Assembly: GCA_016706545.1 (NCBI GenBank) | Contig: JADJJK010000031.1 | Location: 85,650 to 114,407, forward strand | DNA length: 28,758 bases | DNA from: Myxococcales bacterium | Lineage (GTDB): Bacteria; Myxococcota_A; Polyangia; Haliangiales; Haliangiaceae | Direction: 5' to 3' | Notes under the pieces: model-generated | Told to the model about the DNA's origin: nothing | Database searches by the model: none | The model's input: the letters and a program-made list of their open reading frames with translations, nothing else | Part shown: in pieces, positions 1-28,758 of the stretch | How the letters are laid out: the number at the start of each line of letters is the position of its first letter | Position numbering within the stretch: the first letter of the stretch is position 1 | Translations under genes and position numbers: made by a program

Positions 1-1
1 A

Positions 2-1447
<1,446 letters not shown>

Positions 1448-1477
1448 AGCGCCGCGCCGCGGTGCCTGTTTTCGTCG

Positions 1478-2210
1478 TCGTCTCTCTCTCTTCTCTCTCT
1501 CAGGTATCTGGGTTCTGAACCAGCAGGGGCTGTGGGCGGTGTGGAGAGGCGCGCAGGCACGCCATCGCCCACGCCGCCCATCCACCGCGTGCGCCTCTCC
1601 AAGGGCTGTGCGTCAACCGCGCCACCTCGCGCCTCACGGCTGCCAAAGCTCGATGGGGCGCGGTTGTCCACAGCCCGCCACCGTCCATAGCCCCGCCATC
1701 GCCGCCCATTCCCCCTCTCTCTCCCTCCCTGGTTCTGGTTCTCTCAACAAAAACAATAGATCTGGTTCTGCGAACCAGCAGGGGCTGTGGGCGGTGTGGA
1801 GAGGCGCGCAGGCACGCCAGCTCCACGCGGCCCACCCACCGCGTGCGCCTCTCCAAGGGCTGTGGACAACCGCGCCACCTCGCGCCTCACGGCTGCCAAA
1901 GCTCGATGGGGCGCGGTTGTCCACAGCCCGCCACTGTCCATAGCCCCGCCATCGCCGCCCATTCCCCCTCTCTCTCTCCCTCCCTGGTTCTGGTTCTCTC
2001 AAATAAAACAATAGATCTGGTTCTGCGACCAGTAGGGCTGTGGGCGGTGTGGAGAGGCGCGCAGGCACGCCAGCTCCACGCCGCCCACCACCGCCTGCGC
2101 CTCTCCAAGGGCTGTGCGTCAACCGCGCCACCCACGCACACCGACGAAGCACTCAGCTCACTGGGCGCGGTTGTCCACAGCCCGCCACCGTCCATAGCCC
2201 CGCCATCGCT
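1478..2210. repeat. Three tandem copies of a ~254-255-bp GC-rich structured unit; copy 3 is truncated at the island junction
   Basis: Units begin at about 1508, 1762 and 2017. Each has a CT-rich/A-rich tail, a palindrome CTGGTTCTGCGAACCAG and a conserved core. Copy 2 has a perfect 20-bp inverted repeat (1856-1875 / 1909-1928). Confidence 0.85.
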
Positions 2211-2226
2211 GTTCACTCGCTCTATC

Positions 2227-2243
2227 TGTGAATCGCATTCACA
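2227..2243. promoter_or_regulatory. Perfect palindrome TGTGAATcgcATTCACA at the start of the low-GC leader upstream of the adenylation operon (candidate regulator-binding site)
   Basis: 7-bp arms with a 3-bp spacer read directly. It lies in the AT-richer leader about 355 bp upstream of the first island gene. Confidence 0.3.
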
Positions 2244-2506
2244 TCGCATCTCGTATTGCCAATCGTCTGCAAGATTGTTAATCTGTGCCGGCAATCAAAT
2301 GGCTATCTCTTCACGTCATAGTAAGGCCGCGCAGCTCACGCTCGAGTCCGCGCGCAAGCCCACCGGCCACGGCGGCTGGCGCCCCGGGGCTGTCGCCGCG
2401 TCGCGGTGGTCAGATTGCCTCAGTGGAACCGCTCGCCGCCATGGGGTAGTTCCGGATCTGACCGCCGCCTATGGCCCGGCGCGAGTCAACGAGAACTGCA
2501 AAACCG

Positions 2507-2533
2507 CCAATAGCTGTTCCCAGTTGCTATTGG
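2507..2533. promoter_or_regulatory. Inverted repeat CCAATAGC-N11-GCTATTGG in the 5' leader of the adenylation gene (candidate operator or RNA stem-loop)
   Basis: Perfect 8-bp arms, about 65 bp upstream of the ATG at 2599. Confidence 0.25.
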
Positions 2534-2598
2534 TGGTTCGCTGTGCGAACCTATCATCCGGGTACCGAATGGTCCCACAACTGTAGCGGCCGCCACGA

Positions 2599-4068
2599 AT
2601 GACTGAAGTCGAGATATCGACAATCGCTCTGATGGTTCGCGAGGCGCTCGATGGGCCTGACCGTCTGTTGGTCGAGGACGGATGGGGGCGATGGGGCCTA
2701 AGCACGTCTCAGACCCTTTCGCTTGCGGAGATGCTCATGGAGGTACTCGGGGACCGGGCCAGTCGACCTCTGGTGGCGTACCTGCAAAAGTCTCGACTCT
2801 ATTACGCATTCACCGCTTGCTGCTTCCTTAACCGCTTGAGTTACTGCCCGATCGATGCATCAAACCCGCTACAGAGGGTGCTCGATGTTGCTGCGCAGTT
2901 GCCAGACGCCATAATTGTCTGCGACAATGAGGAGGTCCTTGCTTCGATCTTGGAGCGAAAGATCGATGGCATCCGCATCAGCGAGGACTTTACCCGGGAA
3001 GATCGAGAGAACCGAGACGCGGTTGCAATGCCCGGGACGAAGAGTCCGCACTATTGTATCGCCACATCCGGTAGCACCGGTACACCGAAGTTGGTGCTGG
3101 TTCCGCATGATCACACGATTCCATTTGTGCGCTGGGCAGTACCCTTCTATAGAATCGGTCAAGGTTGCCGTTGGGCGCAATTCTCAAGCATCGGGTTCGA
3201 CCTTTCGCTCGTTGACTTCTTGTCTGTGGTGTGTGGCGGCGGGGTTCTCATTTCGCTTTCCTCTCAGCTCGACCGCATGCGTCCGGCGCTTGCGGTGAAA
3301 CGATGCCGTATTACCCACTGGCACTCCGTGCCGTCGATGATCCCGTACTTTCTCATCGATTCGGTAGGGGACGATCAGTCCACATGTCAGGTGTTCTCGT
3401 TCTGCGGTGAACCGCTTCAGCGAGCAAATGCAGACAAGCTCATGGCTCGATACCCTGGGGCAAGAATCGTAAATACATATGGTCCAACCGAAGGCACGCT
3501 GTTCTGCTCATTCTTCGAATATCGCCCCAATGACGAGACCGTGGTCGGAGACTTCGTCCCCATCGGACAACCGATACCACCGTGGAACTTCATCCTAATT
3601 CCCGAGGAGCGAGCGGAAAGGCTGGTGCTCATTGCCCCGAACATTGCCGACGGTTATGTCGGAACCGAATCCGCCGCGTTCGCCGCCGTCGATCTGTTTG
3701 GGTTCCGGCTACGCGCTTTCGACACGGGGGACAGGGTGAAGAGGCTTGGGCTACATCTCTATTTTTCACATCGAGTGGACACTATGGTGAAGGTGAATGG
3801 AAATCGCTTAGATCTCGCCGAGGTGGAGGCCGTTGCACAGCGCCTTGGTTTCACCAATCCGATGGCATTCGTGGTGGGAAGCGGAGTAACTTTGGTGGCC
3901 GAAGGAGAGCAAGACGCGGTGACGCTCCTGATCCAACAACTCGGTGAGCACCTGCCGCAGTATGGCGTTCCCAATGTTGTGCGAGTTGTTCCCGCGCACC
4001 CGCGCACCCCAAGCGGCAAGCTCGACCGGCGGGCCGTCCGAAAGTCGCTCGGAGAAAACAGTGAATAG
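2599..4068 (+). CDS. Stand-alone adenylation-domain enzyme (AMP-dependent synthetase/ligase; DltA or NRPS A-domain-like)
   Basis: Core motifs A3 TSGSTGTPKLV, A4 FDLS, A5 NTYGPTE, A7 FDTGDRV, A8 VKVNGNRLDLAEVE, A10 PSGKLDRRA. 489 aa. GC about 50%. Confidence 0.9.
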   Translation: MTEVEISTIALMVREALDGPDRLLVEDGWGRWGLSTSQTLSLAEMLMEVLGDRASRPLVAYLQKSRLYYAFTACCFLNRLSYCPIDASNPLQRVLDVAAQLPDAIIVCDNEEVLASILERKIDGIRISEDFTREDRENRDAVAMPGTKSPHYCIATSGSTGTPKLVLVPHDHTIPFVRWAVPFYRIGQGCRWAQFSSIGFDLSLVDFLSVVCGGGVLISLSSQLDRMRPALAVKRCRITHWHSVPSMIPYFLIDSVGDDQSTCQVFSFCGEPLQRANADKLMARYPGARIVNTYGPTEGTLFCSFFEYRPNDETVVGDFVPIGQPIPPWNFILIPEERAERLVLIAPNIADGYVGTESAAFAAVDLFGFRLRAFDTGDRVKRLGLHLYFSHRVDTMVKVNGNRLDLAEVEAVAQRLGFTNPMAFVVGSGVTLVAEGEQDAVTLLIQQLGEHLPQYGVPNVVRVVPAHPRTPSGKLDRRAVRKSLGENSE

Positions 4069-4321
4069 TGGCACATACGAAATCGCCCGCCGGCTAATTG
4101 CATCTGCGCTCGGCGCGCAGTTGGAGGCGATCGGTCCAACAACAGCCATCTATAAGATTCCGGAATGGGACAGCCTTGGTCAATTGAAGATCGTGGTGGC
4201 CTTGGAGAAGGCGCTCAACGTTAGAATTCTGGATGAAGTGACCTTCGAGTCCCTTGTGAATGTACGAAGAATCGCGGCGTATATCAATAATGTCAGAGCG
4301 GAAAATCACAATGGCAAATGA
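4061..4321 (+). CDS. Small acyl/peptidyl carrier protein (DltC-like), GTG start overlapping the adenylation gene stop by 8 nt
   Basis: Phosphopantetheine-attachment motif EWDSLGQLKIV. About 86 aa. GGAG Shine-Dalgarno 6 nt upstream of GTG 4061. The ORF-track entry 3944-4321 is the same frame with a spurious N-extension. Confidence 0.75.
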   Translation: MNSGTYEIARRLIASALGAQLEAIGPTTAIYKIPEWDSLGQLKIVVALEKALNVRILDEVTFESLVNVRRIAAYINNVRAENHNGK

Positions 4322-5090
4322 GGTAAATTTCGAGGCGGCGGACGGACATGTGGTCCGTGGAACCCATACCCAGGCGCATGCGGAGCGGGGGATGGTCCTG
4401 CTCGTCCACGGCATCACCGCCGATCGCCATGAATGGAGTTTCTTCGACTTTCTAGCAGCGGAACTGCTGGGTCAGGGCTTCAGCTCACTCGCCATTGACT
4501 ACCGAGGGCACGGGGCGTCTTCGATCCCTATTTCGGAATTGAGTCTCGCGGGTGTTGTGCTCGATATCGCTGCGAGTTGGGAATACTGCCTCGAGCGCCG
4601 CCAGAATCCGTCGGCAATCAAGGTGATCGTGGGCAACAGCTTCGGTGGTGGTGCCTCACTCTTGTTCAGCTCATGGAGTGGAGAAATCGATCATGTTGTT
4701 GCCACATGCCCTGTTCTCTCATACGTCGACGACCTCGATCGTGTCAACAGAGCATGGCGGAGTGACCTCCCGACTGGTCGAATTCACTACGCGAGCAAGA
4801 GTCTTCCTTCTTCCATTGTTCCGCAAATGTACCTGTTCGATCTGATGCTGGCGCGGACGACGCGCAACGTGAATCTAACCATTTTCCACGGCACATCGGA
4901 CACCGATGTCCCCATTTTGGCGAGCGAGCAATTTATCGAGAGTCGAGGCAGTGGTAACCTCCACCGGCTCCTAGGAATGGACCATTCGTTCTCAGCACCC
5001 GAAGGAACCGAGAATCGCGCCGCGGTATCGCTTGAATTTCGAAGGCGCGCGGCTCGTGAAATTTCCACCTTTGTCGGAAGCCTCGGGTGA
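4311..5090 (+). CDS. Alpha/beta-hydrolase fold protein (thioesterase or acyl-transfer candidate); alternative in-frame starts at 4290 and 4260
   Basis: HG oxyanion motif (LLVHGITADRHEW), nucleophile elbow GNSFGG, and catalytic Asp/His candidates (TSDTDVP, MDHSF). The ATG at 4311 overlaps the carrier-protein stop (TGA 4319-4321). Confidence 0.8.
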   Translation: MANEVNFEAADGHVVRGTHTQAHAERGMVLLVHGITADRHEWSFFDFLAAELLGQGFSSLAIDYRGHGASSIPISELSLAGVVLDIAASWEYCLERRQNPSAIKVIVGNSFGGGASLLFSSWSGEIDHVVATCPVLSYVDDLDRVNRAWRSDLPTGRIHYASKSLPSSIVPQMYLFDLMLARTTRNVNLTIFHGTSDTDVPILASEQFIESRGSGNLHRLLGMDHSFSAPEGTENRAAVSLEFRRRAAREISTFVGSLG

Positions 5091-5695
5091 TGCTCACCAT
5101 TACCGAACCTCTTTTTCTTGCCGAACCTCGTAGTTGGCCCGAGTGGGACATCTCGCTCGGAGCCTTTGTGACTGTTGAAGCGAGTCCTGAAGCTCCCGTG
5201 AGAATCAGTCCCAGGTGCCGTGTAGGGCACCATGTCTACATTGGCTCGGCTGTAACGCTATGTAATGGAGTCCGACTTGACACCATGAGCTTTGTTGGCG
5301 CTCGAACGACAATCGGAGAGGGCTCCGCAGTTCACAGCGTGAAGGTATTCGAAGCAGTGACGATTGGTCGCAACACGTTTATTGGGGGAGATGTGTCTAA
5401 CTGGACCATCATCGGCGATGATGTGACCTTCATGGGGCGAATCGTGCATACCTATCGGAAGGCCGGAGGCAGGGATGACTGGGTGGGCGCAGGACCACAG
5501 CCATCGCCCCGGATTGGGGATAAGGCGATCATCGGTGAGAACGCGCTTCTTATCGGTGGCATTGATATTGGCCGCGGTGCGTACGTGTCGGCCGGGGAGG
5601 TCGTCAAGTACGATGTTCCCGCCGGGCACCTTGCGATCAACGGAGAACTCATTCCTCTCTCTGCCTTCCGCGGGTTCATCAAGAGTCGCGAGTAG
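5087..5695 (+). CDS. Hexapeptide-repeat (left-handed beta-helix) acyltransferase
   Basis: Repeated [LIV]-G-x-x-x-x hexads (VYIGSAVTLCNGVRLD, VFEAVTIGRNTFIGGDV, IGDKAIIGENALLIGGIDIGRGAYVSAG). ATGA start/stop overlap with the upstream gene. Confidence 0.8.
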   Translation: MMLTITEPLFLAEPRSWPEWDISLGAFVTVEASPEAPVRISPRCRVGHHVYIGSAVTLCNGVRLDTMSFVGARTTIGEGSAVHSVKVFEAVTIGRNTFIGGDVSNWTIIGDDVTFMGRIVHTYRKAGGRDDWVGAGPQPSPRIGDKAIIGENALLIGGIDIGRGAYVSAGEVVKYDVPAGHLAINGELIPLSAFRGFIKSRE

Positions 5696-5709
5696 GGCAC
5701 GAGGCCCGT

Positions 5710-6852
5710 ATGAAACTGCGAGTGTTCGTCAGCCATAGTTTTCATGCCGAGCACCACCTGCACGGCAAGCTTGATGGTTTTCGTAACTCTGTGGATGCTG
5801 CTCGGGTTGAGGTGCTGTCGCATGCCAAACTGGGGTTGCGGGATGTCTCAATTGATCTCCACTTTGAGGATACGGCGATTGGACAGTTGCTACCTGCGCG
5901 GACACGAATAGACATCGAATGCGCTGACATCTTCATAATCGATATTTCAGCCCGCACTGCGAACACATTTTTTGAACTCGGGTATGCTCGTGCTTTGGGT
6001 GTGGAAACAATTGTGATTCAACAACGCTCTATCCAAGAATCGATTCCGGCGAACGTGGCCGACCTTCTTGTCGGATTCTATGGGACCACAGATGAGCTAC
6101 GGCAGATTGTCGCGAGGCGACTCAGCGAGATTCTGGGAGATGTGGCGTCCTTGGGCGCGAGCCGACCGCGCGACCGATGTTTCTGGTTCGAACCGGATGT
6201 TAGAGAGGTGCATATCGTGTGTGGCAGCGAGCCTGAGGCGACGCGATTTGCCAACCGGGACTCCGACGACTACTTGCTTATCGACAACTTTGACGACCGC
6301 GATGCTCTCTTTGCGCTGAGCACCTTGCTGTCTCGCGCATACCCGAACGCGAACTTGGTCCGCCACACCTCGGCGAACCTGCCCCCGGACATCTACCACT
6401 CCAATCTGGTTCTTGTTGGTGGCCCTCTTACAAATCGTGTCGCCGCGGAGATGATGGCGGAACTTAACGTGAAAGTTAGATACCTTGATGGCGACGATGG
6501 CATTGAGTTTCAGGGGCCACGTGGGCTTGAGATCGTACGATCCCAGCGGGATGCGTCAGGTGTGATCGTTGCAGACGCAGGGTATTTTGGCCGTTTTCGG
6601 AACCCATTTGCGCGTCGGAACCGCATCATCATGTGCCAGGGATGCCATACATTCGGAACGCTCGCAGCGAGTGCCATCCTTGCGGACGACAATCAGGCGC
6701 AGGACAACGCACGCTACCTTGAGAAGCTTTCCGGTGTAGATGCCCGAGCAATCGCTCGAATAGAGTGCGTATTCTCAGTCCGAGTTCTCACTAACCGACG
6801 GGTACTGCCTGCAGCCGTCACCGAGCCCTTAACATTTGTACATGTTTCTTGA
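5710..6852 (+). CDS. Two-domain protein: N-terminal TIR/NDT-like (flavodoxin-fold) domain plus C-terminal Rossmann-like domain with SLOG/LOG-like glycine motifs
   Basis: N-terminal: VFVSHSF...DLHFEDTAIGQLL...ADIFIIDISARTANTFFELGYARALG, matching the TIR / nucleoside 2-deoxyribosyltransferase-like pattern with a conserved Glu. C-terminal: LVLVGGPLTN...IIMCQGCHTFGTLAASAIL resembles the LOG/SLOG GGxxG...PGGxGTxxE motifs. GAGG Shine-Dalgarno; 14-bp gap after the LbH gene. Domain calls are motif-level only. Confidence 0.65.
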   Translation: MKLRVFVSHSFHAEHHLHGKLDGFRNSVDAARVEVLSHAKLGLRDVSIDLHFEDTAIGQLLPARTRIDIECADIFIIDISARTANTFFELGYARALGVETIVIQQRSIQESIPANVADLLVGFYGTTDELRQIVARRLSEILGDVASLGASRPRDRCFWFEPDVREVHIVCGSEPEATRFANRDSDDYLLIDNFDDRDALFALSTLLSRAYPNANLVRHTSANLPPDIYHSNLVLVGGPLTNRVAAEMMAELNVKVRYLDGDDGIEFQGPRGLEIVRSQRDASGVIVADAGYFGRFRNPFARRNRIIMCQGCHTFGTLAASAILADDNQAQDNARYLEKLSGVDARAIARIECVFSVRVLTNRRVLPAAVTEPLTFVHVS

Positions 6853-7509
6853 CAGCCGATGACGGATTTCTTTTCGGAAGAAGAACGTAAGATATTCGTT
6901 GATGTCTTTCGCCATCGGGATGTAATGCTCAATCGAGCGTTCAGCGTCTGCAAGGAGTCCAATGTTCACGTGGTCAACGATGTATCCGCGAGTGTCAAGT
7001 GCATGTGTGAGGATGGCAATATCGATCGCCCAGTTATTCGGCAAGTCGACTAGTGCGAAATCGCATCGGTTAAACAGGTAGGTGCCGCTTAGAGGGAGAG
7101 GGATGGTGTCCCATTCCGGACGGTACAGCTGAAAGAATGGACGAACGACGAGGTTCGTTACCGGAAATGTGTCGTAGGGAGAGTGGAAGATCCCGCGCTT
7201 GAGTGCATGCTTGGGGCCAGTTCGGAGCAAGTCTACCCACTCAGTTTGCCAGTCCCTGATGTCCGCATCGGTCCGAAGCACCAGGTCCTCTCGAGCAGCG
7301 CTCATGCCGACCTTCATTGCGCAGCCGAGACCAACGTCAAGGCACTGAAGTACACGAGCCCCGGCTTCACTGGCCTGCTCAGCTGTGTGATCATCCGATG
7401 CGTTATCGACAACAATGACCTCGCTGACGAGCTTGCTGTCGAGCAAGCGCCGCACAACACTACCAACAGTCTCCTGCTCATTCCGGGCTGGCACTACAGC
7501 TGAAATCAT
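6829..7509 (-). CDS. Family-2 glycosyltransferase (GT-A fold; dolichyl-phosphate-sugar synthase-like)
   Basis: ISAVVPARNEQETVGSVV...EVIVVDNASDDHT...LRTDADI (DxD). GGAG Shine-Dalgarno before the ATG at 7509. 3' end converges with and overlaps the upstream gene by 24 bp. Confidence 0.85.
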   Translation of the reverse strand: MISAVVPARNEQETVGSVVRRLLDSKLVSEVIVVDNASDDHTAEQASEAGARVLQCLDVGLGCAMKVGMSAAREDLVLRTDADIRDWQTEWVDLLRTGPKHALKRGIFHSPYDTFPVTNLVVRPFFQLYRPEWDTIPLPLSGTYLFNRCDFALVDLPNNWAIDIAILTHALDTRGYIVDHVNIGLLADAERSIEHYIPMAKDINEYLTFFFRKEIRHRLSRNMYKC

Positions 7510-7891
7510 GAAATCTCCAGATACGAGGCGGGCACGTGAGACAGTGCGCAGGGTCTTGCGCTTGGAAGCTCAAGCGACTTCATCATGACAACCGGAATTC
7601 TCTCTAGCCGTAGGCGCCAGCTGTGCAGGCGCAGATCTTGCGGCTTCACTTGAATTTTGGCATGAGTTAGTTGTACTGGCATACGGTAAGCTCAGAAATT
7701 CGCTGTGGGAGAAACGAAAGTAGTGTCATGGAGGTTCCGCTACGAAAATCGACTCGGTCGCAACCGCCAAGCCTGGTTGCAGTTCAGACTGAGAGTGAGG
7801 TTCTTTCCTCCAATAGACTTGGCGAGTTTCGCGCGATCGTCACTGTCAAATCGTGCGGTGTGAGAGTGTTGTGATCGCCATCTTCGGCTCC

Positions 7892-8869
7892 CTAGATTCT
7901 CTTTTGCTCGACCAGCCTGCGGTAGTGCTCGCCCAGCAACGTCAGCTTGCAGGCCTTGCTTTCCATGGCCGCGTGCCACATGTGAGGCGCGTCAACGGGC
8001 ACGACTAGGTTTACTCGGTTGTACTTCTGGAGAATCGCAAAGACATGCGTGTGCTCAGGATTGGGTGGTGGCATCCCTGGCTTGCGCCCTTGCATCTCCG
8101 GCTCATACGTTGGGTCCAGTGAAAACCGATACCCCGGCGCTGGAAAGAACTCAGCAATACGTTGAAGCTCCGCAAGACTGATCGAGGGAATCGCCTTCCT
8201 GAGCGACACAAAGCTCTTAACGTTGGTCTTGAAGATGGGGCGCTGATCCCAAGGCCCAAGTGATTGATCAATGTGCGCGTATACACTTCCCGGCGTGATA
8301 TCTCCGACGAGATTGGCGGCACTTCCGACCAGAGCATCTGCAAATAGCGCTGTAAACACGCCGCTCCCATTGCGTTCGGACGCATATTGCTCTGACGTCG
8401 ACGCCGTAAGAATCGTAGTCCCTTCCTTGAGCTCGGCAGTCGAAACGGCTTGGCCTCCAGGACTTCCGGCAATCCCGGAGTGGCAGCTATCCAGCGCAAT
8501 GACCTTGTTCTTCGAGCGTGAGTTATTGGCCAAGATCAGGATCTCAGAGAGAGAGACGCCTTCATCGCCACGGCGAGAGTCGGAGGCCAGGAGGTAGCCG
8601 CCCGTTGCCTCAATGTGTCCGTGACCCGCAAAGTAGAGGAGAGCAATCTCGTCATCCGTCGAGAAAAGCTCCTCGATCGAGTCTTTCAGCTCCGCACGCG
8701 GAACCTGGTCGTTCGGGCTCGTACCCGTTAGCGGCTTTACGGCGAAGTTAACCGTGCCATCGGCGTTTCGTTCAAGCAGTGGCTTAATCGAGTGTGCGTC
8801 GTTGACACATCCGTGCAGCGGTGATGTGTGCTCGTAATAATCAATCCCGACGACCAGCGCTTTGCGCAT
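7892..8869 (-). CDS. Caspase-like peptidase (C14 / caspase-HetF-type p20 domain) with a ~90-aa C-terminal extension
   Basis: [10 protein letters not shown]...GCVNDA...LLYFAGHGH (catalytic His)...IALDSCHSG (catalytic Cys). Strong GGGAGGG Shine-Dalgarno. Lies 26 bp downstream of the TIR-like gene on the same strand. Confidence 0.85.
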
Positions 8870-8895
8870 TGTCCCTCCCTTGCTTACGTGCGTAT

Positions 8896-9282
8896 CTACA
8901 GCGACTTAATGAATGTTGCGATGTTGTCCCAGGTCCAATTAACGATCTTTATGCCGCTGAGTTCTGCCGGAAGACTAGTGGGGCGATTGTCCGCGGAGCA
9001 GTAGACACCAAGGAGCCTTCGCCCCTCGGCCTTGGCGCATGAGGCTTCCCACAGTGCGCCATCCCCCTTCGTTGTGTTCTTGCTAACGAGTACGATCACG
9101 CCATCGCACCCCTTGATGCGGGAACGACAATTTGTCTTCCACTTCTCGTCCCAGGGCTCCTTCACGGACATGTCCACGAACTCGAACGGCGTGCTTTCAT
9201 TCTTGGATTGTCCCACCAAGAAGTCCCGTGACGTCTTGTCCTCGATGGCGAACGCAATAAAGACCCGCTTCTTCCCGGACAT
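8896..9282 (-). CDS. Small stand-alone TIR-like domain protein (ThsB / DUF1863 / MTH538-type)
   Basis: [16 protein letters not shown]...[36 protein letters not shown] fits the TIR-like architecture (betaA VFISF, S-x-W-x-x-E helix, conserved Glu). 128 aa. AGGGAAG Shine-Dalgarno. Confidence 0.75.
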
Positions 9283-10420
9283 ACTGCTTCCCTTTCTTCG
9301 ATGCGCTAGATGGCGTGCTTCGGAACCGCGTCAACGATACTCTGAGTGTTTCAGGCGACCATTTCGCTGGCGACGTCTTGCACGGCTCGGGAGGCTCGCT
9401 CGTTCCCGCGTGGATGTATCCGGACGATCGGCTTGTCGTACGACATGGCGATCTCGCTCTCTTCCTGCATCCAGCCAGAGTGCGATGCATACACGCCAGA
9501 GAGCATTATTAACACGATGTGGACTGGCCGAGAGTGGCGGTCCAAGCCCGCGCGTAGCTGCGCGCCGGTCCCACCATGAAGTGGTCGTGTTGAGGGACCG
9601 AGAACTGGGCAGCATGCCGACACCGGAACGTCGCCAATGTGTCCTCGAACGGTGTCGTCCGCGGTGTCGAAGTCACCACTCGCAGTGAGGAACTCTGCCG
9701 AACGCACCTCAGGTAGACTCAGAATGTAGAACACTCCCGTAGACTCACTGGCAATCCCTCCGGGAGGGTTAGGTGCTGGGGGATTAAGCACTGGGAGTGT
9801 TCCGGCGAGCTGGCGATTCCAACAGTATCACGGGGGATGGCGCGTAGGGAGGTTGGGAAATTCGCTCGATCGTGATCACCCAAACCAGTCCATCGCGATC
9901 CACCGATGTGGTCCATCGCGATCAGTGGCCCGACCAGTAGGAGAGGAGAGTACTCGATGGCAGGATGATGTCCCTGGACCGCGGAGGGGAAGCCGCGAAA
10001 AGACGGAAGGAATCGAGCGAGAGACGACTGTTGTCCCGATGTTGGATCCCGAAGTCGTGAGGGCGCTTGGGGAGCCCTTTCCTCGGTGTAGGACAAGCTG
10101 TCACCACCGGCCTCCGAGGGTCCCATTTCCACCGCCATCACCGGTGACCTGGGGCCTACCCGATGGGAGCCATCTCGGTGTGGTCGCGAGACGGGGTCAA
10201 GGGTCGCTCCGACGACGAGCGCAGCGAGCTTGCCCTTGAGGCCGGCGCGCGACCGCACCACTCTCGCCGGTGGGGGTGGGCCCCTGGTCCCGGTGGTTCT
10301 GCTACCCTCGATCGTCGGCGGCGACAACAAGCCGCGGCGTAAGTCTGCGTGATCTCGTCGACCTTCAAATCCATACGGATTTGAGCTGCCGTCTACAGTG
10401 ACGACTAACCGTTAGGGGCG

Positions 10421-11875
10421 CTAGCGCGCGCTCATAGGTAGGATCTTAGGACCGGCCTCCGAGGAGGACCGGCCGGGAGATCCCGGGGGGATCGACAAGC
10501 GACAACGACAGCCTTCACCCTGCGGTTACCACACCCAGCACACGGAGACTGCGTTGTCTACCCCGCACCTTACCAGGATGCGGACGGCGCTCGCACGCGC
10601 GCTGTCCGCCGATGATGTCAACCAGCTCGGCCGTGACACCGGCCAGAGCGAGAGGCTGCGAACGGTCACGCCGCACCGCCTGTTCCTCTCGACCGTCGCC
10701 GCGCTCGCCGGTGGGAAGGTCGAGTCCCTCGCGGACCTCCTCCGCGAGTTCAATCATCAGAACCAGGTCACCGTCGCCTACAAGGCGTTCTACAACCGCC
10801 TCGCTCGACCCGGCTTCGCGAGCTTCATGCAGCAGATGTTCGCGCGGCTCGTCGAGAGGGGGGGGGCTGAGCGTCCGGATGCTCGAGCCCGAGGGGCACG
10901 CCGCCGTTGCTCGATTCAAGGACATCGTGATCCAGGACGGCTCTTCGTTCGCGCTCAAGAAGACGCTGCAGCACGTGTTTTCGGGACGGTTCACGAACCG
11001 CGAGCCAGCCGCGGTCGAGGTCCACGCGACCTACAGCGGATTCTCCGACGAGGTGTCCACGGTCTCGATCGCTTCGGACAGCGAGGCTGAGCGCCAGTTC
11101 CTACCCGCGCCGTCGACGCTGGCTGGGCGCCTGCTTCTTGCAGATCGTGGCTATCCCAGCACGCAGTACTTCGACGCGGTTCGCGCCCACGGTGGGAGCT
11201 TCATCGTGCGGCTCAGCCGAAGCCACGACCCGTGGGTGTCGGCCGCGTGGGTGCAGGGCAAGCAGGTGCTGCTGAGAAAGCCGACGCGGCTGTCGCGGTT
11301 CATCGAGCGGAACTCCAATCGCCGGATGGATCTCGACGTCGAGTACGAGAGAGGAAAGGACGTATTGCGCTTCCGCGTCATTGTTCTGCCCGGCCGGGAA
11401 GCGACGATGACCCGGCTCTGCACGAACCTTCCGCGCACACCGTTCTCCCTCGACCTCGTGTCGCGGCTGTACCGCTTCAGGTGGCAGATCGAGCTGCTCT
11501 TCAAGGAATGGAAATCCTACGCGAACCTCCACAAGTTCAACACCGCCAACGAACACATCGCCGCGGGCCTGATCTGGGCCAGCCTCTGCGCCGCCGTGCT
11601 CAAGCGCTTCTTGGCTCACGCCGCTGAGCTCGTCGGCGGCAGGGCAATGTCTACCCGACGCGTGGCGATGTGCGCCGCCCACATCATCGACGAACTGGCG
11701 GCCGCGCTCCTCGCCTGCATCAGCATCGCGGCCGCGTTCAGCGACGGCCTGGCGTTCCTCCTGGCCAACGCCCGCCGCTCGAACCCTGTCCGCGACCGCA
11801 AGACCGGGCGCCTACGGGCCGGCCTGGTCACCGTCGGGGCCCGTTCCTAAGTGATCGCCTATGAGCGCGCGCTAG
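10421..11875 (+). mobile_element. IS4-family insertion sequence (about 1.45 kb) with ~30-bp imperfect terminal inverted repeats
   Basis: Left end CTAGCGCGCGCTCATAGG...CTTAGG (10421-10450). Right end CCTAAG...CCTATGAGCGCGCGCTAG (11846-11875); the 18-bp core is a perfect reverse complement. Encodes a DDE transposase. No clear target-site duplication is visible. Confidence 0.85.
10554..11850 (+). pseudogene. IS4-family DDE transposase split by a +1 frame change in a G9 homopolymer (10858-10866)
   Basis: N-terminal part in frame 0 (10554..~10866). The remainder is in frame +1 (..11850) with LLLADRGYPSTQYF...SFIVRLSRS and RWQIELLFKEWKSYANL (YREK region). Removing one G joins the two into a ~430-aa transposase. 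Confidence 0.8.
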
Positions 11876-12044
11876 CGGCCGCGGCTGCCAGGCCCATTCG
11901 TCGGAGCTGCGCGTCCGTGTGCTGGCCACCGGACTGGCCACGTATCCCGACGTGACCGTGGTCTGCCAGCGCGCAGAGTAGGCGCGCGGTCGCGACAGGC
12001 GGTCGCAACGCTGAGAGTCACCGGGACAGTGATAGCGTGACGCC

Positions 12045-12977
12045 GTGAACGAGGCTGCGTCAAAGCTGGTGTGCGCGGTGTGCGGGCAGCTCGCGCAAGG
12101 CGCGCCGGAGCGCGCGCGGGTGGTGAGCAACGTGCGGCGCCTGGGGGCCGAGGAGTTCGAGGTGTGGCGTTGCTCGGCGTGCCGCTCGATCCACGCGGCG
12201 GGCGCGGTCAGCGACGCGGAGCTGGCGGCGTACTATCAGGACTACCCGTTCGCGCGCGGCAAGCGCTCGCGGGTGACGAGGTACCTGCACGGGCGGCTGT
12301 GGCGTCGCGTGGCGCGCGTGGGGATCTCCGGCCACGCCAAGGTGCTGGACTACGGCTGCGGCGCCGGGCTGCTGGTGGCGGATCTCTGCGAGCGCGGCCT
12401 TGATGCCGCTGGCTACGACGCCTATACGCCGGCCTTCCAGCGTCCAGCGCTCCTGCAGCAGCGCTACGACGTGGTGCTGGCGCAGGACGTGCTGGAGCAC
12501 GTGGAGGATCCGCTGGCGCTGCTCGAGAGGCTCGGCGCGCTGTGTCGGCCAGGTGGGGTGCTGGCGATCGGTACGCCAGACGCCAGCGCCATCGACCTGG
12601 CGCGCCCGTCGCGCTGGAAGCACTCGCTGCATCAGCCGTTTCACCGGCACCTGCTGGCGAGCCCTGCGCTCTTGGCCGCGGGCGCGGCGCGCGGCTGGCA
12701 GCTCCTCCGCTACTACCCGCGTTCGTACGCCAACACGCCGGTGCCCACACTGAACTTGCCGTACCTGCTGCGCTACCTGCGCGCGGTGGACGACACCATC
12801 GACGTCGCGTTCGACCCGCCCGCGGTGCGGCTCGCGATGTTCTCGCCAGCGGCGCTGTGGGACGCGCTGTTTGGCGCGCTGCGCTGTCCGGCGAGCGATG
12901 GGCTGGCGGTCTTTCGCGTGCCGGAGGCAGCTTTGCCGAAGCCGCCAGCACCGCCACCGGTCAGTGCAGGCGGGTGA
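12045..12977 (+). CDS. Class I SAM-dependent methyltransferase with N-terminal Cys4 zinc-ribbon
   Basis: CxxC...CxxC pairs at the N-terminus. Motif I VLDYGCGAG. Acidic motif II DVVLAQDVLEHV. GTG start. Confidence 0.8.
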   Translation: MNEAASKLVCAVCGQLAQGAPERARVVSNVRRLGAEEFEVWRCSACRSIHAAGAVSDAELAAYYQDYPFARGKRSRVTRYLHGRLWRRVARVGISGHAKVLDYGCGAGLLVADLCERGLDAAGYDAYTPAFQRPALLQQRYDVVLAQDVLEHVEDPLALLERLGALCRPGGVLAIGTPDASAIDLARPSRWKHSLHQPFHRHLLASPALLAAGAARGWQLLRYYPRSYANTPVPTLNLPYLLRYLRAVDDTIDVAFDPPAVRLAMFSPAALWDALFGALRCPASDGLAVFRVPEAALPKPPAPPPVSAGG

Positions 12978-13641
12978 TGGTGCCCTTGGAGATCGCGCCG
13001 CCTTCTCCGTAGCTCTCGCCTCCGCTGGTGATCGCCGCGATGGTCCCACCTTCGAAGCAGGTGGTGCTGGTGCCAGCGACGCTGGCCTCGACATCCACCG
13101 AGACGGTACACCAGCGATCGTCGCGACGGGTCTGGTACGCATACGAGGCCGGGGCAGACTTGAGCGGAGGCTCGTGGCCCACGCGGGGGTGGGACGGCAT
13201 GATCGCCGGTCCGCGGGTGAGCTTGCGGATCGCGGCCAAGGTCAAGATGGGCTCGTGGGAATGCCAGAGCCCGCGCGCGGTGGCGACCCAGTCGCCCTGC
13301 AGCTCGTGCAGCGCGCGGAGCGTGCTGCTGGCGCCGGGCGGGAGCTCGCAGGTGATAGACGCAACAGTGGCGGCACCGAGCCGGCGCACTTGCTCGACCC
13401 GGCAGTTCGCCGTGCCGTGCTCCTGCACGTCCGGGCTCGGCTTGTCGTGGACGCCCCAGGTGAGCTCTCGCTCGATCTCGTACCTCCAGGTGGCAGCGGC
13501 CTCTAGCATGCCGGCGTAGGGCGGGGAGTCGGGCGCCGCGCTCGCGGGCGCGGCTGCCCACGTGGCGCAGGCGGCGATCAGCGCCAGGGCCGTCAGGCGC
13601 GGAGCGGCAGGGTGGGGCGCGGTCGATGTGGTGGGCGTCAC
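12961..13641 (-). CDS. Hypothetical secreted protein (signal peptide); proposed GTG start at 13641, the track ORF extends to 13758
   Basis: N-region and hydrophobic core ...PRLTALALIAACATWAAAPASA followed by a non-repetitive mature region (RYEIERELTWGVHDKPSPDVQEHG...). The upstream extension runs into AT-richer intergenic sequence. Confidence 0.5.
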   Translation of the reverse strand: MTPTTSTAPHPAAPRLTALALIAACATWAAAPASAAPDSPPYAGMLEAAATWRYEIERELTWGVHDKPSPDVQEHGTANCRVEQVRRLGAATVASITCELPPGASSTLRALHELQGDWVATARGLWHSHEPILTLAAIRKLTRGPAIMPSHPRVGHEPPLKSAPASYAYQTRRDDRWCTVSVDVEASVAGTSTTCFEGGTIAAITSGGESYGEGGAISKGTITRLH

Positions 13642-13744
13642 GTGGTGAGTCCTTCGTGGTTCACGTTCGTTCCAAGGCCCAACGCGGAGGACTGGGCTAA
13701 GATCTTGCCTGCCACCGGCAACCCCACAACTGGACACGAGGCAG

Positions 13745-15025
13745 ATGATCAAGATCACGCTTCAGAGGTCGTTTGTCGCAGGCCGCGCGAGCCGCGCGCT
13801 GCAGGCGATGATCGTGATGGCCGCGACGGCCGCGACGGCCGCGAGTGGCTGCGGCCCCAGGGTGTCGCCTGCGCAGGTGCCAGCCGAGCCGCCGCCGCAG
13901 GTCGCGCCGGACTCACCGGCGCCGCCGGCGGCCAGCGCGCGCGCGTCCGCGAAGGTGCCCACCTCGCCGCGGGGCGTTGACGCGGCCGACCGTGAGCCCG
14001 CAGGGCCCGAGGAAGGAGGCGTCGCGGGACCGGACGCGACCGAGGCGCCCGCTGCGCAGGGCGAGCCAGCGAGCGCAAGGGCACCGGCGCTGGTGGCGCT
14101 GGCGGCGGCGCTCACCGAGGCGAAGGTCAGTGTGCTGGAGATGTCGCCGCTAGAGCACGAGTGCGCCAACCTGCCAGCGCGGGCGACCCTGATCTCGATG
14201 AACCTGCCCGGATCGGCGCAGGACTGCGCGGTCGGGCAGGGCAGGAGCGTGTGTGTGCCCGCTGTCCGCAGGCCGGACAAGCTGCGCCAGACGCTGTGCG
14301 GGGCCGGCATGTCGGCGAAGCCAGCGGGCTGGCCGCCGGCGCTCGAGCGGGCGCTGGATCCGCTGGTCCGCATGGGTTGGCGGGTTCGCCCGATGGACGG
14401 GCGCGGAGCGCCGCCCGCGCTGGCTGCGTATGATCCCATGGGCGCGGTGAGCCTGCTGGTGAGCGACGGCGTCTCCTGGCAGGTGATGAGCGAAGCGCTG
14501 CCCTCGACGGAGGAGCAGGGCCCGCACGCTGGGCCACGGGCGGTGATGCGCGCTGCCGGGCTGGGCCACGGCGCGAAGTACGCGGTGGTGATCGACGAGT
14601 ACGAGGGCGGCAGCGAGAGCGGGTGGCAGACCACCTGGCTGTTCATCTTGTGCGGCGAGGGGCTGGAGTTGACCGTGTGTACGCGCAAGGCCATTGGCGC
14701 GCTGGTGTGGAGCCTTGGGCCCGGCGAGCGAGCGGCGTACCGGCGCGGCGGCGCGAGCCTGACCCGGCGTCCGCACCTGGCGGTGTCGTTGGCGCCGAGC
14801 CTGGCCGCGAACGCGACGACCTTGCGGCTCAAGCTGACCCGGCGGACCTTGCCGGCGAAGCTGCGCGATCGCTTCCAGCTCACCCCACCGGAGTGTGAGC
14901 CCTCCGGCGATCCGCTGGAGCCCGGGAGCTGCGATCCGTGGTCGGCCATGGACGCGCTGCGCGCCGACGCCGGGGATTGGCGCTTCGACGGGCAGGCCCT
15001 CGTGCGCGCTGGCAGCGAGCGGTGA
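13745..15025 (+). CDS. Hypothetical lipoprotein (Pro/Ala-rich linker plus Cys-containing globular C-terminal domain)
   Basis: Signal peptide with lipobox (MAATAATAASGC). GAGG Shine-Dalgarno 3 nt before the ATG. The competing 433-aa minus-strand ORF is Ala/Ser/Arg low-complexity and looks like an artefact. Confidence 0.55.
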   Translation: MIKITLQRSFVAGRASRALQAMIVMAATAATAASGCGPRVSPAQVPAEPPPQVAPDSPAPPAASARASAKVPTSPRGVDAADREPAGPEEGGVAGPDATEAPAAQGEPASARAPALVALAAALTEAKVSVLEMSPLEHECANLPARATLISMNLPGSAQDCAVGQGRSVCVPAVRRPDKLRQTLCGAGMSAKPAGWPPALERALDPLVRMGWRVRPMDGRGAPPALAAYDPMGAVSLLVSDGVSWQVMSEALPSTEEQGPHAGPRAVMRAAGLGHGAKYAVVIDEYEGGSESGWQTTWLFILCGEGLELTVCTRKAIGALVWSLGPGERAAYRRGGASLTRRPHLAVSLAPSLAANATTLRLKLTRRTLPAKLRDRFQLTPPECEPSGDPLEPGSCDPWSAMDALRADAGDWRFDGQALVRAGSER

Positions 15026-15079
15026 CGGCGCTGCGGTGACGGCGCTGCGCGGACGGCGGGCACGTCGCCGGACTGCGCC

Positions 15080-15123
15080 CAGTTGCCGGTCAGTTGCCGG
15101 TCAGTTGCCGGTCAGTTGCCGGT
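15080..15123. repeat. 11-bp tandem repeat (cagttgccggt)x4 spanning the stop codon of the sugar dehydrogenase gene
   Basis: Four perfect head-to-tail copies read directly. The unit length is not a multiple of 3. Confidence 0.9.
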
Positions 15124-16605
15124 CTGCGCCGGCTGGCGCTCGAGCTTCCACACCGTGCCGGTGAGGCTGACCAGGTACAGCTCGCCGTCGCTGTCGGTGC
15201 CAAAAGAGGAGATCTGTGAGAGCACGGCGCGGCGATCTAGCGCCGCACGCCAGTCCCAGTGGTCGCGGGCCCAGCCGGTGCGTTGGCCGCTGCCGGCGGC
15301 GGTGTCGCCTGGATCGCGCGTGAAGCGAAAGCTGCGCAAGAGGCTCGTGCAGTAGTCGGCGTAGAAGTAGGCGCCGGCCAGCTCGGGCAGGGCCTTGCCG
15401 CGATACACGACGCCGCCGGTGATCGAGCAACCCTCGTCGTGGGAGTACTCGGCGATCGGCGGCGTCAGGCCGCGTCGGTCGCAGGTGCGCGCGTTGTAGC
15501 AGTGGTTGCCCTCGGCGATGTTCCAGCCGAAGTTGTGGCTACGCGGGTCGCCGCCACCGACGACGTGAACGGACTCCCAGCGGCTCTGGCCGACGTCTCC
15601 GATGAACAGGTCGCCGGTCTGGCTATCAAAGGCGAAGCGCCACGGGTTGCGCAGGCCCCAGTGGACCAGCTCCGCGGCGGGCCGCCCTTTGCCGCCTGCG
15701 CCGCCTGCGCTGCCTGCGCCGACGCCGCCTTTGCCGCCTGCGCCGACGCTGCCTGCGCTACCTGCGCCGACGCTGCCTGCGCCGACGCCGTCGACGTCGA
15801 GGCGCAGGAGCTTGCCGAGGAAGGTCCTGCGGCTCTGGCCCGAGCCCTTGGGATCTCCCGCCGAGCCGCCATCGCCGAGCCCGGTGTACAGCTTGCCGTC
15901 GGGGCCAAAGGCGAGGTGGCCGCCGTTGTGGTTGGCGTAGGGCTGGTCCACCGCGAGCAGCTCGCGCGCGCTGGCTGGCTCCACCTGCGTGCGCGCGGAG
16001 TTGGCGCGATACTCGACGATGCGCGTGTCGCCAGCGCGGTCGGTGTAGTGGACATAGAGCTTGCGGTTGTCCGCGTAGCGCGGGTGAAACGCCAGGCCCA
16101 GGAGGCCCTGCTCGTTGCTGGTCGACACCTTGCCGATCAGATCGAGGAAGCGCTCCTTGCGCACGACGCCGCCTTCGAACACGCGGATGGCGCCGGCTTG
16201 CTCCACCACATACAGGCGCCCCGGCTCGCCGGGCGCCGCGGTGACCAGCACGGGCCGGCGCAGGCCGGACATCACCTTGGTCAGCCGCAACGTGGCTGCC
16301 AGCGCGGCGGGCACCGGCGCCAGCGCGTCGCTGCCAGGCGGGGGCCGCGTTGCCGCCGCCGCCCTCGCAGCAGCGCCCGGAGCCGGGGCCGGAGCCGGAG
16401 CCGGCGGCGTGGCCGGAGCCGTCGCCTTGGCCGGCGCGGCGCGCGCCGCGGCGGTGGCGGTCATCGGCGCCGGCTCGGAGGTAGGCGGCACATCGAGCGG
16501 TTGCGCTGAGACGGTGCTCCTCTCCGAGGAGCACGCGAGGCAGAGCCAAAGCAGAGCAGGAAGTCTGGCACGCACAGCCTCACCATGTCGCCACCTGGCC
16601 GGCAA
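15112..16605 (-). CDS. PQQ-dependent soluble glucose/sorbosone dehydrogenase-family beta-propeller lipoprotein (YliI/GSDH-like) with an inserted Gly/Ala/Ser repeat
   Basis: LGLAFHP, NHNGGHLAFGPDGKLY, GKLLRLD, GLRNPWRFAFD, GDLFIGDVGQSRWE, HNFGWNIAEG. Signal peptide with LAC lipobox. Internal (GAGSVGAGSA)n insertion encoded by nucleotide tandem repeats at about 15690-15790. Confidence 0.85.
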   Translation of the reverse strand: MPARWRHGEAVRARLPALLWLCLACSSERSTVSAQPLDVPPTSEPAPMTATAAARAAPAKATAPATPPAPAPAPAPGAAARAAAATRPPPGSDALAPVPAALAATLRLTKVMSGLRRPVLVTAAPGEPGRLYVVEQAGAIRVFEGGVVRKERFLDLIGKVSTSNEQGLLGLAFHPRYADNRKLYVHYTDRAGDTRIVEYRANSARTQVEPASARELLAVDQPYANHNGGHLAFGPDGKLYTGLGDGGSAGDPKGSGQSRRTFLGKLLRLDVDGVGAGSVGAGSAGSVGAGGKGGVGAGSAGGAGGKGRPAAELVHWGLRNPWRFAFDSQTGDLFIGDVGQSRWESVHVVGGGDPRSHNFGWNIAEGNHCYNARTCDRRGLTPPIAEYSHDEGCSITGGVVYRGKALPELAGAYFYADYCTSLLRSFRFTRDPGDTAAGSGQRTGWARDHWDWRAALDRRAVLSQISSFGTDSDGELYLVSLTGTVWKLERQPAQTGN

Positions 16606-16688
16606 GGCAATGTCGAGGTGGCCTCGTCGGGGCGCGGGCAGCCCGCGGGCAGGCGTCGGGCAGGCCGCGGGTAGGCCGCGGGCAGCCT

Positions 16689-17710
16689 TCAGGTCATGGC
16701 GGCGATGACGGCCTTGGTGAAGTCCGCGGTGCCCAGCTTGCCGCCCAGATCTCCGGTGCGGGTCTCGGCGTTGGCCAGCGCCGCGTGCAAGCCGCGCCGC
16801 AGCCGGCTGGCCGCGGCGCCCTGCTCGACGTGATCGAGCAGCATGGCGGCGGTCAGCATCATCGCCGTCGGGTTGGCGACGCCGCGGCCGGCGATGTCCG
16901 GCGCGGTGCCATGCACCGCCTCGAAGATCGCGCAGCCGCCGTCGCCGATGTTGGCGCCCGGCGCCACGCCCAGGCCGCCCACCAGCCCGGCGATGAGGTC
17001 CGAGAGGATGTCGCCAAACAGGTTCATGGTGACGATCATGTCGAAGCGCTCGGGGGCGATCACCAGCTTCATCGCGGTGGCGTCGACGATCATGTCGTCG
17101 AAGGCGATGTCCGGATAGCGCTTCGCCACCTCGCGGCCGGTGTCCAGAAACAGGCCGTTGGACAGCTTGAGGATGTTGGCCTTGTGGACCAGCGTCACGC
17201 GCTTGCGCCCGTGGCGGCGCGCGTACTGGAAGGCATATTCGATGATGCGCTCCGAGCCGTAGCGCGTGATGATGGCGATGGACTCCGCCGCCGAGCGCCG
17301 CGGATCGACGTAGTGCTCGATGCCCGCGTAGAGATCTTCGGTGTTCTCGCGGATCATCACGATGTCGACGCCGGTGTAGCGCGACGGCACGCCGGGGATG
17401 GTGACCGCCGGCCGCACGTTGGCGTACAGGTCGAACTGCTGGCGCAGCGCCACGTTGACGGAGCGGAAGCCGGCGCCGATGGGGGTGCCAAGCGGGCCCT
17501 TGAGCGCCACCTTGTGCCGCTTGATCGACTCCACCGTGGCGGCGGGCAGCGGATCGCCGTGGCGCTCGGCCGCGGCCATGCCGGCGGTCGCTGGGTGCCA
17601 GTCGATGGCGCCGCCGGCGGCGGCGACGGCCTCCAGGGTGGCGGCGGTGATCTCCGGGCCGATGCCGTCGCCCTCGATCAGCGTGACCTGCGGGCGCTTC
17701 ATGGATTCAC

Positions 17711-17714
<4 letters not shown>
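16689..17714 (-). CDS. Isocitrate/isopropylmalate dehydrogenase family protein (likely NAD-dependent isocitrate dehydrogenase); probable ATG start at 17702
   Basis: VTLIEGDGIGPEI, NVALRQQFDLYANVRP, VHGTAPDIAGRGVANP. 4-bp overlap with the upstream regulator gene. Confidence 0.9.
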
Positions 17715-19312
<1,598 letters not shown>

Positions 19313-19332
19313 CGGGATGGAACGGCCATTGC

Positions 19333-19911
19333 GTGGTGGTGGCGGGCATGGACAAAGACCTCGACCCGCAGACGATCACCGCCGCGACTCGGCAGTACGT
19401 GCGCGCCATCGCGCTGCGCATCGTCAAAGATCCGGCTGACGCGGAGGACGTCGCGCAGGACGCGCTGATCCTGGCGTTTCGCTATCGCGACTCGTTCCGA
19501 GGCGACTGTCGGTACTGCACCTGGCTGCATCGTGTCACCCAGACCGCGGCGCTGATGTTCCTGCGCAAGCGGCGCCGGTACCGACGCGAGCTTGGCGAGG
19601 CGGCCCAGGACGGCCAGGACGGCGGCGCCGAGCCCGCGCGCGACGACGGCGCCTCGCTCCTGGCGCGGGCCTCCACGCCTGCGACGGCGGACAAGGTGCT
19701 GGCGTGCCGCGAGGAGCTGGCGCGGACGCGGCAGGTGGTCGCTCGCCTGGGGCGGCGGTACCCCGAGGTGTTCTGGATGCGCTATGGCGAGGGCTACACC
19801 GAGACGGAGATCGCGCGCGCGCTGGGGCTCTCGCTGGCGACGGTGAAGACGCGAGCGCACCGCGCCAAGCTGGCGGCCCAGGCGGCCTGCCCGGAGCGCG
19901 CGGCGGCGTAG
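19333..19911 (+). CDS. ECF-type RNA polymerase sigma-70 family factor
   Basis: Region 2 (DAEDVAQDALILAFRY...FRGD...TWLHRVT) and region 4 HTH (YTETEIARALGLSLATVKTRAHRA). Divergent from the NtrC-like gene. Confidence 0.85.
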   Translation: MVVAGMDKDLDPQTITAATRQYVRAIALRIVKDPADAEDVAQDALILAFRYRDSFRGDCRYCTWLHRVTQTAALMFLRKRRRYRRELGEAAQDGQDGGAEPARDDGASLLARASTPATADKVLACREELARTRQVVARLGRRYPEVFWMRYGEGYTETEIARALGLSLATVKTRAHRAKLAAQAACPERAAA

Positions 19912-19955
19912 CTGCGGTCAGCGGTAGCGGGCTCTCGGAATCGGGGTCGTCGGCG

Positions 19956-20513
19956 CTATTCGCACTCCCAGTCGGCGTCGGTGCCGCGCGGTGGAGTGCC
20001 GCGGGGCGGCGTCCCGGCGGCCGCTCCGGTGGCCGGCGGCGTCCCGGCGGCCGCTCCGGCGGCCGCTCCGGTGGCCGCTCCGGTGGCCGGCGGCGGCGCC
20101 CCGTCCGTCTCGTCGCGCGGGGGTTGGCCTAGCCAGTTCGCCTCCTTGAGCTTGAGCGTGACGGTGGCGCGGGTCGGTTCGCCCCACGGCGAGAACCTCG
20201 TGTACTTGGTGGCCAGCGACTCGATCACGCAGCGAAACGTCTGATCGAAGACGTTGCCGAACACCAGCACGCAGTGGTGCGGGCGGCTCAGCTTCTCATC
20301 GCGGGATCCGAGCTGCCTCACGCTGCCGAGCTTCGCAAGGTTGCGCACGTCGCGCGCGACGCTGCCGCGTTGGTCCTCGCTGGCGTCGAGGAACAGCTCG
20401 ATCGACGCGCCCCGGTTCACCGCGCCGGAGAACTCGAGCCACACGCCGTTGCGGGTGTGCTGCGGCGCCCAAGGGGTCGCCTGATCGAGGGAGAGCTCGG
20501 CGGGGCGAAACAT
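19956..20513 (-). CDS. Hypothetical protein with Ala/Gly/Thr/Pro-rich C-terminal tail (start at Met 20513 preferred; the track ORF extends to 20768)
   Basis: Globular N-terminal part (NGVWLEFSGAVNRGASIELF...FRCVIESLATKYTRFSPWGEPTRATVTLKLKE) followed by (ATGAA/GTPPR)n encoded by 12-30-bp nucleotide repeats. The upstream 85 codons are Arg/Pro-rich and unlikely to be coding. Confidence 0.45.
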   Translation of the reverse strand: MFRPAELSLDQATPWAPQHTRNGVWLEFSGAVNRGASIELFLDASEDQRGSVARDVRNLAKLGSVRQLGSRDEKLSRPHHCVLVFGNVFDQTFRCVIESLATKYTRFSPWGEPTRATVTLKLKEANWLGQPPRDETDGAPPPATGAATGAAAGAAAGTPPATGAAAGTPPRGTPPRGTDADWECE

Positions 20514-20786
20514 CGCCTGCACGGTGAGCGAGGGCTCGTCGAGGCTGCCGATGGAGACCTCGAAGGAGGACGATCCACCGATGGAGTACAGGGCGACCTC
20601 CTCGCGGGGCGCGGGGGAGGACCGGCCAGGGTTGGAGTAGTAGTTCGTTGGACGACGGCGAGGGGGCTGCACGTCGGTGTGGCGCCTGCGGCGGGCGCCC
20701 TGCGACAAAATCTTTTTGTCTCGTGACCTGCAGGATCCGAGGCGGCCTGGCGGGGTGCTTTTCACCACCTGCTAGAGTGCGCCGCC

Positions 20787-21782
20787 ATGTCCCGCCACCC
20801 CAAGCTGCCGATCGATCCGCTCGCTGACCCCGACGTGCCCAAGGGCATGTCCCTGGCCCTCTTGCAGGAGCTGCACCTTCTGACCCGCGACGGCCAGCTC
20901 AACCAGGACGCCCGGCGCAAGCTCAAGCAGATCCGCCACTTCGTGGGGCTCCTTCGGCCAGCGCTCGACGACGTGTACGCGCGGCACCAGGAGCCGGTCA
21001 TCGTCGACTGTGGCGCCGGCAAGTCGTACCTGGGCTTCTTGCTGTACGAGCTGGTGGTGGGGCCTTCGGGACGCGGCCGGTTGTGCGCGGTGGAGGTGCG
21101 GCAGGAGCTGGTGGCGGCGGCGCGGCAGCGCGCGGCCCGCTTTGGCCACGAGCGCTTCGCCTTCGCGGCGGCCCGGATCGGCGAGGGGGAGGGCGCCCCG
21201 GCTGCTCGGGCCAGCGCCGCGCCGACCCAGGCGCCTGGCGCTGGCCAGGAGGGCCTGCCAGAGCGCCTGCACGTGGTGGTGGCGCTGCACGCCTGCGACA
21301 CCGCCACCGATGACGCGATCGCGCTGGCCCTGCGCCACCGCGCGGACTACGTGGCGGTGGTGCCGTGCTGCCAGGCGGAGGTGGCGCGGCAACTGCGAGG
21401 CCCGGTGGGCGCGGCGGCGGCGCTCAGCGCGGACGCCACCGACTCCGACGATGCGGGTGAGGTGCTCGGGTTCTCCGGCGGCGCCGAGGACGCGCCGGCG
21501 CAGGTGGCGGTGGATCCGCTCCGCGCCCTGTTTCGCCACCCGCTGCACCGACGCGAGCTGGGCTCTCACCTCACCAACGTGGTGCGCGCGCTGGCGCTGA
21601 CCGCCCACGGCTACCAGGTCACGGTGACCGAGCTGGTCGGGTGGGAGCACTCGGCCAAGAACGAGCTCATCTTGGCGCGGCGCGTGGGACGAGACAACCC
21701 GCGCGCCGCCGCCGAGCTGGCCGCGCTGTGTACGCGCTTTGGCATCCAACCGGCGATCGTGCGGGCGCTAGCCACGCACTGA
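20787..21782 (+). CDS. SAM-dependent methyltransferase (Methyltransf_32-like)
   Basis: VIVDCGAGKSYLG motif I and ALHACDTATDDAI. The opposing 325-aa ORF is an Arg-rich artefact. Confidence 0.8.
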   Translation: MSRHPKLPIDPLADPDVPKGMSLALLQELHLLTRDGQLNQDARRKLKQIRHFVGLLRPALDDVYARHQEPVIVDCGAGKSYLGFLLYELVVGPSGRGRLCAVEVRQELVAAARQRAARFGHERFAFAAARIGEGEGAPAARASAAPTQAPGAGQEGLPERLHVVVALHACDTATDDAIALALRHRADYVAVVPCCQAEVARQLRGPVGAAAALSADATDSDDAGEVLGFSGGAEDAPAQVAVDPLRALFRHPLHRRELGSHLTNVVRALALTAHGYQVTVTELVGWEHSAKNELILARRVGRDNPRAAAELAALCTRFGIQPAIVRALATH

Positions 21783-21833
21783 TCGTTGGCCACCGTTCGC
21801 CAGCGCGTGCCGCGCGCGTCACCGCGCTGCTCG

Positions 21834-23399
21834 TCAGTTCCGGCGCAGGCCGGCGGTCAAGGTCAGCGCGGCGCACTCGCCAAACGCCACGCAGCGCAGG
21901 TCCGCGGTGCGCGCCGGCAAGAACACGTTGAGCAGCGCGGGCGAGAGCTGGAACGACCGGGTGGCCTGCCCGAACGCATCCGGCGCGGCGGTGGCGGCGC
22001 CGGGCAGCTCGTTGACATGCACGAAGGCCGCCGACGCGGGCCACACCAGCCCGCCGCCGAGGTTGTCCCCGTTGGAGTGCTGATGGCAGCCGCCGCACGA
22101 CAGGGCGGTGGCGCGAAGGAGGACGTTGGCGGGGGTCAACGTGGAGCCCAGCGAGGTCAGCTTGGCCTGGACCGCGGTGGTCAGCGCTGGAGACGAGAAC
22201 AAGGCGTAGTCGTTGGAGAACTGCGTCGGATCGCCGGCCGGGCCTTCGATGGCGCCAGCGCCGACCTGGGAGTCGCTCTGTCCGGCGCCGAAGGTCACGT
22301 TGTCAGCCATGGAGAAGCGGTTGAGGTCGTTGACGATGAGGCTCGGCACCTGACCGACGAACCAGGTGGAGAACGGGTCCGCGCCGGTGGCGGTGGCGAA
22401 CAGGCCCGGCCACGGGTTGGTCTTGACGTACTCGGGGCGGATCACCAGGCGCCCGGTGCTGGAGATCTGGGTCTTGAACTCGCGGAGCTGCCAGCGCGCC
22501 TCGCCGGGGCCGTTCATGAAGCCGTTGCTGCGGATCTGTCCTCGCACCGCGCCCAGGTTCTGGTAGTGCATGACCGGCATGGTGGTGGCGGTCACCCCGT
22601 CGCTGTACGTGACGGTGACGCCCGTGTAGTAGAACGCCGCCAGGGTGGTCCGGGCGCTGGCCGCCGTCACCGCTGGATCGCTCAGGCCTGCCCACAGGTC
22701 CGCGATGGGCTGGCACCCGGCGGCGCCGAGCGCTGGGCGCGGGTTGGGCAGCGCGGCCTCGAAGATGATGAGCGCGCGGCCGGTGGGCGCAGCGGGCGCG
22801 GCGTCTTTGCGGCCATAGATGATCCGGTACTCGCCGCAGGTGGTGGCCGCCGCGTCGCGCAGATCGAGCCGGTTCATGAGCGCGATGGGGTAGAAGTACG
22901 CGGCCGACGCTGGCGTCAGCATGTCGGTGGCCGGGGCGGCCATGGAGCCCTCGTTGCGCGGGCACTGGATGGGGAAGCCGTTGATGACCGGGCGACCGCC
23001 GCCGCCGATGACGTCGTCGCACTGCGGGTTGGCCACGCCGGTCTGCGCGCCGGCGTTGGTGTTCTGGGTGTCCCAGAGCTGGCGGGCGAGCGCGTTCATC
23101 GGGCTCTCCCCGGGGCCGGTGGTGGGCAGGCCCGCCGAGGACAGCATTAGCCCCAGCGTGCGGCGCAGCGAGAACGCGGACTCGCCGCCAGGGCCGCAGT
23201 CGCCAAGGCCCGGCGTGCCGGCGAGGCACGGCTGCAGCACGGAGGAGGCGGTGATCGCGAGCGAGCGCCTGGCCACGGTCGGGATCGCCGCGGAGGCCTC
23301 GGCCTCGGTGCGCGCGAGCTCCACGTCTTCGACGGAGTCGGCGCAGGCGCCAGCGAGAAGGACAGAGCCAAGGAAAACGAGCGAACGGGTATTGCGCAT
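21834..23399 (-). CDS. Hypothetical lipoprotein with a single CxxCH-like motif (start at Met 23399; the track ORF extends to 23510)
   Basis: MRNTRSLVFLGSVLLAGAC lipoprotein signal. Non-repetitive mature region. SCGGCHQH possible heme-c site near the C-terminus. Confidence 0.7.
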   Translation of the reverse strand: MRNTRSLVFLGSVLLAGACADSVEDVELARTEAEASAAIPTVARRSLAITASSVLQPCLAGTPGLGDCGPGGESAFSLRRTLGLMLSSAGLPTTGPGESPMNALARQLWDTQNTNAGAQTGVANPQCDDVIGGGGRPVINGFPIQCPRNEGSMAAPATDMLTPASAAYFYPIALMNRLDLRDAAATTCGEYRIIYGRKDAAPAAPTGRALIIFEAALPNPRPALGAAGCQPIADLWAGLSDPAVTAASARTTLAAFYYTGVTVTYSDGVTATTMPVMHYQNLGAVRGQIRSNGFMNGPGEARWQLREFKTQISSTGRLVIRPEYVKTNPWPGLFATATGADPFSTWFVGQVPSLIVNDLNRFSMADNVTFGAGQSDSQVGAGAIEGPAGDPTQFSNDYALFSSPALTTAVQAKLTSLGSTLTPANVLLRATALSCGGCHQHSNGDNLGGGLVWPASAAFVHVNELPGAATAAPDAFGQATRSFQLSPALLNVFLPARTADLRCVAFGECAALTLTAGLRRN

Positions 23400-23609
23400 G
23401 AACTTCTTTCTCCAGCCCGCGACTACCTGTCGGGCGAGGAAGCCATGGAGCAAGCGCCGTGCCTCAAACGGTGTGTTGCGAGATCCAGCGGATCGCGGCC
23501 CCGCCGGCACGTCGAGGGTCCAGCCGCACCATCGGCGCGGCGCGGCGGTGGCGCGTCGAGGTTCCAGCGCGGCCTTTGCGTCAGGCGCGCTACAGCGCGC
23601 GGCAGATCG

Positions 23610-25283
23610 TCAGCCAGCGCCCACCGCGCCCGTGGTCGGCAGCTCGCCGAGGGGGCGGGGGCGCAGCGCGTCGAGCACCATCACCGCGGCCAGCGCCAGG
23701 AGCAGCACGGACACCAGGCCGTTGATCCACGGCGGCGAGCCCGCGTGCGCTTGCCAGAGCTGGCGCGCTTGCAAGCCCAGCGAGGTGACGGTCACCGCCA
23801 TCACGCCGAGCATCGGATAGAACGTGTACCAGGTCCGGCGCCCCTGCCGCTTCATCCACACCGTGATGGCCAGAAGGGACAGCGCGGCCAGGAGCTGGTT
23901 GGAGGAGCCAAACAAGGTCCAGAACAGTCGGAACGAGCCGGACTTGGTGGCCAGGAGAAACAGCAGCGGCACGCCGCAGGTGGCGGCGGTGGCGAGCGCC
24001 GCCGACAGCAGGCCGCGCGTGCCGGTCAGCTCCTGCAGGATGTAGCGCCCGAGCCGCGTGGCCGAGTCCAGCGTATCGAAGATGAAGGTCGACAGCGCCA
24101 TCGCGCCGAAGGTCATGGCGATCATCGGCGTCATCCCGAAGAGCTTGTGCAGGAAGGCGCCGATGCCCATCGCGTACACCGCGCCGGGCGCCTTGCCGGC
24201 GGTGTCCGCGGGGGCGACGATCATGATGGTGGCCAGGGCGATGAGCGCGACGAAGGCCTCGAGCAGCATCGCGCCGTAGCCGATGGGGTGGCAGTGGCTC
24301 TCTCGGTCGATCTGCTTGGAGGTGGTGCCCGAGCACACGAGCCCGTGGAAGCCCGAGCACGCGCCGCAGGCGATGGTCACGAAGAGGAACGGAAACAGCG
24401 TGCCGCCCTGAGAGGTGAAGCCCAGGAACGCCGGCTGCTTGATCTCGAAGCCGCCCAGGAAGATGCCGAGCGTGCCCACCGCGAGCGCGGAGTACAGGAC
24501 GAAGCCGCCCAGGTAGCCGCGCGGCTGCATGAGCAGCCACATCGGCGAGATCGACGCCACGAAGCAGTAGCCGATGATGAGCAGCGCCCAGCTCTTCCAG
24601 CCGAGGACGAGCACGGTGGACAGCTCGGTGCCTAGCCACACCGCGCCGAAGGTGGCGGGCACGAAGATCGCGGTCAGGAGCCACAGCGGCGGCTTCCACA
24701 GCCTCGTCACCACGCCCATCACCAGGGCCAGGCCCAGGTACAGGAGGCTCGACATGGCCACCGCGCCGCCCTGGTTGAACCGGAAGGTCAGGCCCTTGAC
24801 GTCCGCGTCGCCGGTCACGAACGTGCCAGCGGTGATGTCGACGAACGCCACGATCACGTAGATGAGCGCCATCCAGATGAAGGCGAGGATGGCGAGCCAC
24901 GCGCGCCGCCCCATGTTGACCTTCACCACCTCCGCCACGGTCATGGCGTTGTGGCGCACCGAGGCCACCAGGGTGGTGAAGTCGTGGACCGCGCCGATGA
25001 ACACGACGCCGATGGAGATCCACAAGATCGCGGGCAGCCAGCCAAACTGCTGGCAGGCCAGGATGGGCCCGACGATGGGCCCCGCGGCGGCGATGGCGCT
25101 GAAGTGCTGTCCAAACAGGTAGAACGGCTTGGTCGGCACGAAGTCCAGGCCGTCCTGGTGGCGATGCGCCGGGGTGTCCTGGGTGTCGCCCAGGTGGTAC
25201 TGGCGCGCGACGAAGCCCCCGTAGTAGCGATACGCCAGGGCCAAGGTCACCAGGACGGCGATGGCGAGCACGGGCAAGGTCAT
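23610..25283 (-). CDS. cstA: Carbon starvation protein A family transporter
   Basis: Polytopic membrane protein with CstA signatures FGQHFSAIAAAGPIVGPILA and ACGACSGFHGLVCSGTTSKQ. Confidence 0.9.
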   Translation of the reverse strand: MTLPVLAIAVLVTLALAYRYYGGFVARQYHLGDTQDTPAHRHQDGLDFVPTKPFYLFGQHFSAIAAAGPIVGPILACQQFGWLPAILWISIGVVFIGAVHDFTTLVASVRHNAMTVAEVVKVNMGRRAWLAILAFIWMALIYVIVAFVDITAGTFVTGDADVKGLTFRFNQGGAVAMSSLLYLGLALVMGVVTRLWKPPLWLLTAIFVPATFGAVWLGTELSTVLVLGWKSWALLIIGYCFVASISPMWLLMQPRGYLGGFVLYSALAVGTLGIFLGGFEIKQPAFLGFTSQGGTLFPFLFVTIACGACSGFHGLVCSGTTSKQIDRESHCHPIGYGAMLLEAFVALIALATIMIVAPADTAGKAPGAVYAMGIGAFLHKLFGMTPMIAMTFGAMALSTFIFDTLDSATRLGRYILQELTGTRGLLSAALATAATCGVPLLFLLATKSGSFRLFWTLFGSSNQLLAALSLLAITVWMKRQGRRTWYTFYPMLGVMAVTVTSLGLQARQLWQAHAGSPPWINGLVSVLLLALAAVMVLDALRPRPLGELPTTGAVGAG

Positions 25284-25462
25284 GGCCGCCAGCCTATCTC
25301 AAGCGGCCCCACGCTGGCGGCGGCGACGGCGACGCCTTGGTCCTGGGGCCCGTTTGTCAGCGGTCCGGGCCGACCGGGAGGCGCCTGGGGAGGCGCTTGG
25401 CCGACGGCAGGTGGCGCCAGGCCCGGCGAGGAGGCCGCCGATCGTGCTAGGGTCGCCGCCCT

Positions 25463-26647
25463 ATGGCTGGAGACGACGAAGATTTTGCATCCATGTTCGC
25501 GGCCTTCGAGAGCGCGACACCGCGCCAGGACCGCAAGCGGCCGAGGGTTGGCGATCTGGTGTCGGGCACCATCATCTCGATCGGCAAGGACGCCGTCTTC
25601 GTCGATATTGGCGGCAAGGCCGAGGGCACGCTGGACCGCGCCCAGGTCGAGGACCGTGACGGCAAGATGATCGTCGCCATCGGCGAGACCGTCGAGGCGC
25701 GGGTGGCCCAGGACGCCGGCGGTGTCCTGAGCCTGCGCATCAAGGTCATGCGCGGCCCCGAGGCCAAGGCGGAGCTGGTCAGCGCCCAGGAGATGGGGCT
25801 GCCGGTGGAGGGCCTGGTCACCGAGGTGGTCAAGGGCGGGCTCTCGGTGGACGTCGCCGGGGTGCGCGGGTTCTGCCCGGCATCGCAGATCGACAACCGC
25901 TTCGTCGAGGATCTGGCCGGCTTCGTGGGGCAGCGGCTGACCTTCCGCATCTCGCGCTACGAGCCGGGCGGCCGCGGCAACCTGGTGCTGTCGCGCCGGG
26001 TGCTCCTGGAAGAGGAGCGAGAGAAGATCGCGGCCAAGACCCGAGAGCACCTGAAGGTGGGCGCGACGATGCGCGGCAAGGTGGTCGGCTTCAAGCCGTT
26101 CGGCGCCTTCGTCGATCTGGGCGGCATCGAGGGCATGCTGCACGTCTCGGAGCTCGGGTTCTCGCGCGTCGAGCGTCCGGAGGACGTGCTCACGCTCGGC
26201 CAGGAGGTGGACGTGGCGGTGCTCAAGATCGAGCCGGGCGACAAGGGGCAGCGCATCGCGCTGTCGCTCAAGGCGCTGGCCGCGGATCCGTGGCACGACG
26301 CGAGCCGCACCCTGGTGGACGGCGCGCGCATCAAGGGCAAGATCGTGCGCATGCAGCCCTTCGGCGTGTTCGTGGAGGTGGCGCCGGGCATCGAGGGGCT
26401 GGTCCACATCAGCGAGCTGGGCGCCGGCCGGCGCATCAACCACCCGCGCGAGGTGGTGAGCGAAGGGCAAGAGGTCGAGGTCCAGGTGATGGGCGTGGAC
26501 CCGGAGCGACGGCGGGTGTCGCTGTCCATGGCCGCGGCGGCCGCCGGTGGTGGCGCCAGCGCGGAGGACGTGGCAGCGGCGACCCAGCGCTCGTCGCCCT
26601 CGGCGCAGCTCGGCACGCTCGCCGATCTGCTCAAGCTCAAGCGATAG
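25463..26647 (+). CDS. S1 RNA-binding domain protein (four tandem S1 domains; ribosomal protein S1-like paralog)
   Basis: Repeated S1 modules (GDLVSGTIISIGKDAVFVDIGG...; VEGLVTEVVKGGLSVDV; MRGKVVGFKPFGAFVDLGG; IKGKIVRMQPFGVFVEV). Confidence 0.85.
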   Translation: MAGDDEDFASMFAAFESATPRQDRKRPRVGDLVSGTIISIGKDAVFVDIGGKAEGTLDRAQVEDRDGKMIVAIGETVEARVAQDAGGVLSLRIKVMRGPEAKAELVSAQEMGLPVEGLVTEVVKGGLSVDVAGVRGFCPASQIDNRFVEDLAGFVGQRLTFRISRYEPGGRGNLVLSRRVLLEEEREKIAAKTREHLKVGATMRGKVVGFKPFGAFVDLGGIEGMLHVSELGFSRVERPEDVLTLGQEVDVAVLKIEPGDKGQRIALSLKALAADPWHDASRTLVDGARIKGKIVRMQPFGVFVEVAPGIEGLVHISELGAGRRINHPREVVSEGQEVEVQVMGVDPERRRVSLSMAAAAAGGGASAEDVAAATQRSSPSAQLGTLADLLKLKR

Positions 26648-26785
26648 GACGCGCCGCCAGGGCGGCGGTGACGCCGAAGCGCGCGGCCAGCTCGCCGAAC
26701 TCTCGGCGAGCTTTCGGCAGGCGCTCGCCCGGAGCCCTCGGTCAGCGCTCGCTGGCCATCCCCTGCTCGCGCCAGCGCGCGCCGG

Positions 26786-27154
26786 CTACGGCTTGGCGAT
26801 GGTGAAGCCGGTGAGGCAGCGGAACTGCTTCTGGTTGTACTCGCTGGCGACGTACTCGAGCGTCACCTGGTCGCCGTTGCGGTACGCGGCGTAGAGGATC
26901 TGGATGCTGGTCTCCGACAGCTCCCGGCCCTTGCACTGCAGGCCGCCCCAGCGATAGTTCGTGGACGCCTTGTCGAGCCCGAGCCACACCGCGCCGTGGA
27001 ACAGGCGGTAGCTCGAGTCCCCGGGCTCGAGCAACATGAGCTGGGCCAGGGTGGAGGTGGGGGTGGTGTCGGCGTGAGCCGGCGTGGGCCGAAGAAGCCC
27101 GACCGCCCCGGCGACCGCGACGACGAGGATGACCGCGACAAGCGAACGACGCAT
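26786..27154 (-). CDS. Small hypothetical secreted protein (Met 27154 start; the track ORF extends to GTG 27196)
   Basis: MRRSLVAVILVVAVAGAVGLLRPTPAHA signal peptide. Mature part has balanced composition (YRWGGLQCKGRELSETSIQILYAAYRNGDQ...). Confidence 0.6.
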   Translation of the reverse strand: MRRSLVAVILVVAVAGAVGLLRPTPAHADTTPTSTLAQLMLLEPGDSSYRLFHGAVWLGLDKASTNYRWGGLQCKGRELSETSIQILYAAYRNGDQVTLEYVASEYNQKQFRCLTGFTIAKP

Positions 27155-27367
27155 GCGCAGATGATACTCGGGCCAAGGGCGAGGGAGGAAATTCACGGAT
27201 CGCTGTTTTCCCCGGCGGCCAGGCTTTCCTTGGCCAAGCAGGCGCGAGGCGACGCCCGCCTCGAGAGGCGGCCATCGCGTGAAATCTCGTGACCGTGGGC
27301 CAGGTTGTGGGATCGTGTGGATTGTCTGTCATGTGCCGTCCCTCCGTAGGCACAGAGGGCAAGAGAC

Positions 27368-28758
27368 ATGGAACGAAGCGATGCAGAGTTGCTCGAGGCC
27401 TCCCGGCGTGGCGAGCGCGCGGCGTTCGCGACCTTGGTAGAGCGGTATCAGGGCGTGGTCTGCGCGGTGTCGTATAGCCGCACCGGCGACCGCGCGCTGA
27501 GCGAGGACGTCGCGCAGGACACCTTCTTGGCTGCGTGGCGCCAGCTCCATCAGGTCCGCGAGGTACACAGGCTGCGCGCGTGGCTATGCGGGATCGCGCG
27601 CAACCTGTCGCTCAAGGCGCGGCGCAAGCGCGCTCGCGAGACGCCGGTGGAGGACGAGCTCGAGCAGTCTGCCTCCGCCGATCTGTTCGAGCAGGTCAGC
27701 GACCGGCAAGCGGAGCGCCTGGTGCGCGACGCGCTGCACCGGGTGCCGGAGATCTACCGCGACGCGCTGGTGCTCTACTATCACGAGCAGCAGTCCGCTC
27801 GGGAGGTGGCGCTGGCGCTGGGGATAAGCGAAGCGGCGGTGCTGCAGCGCCTCGCTCGTGGTCGCCAGCTCCTCGCCGCGGGCGTCAGCGGGCTCGTGGA
27901 GCGCGCGCTGCGCGGCCCGCTGCCGCGCCAGAGCCTCGTCGTCGGTGTGCTCGCCGCCTTGCCAGCCCTCGCTCCGTCCCATGCCAGCGCGACCACCACA
28001 GCAACCACGTATGGAGGGACCATGTTGAAAGTAGCTCTCGTGACCTGCGCGCTCGCCGCCGCCGGCACCGCCGTGTACGTAACGAAGTCTTCCTCGTCGG
28101 CTCGAGCGCCGACCCCGGCGGTCGTCGCCGCGTCGCCAGCGGCGGCCCAGGCAGCGCTGGCGCCCGCCGCTCGGCCGACCGCTGCGGCCGCTGCGGCCGC
28201 TGCGGCCGCGACCCCCGCCGCGACGACGGCGCCGGCTGACCCAGCGACCGCCGCCAGCGAGGCGCCTGGCGCGCCCTGTCCGGATGCGCCAGGCGGCTGT
28301 GACAACAGCGCGCCGGCGCTCGAGGCCCTGCCGCTGGTGGACGCCGCGACCAGCGCGCGCCTGGGCCTGCGCGACGGGCCGTCTCGCGGCGCCGCGGACG
28401 CGCCGGTGACCATCACGATGTTCACCGACCTGCAGTGCAAGTTCTGCGGCGAGGCGCTGGGCGGACTCGACCAGCTCCTCGAGGACTACCCAGGCAAGCT
28501 GCGCATCGTGATCAAGCAGTTCCCGGTGCGCAAGAACTCCGACCTGGCCGCCGAGGCCGCGCTGGCCGCCGAGGCGCAGGGCAAGTTCTGGGACCTGTAT
28601 GATCTGATGATGGCCAACCAGGACAGCCTGTCTCCCGACGGCCTGCTGGCGCTGGCCAAGCGCGCCGGGCTCGACGGTGCTGCGTTCCAGGCGGCGCTCA
28701 GCCAGCGCACGTATCGCGCGGCGGTGGAACAGTCCATGGCCGCTGGCAAGGAGCTGCA
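27368..28758 (+). CDS. ECF sigma factor continuing in-frame, without a stop, into a transmembrane segment, Ala/Pro-rich linker and DsbA-like thioredoxin domain (3'-partial; runs off the window)
   Basis: Sigma region 2 (LSEDVAQDTFLAAWRQL) and region 4 (EVALALGISEAAVLQRLARGRQLL). Hydrophobic segment MLKVALVTCALAAAGTAVYV (internal ATG at 28022 preceded by GGAGGG). CxxC thioredoxin motif ITMFTDLQCKFCGE...LRIVIKQFPV...AQGKFWDLYD. My frame-1 reading reproduces the track ORF 27535-28239 exactly, and no stop is seen in frame 2. Confidence 0.8.
   Translation, partial: MERSDAELLEASRRGERAAFATLVERYQGVVCAVSYSRTGDRALSEDVAQDTFLAAWRQLHQVREVHRLRAWLCGIARNLSLKARRKRARETPVEDELEQSASADLFEQVSDRQAERLVRDALHRVPEIYRDALVLYYHEQQSAREVALALGISEAAVLQRLARGRQLLAAGVSGLVERALRGPLPRQSLVVGVLAALPALAPSHASATTTATTYGGTMLKVALVTCALAAAGTAVYVTKSSSSARAPTPAVVAASPAAAQAALAPAARPTAAAAAAAAAATPAATTAPADPATAASEAPGAPCPDAPGGCDNSAPALEALPLVDAATSARLGLRDGPSRGAADAPVTITMFTDLQCKFCGEALGGLDQLLEDYPGKLRIVIKQFPVRKNSDLAAEAALAAEAQGKFWDLYDLMMANQDSLSPDGLLALAKRAGLDGAAFQAALSQRTYRAAVEQSMAAGKEL

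Follow-up and report, generated by a model that had tools for sequence, protein, structure and literature searches.

Where did the low-GC block in this Myxococcales genome come from, and what would its genes do? The question is posed by the window, by which is meant the whole stretch of 28,758 nucleotides that was analyzed. Based on composition and homology, positions 2210-10415 (8.2 kb) are likely to be a horizontally acquired defence island of this Myxococcales MAG, made up of two modules, a predicted type IV Thoeris system and a mobile six-gene cassette. The regions at its edges are as follows.

1517 to 2209: structured tandem repeat, period 253 bp, 2.7 copies (Tandem Repeats Finder)
2210 to 2598, non-coding: leader of the island, GC 0.48-0.51 at 2200-2300
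9792 to 10415: gene-free DNA of intermediate GC (0.56-0.75 in 100-bp windows starting at 9800-10400)
10416 to 11880, plus strand: IS4-family insertion sequence with inverted repeats
11880 to 11981, plus strand: middle part of a Uma2-family endonuclease gene, left as a remnant at host GC; frame translation ...SSELRVRVLATGLATYPDVTVVCQRAE, then a stop

Both edges of the island are repeats (the tandem repeat and the IS) in a MAG, and such places are where assemblies can misjoin. The leader contains a GC-rich patch at 2300-2450 (0.72-0.76); no Pfam match to the leader was obtained, either in the covering ORF or in the translations of four of the six frames.

Segment means of GC content were 0.713 for the left flank (1-2209), 0.559 for the island core (2210-9282), 0.613 for the right portion (9283-10415), 0.666 for IS4 (10416-11880) and 0.716 for the right flank (11881-28758). 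Change points in GC were placed by maximum likelihood at 2205 and 10060, and a finer model also gave 9520 and 11560. In 1-kb windows the GC of the island was at most 0.577 and that of the flanks at least 0.681 (flank mean 0.715, sd 0.018). The sequence-only reading had described a low-GC block of about 8 kb at about 50% GC; the shift was reproduced in the windowed profile and in the segment means, but its value was about 0.56 and not about 0.50. GC falls from 0.71 to 0.56 at 2205-2210, where, as had been read, the third repeat copy breaks off, and recovers to 0.72 beyond IS4. Both edges step sharply in bulk GC and in GC3. The latter is 0.57-0.74 in island genes, 0.83 in the IS4 transposase and 0.87-0.95 in the genes of the flanks.

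The left boundary is the 253-bp tandem repeat, which has host-like GC. Its unit had been given as 255 bp, a length corrected here by Tandem Repeats Finder; a single unit folds at -131 kcal/mol (z = -7.6), and no Rfam family was found to match it. At the junction (2209/2210) copy 3 reads ...ccgccatcgc/tgttcactcg, the slash marking the break, whereas copies 1 and 2 go on with cgcccattcc. The insertion is thus not at the end of the repeat array, as had been proposed, but within unit 3, about 60 nt short of its natural end.

The right portion (9283-10420) does have the intermediate GC and the lack of intact genes ascribed to it, but a degenerate second TIR gene, described below, was missing from that account. 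The fine GC profile climbs gradually from 9300 to 10400. ORFs of the stretch at 9792-10415 gave no Pfam, NCBIfam or PADLOC matches and its six-frame translation no convincing Pfam match (PCP_red at E 0.11 alone, taken as chance); presumably it is the island's right end in a decayed state. The neighbouring element was correctly named as IS4 (NF033592, E 4.5e-46). Like other members of that family it carries a DDE_Tnp_1 transposase matching this profile and terminal inverted repeats (about 20 to 62 nt; here 10416-10477 and 11819-11880). It differs in that the transposase frame is split by a frameshift, ORF 10612-11850 corresponding to profile positions 101-331 and ORF 10554-11090, in another frame, to positions 1-99, and in that no target-site duplication, sought as a flanking direct repeat, was found around it. 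Beyond it, the Uma2 remnant, whose match to Pfam Uma2 is weak (E 0.014, profile positions 51-80 of 172), is the marker of host DNA on the right, the island being flanked by the host tandem-repeat array on the left and this host gene remnant on the right.

An assembly chimera joined at the tandem repeat on the left and at the IS on the right is very improbable. The source is indeed a MAG with repeated sequence at both edges, and no second genome confirms the junctions. A chimera would however need two independent misjoins, both returning to host-like DNA; the tandem repeat and IS4 are themselves host-like in composition, which is unexpected of a donor of 56% GC; the climb in GC between 9300 and 10400 is that of decaying resident DNA, with no step; and the cassette also lies in comparable low-GC islands of isolate and other genomes, e.g. 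Kordiimonas. It is likewise improbable that IS4 brought or moved the block as a composite or one-ended transposon. Its position at the right edge, with no target-site duplication, is as expected after an IS-mediated rearrangement, but IS4 is present only once in the window, a solo inverted repeat is absent from the left edge, the transposase is frameshifted, and cassette orthologues elsewhere adjoin tyrosine or serine recombinases and not IS4. Because its GC3 approaches host values and far exceeds what the island genes show, IS4 is more likely a later-arriving resident.

The earlier description of the block as classical horizontally acquired accessory DNA held as to acquisition, which is well supported by the GC and GC3 steps and by cargo relatives in unrelated phyla, but not as to "classical", since no integrase, tRNA or att-like direct repeat was found at the island. 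The sole mobility gene is the frameshifted IS4 transposase. In common with genomic and defence islands, this one has lower GC, atypical codon usage, accessory cargo common to unrelated phyla, clustered defence genes, an IS element and gene decay at its edge. It differs from them in lacking an integrase, a tRNA target and flanking direct repeats, and in having its left junction within a structured tandem-repeat unit. The integration machinery has probably been lost. If IS4 inserted at the right edge and DNA next to it was then deleted, this would account for four observations: the absence of a target duplication and of an integrase, the truncation of the Uma2 gene and the decay of the right end.

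In the nearest genomes found, the sigma-54 activator was only 75-77% identical (best segments 81-85%) and there was no synteny downstream. As no empty site was found in a close relative, acquisition is argued from composition and the distribution of the cargo. The absence of an empty site, an integrase and an att site would also suit native, long-resident DNA of atypical composition for functional reasons, a reading which is scarcely credible: protein function does not explain a GC3 gap of 0.3 over eight genes of unrelated functions, both boundaries are sharp, the cargo has its nearest relatives in other phyla, at 75% identity or less, and the right end is in decay.

The unusual genes noticed earlier (an adenylation enzyme/carrier protein pair, TIR-like proteins, a caspase and a GT2 glycosyltransferase) do all lie inside the low-GC block, at 2599-9282. 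Those of the first module, together with the degenerate gene beside it, are these.

7892 to 8869, minus strand: caspase-like protease (Pfam Peptidase_C14, E 6e-16)
8896 to 9282, minus strand: short TIR protein, ThsB (ThsB_TIR, E 5e-7)
9324 to 9791, minus strand: degenerate second TIR gene of EcTIR type (tblastn and ThsB_TIR profile)

The TIR gene lies 26 nt upstream of the caspase gene. Its product shows 48% identity to the validated PsTIR along its whole length (E 5e-44), and the caspase is 42% identical from end to end (residues 1-325, E 7e-89) to the caspase of E. coli 165 whose gene adjoins one 100% identical to EcTIR. The catalytic residues Glu79 of the TIR and His83 and Cys129 of the caspase are present; defence is abolished by PsTIR E79Q and by PsCaspase C129A (Rousset et al., bioRxiv 10.1101/2024.10.24.620036). 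The caspase is also 64-75% identical to proteins from Nitrospira, a Solirubrobacterales MAG and other sources. Its family shows 69-75% identity across distant hosts, and Nitrospira japonica has a short ThsB_TIR gene upstream of the caspase-family gene. Judged by homology and by its intact catalytic residues, the pair at 7892-9282 is a predicted type IV Thoeris system. It shares with the published one (10.1101/2024.10.24.620036) an operon of two genes, in which a short TIR gene immediately precedes that of a caspase-like protein of about 325 aa, catalytic Glu79 and Cys129 at identical positions, and a location on mobile, defence-rich DNA. The differences are the myxobacterial host, the degenerate second TIR gene and the adjoining six-gene cassette, which is absent from the published system. 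By analogy with published systems, the TIR would turn NAD+ into N7-cADPR upon phage infection; this would activate the caspase-like protease, which would cut many cell proteins after arginine and so abort the infection.

The second TIR gene, upstream of the pair, has decayed. Only its C-terminal half is recognizable and an in-frame stop cuts off approximately the last 13 codons. Residues 66-129 of EcTIR aligned by tblastn at 50% identity to 9515-9324, with the stop inside the alignment, and the match to the ThsB_TIR profile was confined to positions 61-99 (E 9e-4). In the type IV Thoeris paper (10.1101/2024.10.24.620036), Table S1 includes a column headed "Additional TIR".

The second module, at 2599-7509, consists of five tightly packed or overlapping plus-strand genes and a convergent glycosyltransferase gene.

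2599 to 4068, plus strand: gene 1, stand-alone amino-acid adenylation enzyme of the DltA/NRPS A-domain type (Pfam AMP-binding, E 4e-29)
4061 to 4321, plus strand: gene 2, carrier protein of 86 aa with a DSL serine motif (PP-binding, E 2e-5)
4311 to 5090, plus strand: gene 3, alpha/beta-fold hydrolase of the Hydrolase_4/S33 type (Pfam)
5087 to 5695, plus strand: gene 4, left-handed beta-helix (hexapeptide) acyltransferase (Hexapep, E 4e-12)
5710 to 6852, plus strand: gene 5, p380, a TIR/nucleoside-deoxyribosyltransferase-like protein of 380 aa (NCBI MBK7538027.1, locus tag IPI49_22170, on a contig of 114 kb)
6829 to 7509, minus strand: gene 6, small soluble GT2 glycosyltransferase, glucosyl-3-phosphoglycerate-synthase-like (Glycos_transf_2)

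The product of gene 1 matched TIGR01733 (E 1e-59) and DltA (E 5e-46), its best solved relatives being LgrA A-domains and DltA, and was 39-48% identical to its cassette orthologues. Gene 2 has a GTG start at 4061, overlaps the gene 1 stop, and has orthologues of 78-94 aa in the equivalent position. Stand-alone pairs of adenylation enzyme and carrier protein are known from DltA/DltC D-alanylation and from type II NRPS loading modules. Like them, the cassette has an A-domain with intact core motifs, whose best characterized relatives are DltA and NRPS A-domains, and a gene for a small PP-binding protein beside it. The cassette differs from such pairs in lacking DltB (MBOAT), DltD and a condensation domain, and in its partners, namely an alpha/beta hydrolase, an LbH acyltransferase, a GpgS-like GT2 and a TIR/NDT-like protein. 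Gene 3, whose start was picked from homologue alignments, is 43-50% identical to orthologues in contexts L085, L087, L089, L091 and L092, with only a partial match in L096. Gene 4 gave weak LpxD and NeuD/PglB matches, has serine and sugar acetyltransferases as solved relatives, and is 39-62% identical to its orthologues. Gene 6 (NF010496 GpgS, E 4e-29; solved relatives GpgS/MpgS) overlaps the end of the p380 gene, with which it is convergent, as are its orthologues in L085, L087 and L092 (50-55% identity).

An AlphaFold2 model of p380 (pLDDT 84) suggests a TIR/nucleoside-deoxyribosyltransferase/MilB-like N-terminal domain and an S_layer_C/BcsB-FD-like C-terminal domain. In its family the FVSHSF motif is conserved, D78 and E89 (in ELG) are invariant, and weak matches were obtained to Nuc_deoxyrib_tr in 18 of the 23 members and to S_layer_C in 17. 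MilB/BlsM CMP hydrolases, nucleoside 2-deoxyribosyltransferases, DNPH1 and TIR domains form one fold class with a catalytic Glu; p380 differs from these enzymes in that its matches to the Pfam Nuc_deoxyrib_tr and TIR models are all under the curated thresholds and in adding a 230-aa C-terminal domain which they lack. This domain was likened to glycan-associated ones (BcsB, the S-layer anchor, GH84/GH115 N-terminal domains), and in other proteins it occurs as a fusion with a CHAT protease, with a PNP nucleosidase and with an HTH domain. No relatives of p380 were found in phage and plasmid collections.

Six further contexts share the gene order of the cassette, with proteins 31-62% identical to those described here; among them are Kordiimonas, a Solirubrobacterales MAG and metagenome contigs. 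The adenylation and carrier genes, the 380-aa protein and the GT2 are one conserved cassette travelling as a unit, which the sequence-only reading overlooked. In every context with visible flanks its GC is lower than theirs, and integrases adjoin it in three (L085, L089 and L096). Type IV Thoeris adjoins the cassette in three of the seven contexts, namely the window, L089 and L091, and the geometry is different in each; between L089 and L091 the p380 proteins are 85% identical and the caspases only 40%. In L092 a bona fide Gabija system (GajA E 3e-233, GajB E 3e-217) lies about 0.9 kb from the cassette, and in L087 there are candidate defence genes in its vicinity. No published description of the cassette was found in a literature search.

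Generic enzyme families suggest the following chemistry. The adenylation enzyme would load an alpha-amino acid onto the carrier protein. An acyl or aminoacyl group would then be moved by the hydrolase, the hexapeptide transferase or both to an acceptor, either a sugar or a nucleotide. A hexose would be added by the glycosyltransferase, and p380, using its TIR/N-glycosidase-like domain, would supply or process a nucleotide. The product, formed in the cytoplasm, would be a small modified glycoside or nucleotide.

It is rather unlikely that cassette and TIR-caspase pair belong to a single extended system, with the cassette acting on the TIR-derived signal (by making, modifying or degrading it) or on the caspase (by arming or regulating it). 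In favour of this, type IV Thoeris adjoins the cassette in three of the seven contexts although no more than hundreds of about 38,000 genomes were found to have it, three distinct Thoeris variants were recruited to its side, p380 has a TIR/N-glycosidase-like domain, and its C-terminal domain is joined to a caspase-like CHAT protease in P0209. Against this, the TIR-caspase pair is absent from four of the seven contexts, thousands of such pairs occur without the cassette, two genes suffice in validated Thoeris systems, and the varying orientation and side mean that the two share no operon.

It is possible, if doubtful, that the cassette is unrelated to phage defence and is a small mobile biosynthetic or cell-envelope-modification cluster (for, say, an aminoacylated glycoside or a Dlt-like surface decoration) that does no more than share integration hot spots with defence genes. 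All six products belong to generic biosynthetic families, no PADLOC model matched them save for a weak TIR match of p380, the C-terminal domain of p380 is akin to glycan-associated domains, and an 8xMP membrane protein gene adjoins the cassette in two contexts. However, known or candidate defence genes are directly beside it in five of the seven contexts, no DltB/DltD or transporter gene was seen among its genes by family-profile matches, and the fusion partners of the p380 C-terminal domain (CHAT, PNP, TIR-like domains) are typical of conflict systems.

From its domain content and the neighbouring genes of the seven contexts, the cassette product would most likely have a role in phage defence. 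Since it is kept beside phage-defence genes in other bacteria, the cassette provides a lead for a new defence function. The island itself is ordinary; the rare and uncharacterized six-gene cassette is the novel lead.

GC content in sliding windows was 0.69-0.76 in both flanks and 0.52-0.61 across approximately 2250-9500, followed by a ramp of 0.60-0.65 up to the IS4 element, 0.64-0.66 within the element and 0.72 from approximately 11750 onwards. The sequence-only reading had proposed a low-GC genomic island of about 8 kb starting at 2210; the drop at 2209/2210 was reproduced by the windowed profile, at an island GC of about 56% rather than the "about 50%" given there, while the rise after the IS and the rest of that observation stand. 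A two-change-point likelihood fit placed the island edges at 2205 and 10060, and extra change points, when allowed, fell at 9520 and 11560. The GC distributions of 1-kb windows from the island and the flanks did not overlap (island maximum 0.577, flank minimum 0.681). Codon usage, suggested earlier as a check, gave the same picture: the eight island genes had GC3 values of 0.57-0.74, against 0.87-0.95 for five genes of the flanks, and the IS4 transposase was at 0.83. The island DNA is compositionally foreign.

Segments of the window and flanking genes
1-2209, left flank, GC 0.713
65-1447, FHA/sigma-54 activator gene, left flank
2210-9282, island core, GC 0.559
9283-10415, right portion of the island, GC 0.613
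10416-11880, IS4 element, GC 0.666
10416-10477 and 11819-11880, inverted repeats of IS4
11881 to window end, right flank, GC 0.716
12045-12977, methyltransferase gene, right flank

Two island proteins were 100% identical to NCBI entries of the Myxococcales bacterium MAG (locus tag IPI49_22170, accession MBK7538027.1). Genes for a glucose/sorbosone dehydrogenase, an isocitrate/isopropylmalate dehydrogenase and a second sigma-54 regulator were identified farther right in the right flank. This second activator (17711-19312, minus strand) carries a response-regulator receiver domain, adjoins the isocitrate/isopropylmalate dehydrogenase gene 6 kb to the right of the island, and belongs to the host backbone rather than to the island. 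The island's non-coding leader is low in GC except for a GC-rich patch (0.72-0.76) at 2300-2450 that holds a palindrome at 2372-2399; the patch had no Pfam or Rfam match and could be a host DNA fragment or a structured element.

The left junction lies in a tandem repeat (1517-2209) just downstream of the FHA/sigma-54 activator gene, for which Tandem Repeats Finder gave a 253-bp unit in 2.7 copies. As had been read directly from the sequence, copy 3 follows the others up to ...ccgccatcgc at 2209; copies 1 and 2 then run on with cgcccattcc, and the breakpoint is therefore inside the unit, approximately 60 nt short of its natural end. Each unit contains long, very stable hairpins with a CT-rich tract at its end, and one unit folds at -131 kcal/mol (z = -7.6), far better than shuffled controls. 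The repeat matched no Rfam family even at E <=1, chance miRNA hairpins aside, and an exact 25-mer of it had no match among metagenome contigs. Small RNA genes, a regulatory array and a mobile repeat are candidate identities. In Cystobacterineae pxr lies downstream of a sigma-54 activator; a Pxr-like tandem small RNA was set aside, as Rfam gave no match and the nearest relatives (Haliangiales and Kofleriaceae MAGs) do not carry the repeat. Inside the activator gene itself, a 9-bp repeat (CGCGTCTGG, approximately six copies, 1171-1232) codes for a (GAS)n linker that precedes the C-terminal HTH domain, a tract that could be length-variable.

At the other end of the island core two adjacent genes were identified as a type IV Thoeris pair.

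Type IV Thoeris genes of the window
7892-8869, minus strand, Peptidase_C14 caspase, 325 aa, 26 nt from the TIR gene
8896-9282, minus strand, ThsB_TIR protein, 128 aa (Pfam ThsB_TIR, E 5e-7, above cut-off)

In type IV Thoeris a short TIR protein makes N7-cADPR upon infection, which activates a caspase-like protease that cleaves after arginine; PsTIR E79Q abolishes defence, C129A is the published inactivating caspase mutation, and the caspase C-terminal domain is suspected by the authors to bind the signal (Rousset et al., bioRxiv 10.1101/2024.10.24.620036). The PsTIR reference was the cloned sequence from Table S2 of that paper (10.1101/2024.10.24.620036). Because Table S2 truncates the caspase sequences, the caspase reference came from E. 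coli: 14 complete genomes of this species were found to carry EcTIR, another of the published TIR proteins, at 100% identity, and in one of them, strain 165, the neighbouring "caspase family protein" was read. The window TIR was 48% identical to PsTIR over its full length (E 5e-44) and retains Glu79, in an LWEA motif at the position of PsTIR E79. The window caspase was 42% identical to that of E. coli 165 over residues 1-325 (E 7e-89), an alignment that takes in the C-terminal domain, and it has His83 and Cys129. Detection of the system calls for TIR and caspase genes that are co-oriented with at most one gene between them; here they are adjacent (9282-8896 and 8869-7892) and co-oriented with a 26-nt spacer. 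The sequence features of the type are present, namely a homologous TIR with its catalytic Glu and a caspase with the His/Cys dyad and the C-terminal domain, and by sequence comparison both proteins are homologs of validated type IV Thoeris proteins with their catalytic residues kept. The pair would work as published, the TIR making N7-cADPR, which would activate the protease and lead to abortive infection. Among more than 8000 scored matches to the caspase family, the best were 69-75% identical to the window protein and came from very different hosts; in Nitrospira japonica a short ThsB_TIR gene is directly upstream of a caspase-family gene. A search by sequence for solved structures of type IV Thoeris proteins returned only metacaspases and a "chaperone Tir" with weak E-values. 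The E. coli 165 pair with the identical EcTIR (L084, NZ_CP020509.1 3886579-3887956) is inside a lambdoid prophage, in a moron-like position with the lysis genes on one side and the gene for antiterminator Q on the other.

The right portion holds the remains of a second TIR gene. For an ORF at 9351-9791 (minus strand) the match to the ThsB_TIR profile was limited to its C-terminal part. By tblastn, EcTIR residues 66-129 aligned to 9515-9324 with 50% identity and an in-frame stop approximately 13 codons before the end, and the N-terminal half of EcTIR had no match. On these alignments the region is a decayed second thsB gene. The published type IV catalogue has a column for an additional TIR (10.1101/2024.10.24.620036), and locus L091 has two TIR genes ahead of its caspase. 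Between 9792 and 10415 no convincing match was obtained with any library or in any frame.

The IS4 element follows directly. Its well-matching ends, read directly, start at 10420 and stop at 11877, and an IS4-family transposase (NF033592, E 4.5e-46) lies between the inverted repeats. The transposase is split near 10880-10900, with NF033592 positions 1-99 in the ORF 10554-11090 and positions 101-331 in another frame, in the ORF 10612-11850. No direct repeat (target-site duplication) flanks the element, and no second copy or solo end was found in the window; of an intact DDE transposase, inverted repeats and a duplication, the inverted repeats alone are present. By homology the element belongs to the family; it is probably inactive and was probably involved in a deletion. 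Adjoining it on the right, DNA of host GC (11880-11981) encodes ...SSELRVRVLATGLATYPDVTVVCQRAE*, which has a weak match to the Uma2 endonuclease profile (E 0.014), confined to the central positions 51-80 of 172. The segment looks like a host gene truncated at both ends, and no 5' part of this Uma2-like gene was found to the left of the IS. The IS may have inserted first, an adjacent deletion then trimming the Uma2-like gene as well as the island's right end; the same deletion could also have taken an integration module.

The block had been called classical horizontally acquired accessory DNA. Acquisition is supported by composition and codon usage, which deviate with sharp boundaries, and by cargo common to distant hosts (the six-gene cassette described below in Kordiimonas, a Solirubrobacterales MAG and metagenome contigs; the caspase at 71-75% identity in Nitrospira and others), but the classical hallmarks, an integrase or recombinase, a tRNA or att target and flanking direct repeats, are missing. 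There are no tRNA genes in the window. No integrase domain was detected in the ORFs or in the translated non-coding segments 9500-10425 (six frames) and 2205-2600 (four frames); frame-by-frame Pfam scans of these two segments gave no credible gene remnants, and the ORFs of related loci did not match them. The att-like direct repeats suggested for the junctions were sought and none was found: the left-junction sequence is not repeated near the right end, and there is no second IS end at the left junction. The nearest genomes in the species-representative collection were Haliangiales and Kofleriaceae MAGs, in which the sigma-54 activator is 75-77% identical (best segments 81-85%); the 253-bp repeat is absent from them, including downstream of the orthologous activator gene in locus L001, and there is no synteny downstream of the activator. 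For the right-flank methyltransferase a metagenome scan gave relatives at just 42-44% identity, on short contigs. An unoccupied site is expected to show the array running ...ccgccatcgccgcccattcc... into an intact Uma2-like gene.

Assembly chimerism was considered because the source is a MAG and both island edges sit at repeats. A chimeric low-GC block would require two misjoins, both returning to the same genome, and sits poorly with a right end in which GC rises gradually and a TIR gene has decayed; we regard it as very improbable. The island is ordinary acquired accessory DNA, a defence island of a known sort with type IV Thoeris.

The unexpected part of the island is a recurrent cassette of six genes (2599-7509), a candidate new defence or chemical-defence module.

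Genes of the cassette
2599-4068, plus strand, gene 1, NRPS/DltA-type adenylation enzyme
4061-4321, plus strand, gene 2, PP-binding carrier protein, 86 aa, with a DSL serine
4311-5090, plus strand, gene 3, alpha/beta hydrolase
5087-5695, plus strand, gene 4, hexapeptide acyltransferase
5710-6852, plus strand, gene 5, a 380-aa protein (p380)
6829-7509, convergent with the p380 gene and overlapping it, gene 6, GT2 glycosyltransferase, 226 aa

The five plus-strand genes are packed or overlapping. The core motifs TSGSTGTPK, YGPTE, GDR, PSGKLDRR and FDLS were read in the translated adenylation enzyme; the Asp of FDLS is the residue that binds an alpha-amino group. The GT2 most resembles glucosyl- and mannosyl-3-phosphoglycerate synthases. 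Of the Dlt D-alanylation system the cassette has only DltA-like and DltC-like proteins, each scoring under its equivalog cut-off; it lacks DltB (MBOAT) and DltD and is not assigned to that system. PADLOC-DB v2 gave a match for none of the cassette proteins except p380, whose TIR effector match was weak (E 0.0019); no description of the cassette was found in that database or in the literature searched. A promoter and terminator scan of the island returned fewer sites than shuffled controls.

A word-indexed search of 5.8 billion sequences gave 23 close relatives of p380, and an AlphaFold2 model built from the 23-sequence alignment had a pLDDT of 84. The N-terminal domain gave weak Nuc_deoxyrib_tr matches in 18 of the 23 members and weak CAP12/Pycsar TIR matches in three. 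In its conserved FVSHSF motif the residues F6, H9 and F11 do not vary across the alignment and S8 and S10 hardly vary; D78 is invariant too, as is E89 in ELG. The C-terminal domain weakly matched S_layer_C in 17 of 23 members. With Foldseek the full model had only low-TM matches in the PDB, to bilobed periplasmic-binding-protein folds. The wider family comprises 109 clusters at E <=1e-30 (profile search of 1.84 billion representatives); no relatives were found in phage and plasmid collections. Elsewhere the C-terminal domain stands by itself or is joined to another domain, namely a CHAT protease, a PNP_UDP_1 nucleosidase, an NAD-binding Rossmann domain or an HTH domain (fusion proteins P0209, P0240, P0184 and P0253). 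Such partners are typical of conflict systems, which points to a possible sensor or adaptor function in these systems for a widespread and as yet uncharacterised domain.

The genomic contexts of six of the p380 relatives were looked up besides that of the window, and the cassette was present in each.

Cassette contexts in other genomes and metagenome contigs
Kordiimonas (L085/L086), neighbours integrase and recombinases
Soil contig (L087/L088), neighbours weakly matching PADLOC defence or candidate models (TIR-PRK fusion, PDC-S07 and others)
Solirubrobacterales MAG (L089/L090), integrase upstream, ThsB_TIR and caspase downstream
Locus L091, two TIR genes and caspase upstream
Locus L092/L093, bona fide Gabija approximately 0.9 kb off (GajA E 3e-233, GajB E 3e-217) and a T4SS coupling protein gene
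Locus L096, partial cassette at a contig end, neighbour integrase

Gene order is identical in all six, with 31-62% protein identity to the window; the actinobacterial-type cassettes (L089, L091, L096) have a GT1/GT4 enzyme in place of the GT2. In every context with visible flanks, cassette GC is approximately 0.07-0.20 below them. The cassette is a conserved unit that has been transferred between phyla, and it adjoins defence systems and recombinases. Type IV Thoeris, a system detected in only hundreds of approximately 38,000 genomes, is directly beside it in three of the seven contexts, in three geometries. Between L089 and L091 the p380 proteins are 85% identical, but the caspases share no more than 40% identity and flank the cassette on different sides; these are separate cassette-Thoeris juxtapositions. 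In L085 (9888-10325) and L092 (5377-5871), both contexts without TIR-caspase, the gene directly next to the cassette encodes an 8xMP octameric membrane protein (PF24838; E 3e-29 in L085), which may be an alternative partner. Right after the caspase of L091, a gene for a 158-aa protein (5027-5503) has a weak DNA_processg_A match (DprA/SLOG-like fold, E 0.004); the protein could be an extra signal-binding component.

From these gene functions the cassette would build, in the cytoplasm, a small aminoacylated or acylated derivative of a glycoside or nucleotide, and this product may serve defence. Taken as a whole, a reading that we hold tentatively and at less than even confidence is that the cassette is an undescribed multi-enzyme anti-phage module making an aminoacylated or acylated molecule of glycosyl-nucleotide type, an antiviral compound or a signal, which acts alone or with TIR-caspase signalling; the p380 C-terminal domain would be a ligand sensor, coupled in other proteins to CHAT proteases and PNP nucleosidases. 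We know of no described anti-phage system with carrier-protein-dependent biosynthesis. The cassette is directly testable because it is just approximately 5 kb long.

The TIR-caspase pair is a myxobacterial addition to a defence system described in 2024. The more useful outcome is the cassette, a tightly conserved, phylum-hopping six-gene unit found in islands of low GC with integrases, type IV Thoeris and Gabija as neighbours. If its role in defence is true, it would represent a new biochemical logic for bacterial immunity and would assign a role to a family of TIR/N-glycosidase-like proteins that numbers more than 100 sequence clusters.

Follow-up and report, generated by a model that had tools for sequence, protein, structure and literature searches.

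A single tandem array of three copies of an ∼254 bp non-coding unit lies behind the gene of an FHA/sigma-54 activator in the window, by which we mean the whole stretch of 28,758 nucleotides that was analysed. The repeat array is real, but it is an orphan, and it is possibly an array of small-RNA genes. In the reading that we prefer, to which we assign a probability of a little over one third, the array is young and lineage-specific and consists of three paralogous structured non-coding genes in tandem, in other words 'sibling' small RNAs. Its transcription, the strand used and its role are what we infer from the features described below.

Tandem Repeats Finder reports one array at 1517–2209 with a period of 253, 2.7 copies, 91% matches and a score of 1150, and a repeat search of the window returns three in-register head-to-tail copies at a spacing of 253–255 bp. 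Together with the alignment of the copies, this search bears out the unit starts at 1508, 1762 and 2017 that were given in an earlier note on this DNA. Each unit is composed of an ∼168 nt core and an ∼85 nt spacer. The copies are 91–99% identical, with the edge copy being the most diverged, and their G+C content (0.68–0.73) is host-like, unlike that of the neighbouring island. The array begins 60 bp past the stop codon of the activator gene. As the earlier note had placed it, it is situated between this gene and a low-GC block that begins exactly at the break in copy 3, where the G+C content per 100 nt drops from 0.68 to 0.48 (2210/2211).

Most of the sequence elements described earlier are present, with some corrections (Table 1). 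The GC stem GGAGAGGCGCGC...GCGCCTCTCC occurs in all three copies and is 13 bp long including one G·U pair. The 20 bp inverted repeat is indeed perfect in copy 2, one base away from the coordinates first assigned to it, and contains an internal mismatch in copies 1 and 3, as had been claimed. The palindrome attributed to each copy is perfect in copy 2 only (CTGGTTCTGCGAACCAG); copy 1 carries CTGGGTTCTGAACCAG, and copy 3 has one A fewer and a stem of 5 bp. Likewise, the pyrimidine/A-rich tail is found in copies 1 and 2 and not in copy 3, which ends at 2210.

Table 1. Features of the array and its flanks (coordinates are positions in the window).
Feature	Coordinates	Strand	Evidence or remark
FHA + sigma-54 AAA+ + Fis-type HTH activator (EBP) gene, 3' part; cut by the left end of the window	2..1447	+	Pfam FHA, Sigma54_activat, AAA_lid_14, HTH_8
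Terminator-like hairpin GCGCCGCGCCGCGGTGC then CTGTTTTCGT, directly after the activator stop codon	1449..1475	+	Terminator scan
CT-rich leader, a diverged inter-unit spacer without A-rich patch	1476..1507		Alignment to tails of copies 1 and 2
P0 copy 1, degenerate palindrome CTGGGTTCTGAACCAG	1508..1523		Copy alignment
Core 1, predicted three-way junction: P1 (16 bp) around P2 (13 bp) and P3 (20 bp); 3×2 internal loop in P3	1526..1694	+	Model score 189.7 bits
DnaA-box sequence TTGTCCACA, 3' arm of P3, copy 1	1664..1672	+	Also 1917–1925 (+), 2171–2179 (+) and 1861–1869 (−, copy 2 only)
Spacer 1: CU-rich tract CCCCCTCTCTCTCCCTCCCT, CTGGTTCT ×2, A-rich patch CAACAAAAACAATAGAT with GATC	1695..1761		
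P0 copy 2, perfect 7 bp palindrome CTGGTTCTGCGAACCAG	1762..1778		Minus strand: then ATCTATTGTT, terminator-like score
Core 2, predicted three-way junction: P1 1781–1796/1932–1947, P2 1797–1809/1843–1855, P3 1857–1876/1910–1929 (perfect 20 bp)	1781..1947	+	189.9 bits
Spacer 2: parts of spacer 1 plus one extra CT and CAAATAAAACAATAGAT	1948..2016		Repeat search, alignment
P0 copy 3 CTGGTTCTGCGACCAG, 5 bp stem, terminator-like on the minus strand	2017..2032		Terminator scan, alignment
Core 3, predicted junction as in the other copies but with a different P3 loop (34 nt, about 2133–2166); stems identical	2034..2201	+	172.4 bits
Final bases common to the other copies CGCCATCGC	2202..2210		Array break at 2210/2211
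Junction to low-GC block: palindrome TGTGAATCGCATTCACA 2227–2243; TTGCCA-N17-TAATCT 2256–2284 (by eye); decayed ORF 2300–2586	2211..2598	+	

The core is predicted to fold into a near-perfect three-way junction, in which a 16 bp outer stem (P1) encloses two hairpins of 13 bp (P2) and 20 bp (P3). P1 is absent from the earlier description, as are the block replacement in the P3 loop of copy 3 and the DnaA-box sequence in P3, both treated below. Standard pairs occupy 95.8% of the pair cells, compared with 39–51% when the partners are slid relative to each other. As RNA, unit 2 folds with −133.8 kcal/mol against −94.5 ± 4.5 kcal/mol for its shuffles (z = −8.8, with none of 200 shuffles as good), in agreement with its original description as highly structured; for the minus strand z is −5.7. 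Folded as single-stranded DNA, the core reaches z = −9.1 on the plus strand and −7.8 on the minus strand. Despite the apparent uniqueness of the unit, a predicted fold of this quality is far too good for an accident.

Differences between the copies may be read as weak signs of structural constraint, with the provision that the statistics draw on roughly a dozen mutational events among three copies of recent date. Variable columns number four out of 98 in the core helices and five out of 34 in the P2 loop (Fisher P about 0.05). In copy 3 the P3 loop has been replaced as a block, such that 21 of 34 aligned positions differ from copies 1 and 2, while its length is nearly retained (34 nt versus 33) and the stems are untouched. 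All four non-Watson–Crick positions in P1 and P2 are G·U on the plus strand and none is A·C, and one C-to-U change that is private to copy 2 preserves its pair (GC to GU). The check for covariation across copies that had been proposed yields no compensatory changes: among these three recent copies with few changes, no pair is altered on both sides and 48 of 56 pairs are invariant. A complex change in copy 2 that perfects the P3 palindrome resembles a template-switch 'quasi-palindrome correction', which, if this is what occurred, would mean that the hairpin forms in DNA.

The spacer contains a CU-rich tract, CTGGTTCT repeats, an A-rich patch and the 17 nt palindrome. Six of the eight copies of CTGGTTCT in the window are located inside the array, where they form direct repeats at both unit ends. 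Host-type DNA very rarely contains A-rich patches of this kind (17 nt). The unit tails show a clustering of CCUCC-like motifs, and the length of the CT-dinucleotide run differs between copies.

The units do not encode a plausible protein, as had been concluded before: GC content by codon position is flat, no Pfam family is matched and the frames shift between copies. The same holds for the minus-strand ORFs beginning behind the GA-rich tract, and a coding reading was discarded. A promoter scan shows no sigma-70- or sigma-54-type promoter on either strand of the array; the promoter types of this lineage may fall outside the scan. The sigma-54 site TGGCAC-N5-TTGCW does not occur between 1448 and 2600 at up to two mismatches, and the nearest look-alike, AGGCACGCCAGCTCCA, has three mismatches including the −12 G. 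A terminator scan of the array finds no plus-strand terminator. Terminator-like hairpins followed by a T-tract are seen on the minus strand only, in copies 2 and 3, in conflict with the argument for the plus strand that is provided by the G·U pairs. A guide or antisense role of the loops was rejected, their matches in the window being chance 10–12-mers, and so was a viroid-like or ribozyme-bearing multimer, as the Rfam search yields no self-cleaving ribozyme family.

The closest homologs of the activator gene are 75–77% identical to it, and several of the ∼70% matches are named Kofleriaceae MAGs. In six orthologous loci the activator gene is followed by a sigma-54 promoter and, in four of the six, then by a gene of ∼245 amino acids, the Cys-rich product of which is an orthologous secreted protein in three loci. 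Neither the promoter nor the ∼245-amino-acid gene is present in the window: the ancestral promoter and target gene have been lost at the array locus. Conversely, a synteny comparison of the orthologous loci shows no DNA similar to the unit downstream of the activator gene. The array, the 55%-GC island and an IS located 8 kb from the array sit at a break in synteny and GC skew. For the first island gene the closest homologs are only 55–56% identical and are therefore useless for setting the boundaries of the island.

Searches for relatives of the unit return chance matches and hairpin noise. The Rfam check that had been proposed gives, at gathering scores and with E up to 10, only miRNA-precursor noise from long hairpins; the best match of the unit reaches 31 bits, where the gathering score is 87. 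For an exact 20-mer taken from the P3/P1 arm, the 185,579 species genomes yield six matches, all of them due to chance and 20–29 nt long (Actinomycetota account for five, an Armatimonadetes MAG for the sixth), and a 20-mer from the P2/P3 junction has a single chance match in metagenomes, in a 46%-GC contig. Viral contigs (two scans) as well as plasmids and phages (blastn) do not match the unit. Within the window, parts of the unit recur only as chance 9–13-mers, and the 28.7 kb window and ∼78 kb of related loci hold no other copy. In agreement with this, only the three known copies are recovered when the window and the six related loci (106 kb) are searched with a covariance model of the core. 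The AMP-binding protein of the island has no exact match on record, and the best homolog of the activator in the collections searched is 77% identical, which places the source genome outside these collections.

If the array indeed consists of sibling small-RNA genes, each unit would give rise to an RNA with a body of ∼168 nt folded as a very stable three-way junction. The CU-rich, anti-Shine–Dalgarno-like spacer tract would be single-stranded and a likely pairing surface for G-rich ribosome-binding sites. We favour transcription of the plus strand, which is co-directional with the activator gene, since it is there that every imperfect P1/P2 pair is a G·U. Short direct repeats in the spacer (CT runs and CTGGTTCT) probably allowed the array to expand, through unequal recombination or slippage. 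The array now stands in place of the sigma-54 promoter and secreted-protein target gene of the relatives, and its right end may later have been cut by the event that brought in the low-GC block. The fold statistics, the lower variability of the helices, the retained length of the P3 loop, the G·U sites, the non-coding nature of the unit, its unusual spacer and the precedents discussed below support this proposal. It is opposed by the lack of a promoter, a plus-strand terminator, covariation and a homolog. The long and almost perfect helices also count against it, as one would sooner expect them in inverted-repeat DNA than in protein-binding RNAs, and the setting (a horizontally acquired block, an IS and a synteny break) is just as compatible with mobile or accidental DNA. 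The earlier suggestion of a small-RNA array is a possible one, with the missing promoters, the minus-strand-only hairpins in two copies and the Rfam noise weighing against it. A more far-reaching form of this proposal is doubtful: that the array is a previously undescribed family of ∼170–250 nt three-way-junction regulatory RNAs in a Kofleriaceae-like myxobacterium that has taken over the ancestral target-gene slot behind a sigma-54 activator, as an independent Pxr-like module with the loop of copy 3 as a specificity segment.

Function need not be invoked at all if the rearrangements in which the promoter and target gene disappeared also saw a piece of structured intergenic DNA triplicated, through slippage or unequal crossing-over, and the result is too young to have decayed. 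A composite terminator or decayed regulatory region might have been the starting material. Such an origin, which we consider rather unlikely, is in line with the high identity of the copies and the diverged edge copy, as in young tandem arrays, with the location at a synteny and GC-skew break beside the island and the IS, and with the missing promoter, covariation and homologs. The earlier note held that a unit found only here and conserved nowhere else would probably be a functionless local duplication; within the reach of our searches the unit is confined to the source genome, with six orthologous loci carrying a sigma-54 promoter in its place, which points towards such a duplication. In addition, the P2 region (GAGGCGCGCA–GGCACGCCAGCTCCAC) is weakly similar to the promoter region of the closest relative, locus L007 (GAGGCGCGCATGGCATGGCAGGTGCAC; P about 0.008, uncorrected for the nine tests made). 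This similarity is absent against loci L008 and L009 and fails multiple-test correction, and a decayed sigma-54 promoter in P2 was set aside as a weak lead only. Against accidental amplification stands that three nested inverted repeats, near-perfect and unlike one another (16, 13 and 20 bp; z about −9), are not the product of neutral change, which makes a structural role of the ancestral single unit very likely; moreover, the differences between copies avoid the helices and the replaced loop is of nearly the same length. The abrupt end of copy 3 at 2210, exactly at the drop in G+C, might instead suggest an attachment-site hotspot, with the units being repeated att sites of a site-specific recombinase and the island inserted into copy 3. 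The palindromes and short direct repeats could serve as recombinase-binding sites. Nevertheless, the island contains no integrase or recombinase gene and has no definable end, the low-GC block shares no direct or inverted repeat between its two ends, and head-to-tail 254 bp units without cargo are unlike the products of serial integration. The idea that the island has split one unit was dropped as well, as the missing tail of copy 3 is found nowhere else in the window. The integration hotspot put forward earlier is therefore highly improbable.

The remaining alternatives involve TTGTCCACA, which perfectly matches the high-affinity DnaA box known from Mycobacterium tuberculosis and Streptomyces coelicolor (PMC4285127, Table 1 therein), the myxobacterial consensus of which may differ. 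Four perfect copies fall within 520 bp and the window contains no other; the mean number of perfect boxes per shuffled unit is 0.0025. They are accompanied by 7/9 matches, CTCTCCACA in every copy and CTGTCCATA in copy 2, and unit 2 has four box sites at up to two mismatches (P = 0.002 versus shuffles, for a consensus taken from other bacteria). The four occurrences are copies of one another, and a single 9-mer was noticed after the fact. In one reading, the unit acts as single-stranded DNA derived from a mobile or replicative element, either in A-site-type initiation or as an HUH/Y1 substrate (a REP/IS200-like end or an oriT), and the array is a remnant of the element that brought the low-GC block. 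A-sites are single-strand initiation signals in which a DnaA-box hairpin loads DnaB on single-stranded DNA in assembly of the ABC primosome (PMC6127211); here, DnaA bound to a box in the hairpin would load helicase and primase. The perfect 20 bp P3 hairpin of copy 2 has TTGTCCACA/TGTGGACAA in its stem, the core folds as single-stranded DNA on both strands, the stems are near-perfect and kept in sequence without covariation, and the change in copy 2 would fit a DNA hairpin if it is a quasi-palindrome correction. The iteron-like CTGGTTCT repeats, the A-rich patch with GATC in the spacer, the directly adjoining 55%-GC block and the IS 8 kb away agree with this as well. On the other hand, an intact duplex box is present in the P3 stem of copy 2 only, since copies 1 and 3 have a 3×2 internal loop inside the box; the box itself is one post hoc 9-mer with non-independent occurrences. 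No rep, relaxase, integrase, Y1 transposase or other replicon or transfer gene is found in the window, plasmids, phages and viral contigs lack a match, the G+C content of the array is host-like rather than island-like, and the covariance model finds no second copy in 106 kb. A single-stranded DNA function is thus a somewhat improbable explanation. The boxes could alternatively belong to chromosomal replication control, as an oriC or a DnaA-titrating cluster, and the minimum of the cumulative GC skew of the window does adjoin the array, with short A-rich patches lying between the units. These patches are merely 17 nt long, a rearrangement explains the change in skew equally well, and the boxes are not independent, being copies of one unit. 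The window holds no dnaA, dnaN, parAB or other origin-linked gene, and in L007 the two flanks of the orthologous activator gene both have negative skew, with neither a skew switch nor a box cluster, so that the position of the array is not an ancestral origin. Gene content and the GC skew of the relative led us to discard a chromosomal origin, and replication control in general is very unlikely.

Like REP/BIME and MITE elements, the array is GC-rich, intergenic, imperfectly palindromic, non-coding and capable of forming hairpins as DNA. However, REP sequences measure 20–40 nt and occur scattered in hundreds of copies, in many cases close to a RayT transposase gene, in contrast to one head-to-tail array of 254 bp units without a second site in 106 kb. 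A MITE is bounded by terminal inverted repeats and a target-site duplication, whereas the units here join head to tail with no terminal inverted repeats, and no such transposase is seen. The window ORFs give no match to Y1_Tnp, no transposase gene adjoins the array, and there is no further copy in the window, in ∼78 kb of related loci or in the collections, so that the REP/MITE-like candidate of the earlier note is not retained. The start of the decayed ORF at 2300–2586 we take to resemble the N-termini of some myxobacterial IS200-like transposases; this ORF has no coding signature and no family match, and a transposase remnant was rejected. With minisatellites and VNTRs (MIRU) the array shares its intergenic head-to-tail arrangement, high identity, diverged edge copy and variation in CT-dinucleotide length, but their periods are 10–100 bp rather than 254 bp, and its units have statistically exceptional predicted secondary structure. 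A-sites are reportedly the subject of work by Masai (1990) and by Carr and Kaguni (2002). The P3 arm of copy 2 is like them in being a stable hairpin with a perfect DnaA-box sequence in the stem, a putative site of DnaA binding and priming. A-sites are single hairpins on plasmid or phage replicons, whereas the array has an arm of a three-way junction, repeated three times on a chromosome without nearby replicon genes, and two of its three hairpins are mismatched inside the box.

Tandem duplication is a common origin of sibling sRNAs, with OmrA/B, PrrF1/2 and AbcR1/2 as examples (PMC4211561). The array corresponds to these in having highly similar non-coding units, plausibly gene duplicates, head to tail in one intergenic region, with variable segments between conserved ones. 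Known siblings are 80–150 nt long and each has a promoter and a Rho-independent terminator, while the units here measure ∼254 bp, no promoter is found and the terminator-like hairpins lie only on the strand that is disfavoured by the wobble pairs. A further precedent is pxr, which is located downstream of a sigma-54 regulator gene, forms three stem-loops and has tandem paralogs in Cystobacter (PMC5568312). Both are myxobacterial non-coding loci that immediately follow a sigma-54 activator gene and run in its direction, with three helices and three tandem paralogs that differ mainly in their loops. There is no similarity in sequence or model, and no Rfam family is hit with E up to 10, the Pxr model possibly being absent from Rfam. 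Pxr is ∼108 nt long with three consecutive stem-loops, in contrast to the closed three-way junction of ∼168 nt predicted here, and the array units are not preceded by a sigma-54 promoter. The neighbouring gene encodes an FHA-type EBP rather than the response regulator Nla19; orthology of the activator to nla19 is unlikely because it has an FHA domain and no receiver domain. Pxr is furthermore confined to Cystobacterineae, while the array belongs to a Kofleriaceae-like lineage outside this group.

In every case the array is, for now, a single-genome orphan. Should neither transcription nor a DnaA-box function apply, it would be a clean example of a structured intergenic segment amplified at a rearrangement breakpoint and a caution against deducing function from fold stability alone. 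As an array of DnaA-box hairpins it would count as an unusual relic, left in a chromosome, of single-strand replication priming. If it is transcribed, it would represent a second independent myxobacterial case of tandem structured sRNAs behind a sigma-54 activator gene, and a natural comparison with Pxr on the birth of such regulators, which is possible because the ancestral state of the locus, a promoter followed by a gene for a secreted protein, is known from the relatives.

The array consists of non-coding units that are repeated head to tail in register (n = 3, spacing 253–255 bp) immediately 3' of the activator gene, in a window of high-GC DNA (G+C ∼0.72). Tandem Repeats Finder reports a single long-period array (1517–2209, period 253, 2.7 copies, 91% matches), a repeat search of the window shows the three in-register copies, and the unit starts were placed by alignment. 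Each unit opens with a short palindrome, P0 (CTGGTTCTGCGAACCAG, perfect in copy 2 only), followed by a core of ∼168 nt with three helices: the outer helix P1 (16 bp, GGGGCTGTGGGCGGTG/CACYGTCCATAGCCCC), P2 (13 bp, TGGAGAGGCGCGC/GTGCGCCTCTCCA, with a 34 nt closing loop) and P3 (20 bp, GGGCTGTGGACAACCGCGCC/GGCGCGGTTGTCCACAGCCC, with a 33–34 nt closing loop). They meet in a junction with just 0, 1 and 2 unpaired bases. A spacer of ∼65–70 nt follows copies 1 and 2 and is missing after copy 3. It is built from a CU-rich tract (CCCCCTCTCTCTCCCTCCCT), two occurrences of CTGGTTCT and an A-rich patch (CAACAAAAACAATAGAT). The array accounts for six of the eight occurrences of CTGGTTCT in the window, and host-type DNA of the window has very few A/T-rich patches similar to that of the spacer. 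Residues 1476–1507 ahead of copy 1 are a diverged CT-rich version of the spacer. The complement of the CU-rich tract on the minus strand, GGGAGGGAGAGAGAGGGGGAATGGG (1698–1735 and 1951–1990), fits the canonical G-quadruplex motif (four runs of G3+ with loops of 1–7 nt). The tracts of copies 1 and 2 are unequal by a single CT unit, and this DNA may be prone to slippage and have a non-B form. Within the activator gene, the linker that joins the AAA+ domain to the HTH domain contains a 9 bp in-frame tandem repeat (1171–1232, CGCGTCTGG × 5.9, 97% matches) that encodes a Gly/Ala/Ser repeat, possibly a length-variable linker.

Features of the array and its surroundings, and sigma-54 promoters in the loci of relatives (L007–L012, own numbering)
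Feature	Position	Strand	Remarks
Activator gene, 3' part	left end of window, stop 1447		FHA, sigma-54 AAA+, Fis-HTH
Terminator-like hairpin	1449–1475		after activator stop
Unit starts, copies 1–3	1508, 1762, 2017		last base in common 2210, where copy 3 ends
Low-GC block	∼2250–9500		G+C 0.55
Junction palindrome	2227–2243		TGTGAATCGCATTCACA, 17 nt, CRP/FNR-site-like but 7 nt spacer
Promoter-like TTGCCA-N17-TAATCT	2256–2284		read by eye
Decayed ORF	2300–2586		start MAISSRHSKAAQLTLESARKPTGHGGWRPGA; no coding signature, no family match
Low-GC block genes	2599–7509		DltA-like stand-alone adenylating enzyme, alpha/beta hydrolase, hexapeptide acyltransferase, 380-aa protein without family, family-2 glycosyltransferase
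Caspase-like peptidase gene	7892–8869	minus	Peptidase_C14
Small ThsB/TIR-like gene	8896–9282	minus	PF08937, E = 5e-7; directly after peptidase gene
IS element	10416–11880		62 nt inverted repeats, 74% complementary
IS transposase gene	10612–11850		DDE_Tnp_1
L007 promoter	11352–11367	plus	TGGCATGGCAGGTGCA
L008 promoter	3355–3370	plus	TGGCATGGCTGCTGCA
L009 promoter	∼11609–11624	plus	TGGCATGAGGAATGCA
L011 promoter	∼7448–7463	plus	CGGCACGCTCGATGCA
L012 promoter	∼6738–6753	minus	TGGCACGCACCGTGCT

The fold of the unit exceeds chance. As plus-strand RNA, unit 2 reaches −133.8 kcal/mol compared with −94.5 ± 4.5 for shuffles (z = −8.8; minus strand z = −5.7), and for the core as single-stranded DNA z is −9.1 (plus) and −7.8 (minus). 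In the three-copy alignment standard pairs occupy 95.8% of the pair cells, which drops to 39–51% if the 3' partners are shifted 1–3 columns. ORFs across the array have a flat codon-position GC (e.g. 0.68/0.66/0.70) and no Pfam match, and indels shift the reading frame between copies. The triplicated, highly structured and non-coding element described in the earlier note is confirmed and its description refined. P0, P2 and P3 had been recognized there; the three-way junction was overlooked because P1 had not been seen.

The copies are too young to provide evidence from covariation: 48 of the 56 pairs are invariant and none is changed on both sides among the three copies. Variable columns amount to 4/98 in the core helices and 5/34 in the P2 loop (Fisher P ≃ 0.05). 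The same test on the raw minimum-free-energy structure gives P = 0.005, a value that we discount because it counts the replaced P3 loop as many independent events. Copies 1 and 2 have the same sequence in this loop, which in copy 3 shows 21 differences over 34 aligned positions and is 34 nt long instead of 33, between unchanged stems. This is a block replacement and not point mutation, and a diverged donor copy may exist elsewhere. Read on the plus strand, all four non-Watson–Crick positions in P1 and P2 are G·T and none is A·C; at one of them a C-to-T change seen in copy 2 alone converts G–C to G·U. These wobble pairs favour the plus strand, although with four versus zero sites P is only ∼0.06. 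In P3 of copy 2, the complex change GCGTC to GGAC relative to copies 1 and 3 makes the palindrome perfect, from which we infer a template-switch correction of a quasi-palindrome.

The terminator signals conflict with the wobble pairs, as they point to the minus strand. In copies 2 and 3, P0 with ATCTATTGTT behind it is scored as an intrinsic terminator on that strand. Three terminator-like sites are present in 1.4 kb where 0.4 are expected, host DNA elsewhere in the window being at chance level. No sigma-70-type promoter-like site was detected on either strand of 1300–2700, and allowing as many as two mismatches gave no sigma-54 promoter in 1448–2600.

The surroundings of the activator were compared with six loci obtained through its closest homologs. 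DNA was available for L007, L008, L009, L011 and L012 and gene calls only for the P0011 locus; L013 is the locus of an additional homolog. L007, L009 and the P0011 locus share the order protein kinase, unnamed gene of ∼550 aa, activator. Directly 5' of the activator, all loci including L013 have a similar unnamed gene, of 486–588 aa. Both observations support orthology. Just past the activator gene, every locus with DNA (n = 5) has a correctly spaced sigma-54 (−24/−12) promoter. In L007, L008 and L011 it is followed by a conserved Cys-rich secreted protein of ∼245 aa (57–70% identity between them) that belongs to no Pfam family, and the P0011 locus has a gene of equal size at the same place. 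Activator gene, promoter and ∼245-aa gene together form a putative compact activator-plus-target module. Short tandem repeats upstream of the promoter in L008 and L009 may be activator binding sites. The window contains neither such a promoter nor a remnant of the ∼245-aa gene, and we conclude that the array sits in the slot of the activator's ancestral target module. The P2 region (GAGGCGCGCA–GGCACGCCAGCTCCAC) resembles the L007 promoter region (GAGGCGCGCATGGCATGGCAGGTGCAC; local-alignment score 27, P ≃ 0.008 versus shuffles, from nine comparisons) and shows no likeness to those of L008 and L009, making a promoter vestige a weak lead.

Top-strand GC skew in the window is negative over the activator and the array and positive from ∼12 kb, whatever the gene orientation; in L007 both flanks of the activator gene have a negative skew. 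Together with the loss of synteny downstream of the activator relative to L007, the closest relative, this switch suggests that array, low-GC block and IS are located at an inversion or rearrangement breakpoint rather than at an origin.

At gathering scores Rfam had no hit, and relaxing the cut-off to E = 10 added only noise from miRNA hairpins. Two invariant 20-mers of the unit gave only chance matches in species-representative genomes and metagenomes, extending no further than 20–29 nt. Viral contigs, plasmids and phages did not match the unit, and nothing unit-like was found in the relatives' loci with blastn or a covariance model of the core. The activator itself has a best homolog of 77% identity, and several homologs of ∼70% belong to named Kofleriaceae MAGs. 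Repeat, similarity and covariance-model searches found no further array or unit in the window. Across these collections the element appears as an orphan without detectable relative, which leaves the REP/MITE proposal of the earlier note unsupported; its sRNA proposal is retained as a candidate only.

Our tentative main reading, with a probability of roughly 0.37, is that the array would encode sibling sRNAs. Its layout is closely similar to that of pxr, which lies behind a sigma-54 activator gene and has three helices and tandem paralogs differing in their loops (PMC5568312), and it matches what is generally seen in sibling sRNAs (PMC4211561). An RNA would agree with the distribution of variation between helices and loops and with the wobble pairs of the plus strand; in such an RNA the CU-rich tract, if single stranded, is a plausible candidate surface for anti-Shine–Dalgarno pairing. 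The triplication is recent and may or may not be of consequence. A young minisatellite without function is conceivable, if rather unlikely; three different, nested, near-perfect inverted repeats are themselves very unlikely to arise neutrally, and the ancestral single unit therefore is likely to have served structurally, either as RNA or as single-stranded DNA. In kind, the array belongs to what is already known, tandem structured non-coding repeats or sibling sRNAs.

The strong fold of the core as single-stranded DNA would also suit an element derived from mobile or replicative DNA and acting in that form, which we consider doubtful; the window contains no replication or transfer genes. P3 carries TTGTCCACA in its 3' arm, and in copy 2 the reverse complement in the 5' arm too. 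This is the high-affinity DnaA box of Mycobacterium tuberculosis and Streptomyces coelicolor (PMC4285127 Table 1). All four perfect matches in the window to this consensus, which may not be that of the host, are located in the array, compared with an average of 0.0025 per shuffled unit, and when as many as two mismatches are allowed, unit 2 contains four sites (P = 0.002). A DnaA box in a hairpin stem is what defines the A site, which loads DnaB on single-stranded DNA (PMC6127211), but in copies 1 and 3 an internal loop interrupts the box. For this reason, and because all matches are copies of one 9-mer noticed post hoc, we give them little weight. An origin or DnaA-titration locus is very improbable, and a chromosomal origin is rejected, as L007 has no origin at the orthologous position. 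Equally improbable is an attachment site: copy 3 breaks off where the low-GC block starts, but the far side of the block has no repeat of the unit or of the junction sequence, and the integration hotspot suggested earlier thus finds no support.

The 90 bp that follow copy 3 have 48% G+C, and the decayed ORF, which matches no family, resembles at its start the N-terminal ends of certain IS200-like transposases from myxobacteria. Homologs of the first island gene are only 55–56% identical and are DltA-like enzymes from unrelated phyla; the one named homolog among them is from a Candidatus Korobacteraceae MAG. With such distant homologs and no end repeat, the limits and origin of the island cannot be set by comparison. 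Its gene content looks like a horizontally acquired cassette for surface-polymer modification, and the caspase-like peptidase and ThsB/TIR-like pair looks like an anti-phage or conflict system. The IS separates the low-GC block from host-type DNA. Further to the right, two convergent genes, 13745–15025 (plus) and 15112–16605 (minus), have between them a perfect 11 nt tandem repeat (15080–15124, CAGTTGCCGGT × 4.1, 100% matches) that extends into the 3' end of the second gene and whose period is not divisible by three. Another sigma-54 activator gene (minus strand, 533 aa, within 17711–19911) with a paralogous AAA+ domain is divergent to an ECF-type sigma factor gene (19333–19911), and between the two TGGAACGGCCATTGCG (19318–19333) resembles a sigma-54 promoter, departing from the pattern at two positions.

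Follow-up and report, generated by a model that had tools for sequence, protein, structure and literature searches.

Five translationally coupled genes at 2599-6852 on the plus strand of a myxobacterial contig encode an adenylation enzyme (A), a carrier protein (CP), an alpha/beta-hydrolase (ABH), a left-handed beta-helix (LbH) acyltransferase and a protein that we call X. We regard these genes and the convergent glycosyltransferase gene (GT) as one rare six-gene module that is horizontally mobile and resident in anti-phage defence islands. The best reading of its function, in which we place less than even confidence, is that of a new defence-island module making a tailored, aminoacylated and glycosylated small molecule derived from a nucleotide. 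An aminoacyl-nucleotide signal or toxin, one of two functions offered by the original prediction for this DNA, is the favoured but unproven direction.

Gene layout and recurrence

The window, by which we mean the whole 28,758-nt stretch analysed, belongs to a host genome of 72% GC. Its composition profile delimits a low-GC island (~55% GC versus ~72% in the flanks) that spans 2500..9800 and holds the cassette through to a TIR gene remnant. The features of the island and its 3' side are as follows.

2599..4068, plus strand: A, adenylation enzyme (ORF)
4061..4321, plus strand: CP, carrier protein; GTG start, 8-nt overlap with A
4311..5090, plus strand: ABH, alpha/beta-hydrolase; ATG start, 11-nt overlap with CP
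5087..5695, plus strand: LbH acyltransferase; GTG start, 4-nt overlap with ABH (alternative ATG at 5090, 1 nt)
5710..6852, plus strand: protein X, 380 aa; ATG at 5710, 14-nt gap after LbH, GAGG at 5700-5703
6829..7509, minus strand: GT, soluble GT-A glycosyltransferase; convergent with X, 24-nt overlap
7892..8869, minus strand: caspase-like protease (Peptidase_C14), extended at its C-terminus
8896..9282, minus strand: short TIR protein of ThsB type (128 aa), separated by 27 nt from the caspase gene downstream
9318..9791, minus strand: island edge; probably what remains of a second ThsB-like TIR gene (ORF 9351-9791)
10416-11880: IS4-type element 3' of the island; inverted repeats 10416-10477 and 11819-11880 around ORF 10612-11850

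The junctions that had been read earlier, with overlaps of 8, 11 and 4 nt and then a 14-bp gap with a GAGG, match the ORF coordinates. That the five genes form one unit, as originally predicted, is borne out by their recurrence: the same gene set occurs in 13 independent contexts from Myxococcota, Alphaproteobacteria, Actinomycetota and metagenomes (the window, L001, L003, L005, L006, L007, L008, L009, L012, L013, L014, L090 and L092). When the neighbours of X homologues were checked, adenylation and carrier genes adjoined them and the proposed functional coupling was not refuted; A, ABH, LbH and X are present in 13 of 13 contexts, or in as many as the contig covers, and of the 12 full-length ones 10 have a CP that was detected or called. 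Gene order is permuted in L090 and L092 and X identity is only 27%, with the gene set retained. The family sizes are matched, at 23 members for X and, among 5.8e9 proteins, only ~25 for LbH. By these comparisons the arrangement lies far beyond chance. An ordinary acyl-carrier operon beside an unrelated TIR-like gene, for which nothing speaks but how common A/CP genes generally are in myxobacteria, is refuted by the 13 contexts with the same translationally coupled set and by families that are tiny and matched.

No described system matching the cassette was found in PADLOC, Pfam, NCBIfam or the literature searched, in agreement with the initial statement that no described system was recognised in which a protein like X shares an operon with a DltA/DltC-like module.

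Proteins of the cassette

Pfam, NCBIfam and PDB matches agree with the identities first proposed for A, CP, ABH and LbH. A matches AMP-binding (Pfam, E 4e-29) and, both under cut-off, the NCBIfam model TIGR01733 (E 1e-59) and DltA-type models (E 1e-46), with LgrA A2 and DltA as its best PDB matches; these identify it as a stand-alone adenylation enzyme of the DltA/NRPS A-domain type. Its predicted 10-residue specificity code, DLVHSCTLFK, is identical in 9 of 12 cassettes, permuted ones included. Equivalents of Asp235 and Lys517 indicate that the substrate would be an alpha-amino acid, and conservation of the adenylation pocket implies a single amino-acid substrate. CP, of 86 aa, matches PP-binding (E 2e-5) and, weakly, ACP models, and its phosphopantetheine-attachment Ser lies within a WDSL motif, the WDS of which is invariant across 10 homologues. 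Like the Dlt system (DltA-DltC-DltB-DltD), the cassette has a stand-alone A of DltA type, in which an FxFCGE motif surrounds the position of the DltA Cys, and a dedicated CP of small size translationally coupled to it. However, DltA models score far under their cut-offs on A, the cassette lacks both the membrane MBOAT protein DltB and DltD and instead has LbH, ABH, GT and a TIR-like protein as partners, and all of the proteins are soluble, with no transmembrane segment found in any of the six.

ABH matches Hydrolase_4/Abhydrolase_1/6 (Pfam, E ~1e-12), has cinnamoyl esterases and monoacylglycerol lipases as PDB neighbours and carries a Ser-Asp-His triad, with G-x-S-x-G, D-x-DVP and His invariant across 12 homologues; by these features we class it as an alpha/beta-hydrolase of esterase or acyl-transfer type. 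LbH, the most highly conserved of the cassette proteins, matches Hexapep (Pfam, E 4e-12), has LpxD, NeuD/PglB/VioB and GlmU as nearest NCBIfam models (all under cut-off) and keeps a His/Arg motif invariant among homologues. The catalytic motifs are all intact in the cassette, the CP Ser, ABH triad, LbH His and X Glu89 being invariant. In the aminocoumarin pathway (CloN4/N5/N7, CouN7) an A enzyme, a CP and an alpha/beta-hydrolase-type acyltransferase deliver an acyl group to a sugar hydroxyl, and LpxA and LpxD are LbH enzymes with an acyl-carrier-protein donor and a nucleotide-sugar acceptor. The likeness is confined to mechanism; these enzymes were not found to be close in sequence to those of the cassette, which lies in a defence island and not in an antibiotic or lipid A locus.

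GT matches Glycos_transf_2 (Pfam, E 1e-12), the GpgS model (E 4e-29, under cut-off) and GpgS/MpgS in the PDB (E 2e-14), and is assigned to the soluble GT-A enzymes of glucosyl-3-phosphoglycerate-synthase type. In L001, L006, L007 and L095 this position is taken by an orthologue of 48-55% identity, and a soluble glycosyltransferase is present in all cassette contexts but one, although its family varies (GpgS-like, GT4, MGS_GT, GT8-like). The relatives GpgS, MpgS and MGS use small acceptors. The original prediction had it as a nearby GT2, linked in one of its two readings to a sugar N-acylation module; on the comparative evidence it is no incidental neighbour but a conserved sixth cassette component of soluble small-molecule type, which counts against polysaccharide N-acylation. 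In mycothiol and bacillithiol biosynthesis a retaining GT4 acts before an amino acid is ligated onto the sugar, and the cassette would likewise combine a retaining small-molecule glycosyltransferase with the joining of one amino acid to a glycoside, to give a soluble cytoplasmic aminoacyl-glycoside. It differs in using A/CP/LbH for ligation instead of MshC/BshC, in lacking an LmbE-type deacetylase and in being mobile and defence-linked rather than housekeeping.

Residues 1-150 of X are identified as a ThsB-like domain of the TIR/NDT superfamily, which upholds the TIR/NDT-like assignment made at the outset. Structure comparison gives a TIR/NDT fold, homology to a ThsB protein reaches E 3.9e-5, the ThsB-type FVSHS[FW] motif is present at the N-terminus, and Glu89, in YELGYA, is invariant among homologues. 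The best profile matches over this catalytic Glu are DNPH1, NDT and MilB, and the best structural and profile matches to the domain are NDT N-glycosidases (MilB/BlsM, DNPH1/Rcl), with the Glu aligned within the YELG motif. These matches are nevertheless marginal (E 0.02-0.05, below Pfam cut-offs), FVSHS[FW] is ThsB/TIR-like, and X has a 230-aa extra domain.

This second domain (residues ~152-380), which we term sensor-like, is conserved, of alpha/beta type and not covered by any Pfam model. A LOG/SLOG-like identity had been predicted for it and was rejected by fold comparison, in which it matched none of SLOG, STING, SAVED, CARF or Macro. It is instead a separate, widespread domain present in ~500 protein clusters, and its fusion partners (TIR of CAP12/Pycsar type, NDT, PNP, CHAT, Metallophos, HTH and EAD5) suggest that it may be a sensor module of conflict systems. 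Its core residues are kept in stand-alone relatives without a cassette (L034, L062), so a bound ligand need not be the cassette product. X resembles ThsA SIR2-SLOG, Cap12 TIR-STING, PycTIR and TIR-SAVED in joining a nucleotide-cleaving domain to a constant domain, for which relatives have PNP, CHAT, Metallophos and HTH as alternative output partners; it differs from these sensor-plus-effector proteins in the fold of the constant domain and in having no nucleotide cyclase linked to it.

Defence genes around the cassette

The window caspase matches Peptidase_C14 (Pfam, E 6e-16) and the PADLOC caspase (E 6e-19), and homologues beside the cassette in L003, L005 and L090 are 64%, 46% and ~44% identical. 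The short TIR protein matches ThsB_TIR (Pfam, E 5e-7) and the PADLOC ThsB (E 6e-7) and is 46-56% identical to the TIRs adjoining the cassette in the same three loci. Type IV Thoeris consists of a ThsB TIR and the caspase-like ThsE (bioRxiv 10.1101/2024.10.24.620036), and the predicted proteins of the window fit this architecture of signal producer and effector. The TIR had been set aside as separate; it pairs with the caspase in a type-IV-Thoeris-like arrangement that adjoins the cassette in four contexts (the window, L003, L005, L090). In the TIR remnant the ThsB_TIR match (Pfam, E 9e-4) is restricted to the C-terminal part, and similarity continues beyond the ORF stop codon to 9318 (tblastn with ThsB of L104-L106: 9596-9318, residues 47-139, 30-34% identity, E 3e-11 to 4e-14); the N-terminal FVSHSW part is missing.

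In four other contexts (L001, L006, L012, L014) the cassette is flanked by an 8xMP membrane protein, and no ThsB gene was found beside the two. Three non-cassette contexts were examined for homologues of the L014 copy (50-64% identity), and in all three the homologue comes immediately after a ThsB_TIR gene. The cassette-linked copies of L001, L006 and L012 have diverged. Orphan 8xMP genes are what one would predict were the cassette, through its TIR-like X, to take the place of ThsB. At least 8 contexts have known or candidate defence genes no more than a few kb away, the other neighbours being Gabija-like genes, PD-Lambda-5 with NotI, IetAS, PD-T4-5 and PIN/PhD, and integrases, T4SS genes or a relaxase occur in other cassette loci. 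Neither 8xMP nor the TIR and caspase pair is present in 5 of the 13 contexts, some of whose contigs are short.

Thoeris includes types that combine a TIR with a membrane effector (bioRxiv 10.64898/2025.12.03.692087). The cassette resembles Thoeris in that X bears a ThsB-like TIR-superfamily domain with a catalytic Glu, in adjoining Thoeris effectors (the caspase in the window, 8xMP elsewhere) and in its location in defence islands and on mobile elements. In contrast, no known Thoeris type includes counterparts of A, CP, LbH, ABH or GT, the C-domain of X is not described for ThsB, and the known signals (cADPR isomers, His-ADPR, N7-cADPR) come from the TIR protein alone.

Possible functions of the module

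In the proposed pathway, A would load CP with one alpha-amino acid, and ABH and/or LbH would transfer the aminoacyl group, or an acetyl cap, to a small soluble glycoside produced by GT, at one of its hydroxyls or amines. The nucleotide-derived part, for example an ADP-ribosyl or ribosyl unit of NAD or a nucleotide, would be supplied or processed by X acting as a Glu-dependent N-glycosidase/transferase, its C-domain sensing the trigger or a ligand. The tailored molecule might then be an immune signal for the neighbouring Thoeris-type effectors, namely the caspase-like protease in the window and the 8xMP protein in other genomes, in which case the cassette would play a ThsB-like, signal-generating role. 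Six soluble proteins, together with glycosyltransferase relatives that use small acceptors, support intracellular small-molecule chemistry. Against a signal stand the four caspase contexts, which already have ThsB TIRs of their own, so that the pair could be nothing more than another defence system in the vicinity, as Gabija or IetAS are. Presumably, close homologues of 8xMP respond to plain ThsB products with no tailoring required, five enzymes with ATP-dependent carrier chemistry would be without precedent for an immune signal, and the 5 contexts lacking both kinds of effector gene also tell against it.

The same enzymes could instead be a compact biosynthetic cluster whose product is a toxin, an aminoacylated compound of glycosyl or nucleoside type, serving as a self-contained weapon for chemical anti-phage defence or inter-bacterial antagonism with no effector signalling. 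The X N-domain would free a base or sugar-phosphate, as do the CMP hydrolases MilB and BlsM, GT would join this to a sugar, and the amino acid would be put on by A/CP together with ABH/LbH. Peptidyl-nucleoside pathways do unite an NDT-type hydrolase, a glycosyltransferase and aminoacylation, and the profile matches over the catalytic Glu, the near-constant glycosyltransferase, the conserved A-domain code and the several contexts with no candidate effector (L007, L009, L092) all point this way. We nevertheless consider it unlikely: the cassette contexts have no exporter, resistance gene, aminotransferase, radical-SAM or ATP-grasp enzyme, unlike typical clusters; a beta-nucleoside made by nucleobase glycosylation requires inversion, whereas the GT relatives (GpgS/GT81, MGS/GT78, GT4, GT8) are retaining enzymes by CAZy classification; the FVSHS[FW] motif is of ThsB type; and the C-domain is common to TIR, PNP and CHAT immune-type proteins, not biosynthetic enzymes. 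In other proteins that C-domain is fused to effector domains of the classical kind, the CAP12/Pycsar-type NADase TIR among them, and this argues for X itself as an effector of abortive infection through depletion of NAD or nucleotides. A labile aminoacyl-glycoside on the C-domain would hold X off or on, five enzymes producing it continuously and the esterase degrading it, until a phage cuts the host supply of ATP, amino acids or UDP-sugar, the ligand level shifts and X fires. X is the sole invariant non-biosynthetic partner, a biosynthetic set with a hydrolase fits a fast-turnover metabolite, and ~5 contexts have no other effector. This scheme, entirely inferential, is quite improbable in our estimation, as stand-alone X relatives function without a cassette, the orphan 8xMP genes are left unexplained, and we know of no defence system restrained by a dedicated small-molecule pathway.

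Very unlikely is the other function originally offered, in which the cassette would aminoacylate or acylate a surface glycan sugar (O-antigen, teichoic-acid-like polymer or capsule) and so mask phage receptors, as in Dlt D-alanylation or prophage seroconversion. Seroconversion genes are frequent on mobile elements, A and CP are DltA/DltC-like, LbH has the sugar N-acetyltransferases NeuD, PglB and VioB among its relatives, and a glycosyltransferase is nearly always there. Yet that enzyme is of the soluble small-molecule type, in no context does the cassette include a membrane protein, a flippase, a polymerase, MBOAT/DltB or DltD (and these were counted absent beside it too), the same genes occur in diderm Proteobacteria and Myxococcota and monoderm Actinomycetota with unlike envelopes, and the invariant TIR-like X is left unexplained. 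Set among anti-phage defence genes and matching no described system, the cassette may yield a small-molecule immune signal or toxin of a new type.

Six recurring genes form one functional unit

The cassette lies on an island of ~55% GC at ~2500-9800, which the composition profile sets off from a genome of ~72% GC. Open reading frames and their junctions bear out the original prediction of five tightly packed plus-strand genes, and Pfam models return the identities it had given to the first four; a glycosyltransferase (GT) gene on the opposite strand completes the set.

Genes of the cassette in the window
2599-4068, plus strand: A, adenylation enzyme (Pfam AMP-binding)
4061-4321, plus strand: CP, carrier protein, GTG start, 8-nt overlap with A (Pfam PP-binding)
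4311-5090, plus strand: ABH, alpha/beta-hydrolase, 11-nt overlap with CP (Pfam Hydrolase_4/Abhydrolase)
5087-5695, plus strand: LbH, left-handed beta-helix acyltransferase, 4-nt overlap with ABH (Pfam Hexapep)
5710-6852, plus strand: X, 380-aa protein, 14-nt spacer with GAGG upstream
6829-7509, minus strand: GT, glycosyltransferase

The convergent X and GT genes overlap at their 3' ends by 24 nt (6829-6852), and this tail-to-tail layout is kept in L001, L006, L007 and L095 (L numbers denote the other genomic loci compared), with either an overlap or a gap of no more than ~10 nt. A protein search found an identical copy of X recorded from a Myxococcales MAG. Public annotation gives the LbH gene (5087-5695) as 112 aa only (P0038, IPI49_22165); since the full 201-202-aa ORF is kept in all homologues, the deposited gene model is truncated. 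An Rfam scan of the window returned no riboswitch and no other RNA family, and promoter and terminator scans gave no signal above background. Just past the high-coordinate edge of the island is an IS4-family element (10416-11880) whose transposase ORF (10612-11850) lies between 62-nt inverted repeats with 74% complementarity to each other. A 253-bp tandem repeat at 1517-2209 (2.7 copies, 91% identical, with internal inverted repeats) occupies the gap from a sigma-54-type activator gene (65-1447) to the low-GC island. It may be a scar left by integration, a repeat element or an array with a regulatory role. The activator, encoded directly upstream of the repeat array, has an FHA domain, a sigma-54-interaction AAA+ domain and an HTH; its gene is part of the high-GC host backbone, with no evidence tying it to the island.

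Among 5.8 billion clustered proteins we found 23 homologues of X and 25 of LbH. Wherever flanking DNA suffices, A, ABH, LbH and X co-occur, and CP was detected or called in 10 of 12 full-length contexts, so that the association of X with these enzyme genes, first proposed from the window, holds in the neighborhoods of its subfamily homologues. The contexts come from Kordiimonas (L001), a Solirubrobacterales MAG (L003), Micromonospora (L009), Pelagimonas (L012), Caulobacteraceae (L013) and Rhodobacteraceae (L014), and from metagenomic contigs (L005, L006, L007, L008 and L095-L099). A distant lineage (L090, L092), with an X that is only 27% identical, carries the same set in the permuted order GT-ABH-LbH-X'-A-CP. 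The plasmid collection held no match to the cassette, and in viral contigs only fragments of the X N-domain were found, not the cassette. Given that the gene set recurs across contexts we rejected a chance neighborhood as the explanation and assign chance juxtaposition a negligible probability; the six genes are one functional unit.

The carrier Ser of CP (WDSL), the Ser-Asp-His triad of ABH and a His/Arg motif of LbH are invariant across 10-12 diverse cassettes. A retains the equivalents of Asp235 and Lys517, the mark of alpha-amino-acid substrates, and among solved structures it is closest to LgrA module 2, which activates Gly, and to DltA. The 10-residue pocket code of A, read as DLVHSCTLFK at positions referenced to a GrsA-PheA sequence, which itself gave the known code DAWTIAAICK, is identical in 9 of 12 cassettes, permuted ones included. 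This identity predicts that one and the same amino acid, which the code leaves unspecified, is activated throughout the family. No TM segments were found in any of the six cassette proteins, and judged from their sequences the enzymes look soluble, cytoplasmic and apparently active.

All contexts but one contain a GT, and the GT family varies. GpgS-like GT-A enzymes with 48-55% identity, convergent in each case, occur in the window, L001, L006, L007 and L095; GT4 enzymes (Pfam Glycos_transf_1) occur in L003, L005, L008 and L014, mannosylglycerate-synthase-type enzymes in L009, L096 and L097, a GT8-like enzyme in L090 and a GT2-like enzyme in L013, with no GT recognised near the cassette in L012. 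The window GT resembles soluble small-molecule enzymes, namely glucosyl-/mannosyl-3-phosphoglycerate synthase. That a GT is kept though swapped among unrelated families argues that glycosyl transfer would be an essential step of the module.

Protein X and its C-terminal domain

The AlphaFold model of X is a confident one, with a pLDDT of 84 over its full length and of 88.7 for the C-domain alone. Residues 1-150 form a flavodoxin-like TIR/NDT fold with a conserved catalytic Glu after strand 3. The invariant Glu89 (YELGYA) aligns with the catalytic Glu of DNPH1/Rcl in the family profile, at a marginal E of 0.024, and the N-terminal FVSHSF..H motif and Glu helix align with the Thoeris TIR protein ThsB (hhalign E 3.9e-5). 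X reaches none of the curated thresholds for TIR_2, ThsB_TIR or Nuc_deoxyrib_tr; its only family scores are 14.3 bits for Nuc_deoxyrib_tr (cut-off 28.8) and 13.8 bits for a YtoQ-type family (cut-off 23.2), which places it in the TIR/NDT superfamily and in no named family. The TIR/NDT assignment made earlier for the N-terminus is thus right at the superfamily level, as judged by the fold, Glu89 and the ThsB alignment. X shares its fold and Glu with the NDT family, whereas its scores are sub-threshold and its N-terminal motif is ThsB-like.

The accompanying LOG/SLOG call for the C-terminal half of X did not survive, as neither structure nor profile revealed a LOG/DprA-like Rossmannoid fold. Many polar residues and glycines of this C-domain (residues ~152-380) are nevertheless invariant, in the motifs DxRD, GGP..N, D.GYFG.F.NP and G.HTFGT. 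Scanned in full with HMMER, 1.84 billion representatives yielded 508 clusters of it (~500 at 50% identity); the family (representatives P0049-P0194) has no Pfam model, and a BFVD fold search with the C-domain returned no match. Partner domains, counted from 120 of the 508 clusters, are CAP12/Pycsar-type TIR (16), NDT-like (13), TIR_2 (5), HTH (4), CHAT protease (3) and PNP_UDP phosphorylase (2), with calcineurin-like phosphoesterase (Metallophos), EAD5, Mrr_N and a winged-helix regulator as others. A constant domain that is recombined with outputs which degrade nucleotides, cleave proteins or bind DNA has the hallmark of a module for input or sensing, and the X C-domain appears to behave like a sensor-like conflict-system module. 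Distant two-domain relatives of X stand alone without the cassette (loci L034 and L062), and the link to A, CP, ABH, LbH and GT is confined to a small X subfamily. In one member of the C-domain family a hexapeptide-repeat domain is attached, perhaps through a fusion of the LbH and X genes.

Mobile DNA and Thoeris-type genes beside the cassette

The cassette travels on mobile DNA, with integrases, resolvases, a T4SS coupling protein or a relaxase encoded in other cassette loci. Defence genes near it include Gabija-like OLD and UvrD genes in L006, PD-Lambda-5 and a NotI-like nuclease in L012, IetAS in L013, and PD-T4-5/Abi_2 and PIN/PhD in L092 and L005. A minus-strand cluster beside the cassette in L007 (8850-17974) encodes a NUDIX protein, an unknown gene, an HpaB-like monooxygenase, a cytidylate-kinase-like gene, a TIR_2-PRK fusion and a phosphoribosyltransferase. 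Next to it comes a gene for a very large TIR-WD40 protein, and the whole may be another nucleotide-centred conflict locus.

In four contexts (the window, L003, L005 and L090) a ThsB-type TIR gene followed by a gene for a caspase-like protease is found near the cassette. The window TIR gene (8896-9282; ThsB_TIR, 128 aa) is separated by a 27-nt gap from the caspase gene (7892-8869), which encodes a 325-aa Peptidase_C14 protein with ~140 extra C-terminal residues; an EACC1-type identity for this protein was rejected on a model score below the cut-off. The stretch 7892-9282 has the type IV Thoeris layout of a short TIR directly upstream of a caspase-like protease with a C-terminal domain. In type IV Thoeris N7-cADPR is the product of the TIR protein, and the protease serves as effector (bioRxiv 10.1101/2024.10.24.620036); we follow the ThsB/ThsE nomenclature of 10.64898/2025.12.03.692087. 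The TIR and caspase genes of L090 are on the same strand, ~500 nt upstream of the cassette GT gene, and another TIR gene occupies the interval. Both L005 and L090 have two intact TIR genes with the caspase gene, and a degraded second ThsB-like TIR is present at the island edge in the window (9318-9791, minus strand), its ThsB similarity limited to the C-terminal two-thirds and running past a stop codon at 9351. A 158-aa gene in L005 (6027-6503) overlaps the caspase gene at its end and has a weak DprA/SLOG-type match (DNA_processg_A, E 0.004); its predicted product could add a further signal-binding part to the Thoeris-like operon.

A small membrane protein of PF24838 (8xMP) is encoded beside the cassette in four further contexts (L001, L006, L012 and L014), with no ThsB gene detectable beside these cassettes. 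TIR plus caspase and 8xMP are mutually exclusive among the contexts seen, with each found in 4 and neither in ~5. Homologues of 8xMP that are 50-64% identical to the L014 copy directly follow a ThsB_TIR gene in 3 of 3 non-cassette contexts inspected, a small sample, as overlapping two-gene operons (L104 7570-8465, L105 7591-8462 and L106 3207-3940). By this arrangement 8xMP resembles a Thoeris-type effector, and it is likely a Thoeris-type membrane effector. The L105 pair adjoins a TIR-caspase-TIR (type IV-like) operon and McrBC.

Proposed function of the cassette

DltA models match A with E values of 1e-44 to 1e-46, but at 150-157 bits against cut-offs of 476-560; a PDB DltA matches A with an E of 5e-37, and CP matches PP-binding with an E of 2e-5. 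Genes for the Dlt membrane proteins, the MBOAT protein DltB and DltD, are in none of the 13 contexts, and this absence together with the missed Dlt cut-offs places the module outside the Dlt systems. It is also no described Thoeris, CBASS or Pycsar type, nor can it be recognised as a nucleoside-antibiotic cluster. PADLOC gave no match to A, CP, ABH, LbH, GT or 8xMP, and Pfam and NCBIfam returned no equivalent of the cassette. It is undescribed in the literature searched, which includes the passages of PMC7159879, 10.64898/2025.12.03.692087 and PMC13069673 that contain the search terms. We therefore regard the cassette as a candidate for a new type of system, assembled from enzyme families that are already known.

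The steps that we propose draw on established enzymology. A and CP would supply an activated aminoacyl thioester, and ABH would pass the aminoacyl group to a sugar hydroxyl, a transfer of the alpha/beta-hydrolase type carried out by CloN7/CouN7. LbH would either use an acyl-carrier donor on a nucleotide-sugar, as the LbH enzymes LpxA and LpxD do, or N-acetylate. GT would make a small glycoside, and X would act, in a Glu-dependent manner, on the N-glycosidic bond of NAD or of a nucleotide.

Since 8xMP normally follows ThsB and is an orphan beside the cassette, the simplest explanation is that the cassette, via X, replaces ThsB. We therefore tentatively prefer a model, which we hold at somewhat below even chance, in which the cassette through X would produce the activating molecule in ThsB's place, possibly in tailored form. 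A more specific version, that an aminoacyl-carrier pathway of the non-ribosomal-peptide type joins with GT and the ThsB-like TIR enzyme to build an aminoacylated, glycosylated second messenger of ADP-ribose type or otherwise nucleotide-derived that switches on a Thoeris effector (the caspase-like protease or 8xMP), we consider improbable as it stands. Counting against the preferred model, ~5 contexts have neither candidate effector, and the TIR plus caspase pairs have TIRs of their own and could be mere island neighbors.

The cassette might also be a self-contained pathway of the toxin or antibiotic type with X as a MilB-like hydrolase. Its likeness to peptidyl-nucleoside clusters extends only to a hydrolase-like fold and a GT, and the aminotransferase, radical-SAM, ATP-grasp, exporter and resistance genes of nucleoside-antibiotic clusters (blasticidin/mildiomycin type) are in no context; as export, resistance and typical tailoring genes are missing and both the X motif and the C-domain partners are TIR-type, we think such a pathway unlikely. 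It is likewise doubtful that X acts as an effector of abortive infection under the control of a labile metabolite from the cassette. Polysaccharide acylation, one of the readings in the original prediction, was rejected as the main one because the GT is of a soluble small-molecule type (GpgS/MpgS-like) and the cassette proteins lack TM segments; aminoacylation of a surface glycan is very improbable given the lack of membrane components, the soluble GTs and the occurrence of the cassette in phyla whose envelopes differ.

To our knowledge, a cyclase or a TIR protein produces each bacterial immune signal in a single step, the signals being cyclic oligonucleotides, cADPR isomers and His-ADPR. If the messenger reading is true, the cassette would represent a new class of immune signal chemistry as well as a new way of generating the signal. 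A further outcome is the definition of a widespread domain, so far without annotation, that appears sensor-like for TIR, PNP, CHAT and HTH outputs. Six small soluble proteins are enough to put every claim to a direct test. As a conserved, mobile unit of defence islands that would join aminoacyl-carrier chemistry and glycosylation to a TIR-family protein, the module would point either to new tailored immune messengers or to a new small-molecule (chemical) anti-phage defence.

Follow-up and report, generated by a model that had tools for sequence, protein, structure and literature searches.

A TIR/NDT-like protein with an unnamed Rossmann-like domain lies within a conserved, mobile cassette of predicted carrier-protein-dependent enzymes

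The window analysed in the current study, a 28,758-nucleotide stretch of DNA from a Myxococcales bacterium, carries a gene cassette built around NX, a gene whose product joins a TIR/NDT-like N domain to an unnamed X domain. The cassette spans about 5 kb and has six genes. These genes, the two domains of NX and two nearby TIR genes are as follows.

2599..4068, + strand: gene 1, a stand-alone NRPS-type amino-acid adenylation enzyme (DltA/LgrA-like) with an FD(L)S motif and a C-terminal PSGK lysine
4061..4321, + strand: gene 2, a carrier protein of 86 aa (PP-binding 2e-5) with a DSL phosphopantetheine site
4311..5090, + strand: gene 3, an alpha/beta-hydrolase with a GNSFGG nucleophile elbow
5087..5695, + strand: gene 4, a left-handed beta-helix (hexapeptide) acyltransferase, LbH (Hexapep 4e-12)
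5710..6852, + strand: NX, ATG start, 380 aa, TIR/NDT-like N domain plus unnamed X domain
5710..6153, + strand: N domain of NX (aa 1-148), a flavodoxin-fold TIR/deoxyribohydrolase domain
5974-5976, + strand: codon of the predicted catalytic Glu of the N domain, E89
6172..6849, + strand: X domain of NX (aa 155-380), Rossmann-like with an inserted beta-meander
6829..7509, - strand: gene 6, a GT-A glycosyltransferase (GT) of the glucosyl/mannosyl-3-phosphoglycerate synthase type with a DAD motif
8896-9282: ThsB-like TIR gene, with PADLOC and Pfam matches
9351-9791: ThsB-like TIR gene, with a Pfam match only

The adenylation enzyme, which is co-located with NX in every orthologous locus, matches Pfam AMP-binding (4e-29), TIGR01733 (1e-59) and DltA (5e-46), and among PDB sequences LgrA (5e-45) and DltA (5e-37). 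Gene 2 starts from a GTG at 4061 with a GGAG 6 nt upstream. For the hydrolase, the longest ORF begins at 4260, and the ATG at 4311 gives a protein of 259 aa, as in its orthologues (258-262 aa); it matches Hydrolase_4, Abhydrolase_1 and Abhydrolase_6, each at about 1e-12, as well as a cinnamoyl esterase and a monoacylglycerol lipase in the PDB. LbH resembles LpxD, NeuD and GlmU-type proteins (in the PDB, SAT, WlbB and GlmU), and its gene is found directly 5' of the X-domain gene in all variants of the cassette. Gene 6 is convergent with NX, overlapping its 3' end by 24 nt, and matches Glycos_transf_2 (1e-12) and the GpgS family NF010496 (4e-29) along with the PDB entries for GpgS (2e-14) and MpgS (1e-11). 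An ORF at 1843-2586 was rejected as a further cassette gene; it lies inside a tandem repeat and has no family match. Four of the cassette enzymes, the carrier protein not among them, were scanned with PADLOC (2023), which has a model for none of these.

It is evident that NX is a real conserved gene and not a chance ORF, since inspection of the start context places a GAGG 5 nt upstream of its ATG, 22 full-length homologues share 31-63% identity with it, and 659 cluster representatives match the two-domain profile at E<=1e-10, a count that covers the whole NX profile and does not isolate X. A hypothetical protein from a Myxococcales MAG is 100% identical. The forward-strand ORF proposed in a preliminary description of this DNA, made from the sequence alone, is thereby borne out. 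The PDB sequence searches, performed with full NX and with a 50-sequence profile, returned only chance matches (asparaginase, ribosomal L7a), and the AlphaFold model of the full protein reached a pLDDT of 84 and a pTM of 0.73. The same description had called the architecture novel, a TIR/NDT head fused to a SLOG/LOG domain. Its two-domain layout is genuine and common in the family, as 110 of 168 collected X-domain proteins consist of an N domain (~150 aa) plus X and no further part. The SLOG identity of the C-terminal half did not survive, and TIR-SLOG would in any case have been a layout already known. The conserved cassette, which went unmentioned there, is more informative than the domain layout.

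Several lines of evidence place the N domain within the TIR/deoxyribohydrolase fold, with a conserved, predicted catalytic Glu. Structure comparison gives a flavodoxin-like fold that matches both TIR and NDT structures, and a profile of the domain aligns with a ThsB-like TIR of the window at an hhalign probability of 91%, with E89 falling on the TIR Glu. Among 85 family members, Pfam assigns CAP12-PCTIR_TIR to 40, Nuc_deoxyrib_tr to 28 and TIR_2 to 7, the best E-values among NX relatives being 6.6e-8 for Nuc_deoxyrib_tr and 1.8e-6 for CAP12-PCTIR_TIR. NX itself reaches 14.3 bits with Nuc_deoxyrib_tr, below the cut-off of 28.8, and 13.8 bits with YtoQ, and in PADLOC it has a weak TIR effector match only (E 0.002). 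The TIR and NDT branches are not separable for this domain. E89 opens the helix that follows the central strand and is invariant in a 23-member NX subfamily, kept in 81% of 111 members and in at least 90% of 85 diverse members. Most of what had been predicted for this half holds: the TIR/NDT-like assignment itself, VFVSHS as the first strand (residues 2-8 in the AlphaFold model), and a Glu in the expected catalytic helix after ADIFIIDIS, the segment ADIFIIDIS...NTFFELGYARALG being modelled as a strand (74-78) followed by a helix (84-95). The proposed D-x-x-x-x-G loop is present with a different spacing, D54-x-x-x-G58, in which G58 is invariant.

The X domain is not SLOG but forms a Rossmann-like family of its own, in which D196, D198, G237-G238-P239, N242, D289, G311, T314, G316 and N333 are near-invariant; D196, D198, GGP-N242, D289, T314 and N333 make up its polar constellation. 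We confirmed it in 168 collected proteins, and no Pfam or NCBIfam model and no solved structure covers it. The model of the C domain (pLDDT 90, pTM 0.87) shows a Rossmann-like sandwich of alpha/beta type into which a beta-meander is inserted, so that the Rossmann-like character predicted for the C-terminal half stands. Three of the four strands proposed there are modelled as such (VHIVCG 166-171, LVLVG 232-236 and RIIMCQG 305-311), whereas YLLIDNF (188-194) falls in a low-confidence loop with no strand (pLDDT <50 for 175-194). The three-layer Rossmannoid beta-alpha-beta core does carry conserved GGP..N and G.HT.GT loops after strands, which recall the GGGxG and PGGxGT motifs of LOG proteins; the preliminary description had likewise set its four proposed strands beside the LOG phosphate-binding motifs. 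The likeness is superficial, and such a sandwich with conserved loops is a generic feature and not one specific to SLOG.

The comparisons made with the SLOG families were uniformly negative. No SLOG-family Pfam model matched NX, its C domain alone or seven diverse X proteins at E<=10, nor 50 members at E<=0.001 or 85 members at E<=0.01; NCBIfam gave no SLOG family match for NX; and Pfam gave no TPALS match in X proteins. Solved SLOG structures (LOG, DprA, YpsA, ThsA, TRPM MHR1/2) are absent among the PDB fold neighbours of X, the nearest of which are the BcsB flavodoxin-like domain and the Methanococcus S-layer anchor domain. A 153-sequence X profile aligned with E. coli PpnN, a LOG-family nucleosidase, at an hhalign probability of 0.1%, a comparison with a single LOG sequence and of limited sensitivity, for which the N domain and ThsB-like TIR alignment described above served as the positive control. 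A Cap17-type PADLOC model, PDLC00759, does align to an X-PNP protein (P0120), but only over profile positions 243-499, which is its PNP half and not its TPALS half. Because the best matches of X are to unrelated folds, the very outcome that the preliminary description had named as decisive against its assignment, the SLOG identity is refuted. A further candidate, that X is a duplicate of the N domain, was likewise rejected (hhalign 0.5%). The closest candidate relative of X in both structure and sequence is a dimerising domain, the S-layer anchor of Methanococcus voltae (PDB 9FSA), which belongs to Pfam S_layer_C; a weak S_layer_C HMM match recurs in X around the LVxxGGPxxN strand-loop. Since this relative dimerises, X might serve in oligomerisation or as a scaffold and not as a ligand sensor. 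The 9FSA domain and BcsB have structural or dimerising roles outside the cell or in the periplasm, whereas X is presumably cytoplasmic, has a near-invariant putative polar pocket and is tied to conflict-type effector domains.

When examining the distribution of the cassette, we found it in Myxococcota, Alphaproteobacteria, Actinobacteria and unclassified metagenome contigs, in several gene orders. Every NX orthologue, down to 29% identity, is accompanied by it, in sources such as Kordiimonas, Pelagimonas, Caulobacteraceae, Rhodobacteraceae, Solirubrobacterales, Micromonospora and soil metagenomes. The same enzyme families stand beside X-only proteins, beside X-PNP and in one shuffled order; an X-coiled-coil protein has the LbH gene directly upstream; and in loci L010 and L011 the carrier is fused to the hydrolase. 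Orthologues of the GpgS-like GT were found in L001, L003 and L007, and elsewhere its place is taken by another GT2 (L012), a GT4 (L005, L008, L013, L096) or a mannosylglycerate synthase, MGS (L010). X-domain genes are thus locked beside the LbH gene inside the cassette, an association that survives both gene-order shuffling and GT replacement. A metagenome scan seeded with an X-first subfamily yielded a single locus. Searches of plasmid and phage collections (tblastn) gave no match to NX, and an IMG/VR scan returned short N-domain-like matches only. We found no description of the cassette in the searchable literature or in PADLOC 2.0, nor of any link between TIR, PNP or membrane effectors and a carrier-dependent pathway.

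The genomic settings indicate that the cassette is horizontally mobile: it is carried by integrative or conjugative elements and has known defence genes as neighbours. In the window, it lies in an island of 55% GC within a genome of 72% GC, and a caspase, a transposase and the two ThsB-like TIR genes share this island. A tRNA scan of the window and an Rfam scan of its positions 1-12000 were both negative. Elsewhere, cassettes adjoin integrases and recombinases, and individual settings include Gabija-like OLD/UvrD genes with a T4SS coupling protein; TraG, TrwC and ArdC; a toxin-antitoxin pair with a transposase; and HsdM, WYL, a patatin with a TIR, and a large helicase. ThsB-like TIR genes lie near NX in three loci, and the ThsB/caspase neighbours are missing from most.

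The part attached to X varies as well. It is TIR/NDT in the window and a PNP nucleosidase in L096, and in L090-L092 and L094 a helical tail and a small membrane protein stand in place of TIR/NDT. In these variant-2 cassettes, all of the enzymes and X are kept while the N-glycosidase is absent. The possibility that their membrane proteins or helical tails are hidden TIR/NDT or 8xMP relatives was rejected (hhalign <=0.8%). Across the collected proteins, X is fused to CHAT, TIR_2, CAP12-type TIR, PNP, HamA DUF1837, Mrr_N, EAD5 and HTH domains, although the CHAT- and HamA-fused proteins fall outside the loci checked for the cassette. For the PNP fused to X, the best matches are the "PN-superfamily" effector of CBASS (1.5e-16) and PDC-M60C, and overall these partners are of the kinds used as effectors by CBASS, Pycsar, Thoeris and type III CRISPR. 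Distant solitary NX genes lie among housekeeping genes and have no cassette; therefore, X can work with a TIR domain without the enzymes, which fits a regulatory role of X better than a core biosynthetic one.

Based upon these features, we tentatively favor, at a little short of an even chance, the interpretation that NX acts as sensor and effector in one subunit of a mobile conflict system not described so far, which would most likely counter phages by abortive infection. The sensor-effector idea had already been raised for this protein, and the promiscuous fusions of X fit it. Presumably, the adenylation enzyme would load an alpha-amino acid onto the carrier, and the hydrolase and LbH enzyme would transfer or acylate the carrier-bound amino acid. 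The GT would be a retaining enzyme with a small acceptor (GpgS/MpgS-like in the window, GT4 or mannosylglycerate synthase at other loci) and might supply a glycoside, so that the joint product would be a small glycoside-type molecule bearing an aminoacyl or acyl group. X would bind this product, or sense its loss, and thereby gate the N domain, which may cleave NAD+ or another nucleotide at its N-glycosidic bond, arresting the cell as a result. A more far-reaching proposal, possible although doubtful, is that the cassette represents a new class of immune system, in which an NRPS-like aminoacyl/glycosyl pathway replaces the nucleotide cyclase and makes or maintains a ligand, X reads this ligand and controls the effectors, and the effectors (TIR/NDT, PNP, membrane protein) are interchangeable. 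The ligand could then be either an infection-induced messenger or a "metabolite antitoxin" whose loss triggers the effector. Against the sensor-effector interpretation, a multi-enzyme pathway is unusual as a signal generator, and one variant-2 cassette, L092, lies within an NDP-sugar/polysaccharide gene cluster.

Known immune systems offer partial parallels. Cap12 (TIR-STING), PycTIR and the CBASS/Pycsar TIR fusions likewise pair an N-glycosidase-type TIR with a separate ligand-sensing domain, and the 40 CAP12-PCTIR_TIR matches among 85 NX family members underline the resemblance. Unlike in those fusions, the partner domain in NX is neither STING, SAVED nor cNMP-binding; the conserved neighbors are an NRPS-like A/CP pair, hydrolase, LbH and GT; and no CD-NTase or pyrimidine cyclase occurs among the island genes or in ~15 related loci. 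The TPALS-type fusions are similar in that X, a sensor-like Rossmannoid, is alternately joined to TIR or PNP. However, X is undetected as TPALS/SLOG by HMM, profile-profile or fold comparison, and it resides in an enzyme cassette, whereas TPALS effectors belong to a CBASS operon. Thoeris ThsA (SIR2-SLOG) shares the logic of an effector coupled to a small-molecule sensor, with ThsB-like genes near three of our loci. In contrast, NX has no SIR2, Macro or SLOG domain, and most cassettes have no ThsB neighbor.

The principal alternative, which we regard as unlikely but of appreciable weight, is that the cassette is a mini biosynthetic gene cluster. The N domain would then be a nucleotide hydrolase like MilB or BlsM of the peptidyl-nucleoside pathways, supplying a base or sugar-phosphate, the GT would glycosylate it, the A/CP/hydrolase/LbH set would aminoacylate or acylate it, and X would be a substrate-binding or catalytic domain, the product being an antibiotic, toxin or protective metabolite carried on mobile elements. 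The N domain shares with MilB/BlsM CMP hydrolases and nucleoside 2-deoxyribosyltransferases the D...N..(F/Y)ELG motif with its Glu nucleophile, and 28 of 85 members match Nuc_deoxyrib_tr. The remaining cassette genes encode typical tailoring enzymes of small-molecule pathways, the three kinds of enzyme seen in peptidyl-nucleoside clusters (NDT-like hydrolase, GT, amino-acid ligation) are represented in the window, the GTs are of small-acceptor types (GpgS/MpgS-like, MGS), and the invariant polar constellation of X is compatible with catalysis. PNP, as the alternative partner, likewise cleaves N-glycosidic bonds, so that the swap between TIR/NDT and PNP could reflect shared biosynthetic chemistry and not interchangeable toxicity. 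However, a biosynthetic role sits poorly with the variant-2 cassettes, which have a small membrane protein in place of any N-glycosidase, with the solitary NX genes and with the fusion of X to non-biosynthetic CHAT proteases and HamA-like, Mrr_N and EAD5 domains. In addition, 40 of the 85 N domains resemble the TIR of Cap12/Pycsar effectors, and no transporter or resistance gene is consistently present, nor are other pathway genes. Unlike MilB/BlsM, NX carries an extra 230-aa domain and its Nuc_deoxyrib_tr score is below the cut-off, and the further genes of blasticidin- or mildiomycin-type pathways are absent at the cassette.

An envelope or glycan modification module on mobile elements, acting in superinfection exclusion, we consider improbable. 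Here, a surface polymer or its precursor would be aminoacylated and glycosylated while X binds the glycan, which would agree with the DltA/DltC-like adenylation enzyme and carrier, the similarity of LbH to sugar N-acyltransferases, the GT in nearly all loci examined and the carbohydrate-system proteins nearest to X (S-layer anchor domain, BcsB). The polysaccharide setting of L092 and the small membrane proteins beside some cassettes (8xMP, or proteins of 3-4 TM) point the same way. Despite this, most loci are defence islands or mobile elements and not glycan clusters, MBOAT, flippase and polymerase are absent, and fusions with TIR/NDT, PNP and CHAT would have no place in envelope chemistry. 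We noted no signal peptide, and a hydropathy scan of nearby window ORFs, which do not include the cassette proteins, detected no TM segments. Quite improbable, too, is an anti-defence cargo of conjugative or integrative elements, in which TIR/NDT or PNP, as the N-glycosidase, would break down the nucleotide signals of host immunity while the enzymes modify them. Conjugative-element genes that adjoin the cassette (relaxase, coupling protein, ArdC) would suit such a role, but defence genes are adjacent equally often, the anti-signal enzymes known so far are small single proteins, and the cassette was not found in phage or plasmid collections or viral contigs. The original reading, in which a SLOG/LOG domain senses, e.g., a cADPR isomer by analogy with ThsA, is very improbable and contradicted by the domain comparisons above, despite the Rossmann-like fold of X, the preference of X and the TPALS SLOG family for the same partners (TIR, PNP) and the two ThsB-like TIR genes 2-3 kb from NX, given that ThsB/caspase neighbors are missing from most loci and PADLOC found no ThsA match for NX or the other six island proteins scanned.

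The cassette combines clear predicted catalytic residues (E89, the DSL serine and the GNSFG serine) with natural effector-swap variants, and since it is also compact, the question of its function is directly testable. Were the biosynthetic explanation true, the cassette would still be new, as a small pathway scattered across the phylogeny whose product is an aminoacylated glycoside or nucleoside metabolite. If NX is instead a sensor-effector, then a widespread, unnamed sensor-like domain would be added to the grammar of prokaryotic immunity, and TIR, PNP and membrane effectors would be linked to a non-nucleotide, carrier-protein-dependent small-molecule pathway.

The gene singled out in the preliminary description, referred to here as NX, is a real and conserved gene. 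Its reading frame (5710-6852, + strand) begins with an ATG, lies 5 nt downstream of a GAGG and encodes a 380 aa protein that is 100% identical to a hypothetical protein from a Myxococcales MAG. Full-length homologues (n=22) share 31-63% identity with it and none of the 22 has a precomputed Pfam domain, while a profile built from NX and these homologues retrieved, from 1.84 billion cluster representatives, 659 proteins at E<=1e-10, of which 109 reached E<=1e-30. NX is the fifth member of a tightly packed gene set (2599-7509).

Features of the cassette and its surroundings
2599-4068: cassette gene 1, NRPS-type adenylation enzyme (A; TIGR01733 1e-59, DltA 5e-46, PDB LgrA and DltA)
4061-4321: cassette gene 2, carrier protein (CP) with DSL phosphopantetheine site
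4311-5090: cassette gene 3, alpha/beta-hydrolase (ABH) with GNSFGG motif
5087-5695: cassette gene 4, hexapeptide acyltransferase (LbH)
5710-6852, + strand: cassette gene 5, NX (N domain, aa 1-148; X domain, aa 155-380)
6829-7509, convergent with NX: cassette gene 6, GT-A glycosyltransferase (GT) of the glucosyl/mannosyl-3-phosphoglycerate synthase type
7892-8869, - strand: caspase, EACC1-associated type (NF047832 5e-25, PADLOC caspase 6e-19)
8896-9282 and 9351-9791, - strand: ThsB-like TIR genes
10612-11850: DDE transposase, 3' of the island (PF01609 5e-21)

The linkage of these genes is conserved: all NX orthologues that were inspected, with identities as low as 29%, have the same set around them. 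They come from Kordiimonas, Pelagimonas, Caulobacteraceae, Rhodobacteraceae, Solirubrobacterales, Micromonospora and several metagenomes. In the adenylation enzyme, both the FD..S aspartate and the PSGK lysine are retained; its nearest relatives are DltA and the gramicidin synthetase (LgrA) adenylation domain. Carrier and hydrolase are fused in two genomes, which implies that the hydrolase probably works on the group held by the carrier. The glycosyltransferase is of variable type: a GpgS-like GT2 in the window and the related loci L001, L003 and L007, a different GT2 in L012, and a GT4 in L005, L008, L013 and the locus of the X-domain protein P0020. In the Micromonospora locus L010, this position is occupied by a bona fide mannosylglycerate synthase (6252-7433; MGS_GT 2e-100 and MGS_C), 1.5 kb 3' of NX, a hint at a glycerate-type small molecule as the possible acceptor of the glycosyl group. 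In Acidobacteriaceae and Flagellimonas, distantly related NX genes stand alone amid housekeeping genes.

The N domain belongs, judging from profile comparisons, to the TIR/deoxyribohydrolase clade, an assignment at clade level that does not tell the TIR and NDT branches apart. NX itself scores low (Nuc_deoxyrib_tr E 0.046; YtoQ E 0.06; PADLOC TIR effector E 0.002), and the placement follows from matches across the family, where 85 diverse members yielded CAP12-PCTIR_TIR (40), Nuc_deoxyrib_tr (28), TIR_2 (7) and TIR (2), as well as from a local hhalign comparison of a 111-sequence N-domain profile with the ThsB-like TIR of 8896-9282 (91% probability, E 1e-6), in which E89 of NX is aligned onto the TIR glutamate. 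According to the authors who defined this clade, all of its characterised active members cleave or transfer nucleotide N-glycosidic bonds. The proposal of a TIR/NDT-like N-terminal domain is thus borne out, as are most of its details: in the AlphaFold model of NX (pLDDT 84, pTM 0.73), VFVSHS, ADIFIID and NTFFELGYARAL are modelled as strand, strand and helix, respectively, and E89, the glutamate of the expected catalytic helix, is invariant across the NX subfamily. The predicted D-x-x-x-x-G loop is present, but its actual spacing is D54-x-x-x-G58.

The C-terminal X domain is not the SLOG/LOG domain it had been taken for. A separate model of residues 150-380 (pLDDT 90, pTM 0.87) is built on a Rossmann-like beta-alpha-beta core into which a beta-meander is inserted; here VHIVCG, LVLVG and IIMCQG form strands as claimed, while YLLIDNF is a low-confidence loop with no strand modelled. 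Its top Foldseek neighbours among all 350,542 PDB chains are BcsB (E 5e-4) and 9fsa (probability 1.0). SLOG-family Pfam models matched none of 8 diverse X members at E<=10 and none of 135 members in two batch scans, a 50-sequence profile found nothing among PDB sequences, and hhalign of a 153-sequence X profile against the LOG-family nucleosidase PpnN of E. coli gave 0.1%. The Cap17-type PADLOC model aligned with an X-PNP protein in the PNP half only, leaving its TPALS SLOG half unaligned. A SLOG identity is thereby ruled out, on the preliminary description's own terms, whereas the weaker claim of a Rossmann-type ligand-binding domain stands as a prediction. The only recurrent sequence signal in X is a sub-threshold Pfam S_layer_C match at the LVxxGGPxxN strand-loop (E 5e-4 for the C domain of NX; 7 of 85 members, best E 4.6e-6), which fits the structural match to 9FSA. 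In a set of 153 X domains, 11 residues are 94-100% conserved (D196, D198, G237, G238, P239, N242, D289, G311, T314, G316 and N333) and look like a candidate ligand or active-site pocket.

Among 168 X-domain proteins, 110 consist of an N domain followed by X, 23 have an additional C-terminal extension, 25 place X first, 3 have a long N-terminal region and 7 a short one, the last of which may be truncated. Fusion partners include CHAT protease, TIR_2, CAP12-type TIR, ThsB-type TIR, PNP_UDP_1, EAD5, Mrr_N, HTH_3 and HamA DUF1837; the fused PNP domain is nearest to the CBASS "PN-superfamily" effector and PDC-M60C. The X-only proteins of the P0110 group have a helical tail of ~100 aa and no TIR/NDT domain, and their sister cassettes run TANGO2, A, CP, GT2, ABH, LbH, X-tail and a small 3-4 TM protein, with enzymes homologous to those of the window (A 1e-51, LbH 4e-29, ABH 2e-19). 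The locus of P0120, an X-PNP protein, reads GT4, A, CP, ABH, LbH, X-PNP; a defence island that also encodes HsdM, WYL, patatin plus TIR and a giant helicase has the shuffled order ABH, LbH, NX, A, CP; and the gene directly upstream of an X-coiled-coil protein encodes an LbH homologue (32% identity, E 2e-21). LbH followed by X is universal across the cassette variants; the enzymes and X are constant, and it is the effector-like part that changes.

The X-only cassettes (L090-L092, L094) always begin with a gene for a TANGO2-family protein (PF05742), which the window variant lacks. Their terminal genes encode the 3-4 TM proteins of 125-132 aa (L090 8029-8412, L091 7995-8375, L092 8143-8541, L094 9028-9405). 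Genes for an "octameric membrane protein" (Pfam 8xMP) adjoin the cassette in three unrelated loci (L001 11888-12325, L007 6377-6871 and L011 11190-11714, all - strand); they are unrelated to the 3-4 TM proteins, and the window has neither.

The cassettes are placed on mobile elements and in defence islands. That of the window occupies a low-GC island (~2300-9800; 55% GC vs 72% in the genome and flanks), which also carries the caspase and both ThsB-like TIR genes; no tRNA genes were found in the window. Elsewhere, individual cassette loci are accompanied by serine and tyrosine recombinases, an excisionase-like HTH and Dam methylase; by an integrase with ThsB-TIR, caspase and TPR genes; by a PIN/Phd pair; by a T4SS coupling protein with Gabija-like OLD-TOPRIM and UvrD genes; by an integrase and ParA; by a relaxase; by TraG, TrwC and ArdC; or by a Gp49/HTH pair and a transposase, and one lies inside an NDP-sugar/polysaccharide cluster. 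Searches with the NX protein found nothing in plasmid or phage collections and, in IMG/VR contigs, nothing that matched over its full length.

A TIR and caspase module also adjoins the cassette, in differing relative positions, in two Solirubrobacterales-type loci (L005/L009 and the P0020 locus), and the caspases of these loci and the window resemble each other more closely (442 bits) than the cassette proteins do; the module is either a separate co-travelling mobile defence module or an optional cassette partner. Between the first cassette gene and a gene for an FHA-domain sigma-54-dependent activator (65-1447; Sigma54_activat 9e-64, HTH_8), which lies in the high-GC flank and is presumably core genome unrelated to the island, there is a 253-bp tandem repeat (1517-2209; 2.7 copies, 91% matches) with internal inverted repeats (GGGCTGTGGACAACCGCGCC), which may be an island boundary mark or a regulatory or insertion site. 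ORF 1843-2586 lies mostly within this repeat, has no family match and is probably not a gene. In the soil metagenome locus L003, a nucleotide-metabolism gene set directly beside the cassette (8850-13901, - strand) comprises NUDIX, HpaB-like monooxygenase, cytidylate-kinase-like, TIR_2-PRK (uridine kinase-like) fusion and phosphoribosyltransferase genes, followed by a TIR-WD40 giant protein.

Our tentative reading, which we hold at slightly under even odds, is that the cassette with NX is a conflict system, having X as sensor and the N domain as effector. The A enzyme would activate an alpha-amino acid and load it on the carrier; the hydrolase and LbH would transfer or acylate it onto a GT-made glycoside; X would bind the resulting small molecule, or register its loss; and X would then control the TIR/NDT domain, leading to cleavage of NAD+ or another nucleotide. 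In confirmed cassettes, X is fused to or accompanied by TIR domains, PNP domains or a small membrane protein; CHAT and nuclease-like domains were recorded at the protein level, as fusions to X. Taken together, these partners are the kinds of effectors that CBASS, Pycsar, Thoeris and type III CRISPR systems use. The principal rival is a mini biosynthetic cluster, with the N domain in a MilB- or BlsM-like role. In its favour, cleavage of N-glycosidic bonds is common to TIR/NDT and PNP, and the remaining cassette genes are classic tailoring enzymes, but we consider it rather unlikely, and a conflict system is favoured because of the resemblance of the X partners to those effectors, because some cassettes are without any N-glycosidase and because solitary NX proteins occur without the cassette enzymes. 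An envelope modification module is improbable, an anti-defence function marginally more so, and a TIR-SLOG fusion the least credible of all. The preliminary description was partly correct, in observation and in interpretation: right on the N domain, wrong on SLOG and plausible in proposing a sensor-effector.

NX would have the same kind of layout and working as the Cap12, PycTIR and Cap17-type sensor-effector fusions, by analogy. Membership of the TIR/deoxyribohydrolase superfamily extends to its N domain only, and the defining features of SLOG/TPALS, Thoeris, CBASS and Pycsar, when tested for, were absent from NX and its cassette. TPALS has a like choice of partners (TIR, PNP), but no relationship between it and X was detected. 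No description of X or the cassette was found in Pfam (2025 copy), NCBIfam 20, PADLOC 2.0, PDB sequences or the searchable literature, an absence that applies within these sources and is not proof of novelty. In kind, NX and its cassette would be a modular conflict-system sensor-effector, and it is somewhat doubtful that the cassette as a whole makes up an immune system of a categorically new kind. The main interest lies beyond the NX ORF alone, in X as a new domain family and in its tie to a mobile NRPS-like/glycosyl-transfer cassette whose effectors are interchangeable.

Follow-up and report, generated by a model that had tools for sequence, protein, structure and literature searches.

The TIR–caspase gene pair of this Myxococcales locus is very likely a type IV Thoeris system that operates by the mechanism of its homologues. 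Within the window, the whole 28,758-nt stretch of DNA that was analysed, a short ThsB-type TIR gene stands directly upstream of a gene for a caspase-like (C14) protease (Table 1). The preliminary description had proposed a Thoeris-like variant. A Thoeris-type TIR–caspase defence pair is what the comparisons point to, with the TIR protein 47.7% identical to PsTIR, but the novelty of the variant falls away, because this two-gene architecture is already published: type IV Thoeris was described by Rousset et al. (10.1101/2024.10.24.620036; published in Science 2025, and cited as Science 387:510 in 10.64898/2025.12.03.692087), and the window locus is an additional ordinary member. It adds a myxobacterial and apparently horizontally acquired copy to a biochemically characterised defence family found in hundreds of genomes, and it lets a "caspase family protein" be annotated as the type IV Thoeris effector and its unnamed partner as ThsB. 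The biological importance of the window pair itself is very small, and the only forward-looking value lies in the gene cassette that adjoins it.

Operon structure and genomic setting

The TIR and caspase ORFs are both intact, lie on the same strand and are 26 nt apart, so that the two-gene structure, the protein sizes and the spacing first read from the DNA all hold. Purine-rich ribosome-binding sites stand before both starts, as had also been claimed: GGGAGGG at 8879–8873, 3 nt from the ATG of the caspase gene, and GAAAGGGAAG at 9296–9287, upstream of the ATG of the TIR gene. The short spacer with its caspase ribosome-binding site indicates an operon junction. A consensus scan of positions 7400–10500, which is weak for a high-GC deltaproteobacterial host, found neither a sigma-70-like promoter nor an intrinsic terminator. 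The NCBI annotation of the protease reads merely "caspase family protein"; its database entry belongs to a Myxococcales MAG, on a contig of 114 kb.

Table 1. Coordinates of the features discussed, in positions of the window
Feature	Position	Strand	Evidence or remark
ThsB-type TIR gene, 128 aa	8896–9282	minus	Upstream gene of the pair; ORF list
Caspase-like (C14) protease gene, 325 aa	7892–8869	minus	Downstream gene of the pair; ORF list
Intergenic spacer, 26 nt	8870–8895	minus	Carries the caspase ribosome-binding site; read from the sequence
EcTIR-subtype TIR gene, probably decayed	~9306–9716	minus	Pfam, tblastn, three-frame analysis
IS4-family transposase gene	10612–11850		NCBIfam NF033592, 157 bits, cut-off 115
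IS4 imperfect inverted repeats, 62 nt	10416–10477 and 11819–11880
NDT380, NDT/TIR-like protein, 380 aa	5710–6852	plus	NDT/TIR-fold N-terminal domain
Six-gene cassette	2599–7509		DltA-like AMP-binding adenylase, carrier protein, alpha/beta hydrolase, LbH acyltransferase, NDT380, glycosyltransferase

The pair belongs to a low-GC island beside an IS element, a setting that the preliminary description had recognised. GC content is 0.55–0.57 from about position 2500 to 9500 vs. 0.70–0.74 on either side, and the adjacent element is of the IS4 family. No attachment-site repeats were found for the island. Among the island ORFs scanned there was no match to SIR2, SLOG/LOG or Macro, and no CRISPR, SAVED, CHAT or gasdermin gene.

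The two proteins and their relatives

ThsB_TIR is the best-matching Pfam family for the TIR protein (30.5 bits against a cut-off of 21.2, E 5e-7), with TIR_2 and Nuc_deoxyrib_tr both below their cut-offs, and the PADLOC model for ThsB is matched as well (E 6e-7); the family assignment made earlier is borne out. In a BLASTP comparison the protein aligns with PsTIR across residues 1–128 (E 1e-42); in the available part of Table S2 of 10.1101/2024.10.24.620036, the cloned DNA spans PsTIR completely and EcTIR almost to its end. The motif LWEAS is present with E79, and the W78–E79 pair is invariant in an alignment of the window TIR, PsTIR and eight homologues, where it coincides with E79 of PsTIR. 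We predict that this protein is the signal synthase of a type IV Thoeris system, of the PsTIR subtype, and that E79 is its catalytic glutamate. A 5-residue insertion, PTSLP (residues 103–107), is common to the TIR proteins of three other loci (L063, L031 and L001), which form one sub-clade with the window TIR and are 59–66% identical to it. Searching PDB sequences with the TIR protein returned no close solved homologue, the best match being a ThsB-like "Tir" at E 0.05.

The protease matches Pfam Peptidase_C14 over residues 1–185 (59.4 bits, E 5.5e-16, above the curated cut-off) and the PADLOC caspase model (E 5.6e-19), so the PADLOC search suggested at the outset recovers both members of the pair. 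The His/Cys dyad claimed for it is present, as FAGHGH (H83) and DSCHSG (C129), and H83, D127 and C129 are invariant in 81/81 sequences (the window protein and its best 80 genomic homologues); C129 carries the same number as the residue changed in the PsCaspase C129A mutant. The protein begins MRKALVVGI, exactly as PsCaspase does in the available portion of its sequence. Over all 325 residues it shares 61.5% identity with the caspase from a pair that E. coli plasmid pCREC-591_1 carries, the comparison being one with E. coli and Pseudomonas homologues and not with the assayed PsCaspase itself. That plasmid pair, annotated as "TIR domain-containing protein" and "caspase family protein", was reached via a weak 242-nt match to E. 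coli DNA.

Residues 1 to ~190 make up the protease domain, and residues ~191–325 form a conserved C-terminal domain. The latter has no Pfam family match over residues ~190–325, and residues 191–325 can be aligned from end to end with each of the 80 homologues and with the plasmid-borne E. coli protein. Across the 81 sequences, mean identity is 73% in the C-terminal 135 residues vs. 67% in the protease domain, and the stronger conservation of the C-terminal domain fits a ligand-binding regulatory domain; it is presumably the part that binds the signal. The structure prediction called for in the preliminary description recovered the caspase fold but left residues 182–228 at a pLDDT below 50 (AlphaFold model from a 32-sequence alignment, overall pLDDT 67.5). 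As the model is moderate and leaves this conserved segment unmodelled, the C-terminal sensor role is one that we infer. Among solved structures, Foldseek ranks MALT1, caspase-11 and metacaspases closest (E 1e-9 to 1e-7), with the caspase fold alone recovered, and a PDB sequence search with the protease found no close solved homologue, the best match being a yeast metacaspase (E 7e-4). D24 is invariant among the homologues, like D127, and we take these two residues to be counterparts of the acidic residues that line the S1 pocket in Arg/Lys-specific metacaspases. Together with the fold likeness to Arg-specific MALT1 and metacaspases, they are consistent with Arg-specific cleavage.

Relatives of the protease are abundant and widespread. 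A database search gave at least 7,996 significant matches among 8,000 scored; the best 120 are all 69–75% identical over their full length and 323–331 aa long, and full-length identity to thousands of homologues lies at 61–75%. Database relatives place both genes far beyond what a chance origin could yield. When each species was represented by one genome, 397 genomes contained a relative. The best 80 of these 397, with caspases 67–73% identical to that of the window, span more than 15 phyla, and their taxa include Acidobacteriota, Planctomycetota, Bacteroidota, Cyanobacteria, Patescibacteria, Firmicutes, several proteobacterial classes and an archaeon. In 75 of these best 80 loci a TIR gene ends ≤60 nt upstream of the caspase gene on the same strand, with a median spacer of ~13 nt between TIR stop and caspase start; 66 of the 75 upstream TIRs are of the PsTIR type and 9 of the EcTIR type. 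One of the remaining 5 loci is cut at a contig end, and 3 have a TIR farther off. The pair therefore recurs as an adjacent same-strand operon outside its source genome, a point on which its reading as a defence pair had been made to depend. An E. coli resistance plasmid and a contig labelled as phage also carry copies of the caspase. Identity of ~70% across unrelated phyla is the pattern of horizontal transfer.

Upstream of the intact TIR gene lie the remains of what is probably a second one. A 146-aa ORF on the minus strand (9791..9351) matches ThsB_TIR in residues 93–131 only (E 9e-4), and its homologues are the 136–138-aa EcTIR-type TIRs that, in the 9 loci without a PsTIR-type gene, take the position immediately upstream of the caspase. 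A TGA (9353–9351) stands in place of a conserved Trp, 16 codons short of the usual end, and tblastn with an intact Myxococcales homologue (L008) and with EcTIR as queries continues past this in-frame stop. The open frame also lacks the N-terminal LFISHSW motif, and three-frame analysis placed a homologous piece, "FSVPQHDH", in a different frame, from which a frameshift near 9600 follows. This EcTIR-type copy is thus probably a pseudogene, and the operon would formerly have had a second, EcTIR-subtype TIR upstream that has since decayed. An intact trio of EcTIR-type TIR, PsTIR-type TIR and caspase is found in L002, and an additional TIR occurs in that locus and in L020, L030, L041, L079 and L092; the available part of Table S1 of 10.1101/2024.10.24.620036 has a column for additional TIR genes. 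The locus illustrates two themes already known for Thoeris: a single caspase can work with TIRs of either subtype, PsTIR-like or EcTIR-like, and TIR sensors that are surplus decay. With the upstream TIR decayed and an IS element adjoining, the window system could be heading for loss, although its two core ORFs are intact.

Proposed mechanism and relation to known systems

Two type IV pairs have been studied, PsTIR/PsCaspase of Pseudomonas sp. 1-7 and EcTIR/EcCaspase of E. coli 328 (10.1101/2024.10.24.620036). According to that work, infection leads the TIR to make N7-cADPR and thereby activates the protease (shown for EcTIR, PsTIR and PsCaspase only), the activated protease cuts many proteins after arginine, EF-Tu included, and defence is lost in PsTIR E79Q or PsCaspase C129A. 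A 2026 paper (PMC13243611) reports a phage sponge for N7-cADPR and the escape of phage T6 via a capsid-vertex-protein mutation.

From these homologues we infer N7-cADPR synthesis, C-terminal ligand activation, Arg-specific promiscuous cleavage and abortive infection for the window pair. Upon phage infection, the small TIR would, through E79, turn NAD+ into the cyclic nucleotide N7-cADPR, which would bind the caspase-like protein, presumably via its conserved C-terminal domain. The bound signal would activate the H83/C129 protease, which may then cut EF-Tu and many other proteins of the cell after arginine, and the infected cell would die or halt its growth before phage progeny are released.

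Two other accounts of the pair were weighed. One holds that the protease is a housekeeping or developmental metacaspase, acting for example in developmental programmed cell death, with the TIR gene next to it by chance. Myxobacteria undergo developmental lysis, and the NCBI label says no more than "caspase family protein", both of which would suit such a role; yet the gene lies next to an IS element on an island of foreign, low-GC DNA, its relatives keep ~70% identity and a closely upstream TIR across unrelated phyla, and copies travel on a resistance plasmid and a phage-labelled contig, so we give this account next to no credence. The other reverses the order of action, with the caspase cleaving and activating a TIR that kills by NAD+ depletion. 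The discoverers themselves began with this hypothesis (10.1101/2024.10.24.620036), which draws on TIR domains that deplete NAD+ as effectors elsewhere and on caspase-like proteases that activate gasdermins. In the homologous Pseudomonas system, however, the TIR remained uncleaved and the drop in NAD+ was mild, and filtered small-molecule extracts of infected TIR-expressing cells activated the caspase (10.1101/2024.10.24.620036); the window TIR, moreover, is a bare 128-aa domain without a pro-peptide. On the published homologue data the caspase-first order was rejected, and for the window pair it is extremely improbable. The preferred reading is thus that of a type IV Thoeris system in which the TIR would signal to the protease.

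The resemblance to type IV Thoeris extends to the order of the genes (one operon, with the gene of a short TIR upstream of that of a ~320-aa caspase), to E79 of the TIR, to C129, H83 and the conserved C-terminal domain of the caspase, to an optional additional TIR (available part of Table S1) and to a mobile or island context. The window pair differs in its host, a Myxococcales MAG, the available part of Table S1 having no "Myxo" entry; in the membership of its TIR in the sub-clade with the PTSLP insertion; and in the decay of its second, EcTIR-type TIR. Type I and II Thoeris systems likewise use a ThsB-type TIR (Pfam ThsB_TIR) that makes an ADP-ribose-derived signal for a separate effector. 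Their ThsA effector, however, is a SIR2-SLOG or Macro-transmembrane protein in place of a caspase-like protease, and their signal is 3'cADPR or His-ADPR vs. the N7-cADPR of the window pair's homologues.

Other defence systems also employ a caspase-fold executioner of cell death, among them PCaspase/SAVED-CHAT (type III-B CRISPR-Cas) and the proteases of gasdermin systems, and PCaspase is reported to be Arg-directed and promiscuous. In contrast to the window pair, these work through proteolytic cascades, cyclic oligoadenylates or a single substrate (gasdermin). MALT1 and the metacaspases share the caspase-hemoglobinase fold of the protease domain, and the yeast metacaspase Yca1 matches in sequence around the GCxNDA and DSCHSG motifs. 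Identity to these proteins is ~18–23% and confined to the protease domain, whereas the C-terminal domain of the window protein has no solved relative and only the Thoeris proteins are regulated by a nucleotide signal.

NDT380 and the adjoining six-gene cassette

The cassette next to the pair encodes NDT380, a member of a rare family (only 23 members at E ≤ 0.001 among 5.8 billion proteins) with the invariant motifs FVSHSF and YELGYA, the latter containing E89. Its predicted model has a pLDDT of 84. Pfam matches to S_layer_C and NDT are all sub-threshold, and a PDB profile search gave DNPH1/NDT matches only, confined to the N-terminal domain. No SLOG/LOG/DprA-type homology of the C-terminal domain was detected by Pfam or by the PDB profile search. 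In distant relatives found by profile search, the same C-terminal domain is fused also to PNP_UDP_1, TIR_2, CHAT and HTH, the kind of fusion that sensor modules show in conflict systems. A pairing of "CQGCHT" in NDT380 with "DSCHSG" in the caspase was considered; it is suggestive, but not significant.

Every NDT380 homologue with context sits inside the same cassette, whose glycosyltransferase is a convergent GT2 or a same-strand GT1/GT4. Since the cassette composition is conserved, the 226-aa GT2 gene that lies downstream of the caspase is a cassette gene and no part of the Thoeris operon. A TIR–caspase pair adjoins the cassette in 4 of ~14 contexts: the window, L086/87 (pair downstream of the cassette, same strand), L092 (pair upstream, with two TIRs) and the distant variant L059. 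Three gene orders are represented among these adjacencies, which come from unrelated phyla. PADLOC, run on the cassette proteins, gave only a weak TIR-effector match, for NDT380; plasmid records contained no match to NDT380, and a literature search for the cassette architecture found no relevant description.

The preliminary description had cast NDT380 as a SLOG-containing TIR/NDT effector and third component of the system, a claim that did not hold. In such a three-component Thoeris variant, the TIR signal would be sensed by the caspase and also by NDT380 as a second, SLOG-type effector. The NDT/TIR fold of its N-terminal domain with an invariant Glu (E89), the fusion of its C-terminal domain to the effector modules PNP_UDP_1, TIR_2 and CHAT, and the recurrent adjacency all favour the idea. 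Nevertheless, only 1 of the best 80 Thoeris IV loci has an NDT380 homologue within 8 kb, and that one is distant, which argues that NDT380 is not a component of type IV Thoeris. It is, besides, always flanked by its own cassette partners, 10 of the ~14 contexts have no TIR–caspase pair nearby, and in the window it is encoded on the opposite strand, ~1 kb from the caspase gene with a glycosyltransferase gene between. Profile similarity between the C-terminal domains of NDT380 and the caspase is absent (hhalign probability 0.2%), and two genes are enough for defence in E. coli (10.1101/2024.10.24.620036). Taken together, these points make the three-component variant quite unlikely.

The simplest reading is that the cassette is mobile, uncharacterised and independent, and that it and Thoeris IV occupy defence islands in common. 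Slightly less remote than the three-component variant, though still unlikely, is the proposal that the cassette is an undescribed conflict system functionally tied to Thoeris IV. NDT380 would then act as an effector of the nucleotide N-glycosidase type, and its modular C-terminal domain would serve as the sensor of a small molecule, perhaps the one made by the TIR. Such a coupling would explain why the two adjoin in 4 of ~14 contexts in three gene orders and unrelated phyla, the sole unexplained point, and a functional link is possible. The cassette is conserved, rare, mobile and absent from the searched defence-system models, and it recurs beside Thoeris IV; if it were a true defence system or a Thoeris accessory, it would represent new biology. 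In its other contexts the cassette is accompanied by integrases, toxin–antitoxin genes, a Gabija-like pair or other TIR proteins.

A conserved cassette beside the Thoeris pair

The type IV Thoeris pair of the window (TIR and caspase) adjoins a conserved cassette of six genes at 2599-7509, five on the plus strand and a convergent glycosyltransferase gene (table). The same synteny is found in Kordiimonas, Solirubrobacterales and Micromonospora as well as in many metagenome contigs, where integrases or defence genes are its usual neighbours; a TIR-caspase pair adjoins it in 4 of about 14 contexts. The cassette is absent from PADLOC, and a literature search found no description of it.

Features of the cassette and of the right side of the low-GC island
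Feature	Position	Strand	Remark
DltA-like amino-acid adenylase	2599-4068	+	cassette gene
PP-binding carrier protein	about 4058-4321	+	cassette gene
Alpha/beta hydrolase	4260-5090	+	cassette gene
LbH acyltransferase	5087-5695	+	cassette gene
Rare NDT/TIR-like protein (NDT380)	5710-6852	+	cassette gene
GT2 glycosyltransferase	6829-7509	-	cassette gene, convergent
Decayed EcTIR-type second TIR gene	9306-9716	-	upstream of intact TIR
IS4-family insertion sequence	10416-11880		transposase gene 10612-11850

The C-terminal domain of the 380-aa cassette protein NDT380 covers profile positions of about 163-380. At E ≤ 1e-30 a profile search recovered 109 cluster representatives, a number that rises to 659 at E ≤ 1e-10. 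Domains of this type are fused to PNP_UDP_1, TIR_2, CHAT and HTH_3 (proteins P0209, P0240, P0253 and P0262), a pattern that is sensor-like. Among solved structures, none was convincingly similar.

The TIR-caspase pair and its neighbours in other loci

Next to the intact TIR gene of the window lies a decayed second one of the EcTIR type, which is without the N-terminal motif, carries an in-frame TGA at a conserved Trp position (9353-9351) and probably has a frameshift near 9600.

The same TIR-caspase pair is present on a 21.6-kb contig from human faeces deposited under unverified bacteriophage (L103; MT835687.1, 2237-3608) and on the E. coli resistance plasmid pCREC-591_1 (L081; 3191-4528), there with RelE/ParE, TnAs1 and IS26 as neighbours. 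Its occurrence on a phage-labelled contig and a resistance plasmid means that mobile elements carry the system. At some loci the caspase gene is followed on the same strand by other genes, an AAA ATPase and an S8 subtilase in L059 (8932-12843) and a 951-aa TPR protein in L086/87 (L086, 12404-15259), perhaps as accessory genes, perhaps as adjacent defence genes.

Borders of the low-GC island

On the right, the island is bordered by the IS4-family element, about 700 nt away from the decayed TIR gene and with 62-nt terminal inverted repeats that are 74% complementary. At its left border, between a sigma-54 activator gene and the cassette, lies a tandem repeat at 1517-2209 (253-bp unit, 2.7 copies, 91% matches). 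That regulator gene (65-1447; FHA, sigma-54-activator and HTH_8 domains) itself contains a 9-bp tandem repeat of 5.9 copies at 1171-1232, which encodes a (GAS)n linker preceding the DNA-binding domain.

Follow-up and report, generated by a model that had tools for sequence, protein, structure and literature searches.

The open reading frame (ORF) at the end of the window (the whole stretch of DNA that was analysed, 28,758 nucleotides) is, on the sequence evidence, a real and conserved single gene of Haliangiales/Kofleriaceae myxobacteria, in which an ECF sigma factor, a transmembrane (TM) helix and a DsbA-like domain are joined. The gene probably makes two proteins, the second of which would be a sigma-less TM-DsbA initiated at M219. 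The sequence-only reading had offered two outcomes, either a genuine one-polypeptide fusion or a sigma gene that had recently lost its stop codon in front of a separate DsbA-like gene. The first of these stands, with the frame open in more than 120 proteins and 81 loci. The recently lost stop does not, given this conservation across a variable spacer, and the Shine-Dalgarno (SD) and ATG that were its cue are genuine. It is likely that the truth combines both outcomes, in the form of one ORF that also has an internal start. The window copy is made up of the following parts.

27368..28758, + strand: ORF of 463 codons, still open where window and contig end; codes for the sigma factor, junction, TM helix, linker and DsbA-like domain
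27434..27637, + strand: sigma region 2, residues 23-90 (Pfam PF04542 Sigma70_r2, E 3.5e-15)
27719..27874, + strand: sigma region 4, residues 118-169 (Pfam PF08281 Sigma70_r4_2, E 2.5e-9)
27926..27973, + strand: junction helix QSLVVGVLAALPALAP (residues 187-202), which links sigma region 4 to the membrane helix
28022..28084, + strand: single hydrophobic helix MLKVALVTCALAAAGTAVYVT, residues 219-239, the one Kyte-Doolittle peak to exceed 1.6
28085..28375, + strand: Ala/Pro-rich low-complexity linker, residues 240-336, from its composition
28376..28758, + strand: DsbA-like thioredoxin-fold domain, residues 337-463, cut by the window end
28436-28447, + strand: active site CKFC, residues 357-360, read from the sequence

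Translated directly from the ATG at 27368, the frame runs for 463 codons with no stop as far as base 28758, and in the GC3 frame plot GC3 is high in the same single frame on both sides of the junction. Because one frame is GC3-high across both sides there is no hidden frameshift, and the two analyses together rule out a frameshift or stop concealed within the ORF. The frame has no stop codon because the contig ends; in comparison with complete orthologues some 25-30 C-terminal residues are absent from the window copy, the cis-Pro loop GTPAF among them. An identical partial protein (P0001) from a Myxococcales MAG is held by NCBI, where it is labelled a 'partial' sigma factor, and automatic annotation calls the genes of this family only 'sigma-70 family sigma factor', so that neither the DsbA part nor the nested start is recorded. 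As had been read from the letters alone, sigma regions 2 and 4 are intact, both being matched by Pfam, and the frame passes through SLVVGVLAALPALAP (residues 188-202, read directly from the sequence), a GGAGGG SD, the in-frame ATG at 28022 and a hydrophobic helix. The Ala/Pro linker and the thioredoxin-fold domain with its CKFC at 28436-28447 likewise follow as described, the latter matched by Pfam Thioredoxin_4/DSBA, and the ORF does run past the window end.

Sigma70_r2 and Sigma70_r4_2 are the sole sigma domains found by Pfam, with regions 1.1 and 3 absent, as in ECF (group 4) sigma factors. The NCBIfam model TIGR02937 (sigma70-ECF) gives 76 bits, well above its cutoff of 42.9, and both regions are at pLDDT ~90 or higher in the AF2 model of an orthologue. 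The nearest solved structures to the sigma part are SigL, SigW, AlgU, and SigH. Outside the myxobacteria, the closest relatives of the sigma domain (38-47% identity, loci L020-L055) come from Proteobacteria, Verrucomicrobia, and Planctomycetes and have long hydrophobic C-terminal extensions.

At the other end of the protein, residues 337-461 match Pfam Thioredoxin_4 (PF13462, E 4e-18) and residues 348-462 match DSBA (PF01323, E 2.3e-10). The CxxC is invariant in 120 of 120 sequences, with a dipeptide between the cysteines that varies among orthologues, and the GTPAF of the T-cisPro loop, which lies beyond the window end in this copy, is conserved in complete orthologues (the Pro in at least 90%). 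A search of PDB sequences with the domain returned 3gyk, 7rgv, and ScsC, at a best E of 5e-14. AF2 modelled this domain of orthologue P0003 at pLDDT 94-99, with the CxxC at the start of helix 1 and a helical domain inserted in the thioredoxin fold, as in DsbA-like proteins; Foldseek with this model found C. diphtheriae DsbA/TsdA, 3gyk (TM 0.87), ScsC, BdbD, and alpha-DsbA2. Judged by the CxxC, the T-cisPro loop of complete orthologues and the fold match, the DsbA-like domain is catalytically equipped. The single TM helix, together with the requirement that the sigma domain be cytoplasmic, would make the location of the DsbA-like domain extracytoplasmic.

Residues 218-238 are the sole 19-residue window that passes Kyte-Doolittle 1.6, and the AF2 model has a helix at this hydrophobic segment, on the N-terminal side of which K221 is invariant in an alignment of 25 sequences. 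The segment would be the membrane anchor of the full-length protein, and in the putative short product a signal-anchor or signal-peptide-like N-terminus. A topology of two membrane helices, with DsbA then cytoplasmic, was rejected as the junction helix (188-202) is too short and is below the hydropathy threshold. In the AF2 model the linker is disordered, and orthologues differ in both its length and its sequence. Across residues 240-335 it has 39 Ala and 14 Pro in 96, and it contains 3.4 copies of the 9-nt tandem repeat CCGCTGCGG (28179-28209, found with TRF) as well as a pair of cysteines, C304 (28277-28279) and C311 (28298-28300). At the linker position close relatives have a CxxC.

All 119 of the matches listed (orthologues P0002-P0120; 53-69% identity, 466-532 aa) have both the sigma and the DsbA Pfam domains. 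The fusion is kept in more than 120 proteins and in 81 non-identical DNA loci, with a spacer of 12-34 residues; these loci are phylogenetically related, and the conservation statistics given here therefore overstate the count of independent observations. The family members are all from uncultured MAGs and metagenomes. The layout of cytosolic sigma, one TM segment and periplasmic domain in a single polypeptide is conserved among the orthologues. The sequence-only reading had allowed that these might prove to be consistently encoded as two genes, yet in the Myxococcota genome loci and metagenome loci examined the frame is uninterrupted, with the single exception of L102, a metagenome contig in which an in-frame TGA at the first Gly codon gives two genes. 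In the case of P0233, which resembles a stand-alone TM-DsbA beginning at the internal Met, the contig is truncated and the in-frame junction lies upstream, so that this is not a split gene.

The TGA of L102, and an SD and ATG that can be seen ahead of the membrane helix, would be expected if the stop of a separate sigma gene had been lost, by mutation or assembly error, before an independent DsbA-like gene, leaving a fusion with no function. This cannot readily be squared with a frame that is open in all of these proteins and loci, down to ~45-55% identity and with a spacer variable both in length and in sequence, nor with a junction that is conserved as protein and is common to relatives from other phyla without the internal Met. 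Because of this in-frame conservation the fusion is neither a sequencing error nor a recent accident; on the conservation data that explanation is refuted, and the probability that we would still give it is next to nil.

The evidence for a second product lies around three further features.

28013..28018, + strand: internal SD GGAGGG (codons GGA GGG), 3 nt ahead of the internal ATG
28022..28024, + strand: internal in-frame start codon ATG (M219), conserved
27972..27985, + strand: C/U-rich element CTCCGTCCCATGCC, complementary to the SD region, proposed as the 5' arm of a hairpin

The internal SD and ATG are not relics and, to judge from their conservation, are under strong selection at the nucleotide level. 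In the six codons ahead of the conserved Met, GGA accounts for 115 of the 120 Gly codons (95.8%), versus 8.2% elsewhere in the same ORFs, and GC3 is down to 0.05 at codon -3. Of the 81 loci, 66 (81%) have a 5-mer SD, versus a background of 2.7%. The residue ahead of the SD varies (H, K, E, R, P, A, S) while the nucleotides AGGA/GGAGG stay. M219 is invariant in the 25-sequence alignment and is found in 81 non-identical DNA contexts, and of all 40-nt mRNA windows in the ORF the one with its ATG is the least structured (MFE -4.3 versus -13 to -16 kcal/mol elsewhere), with a structure z of +2.2 that is positive in 81 of 81 sequences. There is, then, an in-frame start with an SD, in open mRNA, conserved beyond the needs of the protein. 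On a truncated contig a JGI gene call starts at the equivalent internal ATG, and the SD-ATG-TM module is also kept in Kofleriaceae paralogues with other periplasmic domains. No internal sigma-70 promoter or terminator was found in 26600-28758, though an internal promoter of ECF type is conceivable. Frameshifting or termination-reinitiation by way of the +1-frame TGA after the ATG was discarded, since this TGA follows from the Met-Ile/Leu codons and the sigma is in frame 0.

It might instead be that the full-length fusion is the sole protein and that GGA-GGA/ATG and the upstream complementary element serve some other purpose, such as an mRNA structure for stability, a pause that aids membrane targeting, or an H-G-G-x-M-x-K at the membrane face or at a protease site. 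At H215, G216, M219, and K221 the amino acid itself is conserved, H-G-G and M-x-K could have a role in the protein, the conservation of the complementary element suggests an RNA structure, and in the HGG type the spacing from SD to ATG is short, at 4 nt after GGAGG. However, a peptide motif does not explain the 96% use of the rarest Gly codon, nor why the AGGA/GGAGG nucleotides are retained when the preceding residue varies. The ATG is in the least-structured window of the gene, as at true start sites, what follows is a textbook M-x-K with a hydrophobic N-terminus, and a pause at this point would precede translation of any membrane helix. A single product is in our estimation unlikely, and two proteins from the one gene remain the probable outcome.

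The C/U-rich element pairs with the SD in predicted folds. In 53 of 56 loci its Arg/His codon is one of two rare ones, CGT (background 6.6%) or CAT (15.9%), and the pairing probability of the SD is 0.70 versus 0.55 once the C/U-rich arm has been synonymously randomised. In the covariation of the hairpin 5 cells are changed on both sides versus 2.5 ± 1.3 in shuffles, with 30 of 500 shuffles reaching 5. For a hairpin that sequesters the SD these figures are only suggestive.

Upstream of the sigma gene there are two conserved promoter-like elements.

27280..27306, + strand: distal promoter-like element TGAAAT, 18 nt, GTT (GGAAT-N17-19-GTT type), a conserved upstream motif
27327..27353, + strand: proximal promoter-like element TGTCATGT, 15 nt, GCAC, ending 14 nt ahead of the ATG at 27368

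Of 41 orthologous upstream regions, 23 have the distal element, ~85 nt ahead of the start, where mononucleotide shuffles average 0.27. The proximal pattern, TGTCA-N-GT-N13-15-[AG]CAC, has 63 occurrences on the two strands of the 1.29 Mb searched. At least 61 stand immediately ahead of the start of a sigma fusion (GACATG), among them one in an Opitutaceae homologue. The spacing from TGTCA to GCAC is fixed at 18 nt, and that from GCAC to the ATG is 11-14 nt. In the 1.29 Mb of flanks the proximal motif was not found ahead of any other gene and no regulon member was identified. At the first ATG there is no 5-mer SD in any of the 41 loci. Because this ATG is without an SD and comes 11-14 nt after a conserved promoter-like element, the mRNA at the sigma start is probably leaderless, with the proximal element as its putative promoter. 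Other genes in the window likewise look leaderless.

Between sigma region 4 and the TM helix there is a conserved junction of ~45 residues. L190 and V194 of the junction are invariant in the 25-sequence alignment and A196, L198, and P199 are at least 90% conserved. The motif P-x3-F/L-x3-V-L/M-A-A-L-P is found also in relatives from Verrucomicrobia, Planctomycetes, and Alteromonadales, which have different C-terminal extensions and no internal Met. Class I anti-sigma domains are helical and of ~90 residues, with HxxxCxxC in the ZAS proteins. In the ~45 residues of the junction Pfam matches no anti-sigma domain even at E = 10, and inspection of the sequence finds no zinc motif (no Cys and no Cys/His motif), and a canonical anti-sigma/ZAS domain was rejected. 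The junction helix is predicted at low confidence (pLDDT 50-62) and has no confident contact with the sigma domains in the AF2 model, so that the inactive state lacks a structural explanation. The compact pose modelled for sigma2/sigma4, like that in the SigW-RsiW and CnrH-CnrY complexes, is weak evidence, since it may be one that AF2 prefers in any case.

The genes around the fusion change from lineage to lineage and are shared only among close relatives; a conserved neighbourhood or regulon was rejected, as neighbours are unshared beyond these. L161, the closest relative, is alone in having a TonB-dependent receptor 3' of the gene; in L163-L165 none follows it. In the neighbourhoods compared there is no anti-sigma gene adjoining the fusion gene, and no linked protease gene.

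On balance it seems probable that this is one functional gene, an IutY-like sigma/sensor hybrid with a DsbA-type sensor, that also gives a sigma-less TM-DsbA product. The sigma start would be translated from a leaderless or near-leaderless mRNA to give the full-length protein, membrane-tethered, with its sigma in the cytoplasm and its DsbA in the periplasm. The internal start would act as an SD-dependent internal cistron, for which the hairpin may mask the SD until opened by ribosomes reading the sigma part, and the product initiated at M219 would be a sigma-less TM-DsbA or a secreted DsbA. By analogy with known hybrids the sigma would be released by proteolysis, with the state of the DsbA-like domain, redox or folding, as the trigger, which would make this the self-contained redox-sensing sigma factor that the sequence-only reading had in mind. 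In the most speculative step, released sigma would act on its own promoter, giving more DsbA product and a feedback. It is quite possible, if not quite probable, that there is a wider myxobacterial clade of sigma-TM-X genes with interchangeable periplasmic domains, each a one-gene two-product module of leaderless tethered sigma and hairpin-gated internal ribosome-binding site. If this is so, then the sensor, regulator and effector of an envelope redox response are encoded, and dosed with respect to each other, by one ORF.

The protein could also be tethered and never released, the anchored sigma either working in place or staying silenced, like a ToxR/CadC-type transcription factor localised to the membrane, or as a decoy, and the DsbA being a mere anchored enzyme with neither proteolysis nor redox sensing. 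The lack of a linked protease gene and of a recognisable anti-sigma domain would be in keeping with this, and the varying CxxC dipeptide speaks against a finely tuned sensor. A sigma factor, however, has to bind core RNA polymerase and accompany it during promoter escape, and this would be difficult on a tether of ~45 residues. Paralogues exchange the periplasmic domain on the same backbone, as is typical of sensor modules, and IutY, the hybrid that has been studied, requires cleavage by Prc and RseP (PMC5411451). Permanent tethering is decidedly unlikely in our view.

In its periplasmic part the family resembles C. diphtheriae DsbA/TsdA and MdbA, B. subtilis BdbD, ScsC, Wolbachia alpha-DsbA2, and 3gyk, which have the same thioredoxin fold with an inserted helical domain and have the CxxC and T-cisPro loop in common with it. 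For none of the matched DsbA structures is a fusion with a sigma factor described, and in the sigma-DsbA family the CxxC dipeptide is unfixed. To our knowledge, ECF sigma factors fused to a membrane regulator are rare, and only IutY has been dissected. IutY of Pseudomonas putida (ECF243) is a sigma/anti-sigma hybrid subject to regulated intramembrane proteolysis via Prc and RseP (PMC5411451; PMC8999054), and like the present protein it has a cytosolic ECF sigma, a single TM segment and a periplasmic regulatory or sensor domain in one polypeptide, with no separate anti-sigma gene. Its periplasmic part is, however, a FecR-type anti-sigma that works with a TonB-dependent transducer, where here a DsbA-like oxidoreductase domain was found instead, and its sigma domain is no close relative of this one. 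A term search of PMC5411451 gave no mention of an internal translation start for IutY, and searches of the literature and of the ECF classification supplement turned up neither such a start in a sigma/anti-sigma hybrid nor a DsbA or thioredoxin extension. A term search of the supplementary text of the 2021 ECF reclassification likewise found no DsbA or thioredoxin domain among the C-terminal extensions.

The actinobacterial groups ECF48, ECF52, and ECF53 (e.g. SCO4117) have a zinc finger, 1-2 TM helices and a proline-rich extracytoplasmic part (PMC8999054; PMC5826349), and for them too proteolytic activation has been predicted (PMC8999054). They share with the sigma-DsbA family the ECF core, the membrane-spanning extension, the Pro-rich linker and an extracytoplasmic domain. 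They differ from it in phylum, in having a ZAS-like zinc finger between sigma and membrane where the sigma-DsbA junction has no Cys/His motif, and in an outer domain that binds carbohydrate rather than thiol-disulfide substrates. ECF263, as presented in the supplementary text of bioRxiv 10.1101/2019.12.11.873521, comprises ECFs of Proteobacteria, Verrucomicrobia, and Planctomycetes with C-terminal extensions of 5 or 7 TM helices. The relatives at L020-L055, likely members of this group, come from these same phyla, have hydrophobic extensions and share the junction motif, and one has the promoter-like element, yet they are without the internal Met. The sigma-DsbA protein has one hydrophobic segment and a DsbA domain in place of five or seven TM helices, and its upstream elements differ from the predicted ECF263 promoter, TGCAC(A/C)-Xn-CGTC.

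Set beside these systems, the family would give the ECF sigma factors a sensor domain of a type new to them, the DsbA-type thiol-disulfide oxidoreductase, and its paralogues form a natural series with one constant sigma-junction-TM backbone and different periplasmic domains. It also provides sequence evidence that the second half of such a fusion gene can still be expressed on its own. If the internal start is confirmed, the ratio of tethered regulator to free sensor or enzyme would be set from one reading frame, in what could be a compact and portable envelope-redox switch for synthetic biology.

The plus-strand ORF comprises 463 codons from the ATG at 27368 and, on direct translation, is free of stops to the final base, the only reason for the lack of an end being that the contig stops there. 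Pfam places sigma-70 region 2 at residues 23-90, region 4 at residues 118-169 and a Thioredoxin_4/DSBA domain at residues 337-463, with the active-site motif CKFC at residues 357-360, and NCBIfam assigns the N-terminus to the ECF superfamily. After the hydrophobic stretch SLVVGVLAALPALAP comes a Thr/Ser/Ala spacer and then the codons TAT GGA GGG ACC ATG, which end in the internal methionine M219 (ATG at 28022). The helix MLKVALVTCALAAAGTAVYV is the sole segment of the ORF above 1.6 on the Kyte-Doolittle scale, and is followed by an Ala/Pro-rich linker of 96 residues, which contains a 9-nt tandem repeat. GC3 is high in one and the same frame on either side of the junction. An identical protein of 463 aa (P0001) from a Myxococcales MAG has been deposited as a partial sigma factor. 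The Pfam, NCBIfam, hydropathy, GC3 and frame data therefore confirm in all details what the sequence-only reading had described, namely two intact sigma regions read without a stop to the window end, through an in-frame ATG preceded by a Shine-Dalgarno (SD) sequence, a hydrophobic helix, a long Ala/Pro linker and a thioredoxin-fold domain with CKFC.

Features in and around the fusion gene (window coordinates unless given as residues)
Residues 188-202: hydrophobic junction stretch SLVVGVLAALPALAP, between sigma region 4 and the DsbA-like domain
28179-28209: perfect tandem repeat CCGCTGCGG of the linker, 9 nt, 3.4 copies, encoding part of a poly-Ala stretch
28277-28300: linker cysteine pair C304 and C311 (C-x6-C), ~45 residues ahead of the DsbA domain
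27280-27306: TGAAAT-N18-GTT, second upstream element
26786-27196, minus strand: small secreted-looking protein, ~120-136 aa, signal-peptide-like N-terminus, two cysteines
25440-25465; 25283-25310, minus strand; 20765-20790; 12025-12047; 2575-2600: TAGNNT hexamers

The CCGCTGCGG repeat is a likely source of the linker length differences between orthologues. The DsbA domain might act on the linker cysteine pair as an intramolecular substrate; in the closest relatives (P0002-P0012) the pair is a CxxC (CGTC, CETC, CATC or CQTC), and it is missing from many others.

The sequence-only reading had left two explanations, a genuine one-polypeptide fusion or a sigma gene that had lost its stop codon in front of a separate DsbA-like gene. 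A search of 5.8 billion proteins gave 625 matches at E <= 1e-10, and in all of the best 120 of these, which were examined, both the sigma and the DsbA Pfam domains are present. The 119 other than P0001 are 466-532 aa long with 53-69% identity, and those that are named come from Kofleriaceae or Haliangiales MAGs. The junction is kept in the alignments (L190, V194, the VLAALP motif, G216, M219 and K221), the CxxC is invariant in the aligned orthologues, and complete members have a GTPAF cis-Pro loop at the end. At the DNA level, 160 loci were collected in one genome scan and one metagenome scan, with frames read independently of gene calling. The sigma frame is continuous into the membrane helix across 81 non-identical sequence contexts, even though the junction helix and the Met are separated by a spacer of variable length, 12 to 34 residues. 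The sole exception, and the only case of an orthologue encoded as two genes, is locus L102 (Ga0134121_10020575), where the first Gly codon ahead of the Met is TGA (CAC TGA GGA ACC ATG). The conservation in protein and DNA thus refutes the loss of a stop codon and supports a genuine fusion, and indicates that the joining of both halves in one frame is under selection.

In L102 the split, at locus positions about 3630-3650, leaves a 212-aa sigma gene followed directly by a TM-DsbA gene with GAGGA and ATG; a true variant, a pseudogene and a read error are all possible. The match P0233, which appeared to be a stand-alone protein from the internal Met, was rejected as such: it is on a 1.1-kb contig where the bases upstream are those of the in-frame junction.

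The codons ahead of the conserved Met, in nearly all related loci as in the window, are GGA GGA, AAA GGA, AAG GGA, GAA GGA or CCA GGA G. GGA accounts for 115 of the 120 Gly codons within six codons before this Met, against 8.2% (192/2339) across the fusion genes, and GC3, which is 0.87 overall, drops to 0.05 at codon -3. There is a 5-mer SD (GGAGG, AAGGA, AGGAG or GAGGA) at -16 to -4 in 66 of the 81 contexts, compared with 2.7% at other in-frame positions; because the loci are mutually related, such counts do not represent independent events. Different residues (H, K, E, R, P, A, S or Y) precede the Gly, but the purine-rich nucleotides are retained, and the constraint is therefore on the RNA and not on the peptide. 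The 40 nt window at the internal ATG is the least structured in the ORF in 81 of 81 sequences (mean MFE -4.3 kcal/mol, versus -13 to -16 elsewhere; z = +2.2), and what follows, M-x-K and a hydrophobic run, resembles a typical signal peptide or signal anchor. Paralogues show the pattern too, as do orthologues with identities as low as about 45%. The SD and ATG at M219, which had been read as a possible leftover of a separate gene, are therefore real signals, but not a relic, since there is selection at the nucleotide level; judged from these alignments, they bear the marks of a working translation start. The GGA bias, SD enrichment, GC3 dip, open mRNA and M-x-K run together make it quite probable that the frame of the full-length fusion also yields a TM-DsbA protein without sigma. 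The rare codon TTG often occupies the second position after the internal ATG.

About 40 nt upstream, A-P-S-R/H codons (GCT CCG TCC CGT/CAT G) are likewise fixed at the nucleotide level, the Arg/His codon being CGT or CAT in 53 of 56 loci against backgrounds of 6.6% and 15.9% (anchored at the protein level). This C/U-rich stretch complements the SD region, with which it pairs in single-sequence folds. Synonymous randomisation of the 5' arm only lowers the SD pairing probability from 0.70 to 0.55, and in 83% of sequences the native value is the higher one (Wilcoxon p about 1e-11, uncorrected for kinship); native sequences are less stable overall. Changes are compensatory in places, CGT to CAT going with CAC to CAT or TAT in the partner (the window, L001, L085), and L012, the only locus with GGT for GGA, has GAA for GAT opposite it. 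In a formal count over 33 sequences with His-Gly-Gly codons ahead of the internal Met, 87% of cells are paired, versus 29-49% with the partner slid, and one pair is G-C in 24 and A-U in 4. There are 5 double changes versus 2.5 +/- 1.3 in shuffles, 30 of 500 shuffles reaching 5, so that the covariation is only suggestive and an SD-masking hairpin is tentative. If real, it would be opened by ribosomes on the sigma part, coupling both products. In the Myxococcota paralogues with other periplasmic domains, the predicted hairpin pairs SD and AUG alike (GUCGAU with AUCGAC).

The first ATG has no 5-mer SD before it in any of 41 orthologous upstream regions. Instead, TGTCA(T/G)GT-N14-(G)GCAC lies at a fixed distance upstream, with GCAC 11-14 nt before GACATG. 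On both strands of the 1.29 Mb of sequence collected, this pattern occurs 63 times, at least 61 of them at the starts of fusion-type genes, including one Opitutaceae homologue. The start context in the Opitutaceae locus L041 is TGTCAGGT-N-GCAC-N-GACATG. The geometry fits a promoter with the transcript starting at the ATG or a few bases before it. Several probable genes, those for the S1-domain protein and CstA among them, have TAGNNT 6-9 nt before a start codon without an SD, which suggests that leaderless mRNAs are widespread in this organism. The first seven sigma codons (27368-27390 and orthologous starts) are conserved as nucleotides, ATG GGA/GAA CGA AGY GAT GCA GAG, and are rare and A/T-ending; rare codons near both ATGs fit low structure at both start sites. 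About 85 nt upstream, GGAA(A)T-N17-19-GTT is present at 23 of 41 loci versus 0.27 expected. It presumably resembles SigR/SigH-type promoters; as a possible second promoter it would yield a long SD-less leader. A search of 26600-28758 turned up neither a sigma-70-type promoter nor an intrinsic terminator.

For P0003, a complete orthologue with 70% identity, an AlphaFold2 model built from 120 sequences is confident for sigma regions 2 and 4 (pLDDT about 90) and very confident for the DsbA domain (94-99), with low confidence for the junction helix (50-62) and a disordered linker. In Foldseek and sequence searches, the C-terminal domain is matched by C. diphtheriae DsbA/TsdA, the 3gyk oxidoreductase (TM 0.87), ScsC, BdbD and alpha-DsbA2, in agreement with its first description as DsbA/BdbD-like. 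The CxxC dipeptide varies (KF, KY, HY, PH, PY, SH and others), its second residue being F, Y or H. Many of the matches P0121-P0232 are proteins of 560-1196 aa with 3-6 tandem DsbA-like domains, 35-43% identical to that of the fusion; to our knowledge such proteins are unusual.

With no Pfam match and no zinc motif, the junction does not qualify as a canonical anti-sigma domain. Relatives in Verrucomicrobia, Planctomycetes, Acidobacteria and Alteromonadales (L020-L055), probably an ECF263-like group, have the core motif of the junction too, R-x-x-P-x3-F-x3-V-L-A-A-L-P; their sigma domain is 38-47% identical, and they have long hydrophobic C-terminal extensions (450-970 aa total) and no internal Met. 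That the motif is shared despite other extensions suggests that the junction contacts the only common part, the sigma domain. Paralogues in Kofleriaceae and other Myxococcota (L009, L011-L014, L016, L019, L133, L137, L140-L160) have the same sigma-junction-SD-ATG-TM backbone with other periplasmic domains, including an uncharacterised domain of ~330 aa, Cys-rich domains and a CarboxypepD_reg-like region.

In L161, the closest relative, gene order matches that of the window (CstA, S1-domain protein, small secreted protein, fusion gene), and a TonB-dependent receptor comes after the fusion gene there. More distant orthologues are in unrelated neighbourhoods, with no adjacent anti-sigma gene. The small secreted-looking protein, which has no Pfam match on record, is encoded divergently from the sigma gene. 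In L161 and L163 its homologues, 116-118 aa long, adjoin the S1-domain gene, and it therefore travels with that gene and not with the sigma gene.

What the data show is the architecture and how it is conserved, the signals at the nucleotide level and the fold; the mechanism is proposed. Tethering would hold the sigma domain inactive in the cytoplasm, with the DsbA domain in the periplasm. If the latter became reduced, unfolded or substrate-trapped, the linker would be exposed to a periplasmic protease, and an intramembrane protease would then free the sigma, as in IutY, where release was shown with Prc and RseP (PMC5411451); proteolytic release is predicted for ECF48, ECF52 and ECF53 (PMC8999054). 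Free sigma may read its own promoter. The TM-DsbA supplied by the internal start could serve as the effector enzyme or compete for the same partners.

By relatives and phyla the nearest described group is ECF263, but the fusion gene has neither the 5-7 TM extension that defines it nor its promoter. The supplementary text of the ECF reclassification contains no occurrence of "DsbA" and mentions neither Haliangium nor Kofleria, and the passages on thioredoxin examined in it concern the regulon or neighbouring genes, not a C-terminal extension. No report of a conserved internal start was found in the literature on sigma/anti-sigma hybrids. An ECF sigma factor with a membrane-spanning regulatory extension is of a known kind, the sigma/anti-sigma hybrid, and a DsbA-type domain as the extension is new relative to that supplementary text. 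The fusion alone is moderately interesting, and the nested second product, common to the whole clade, would add weight beyond it.
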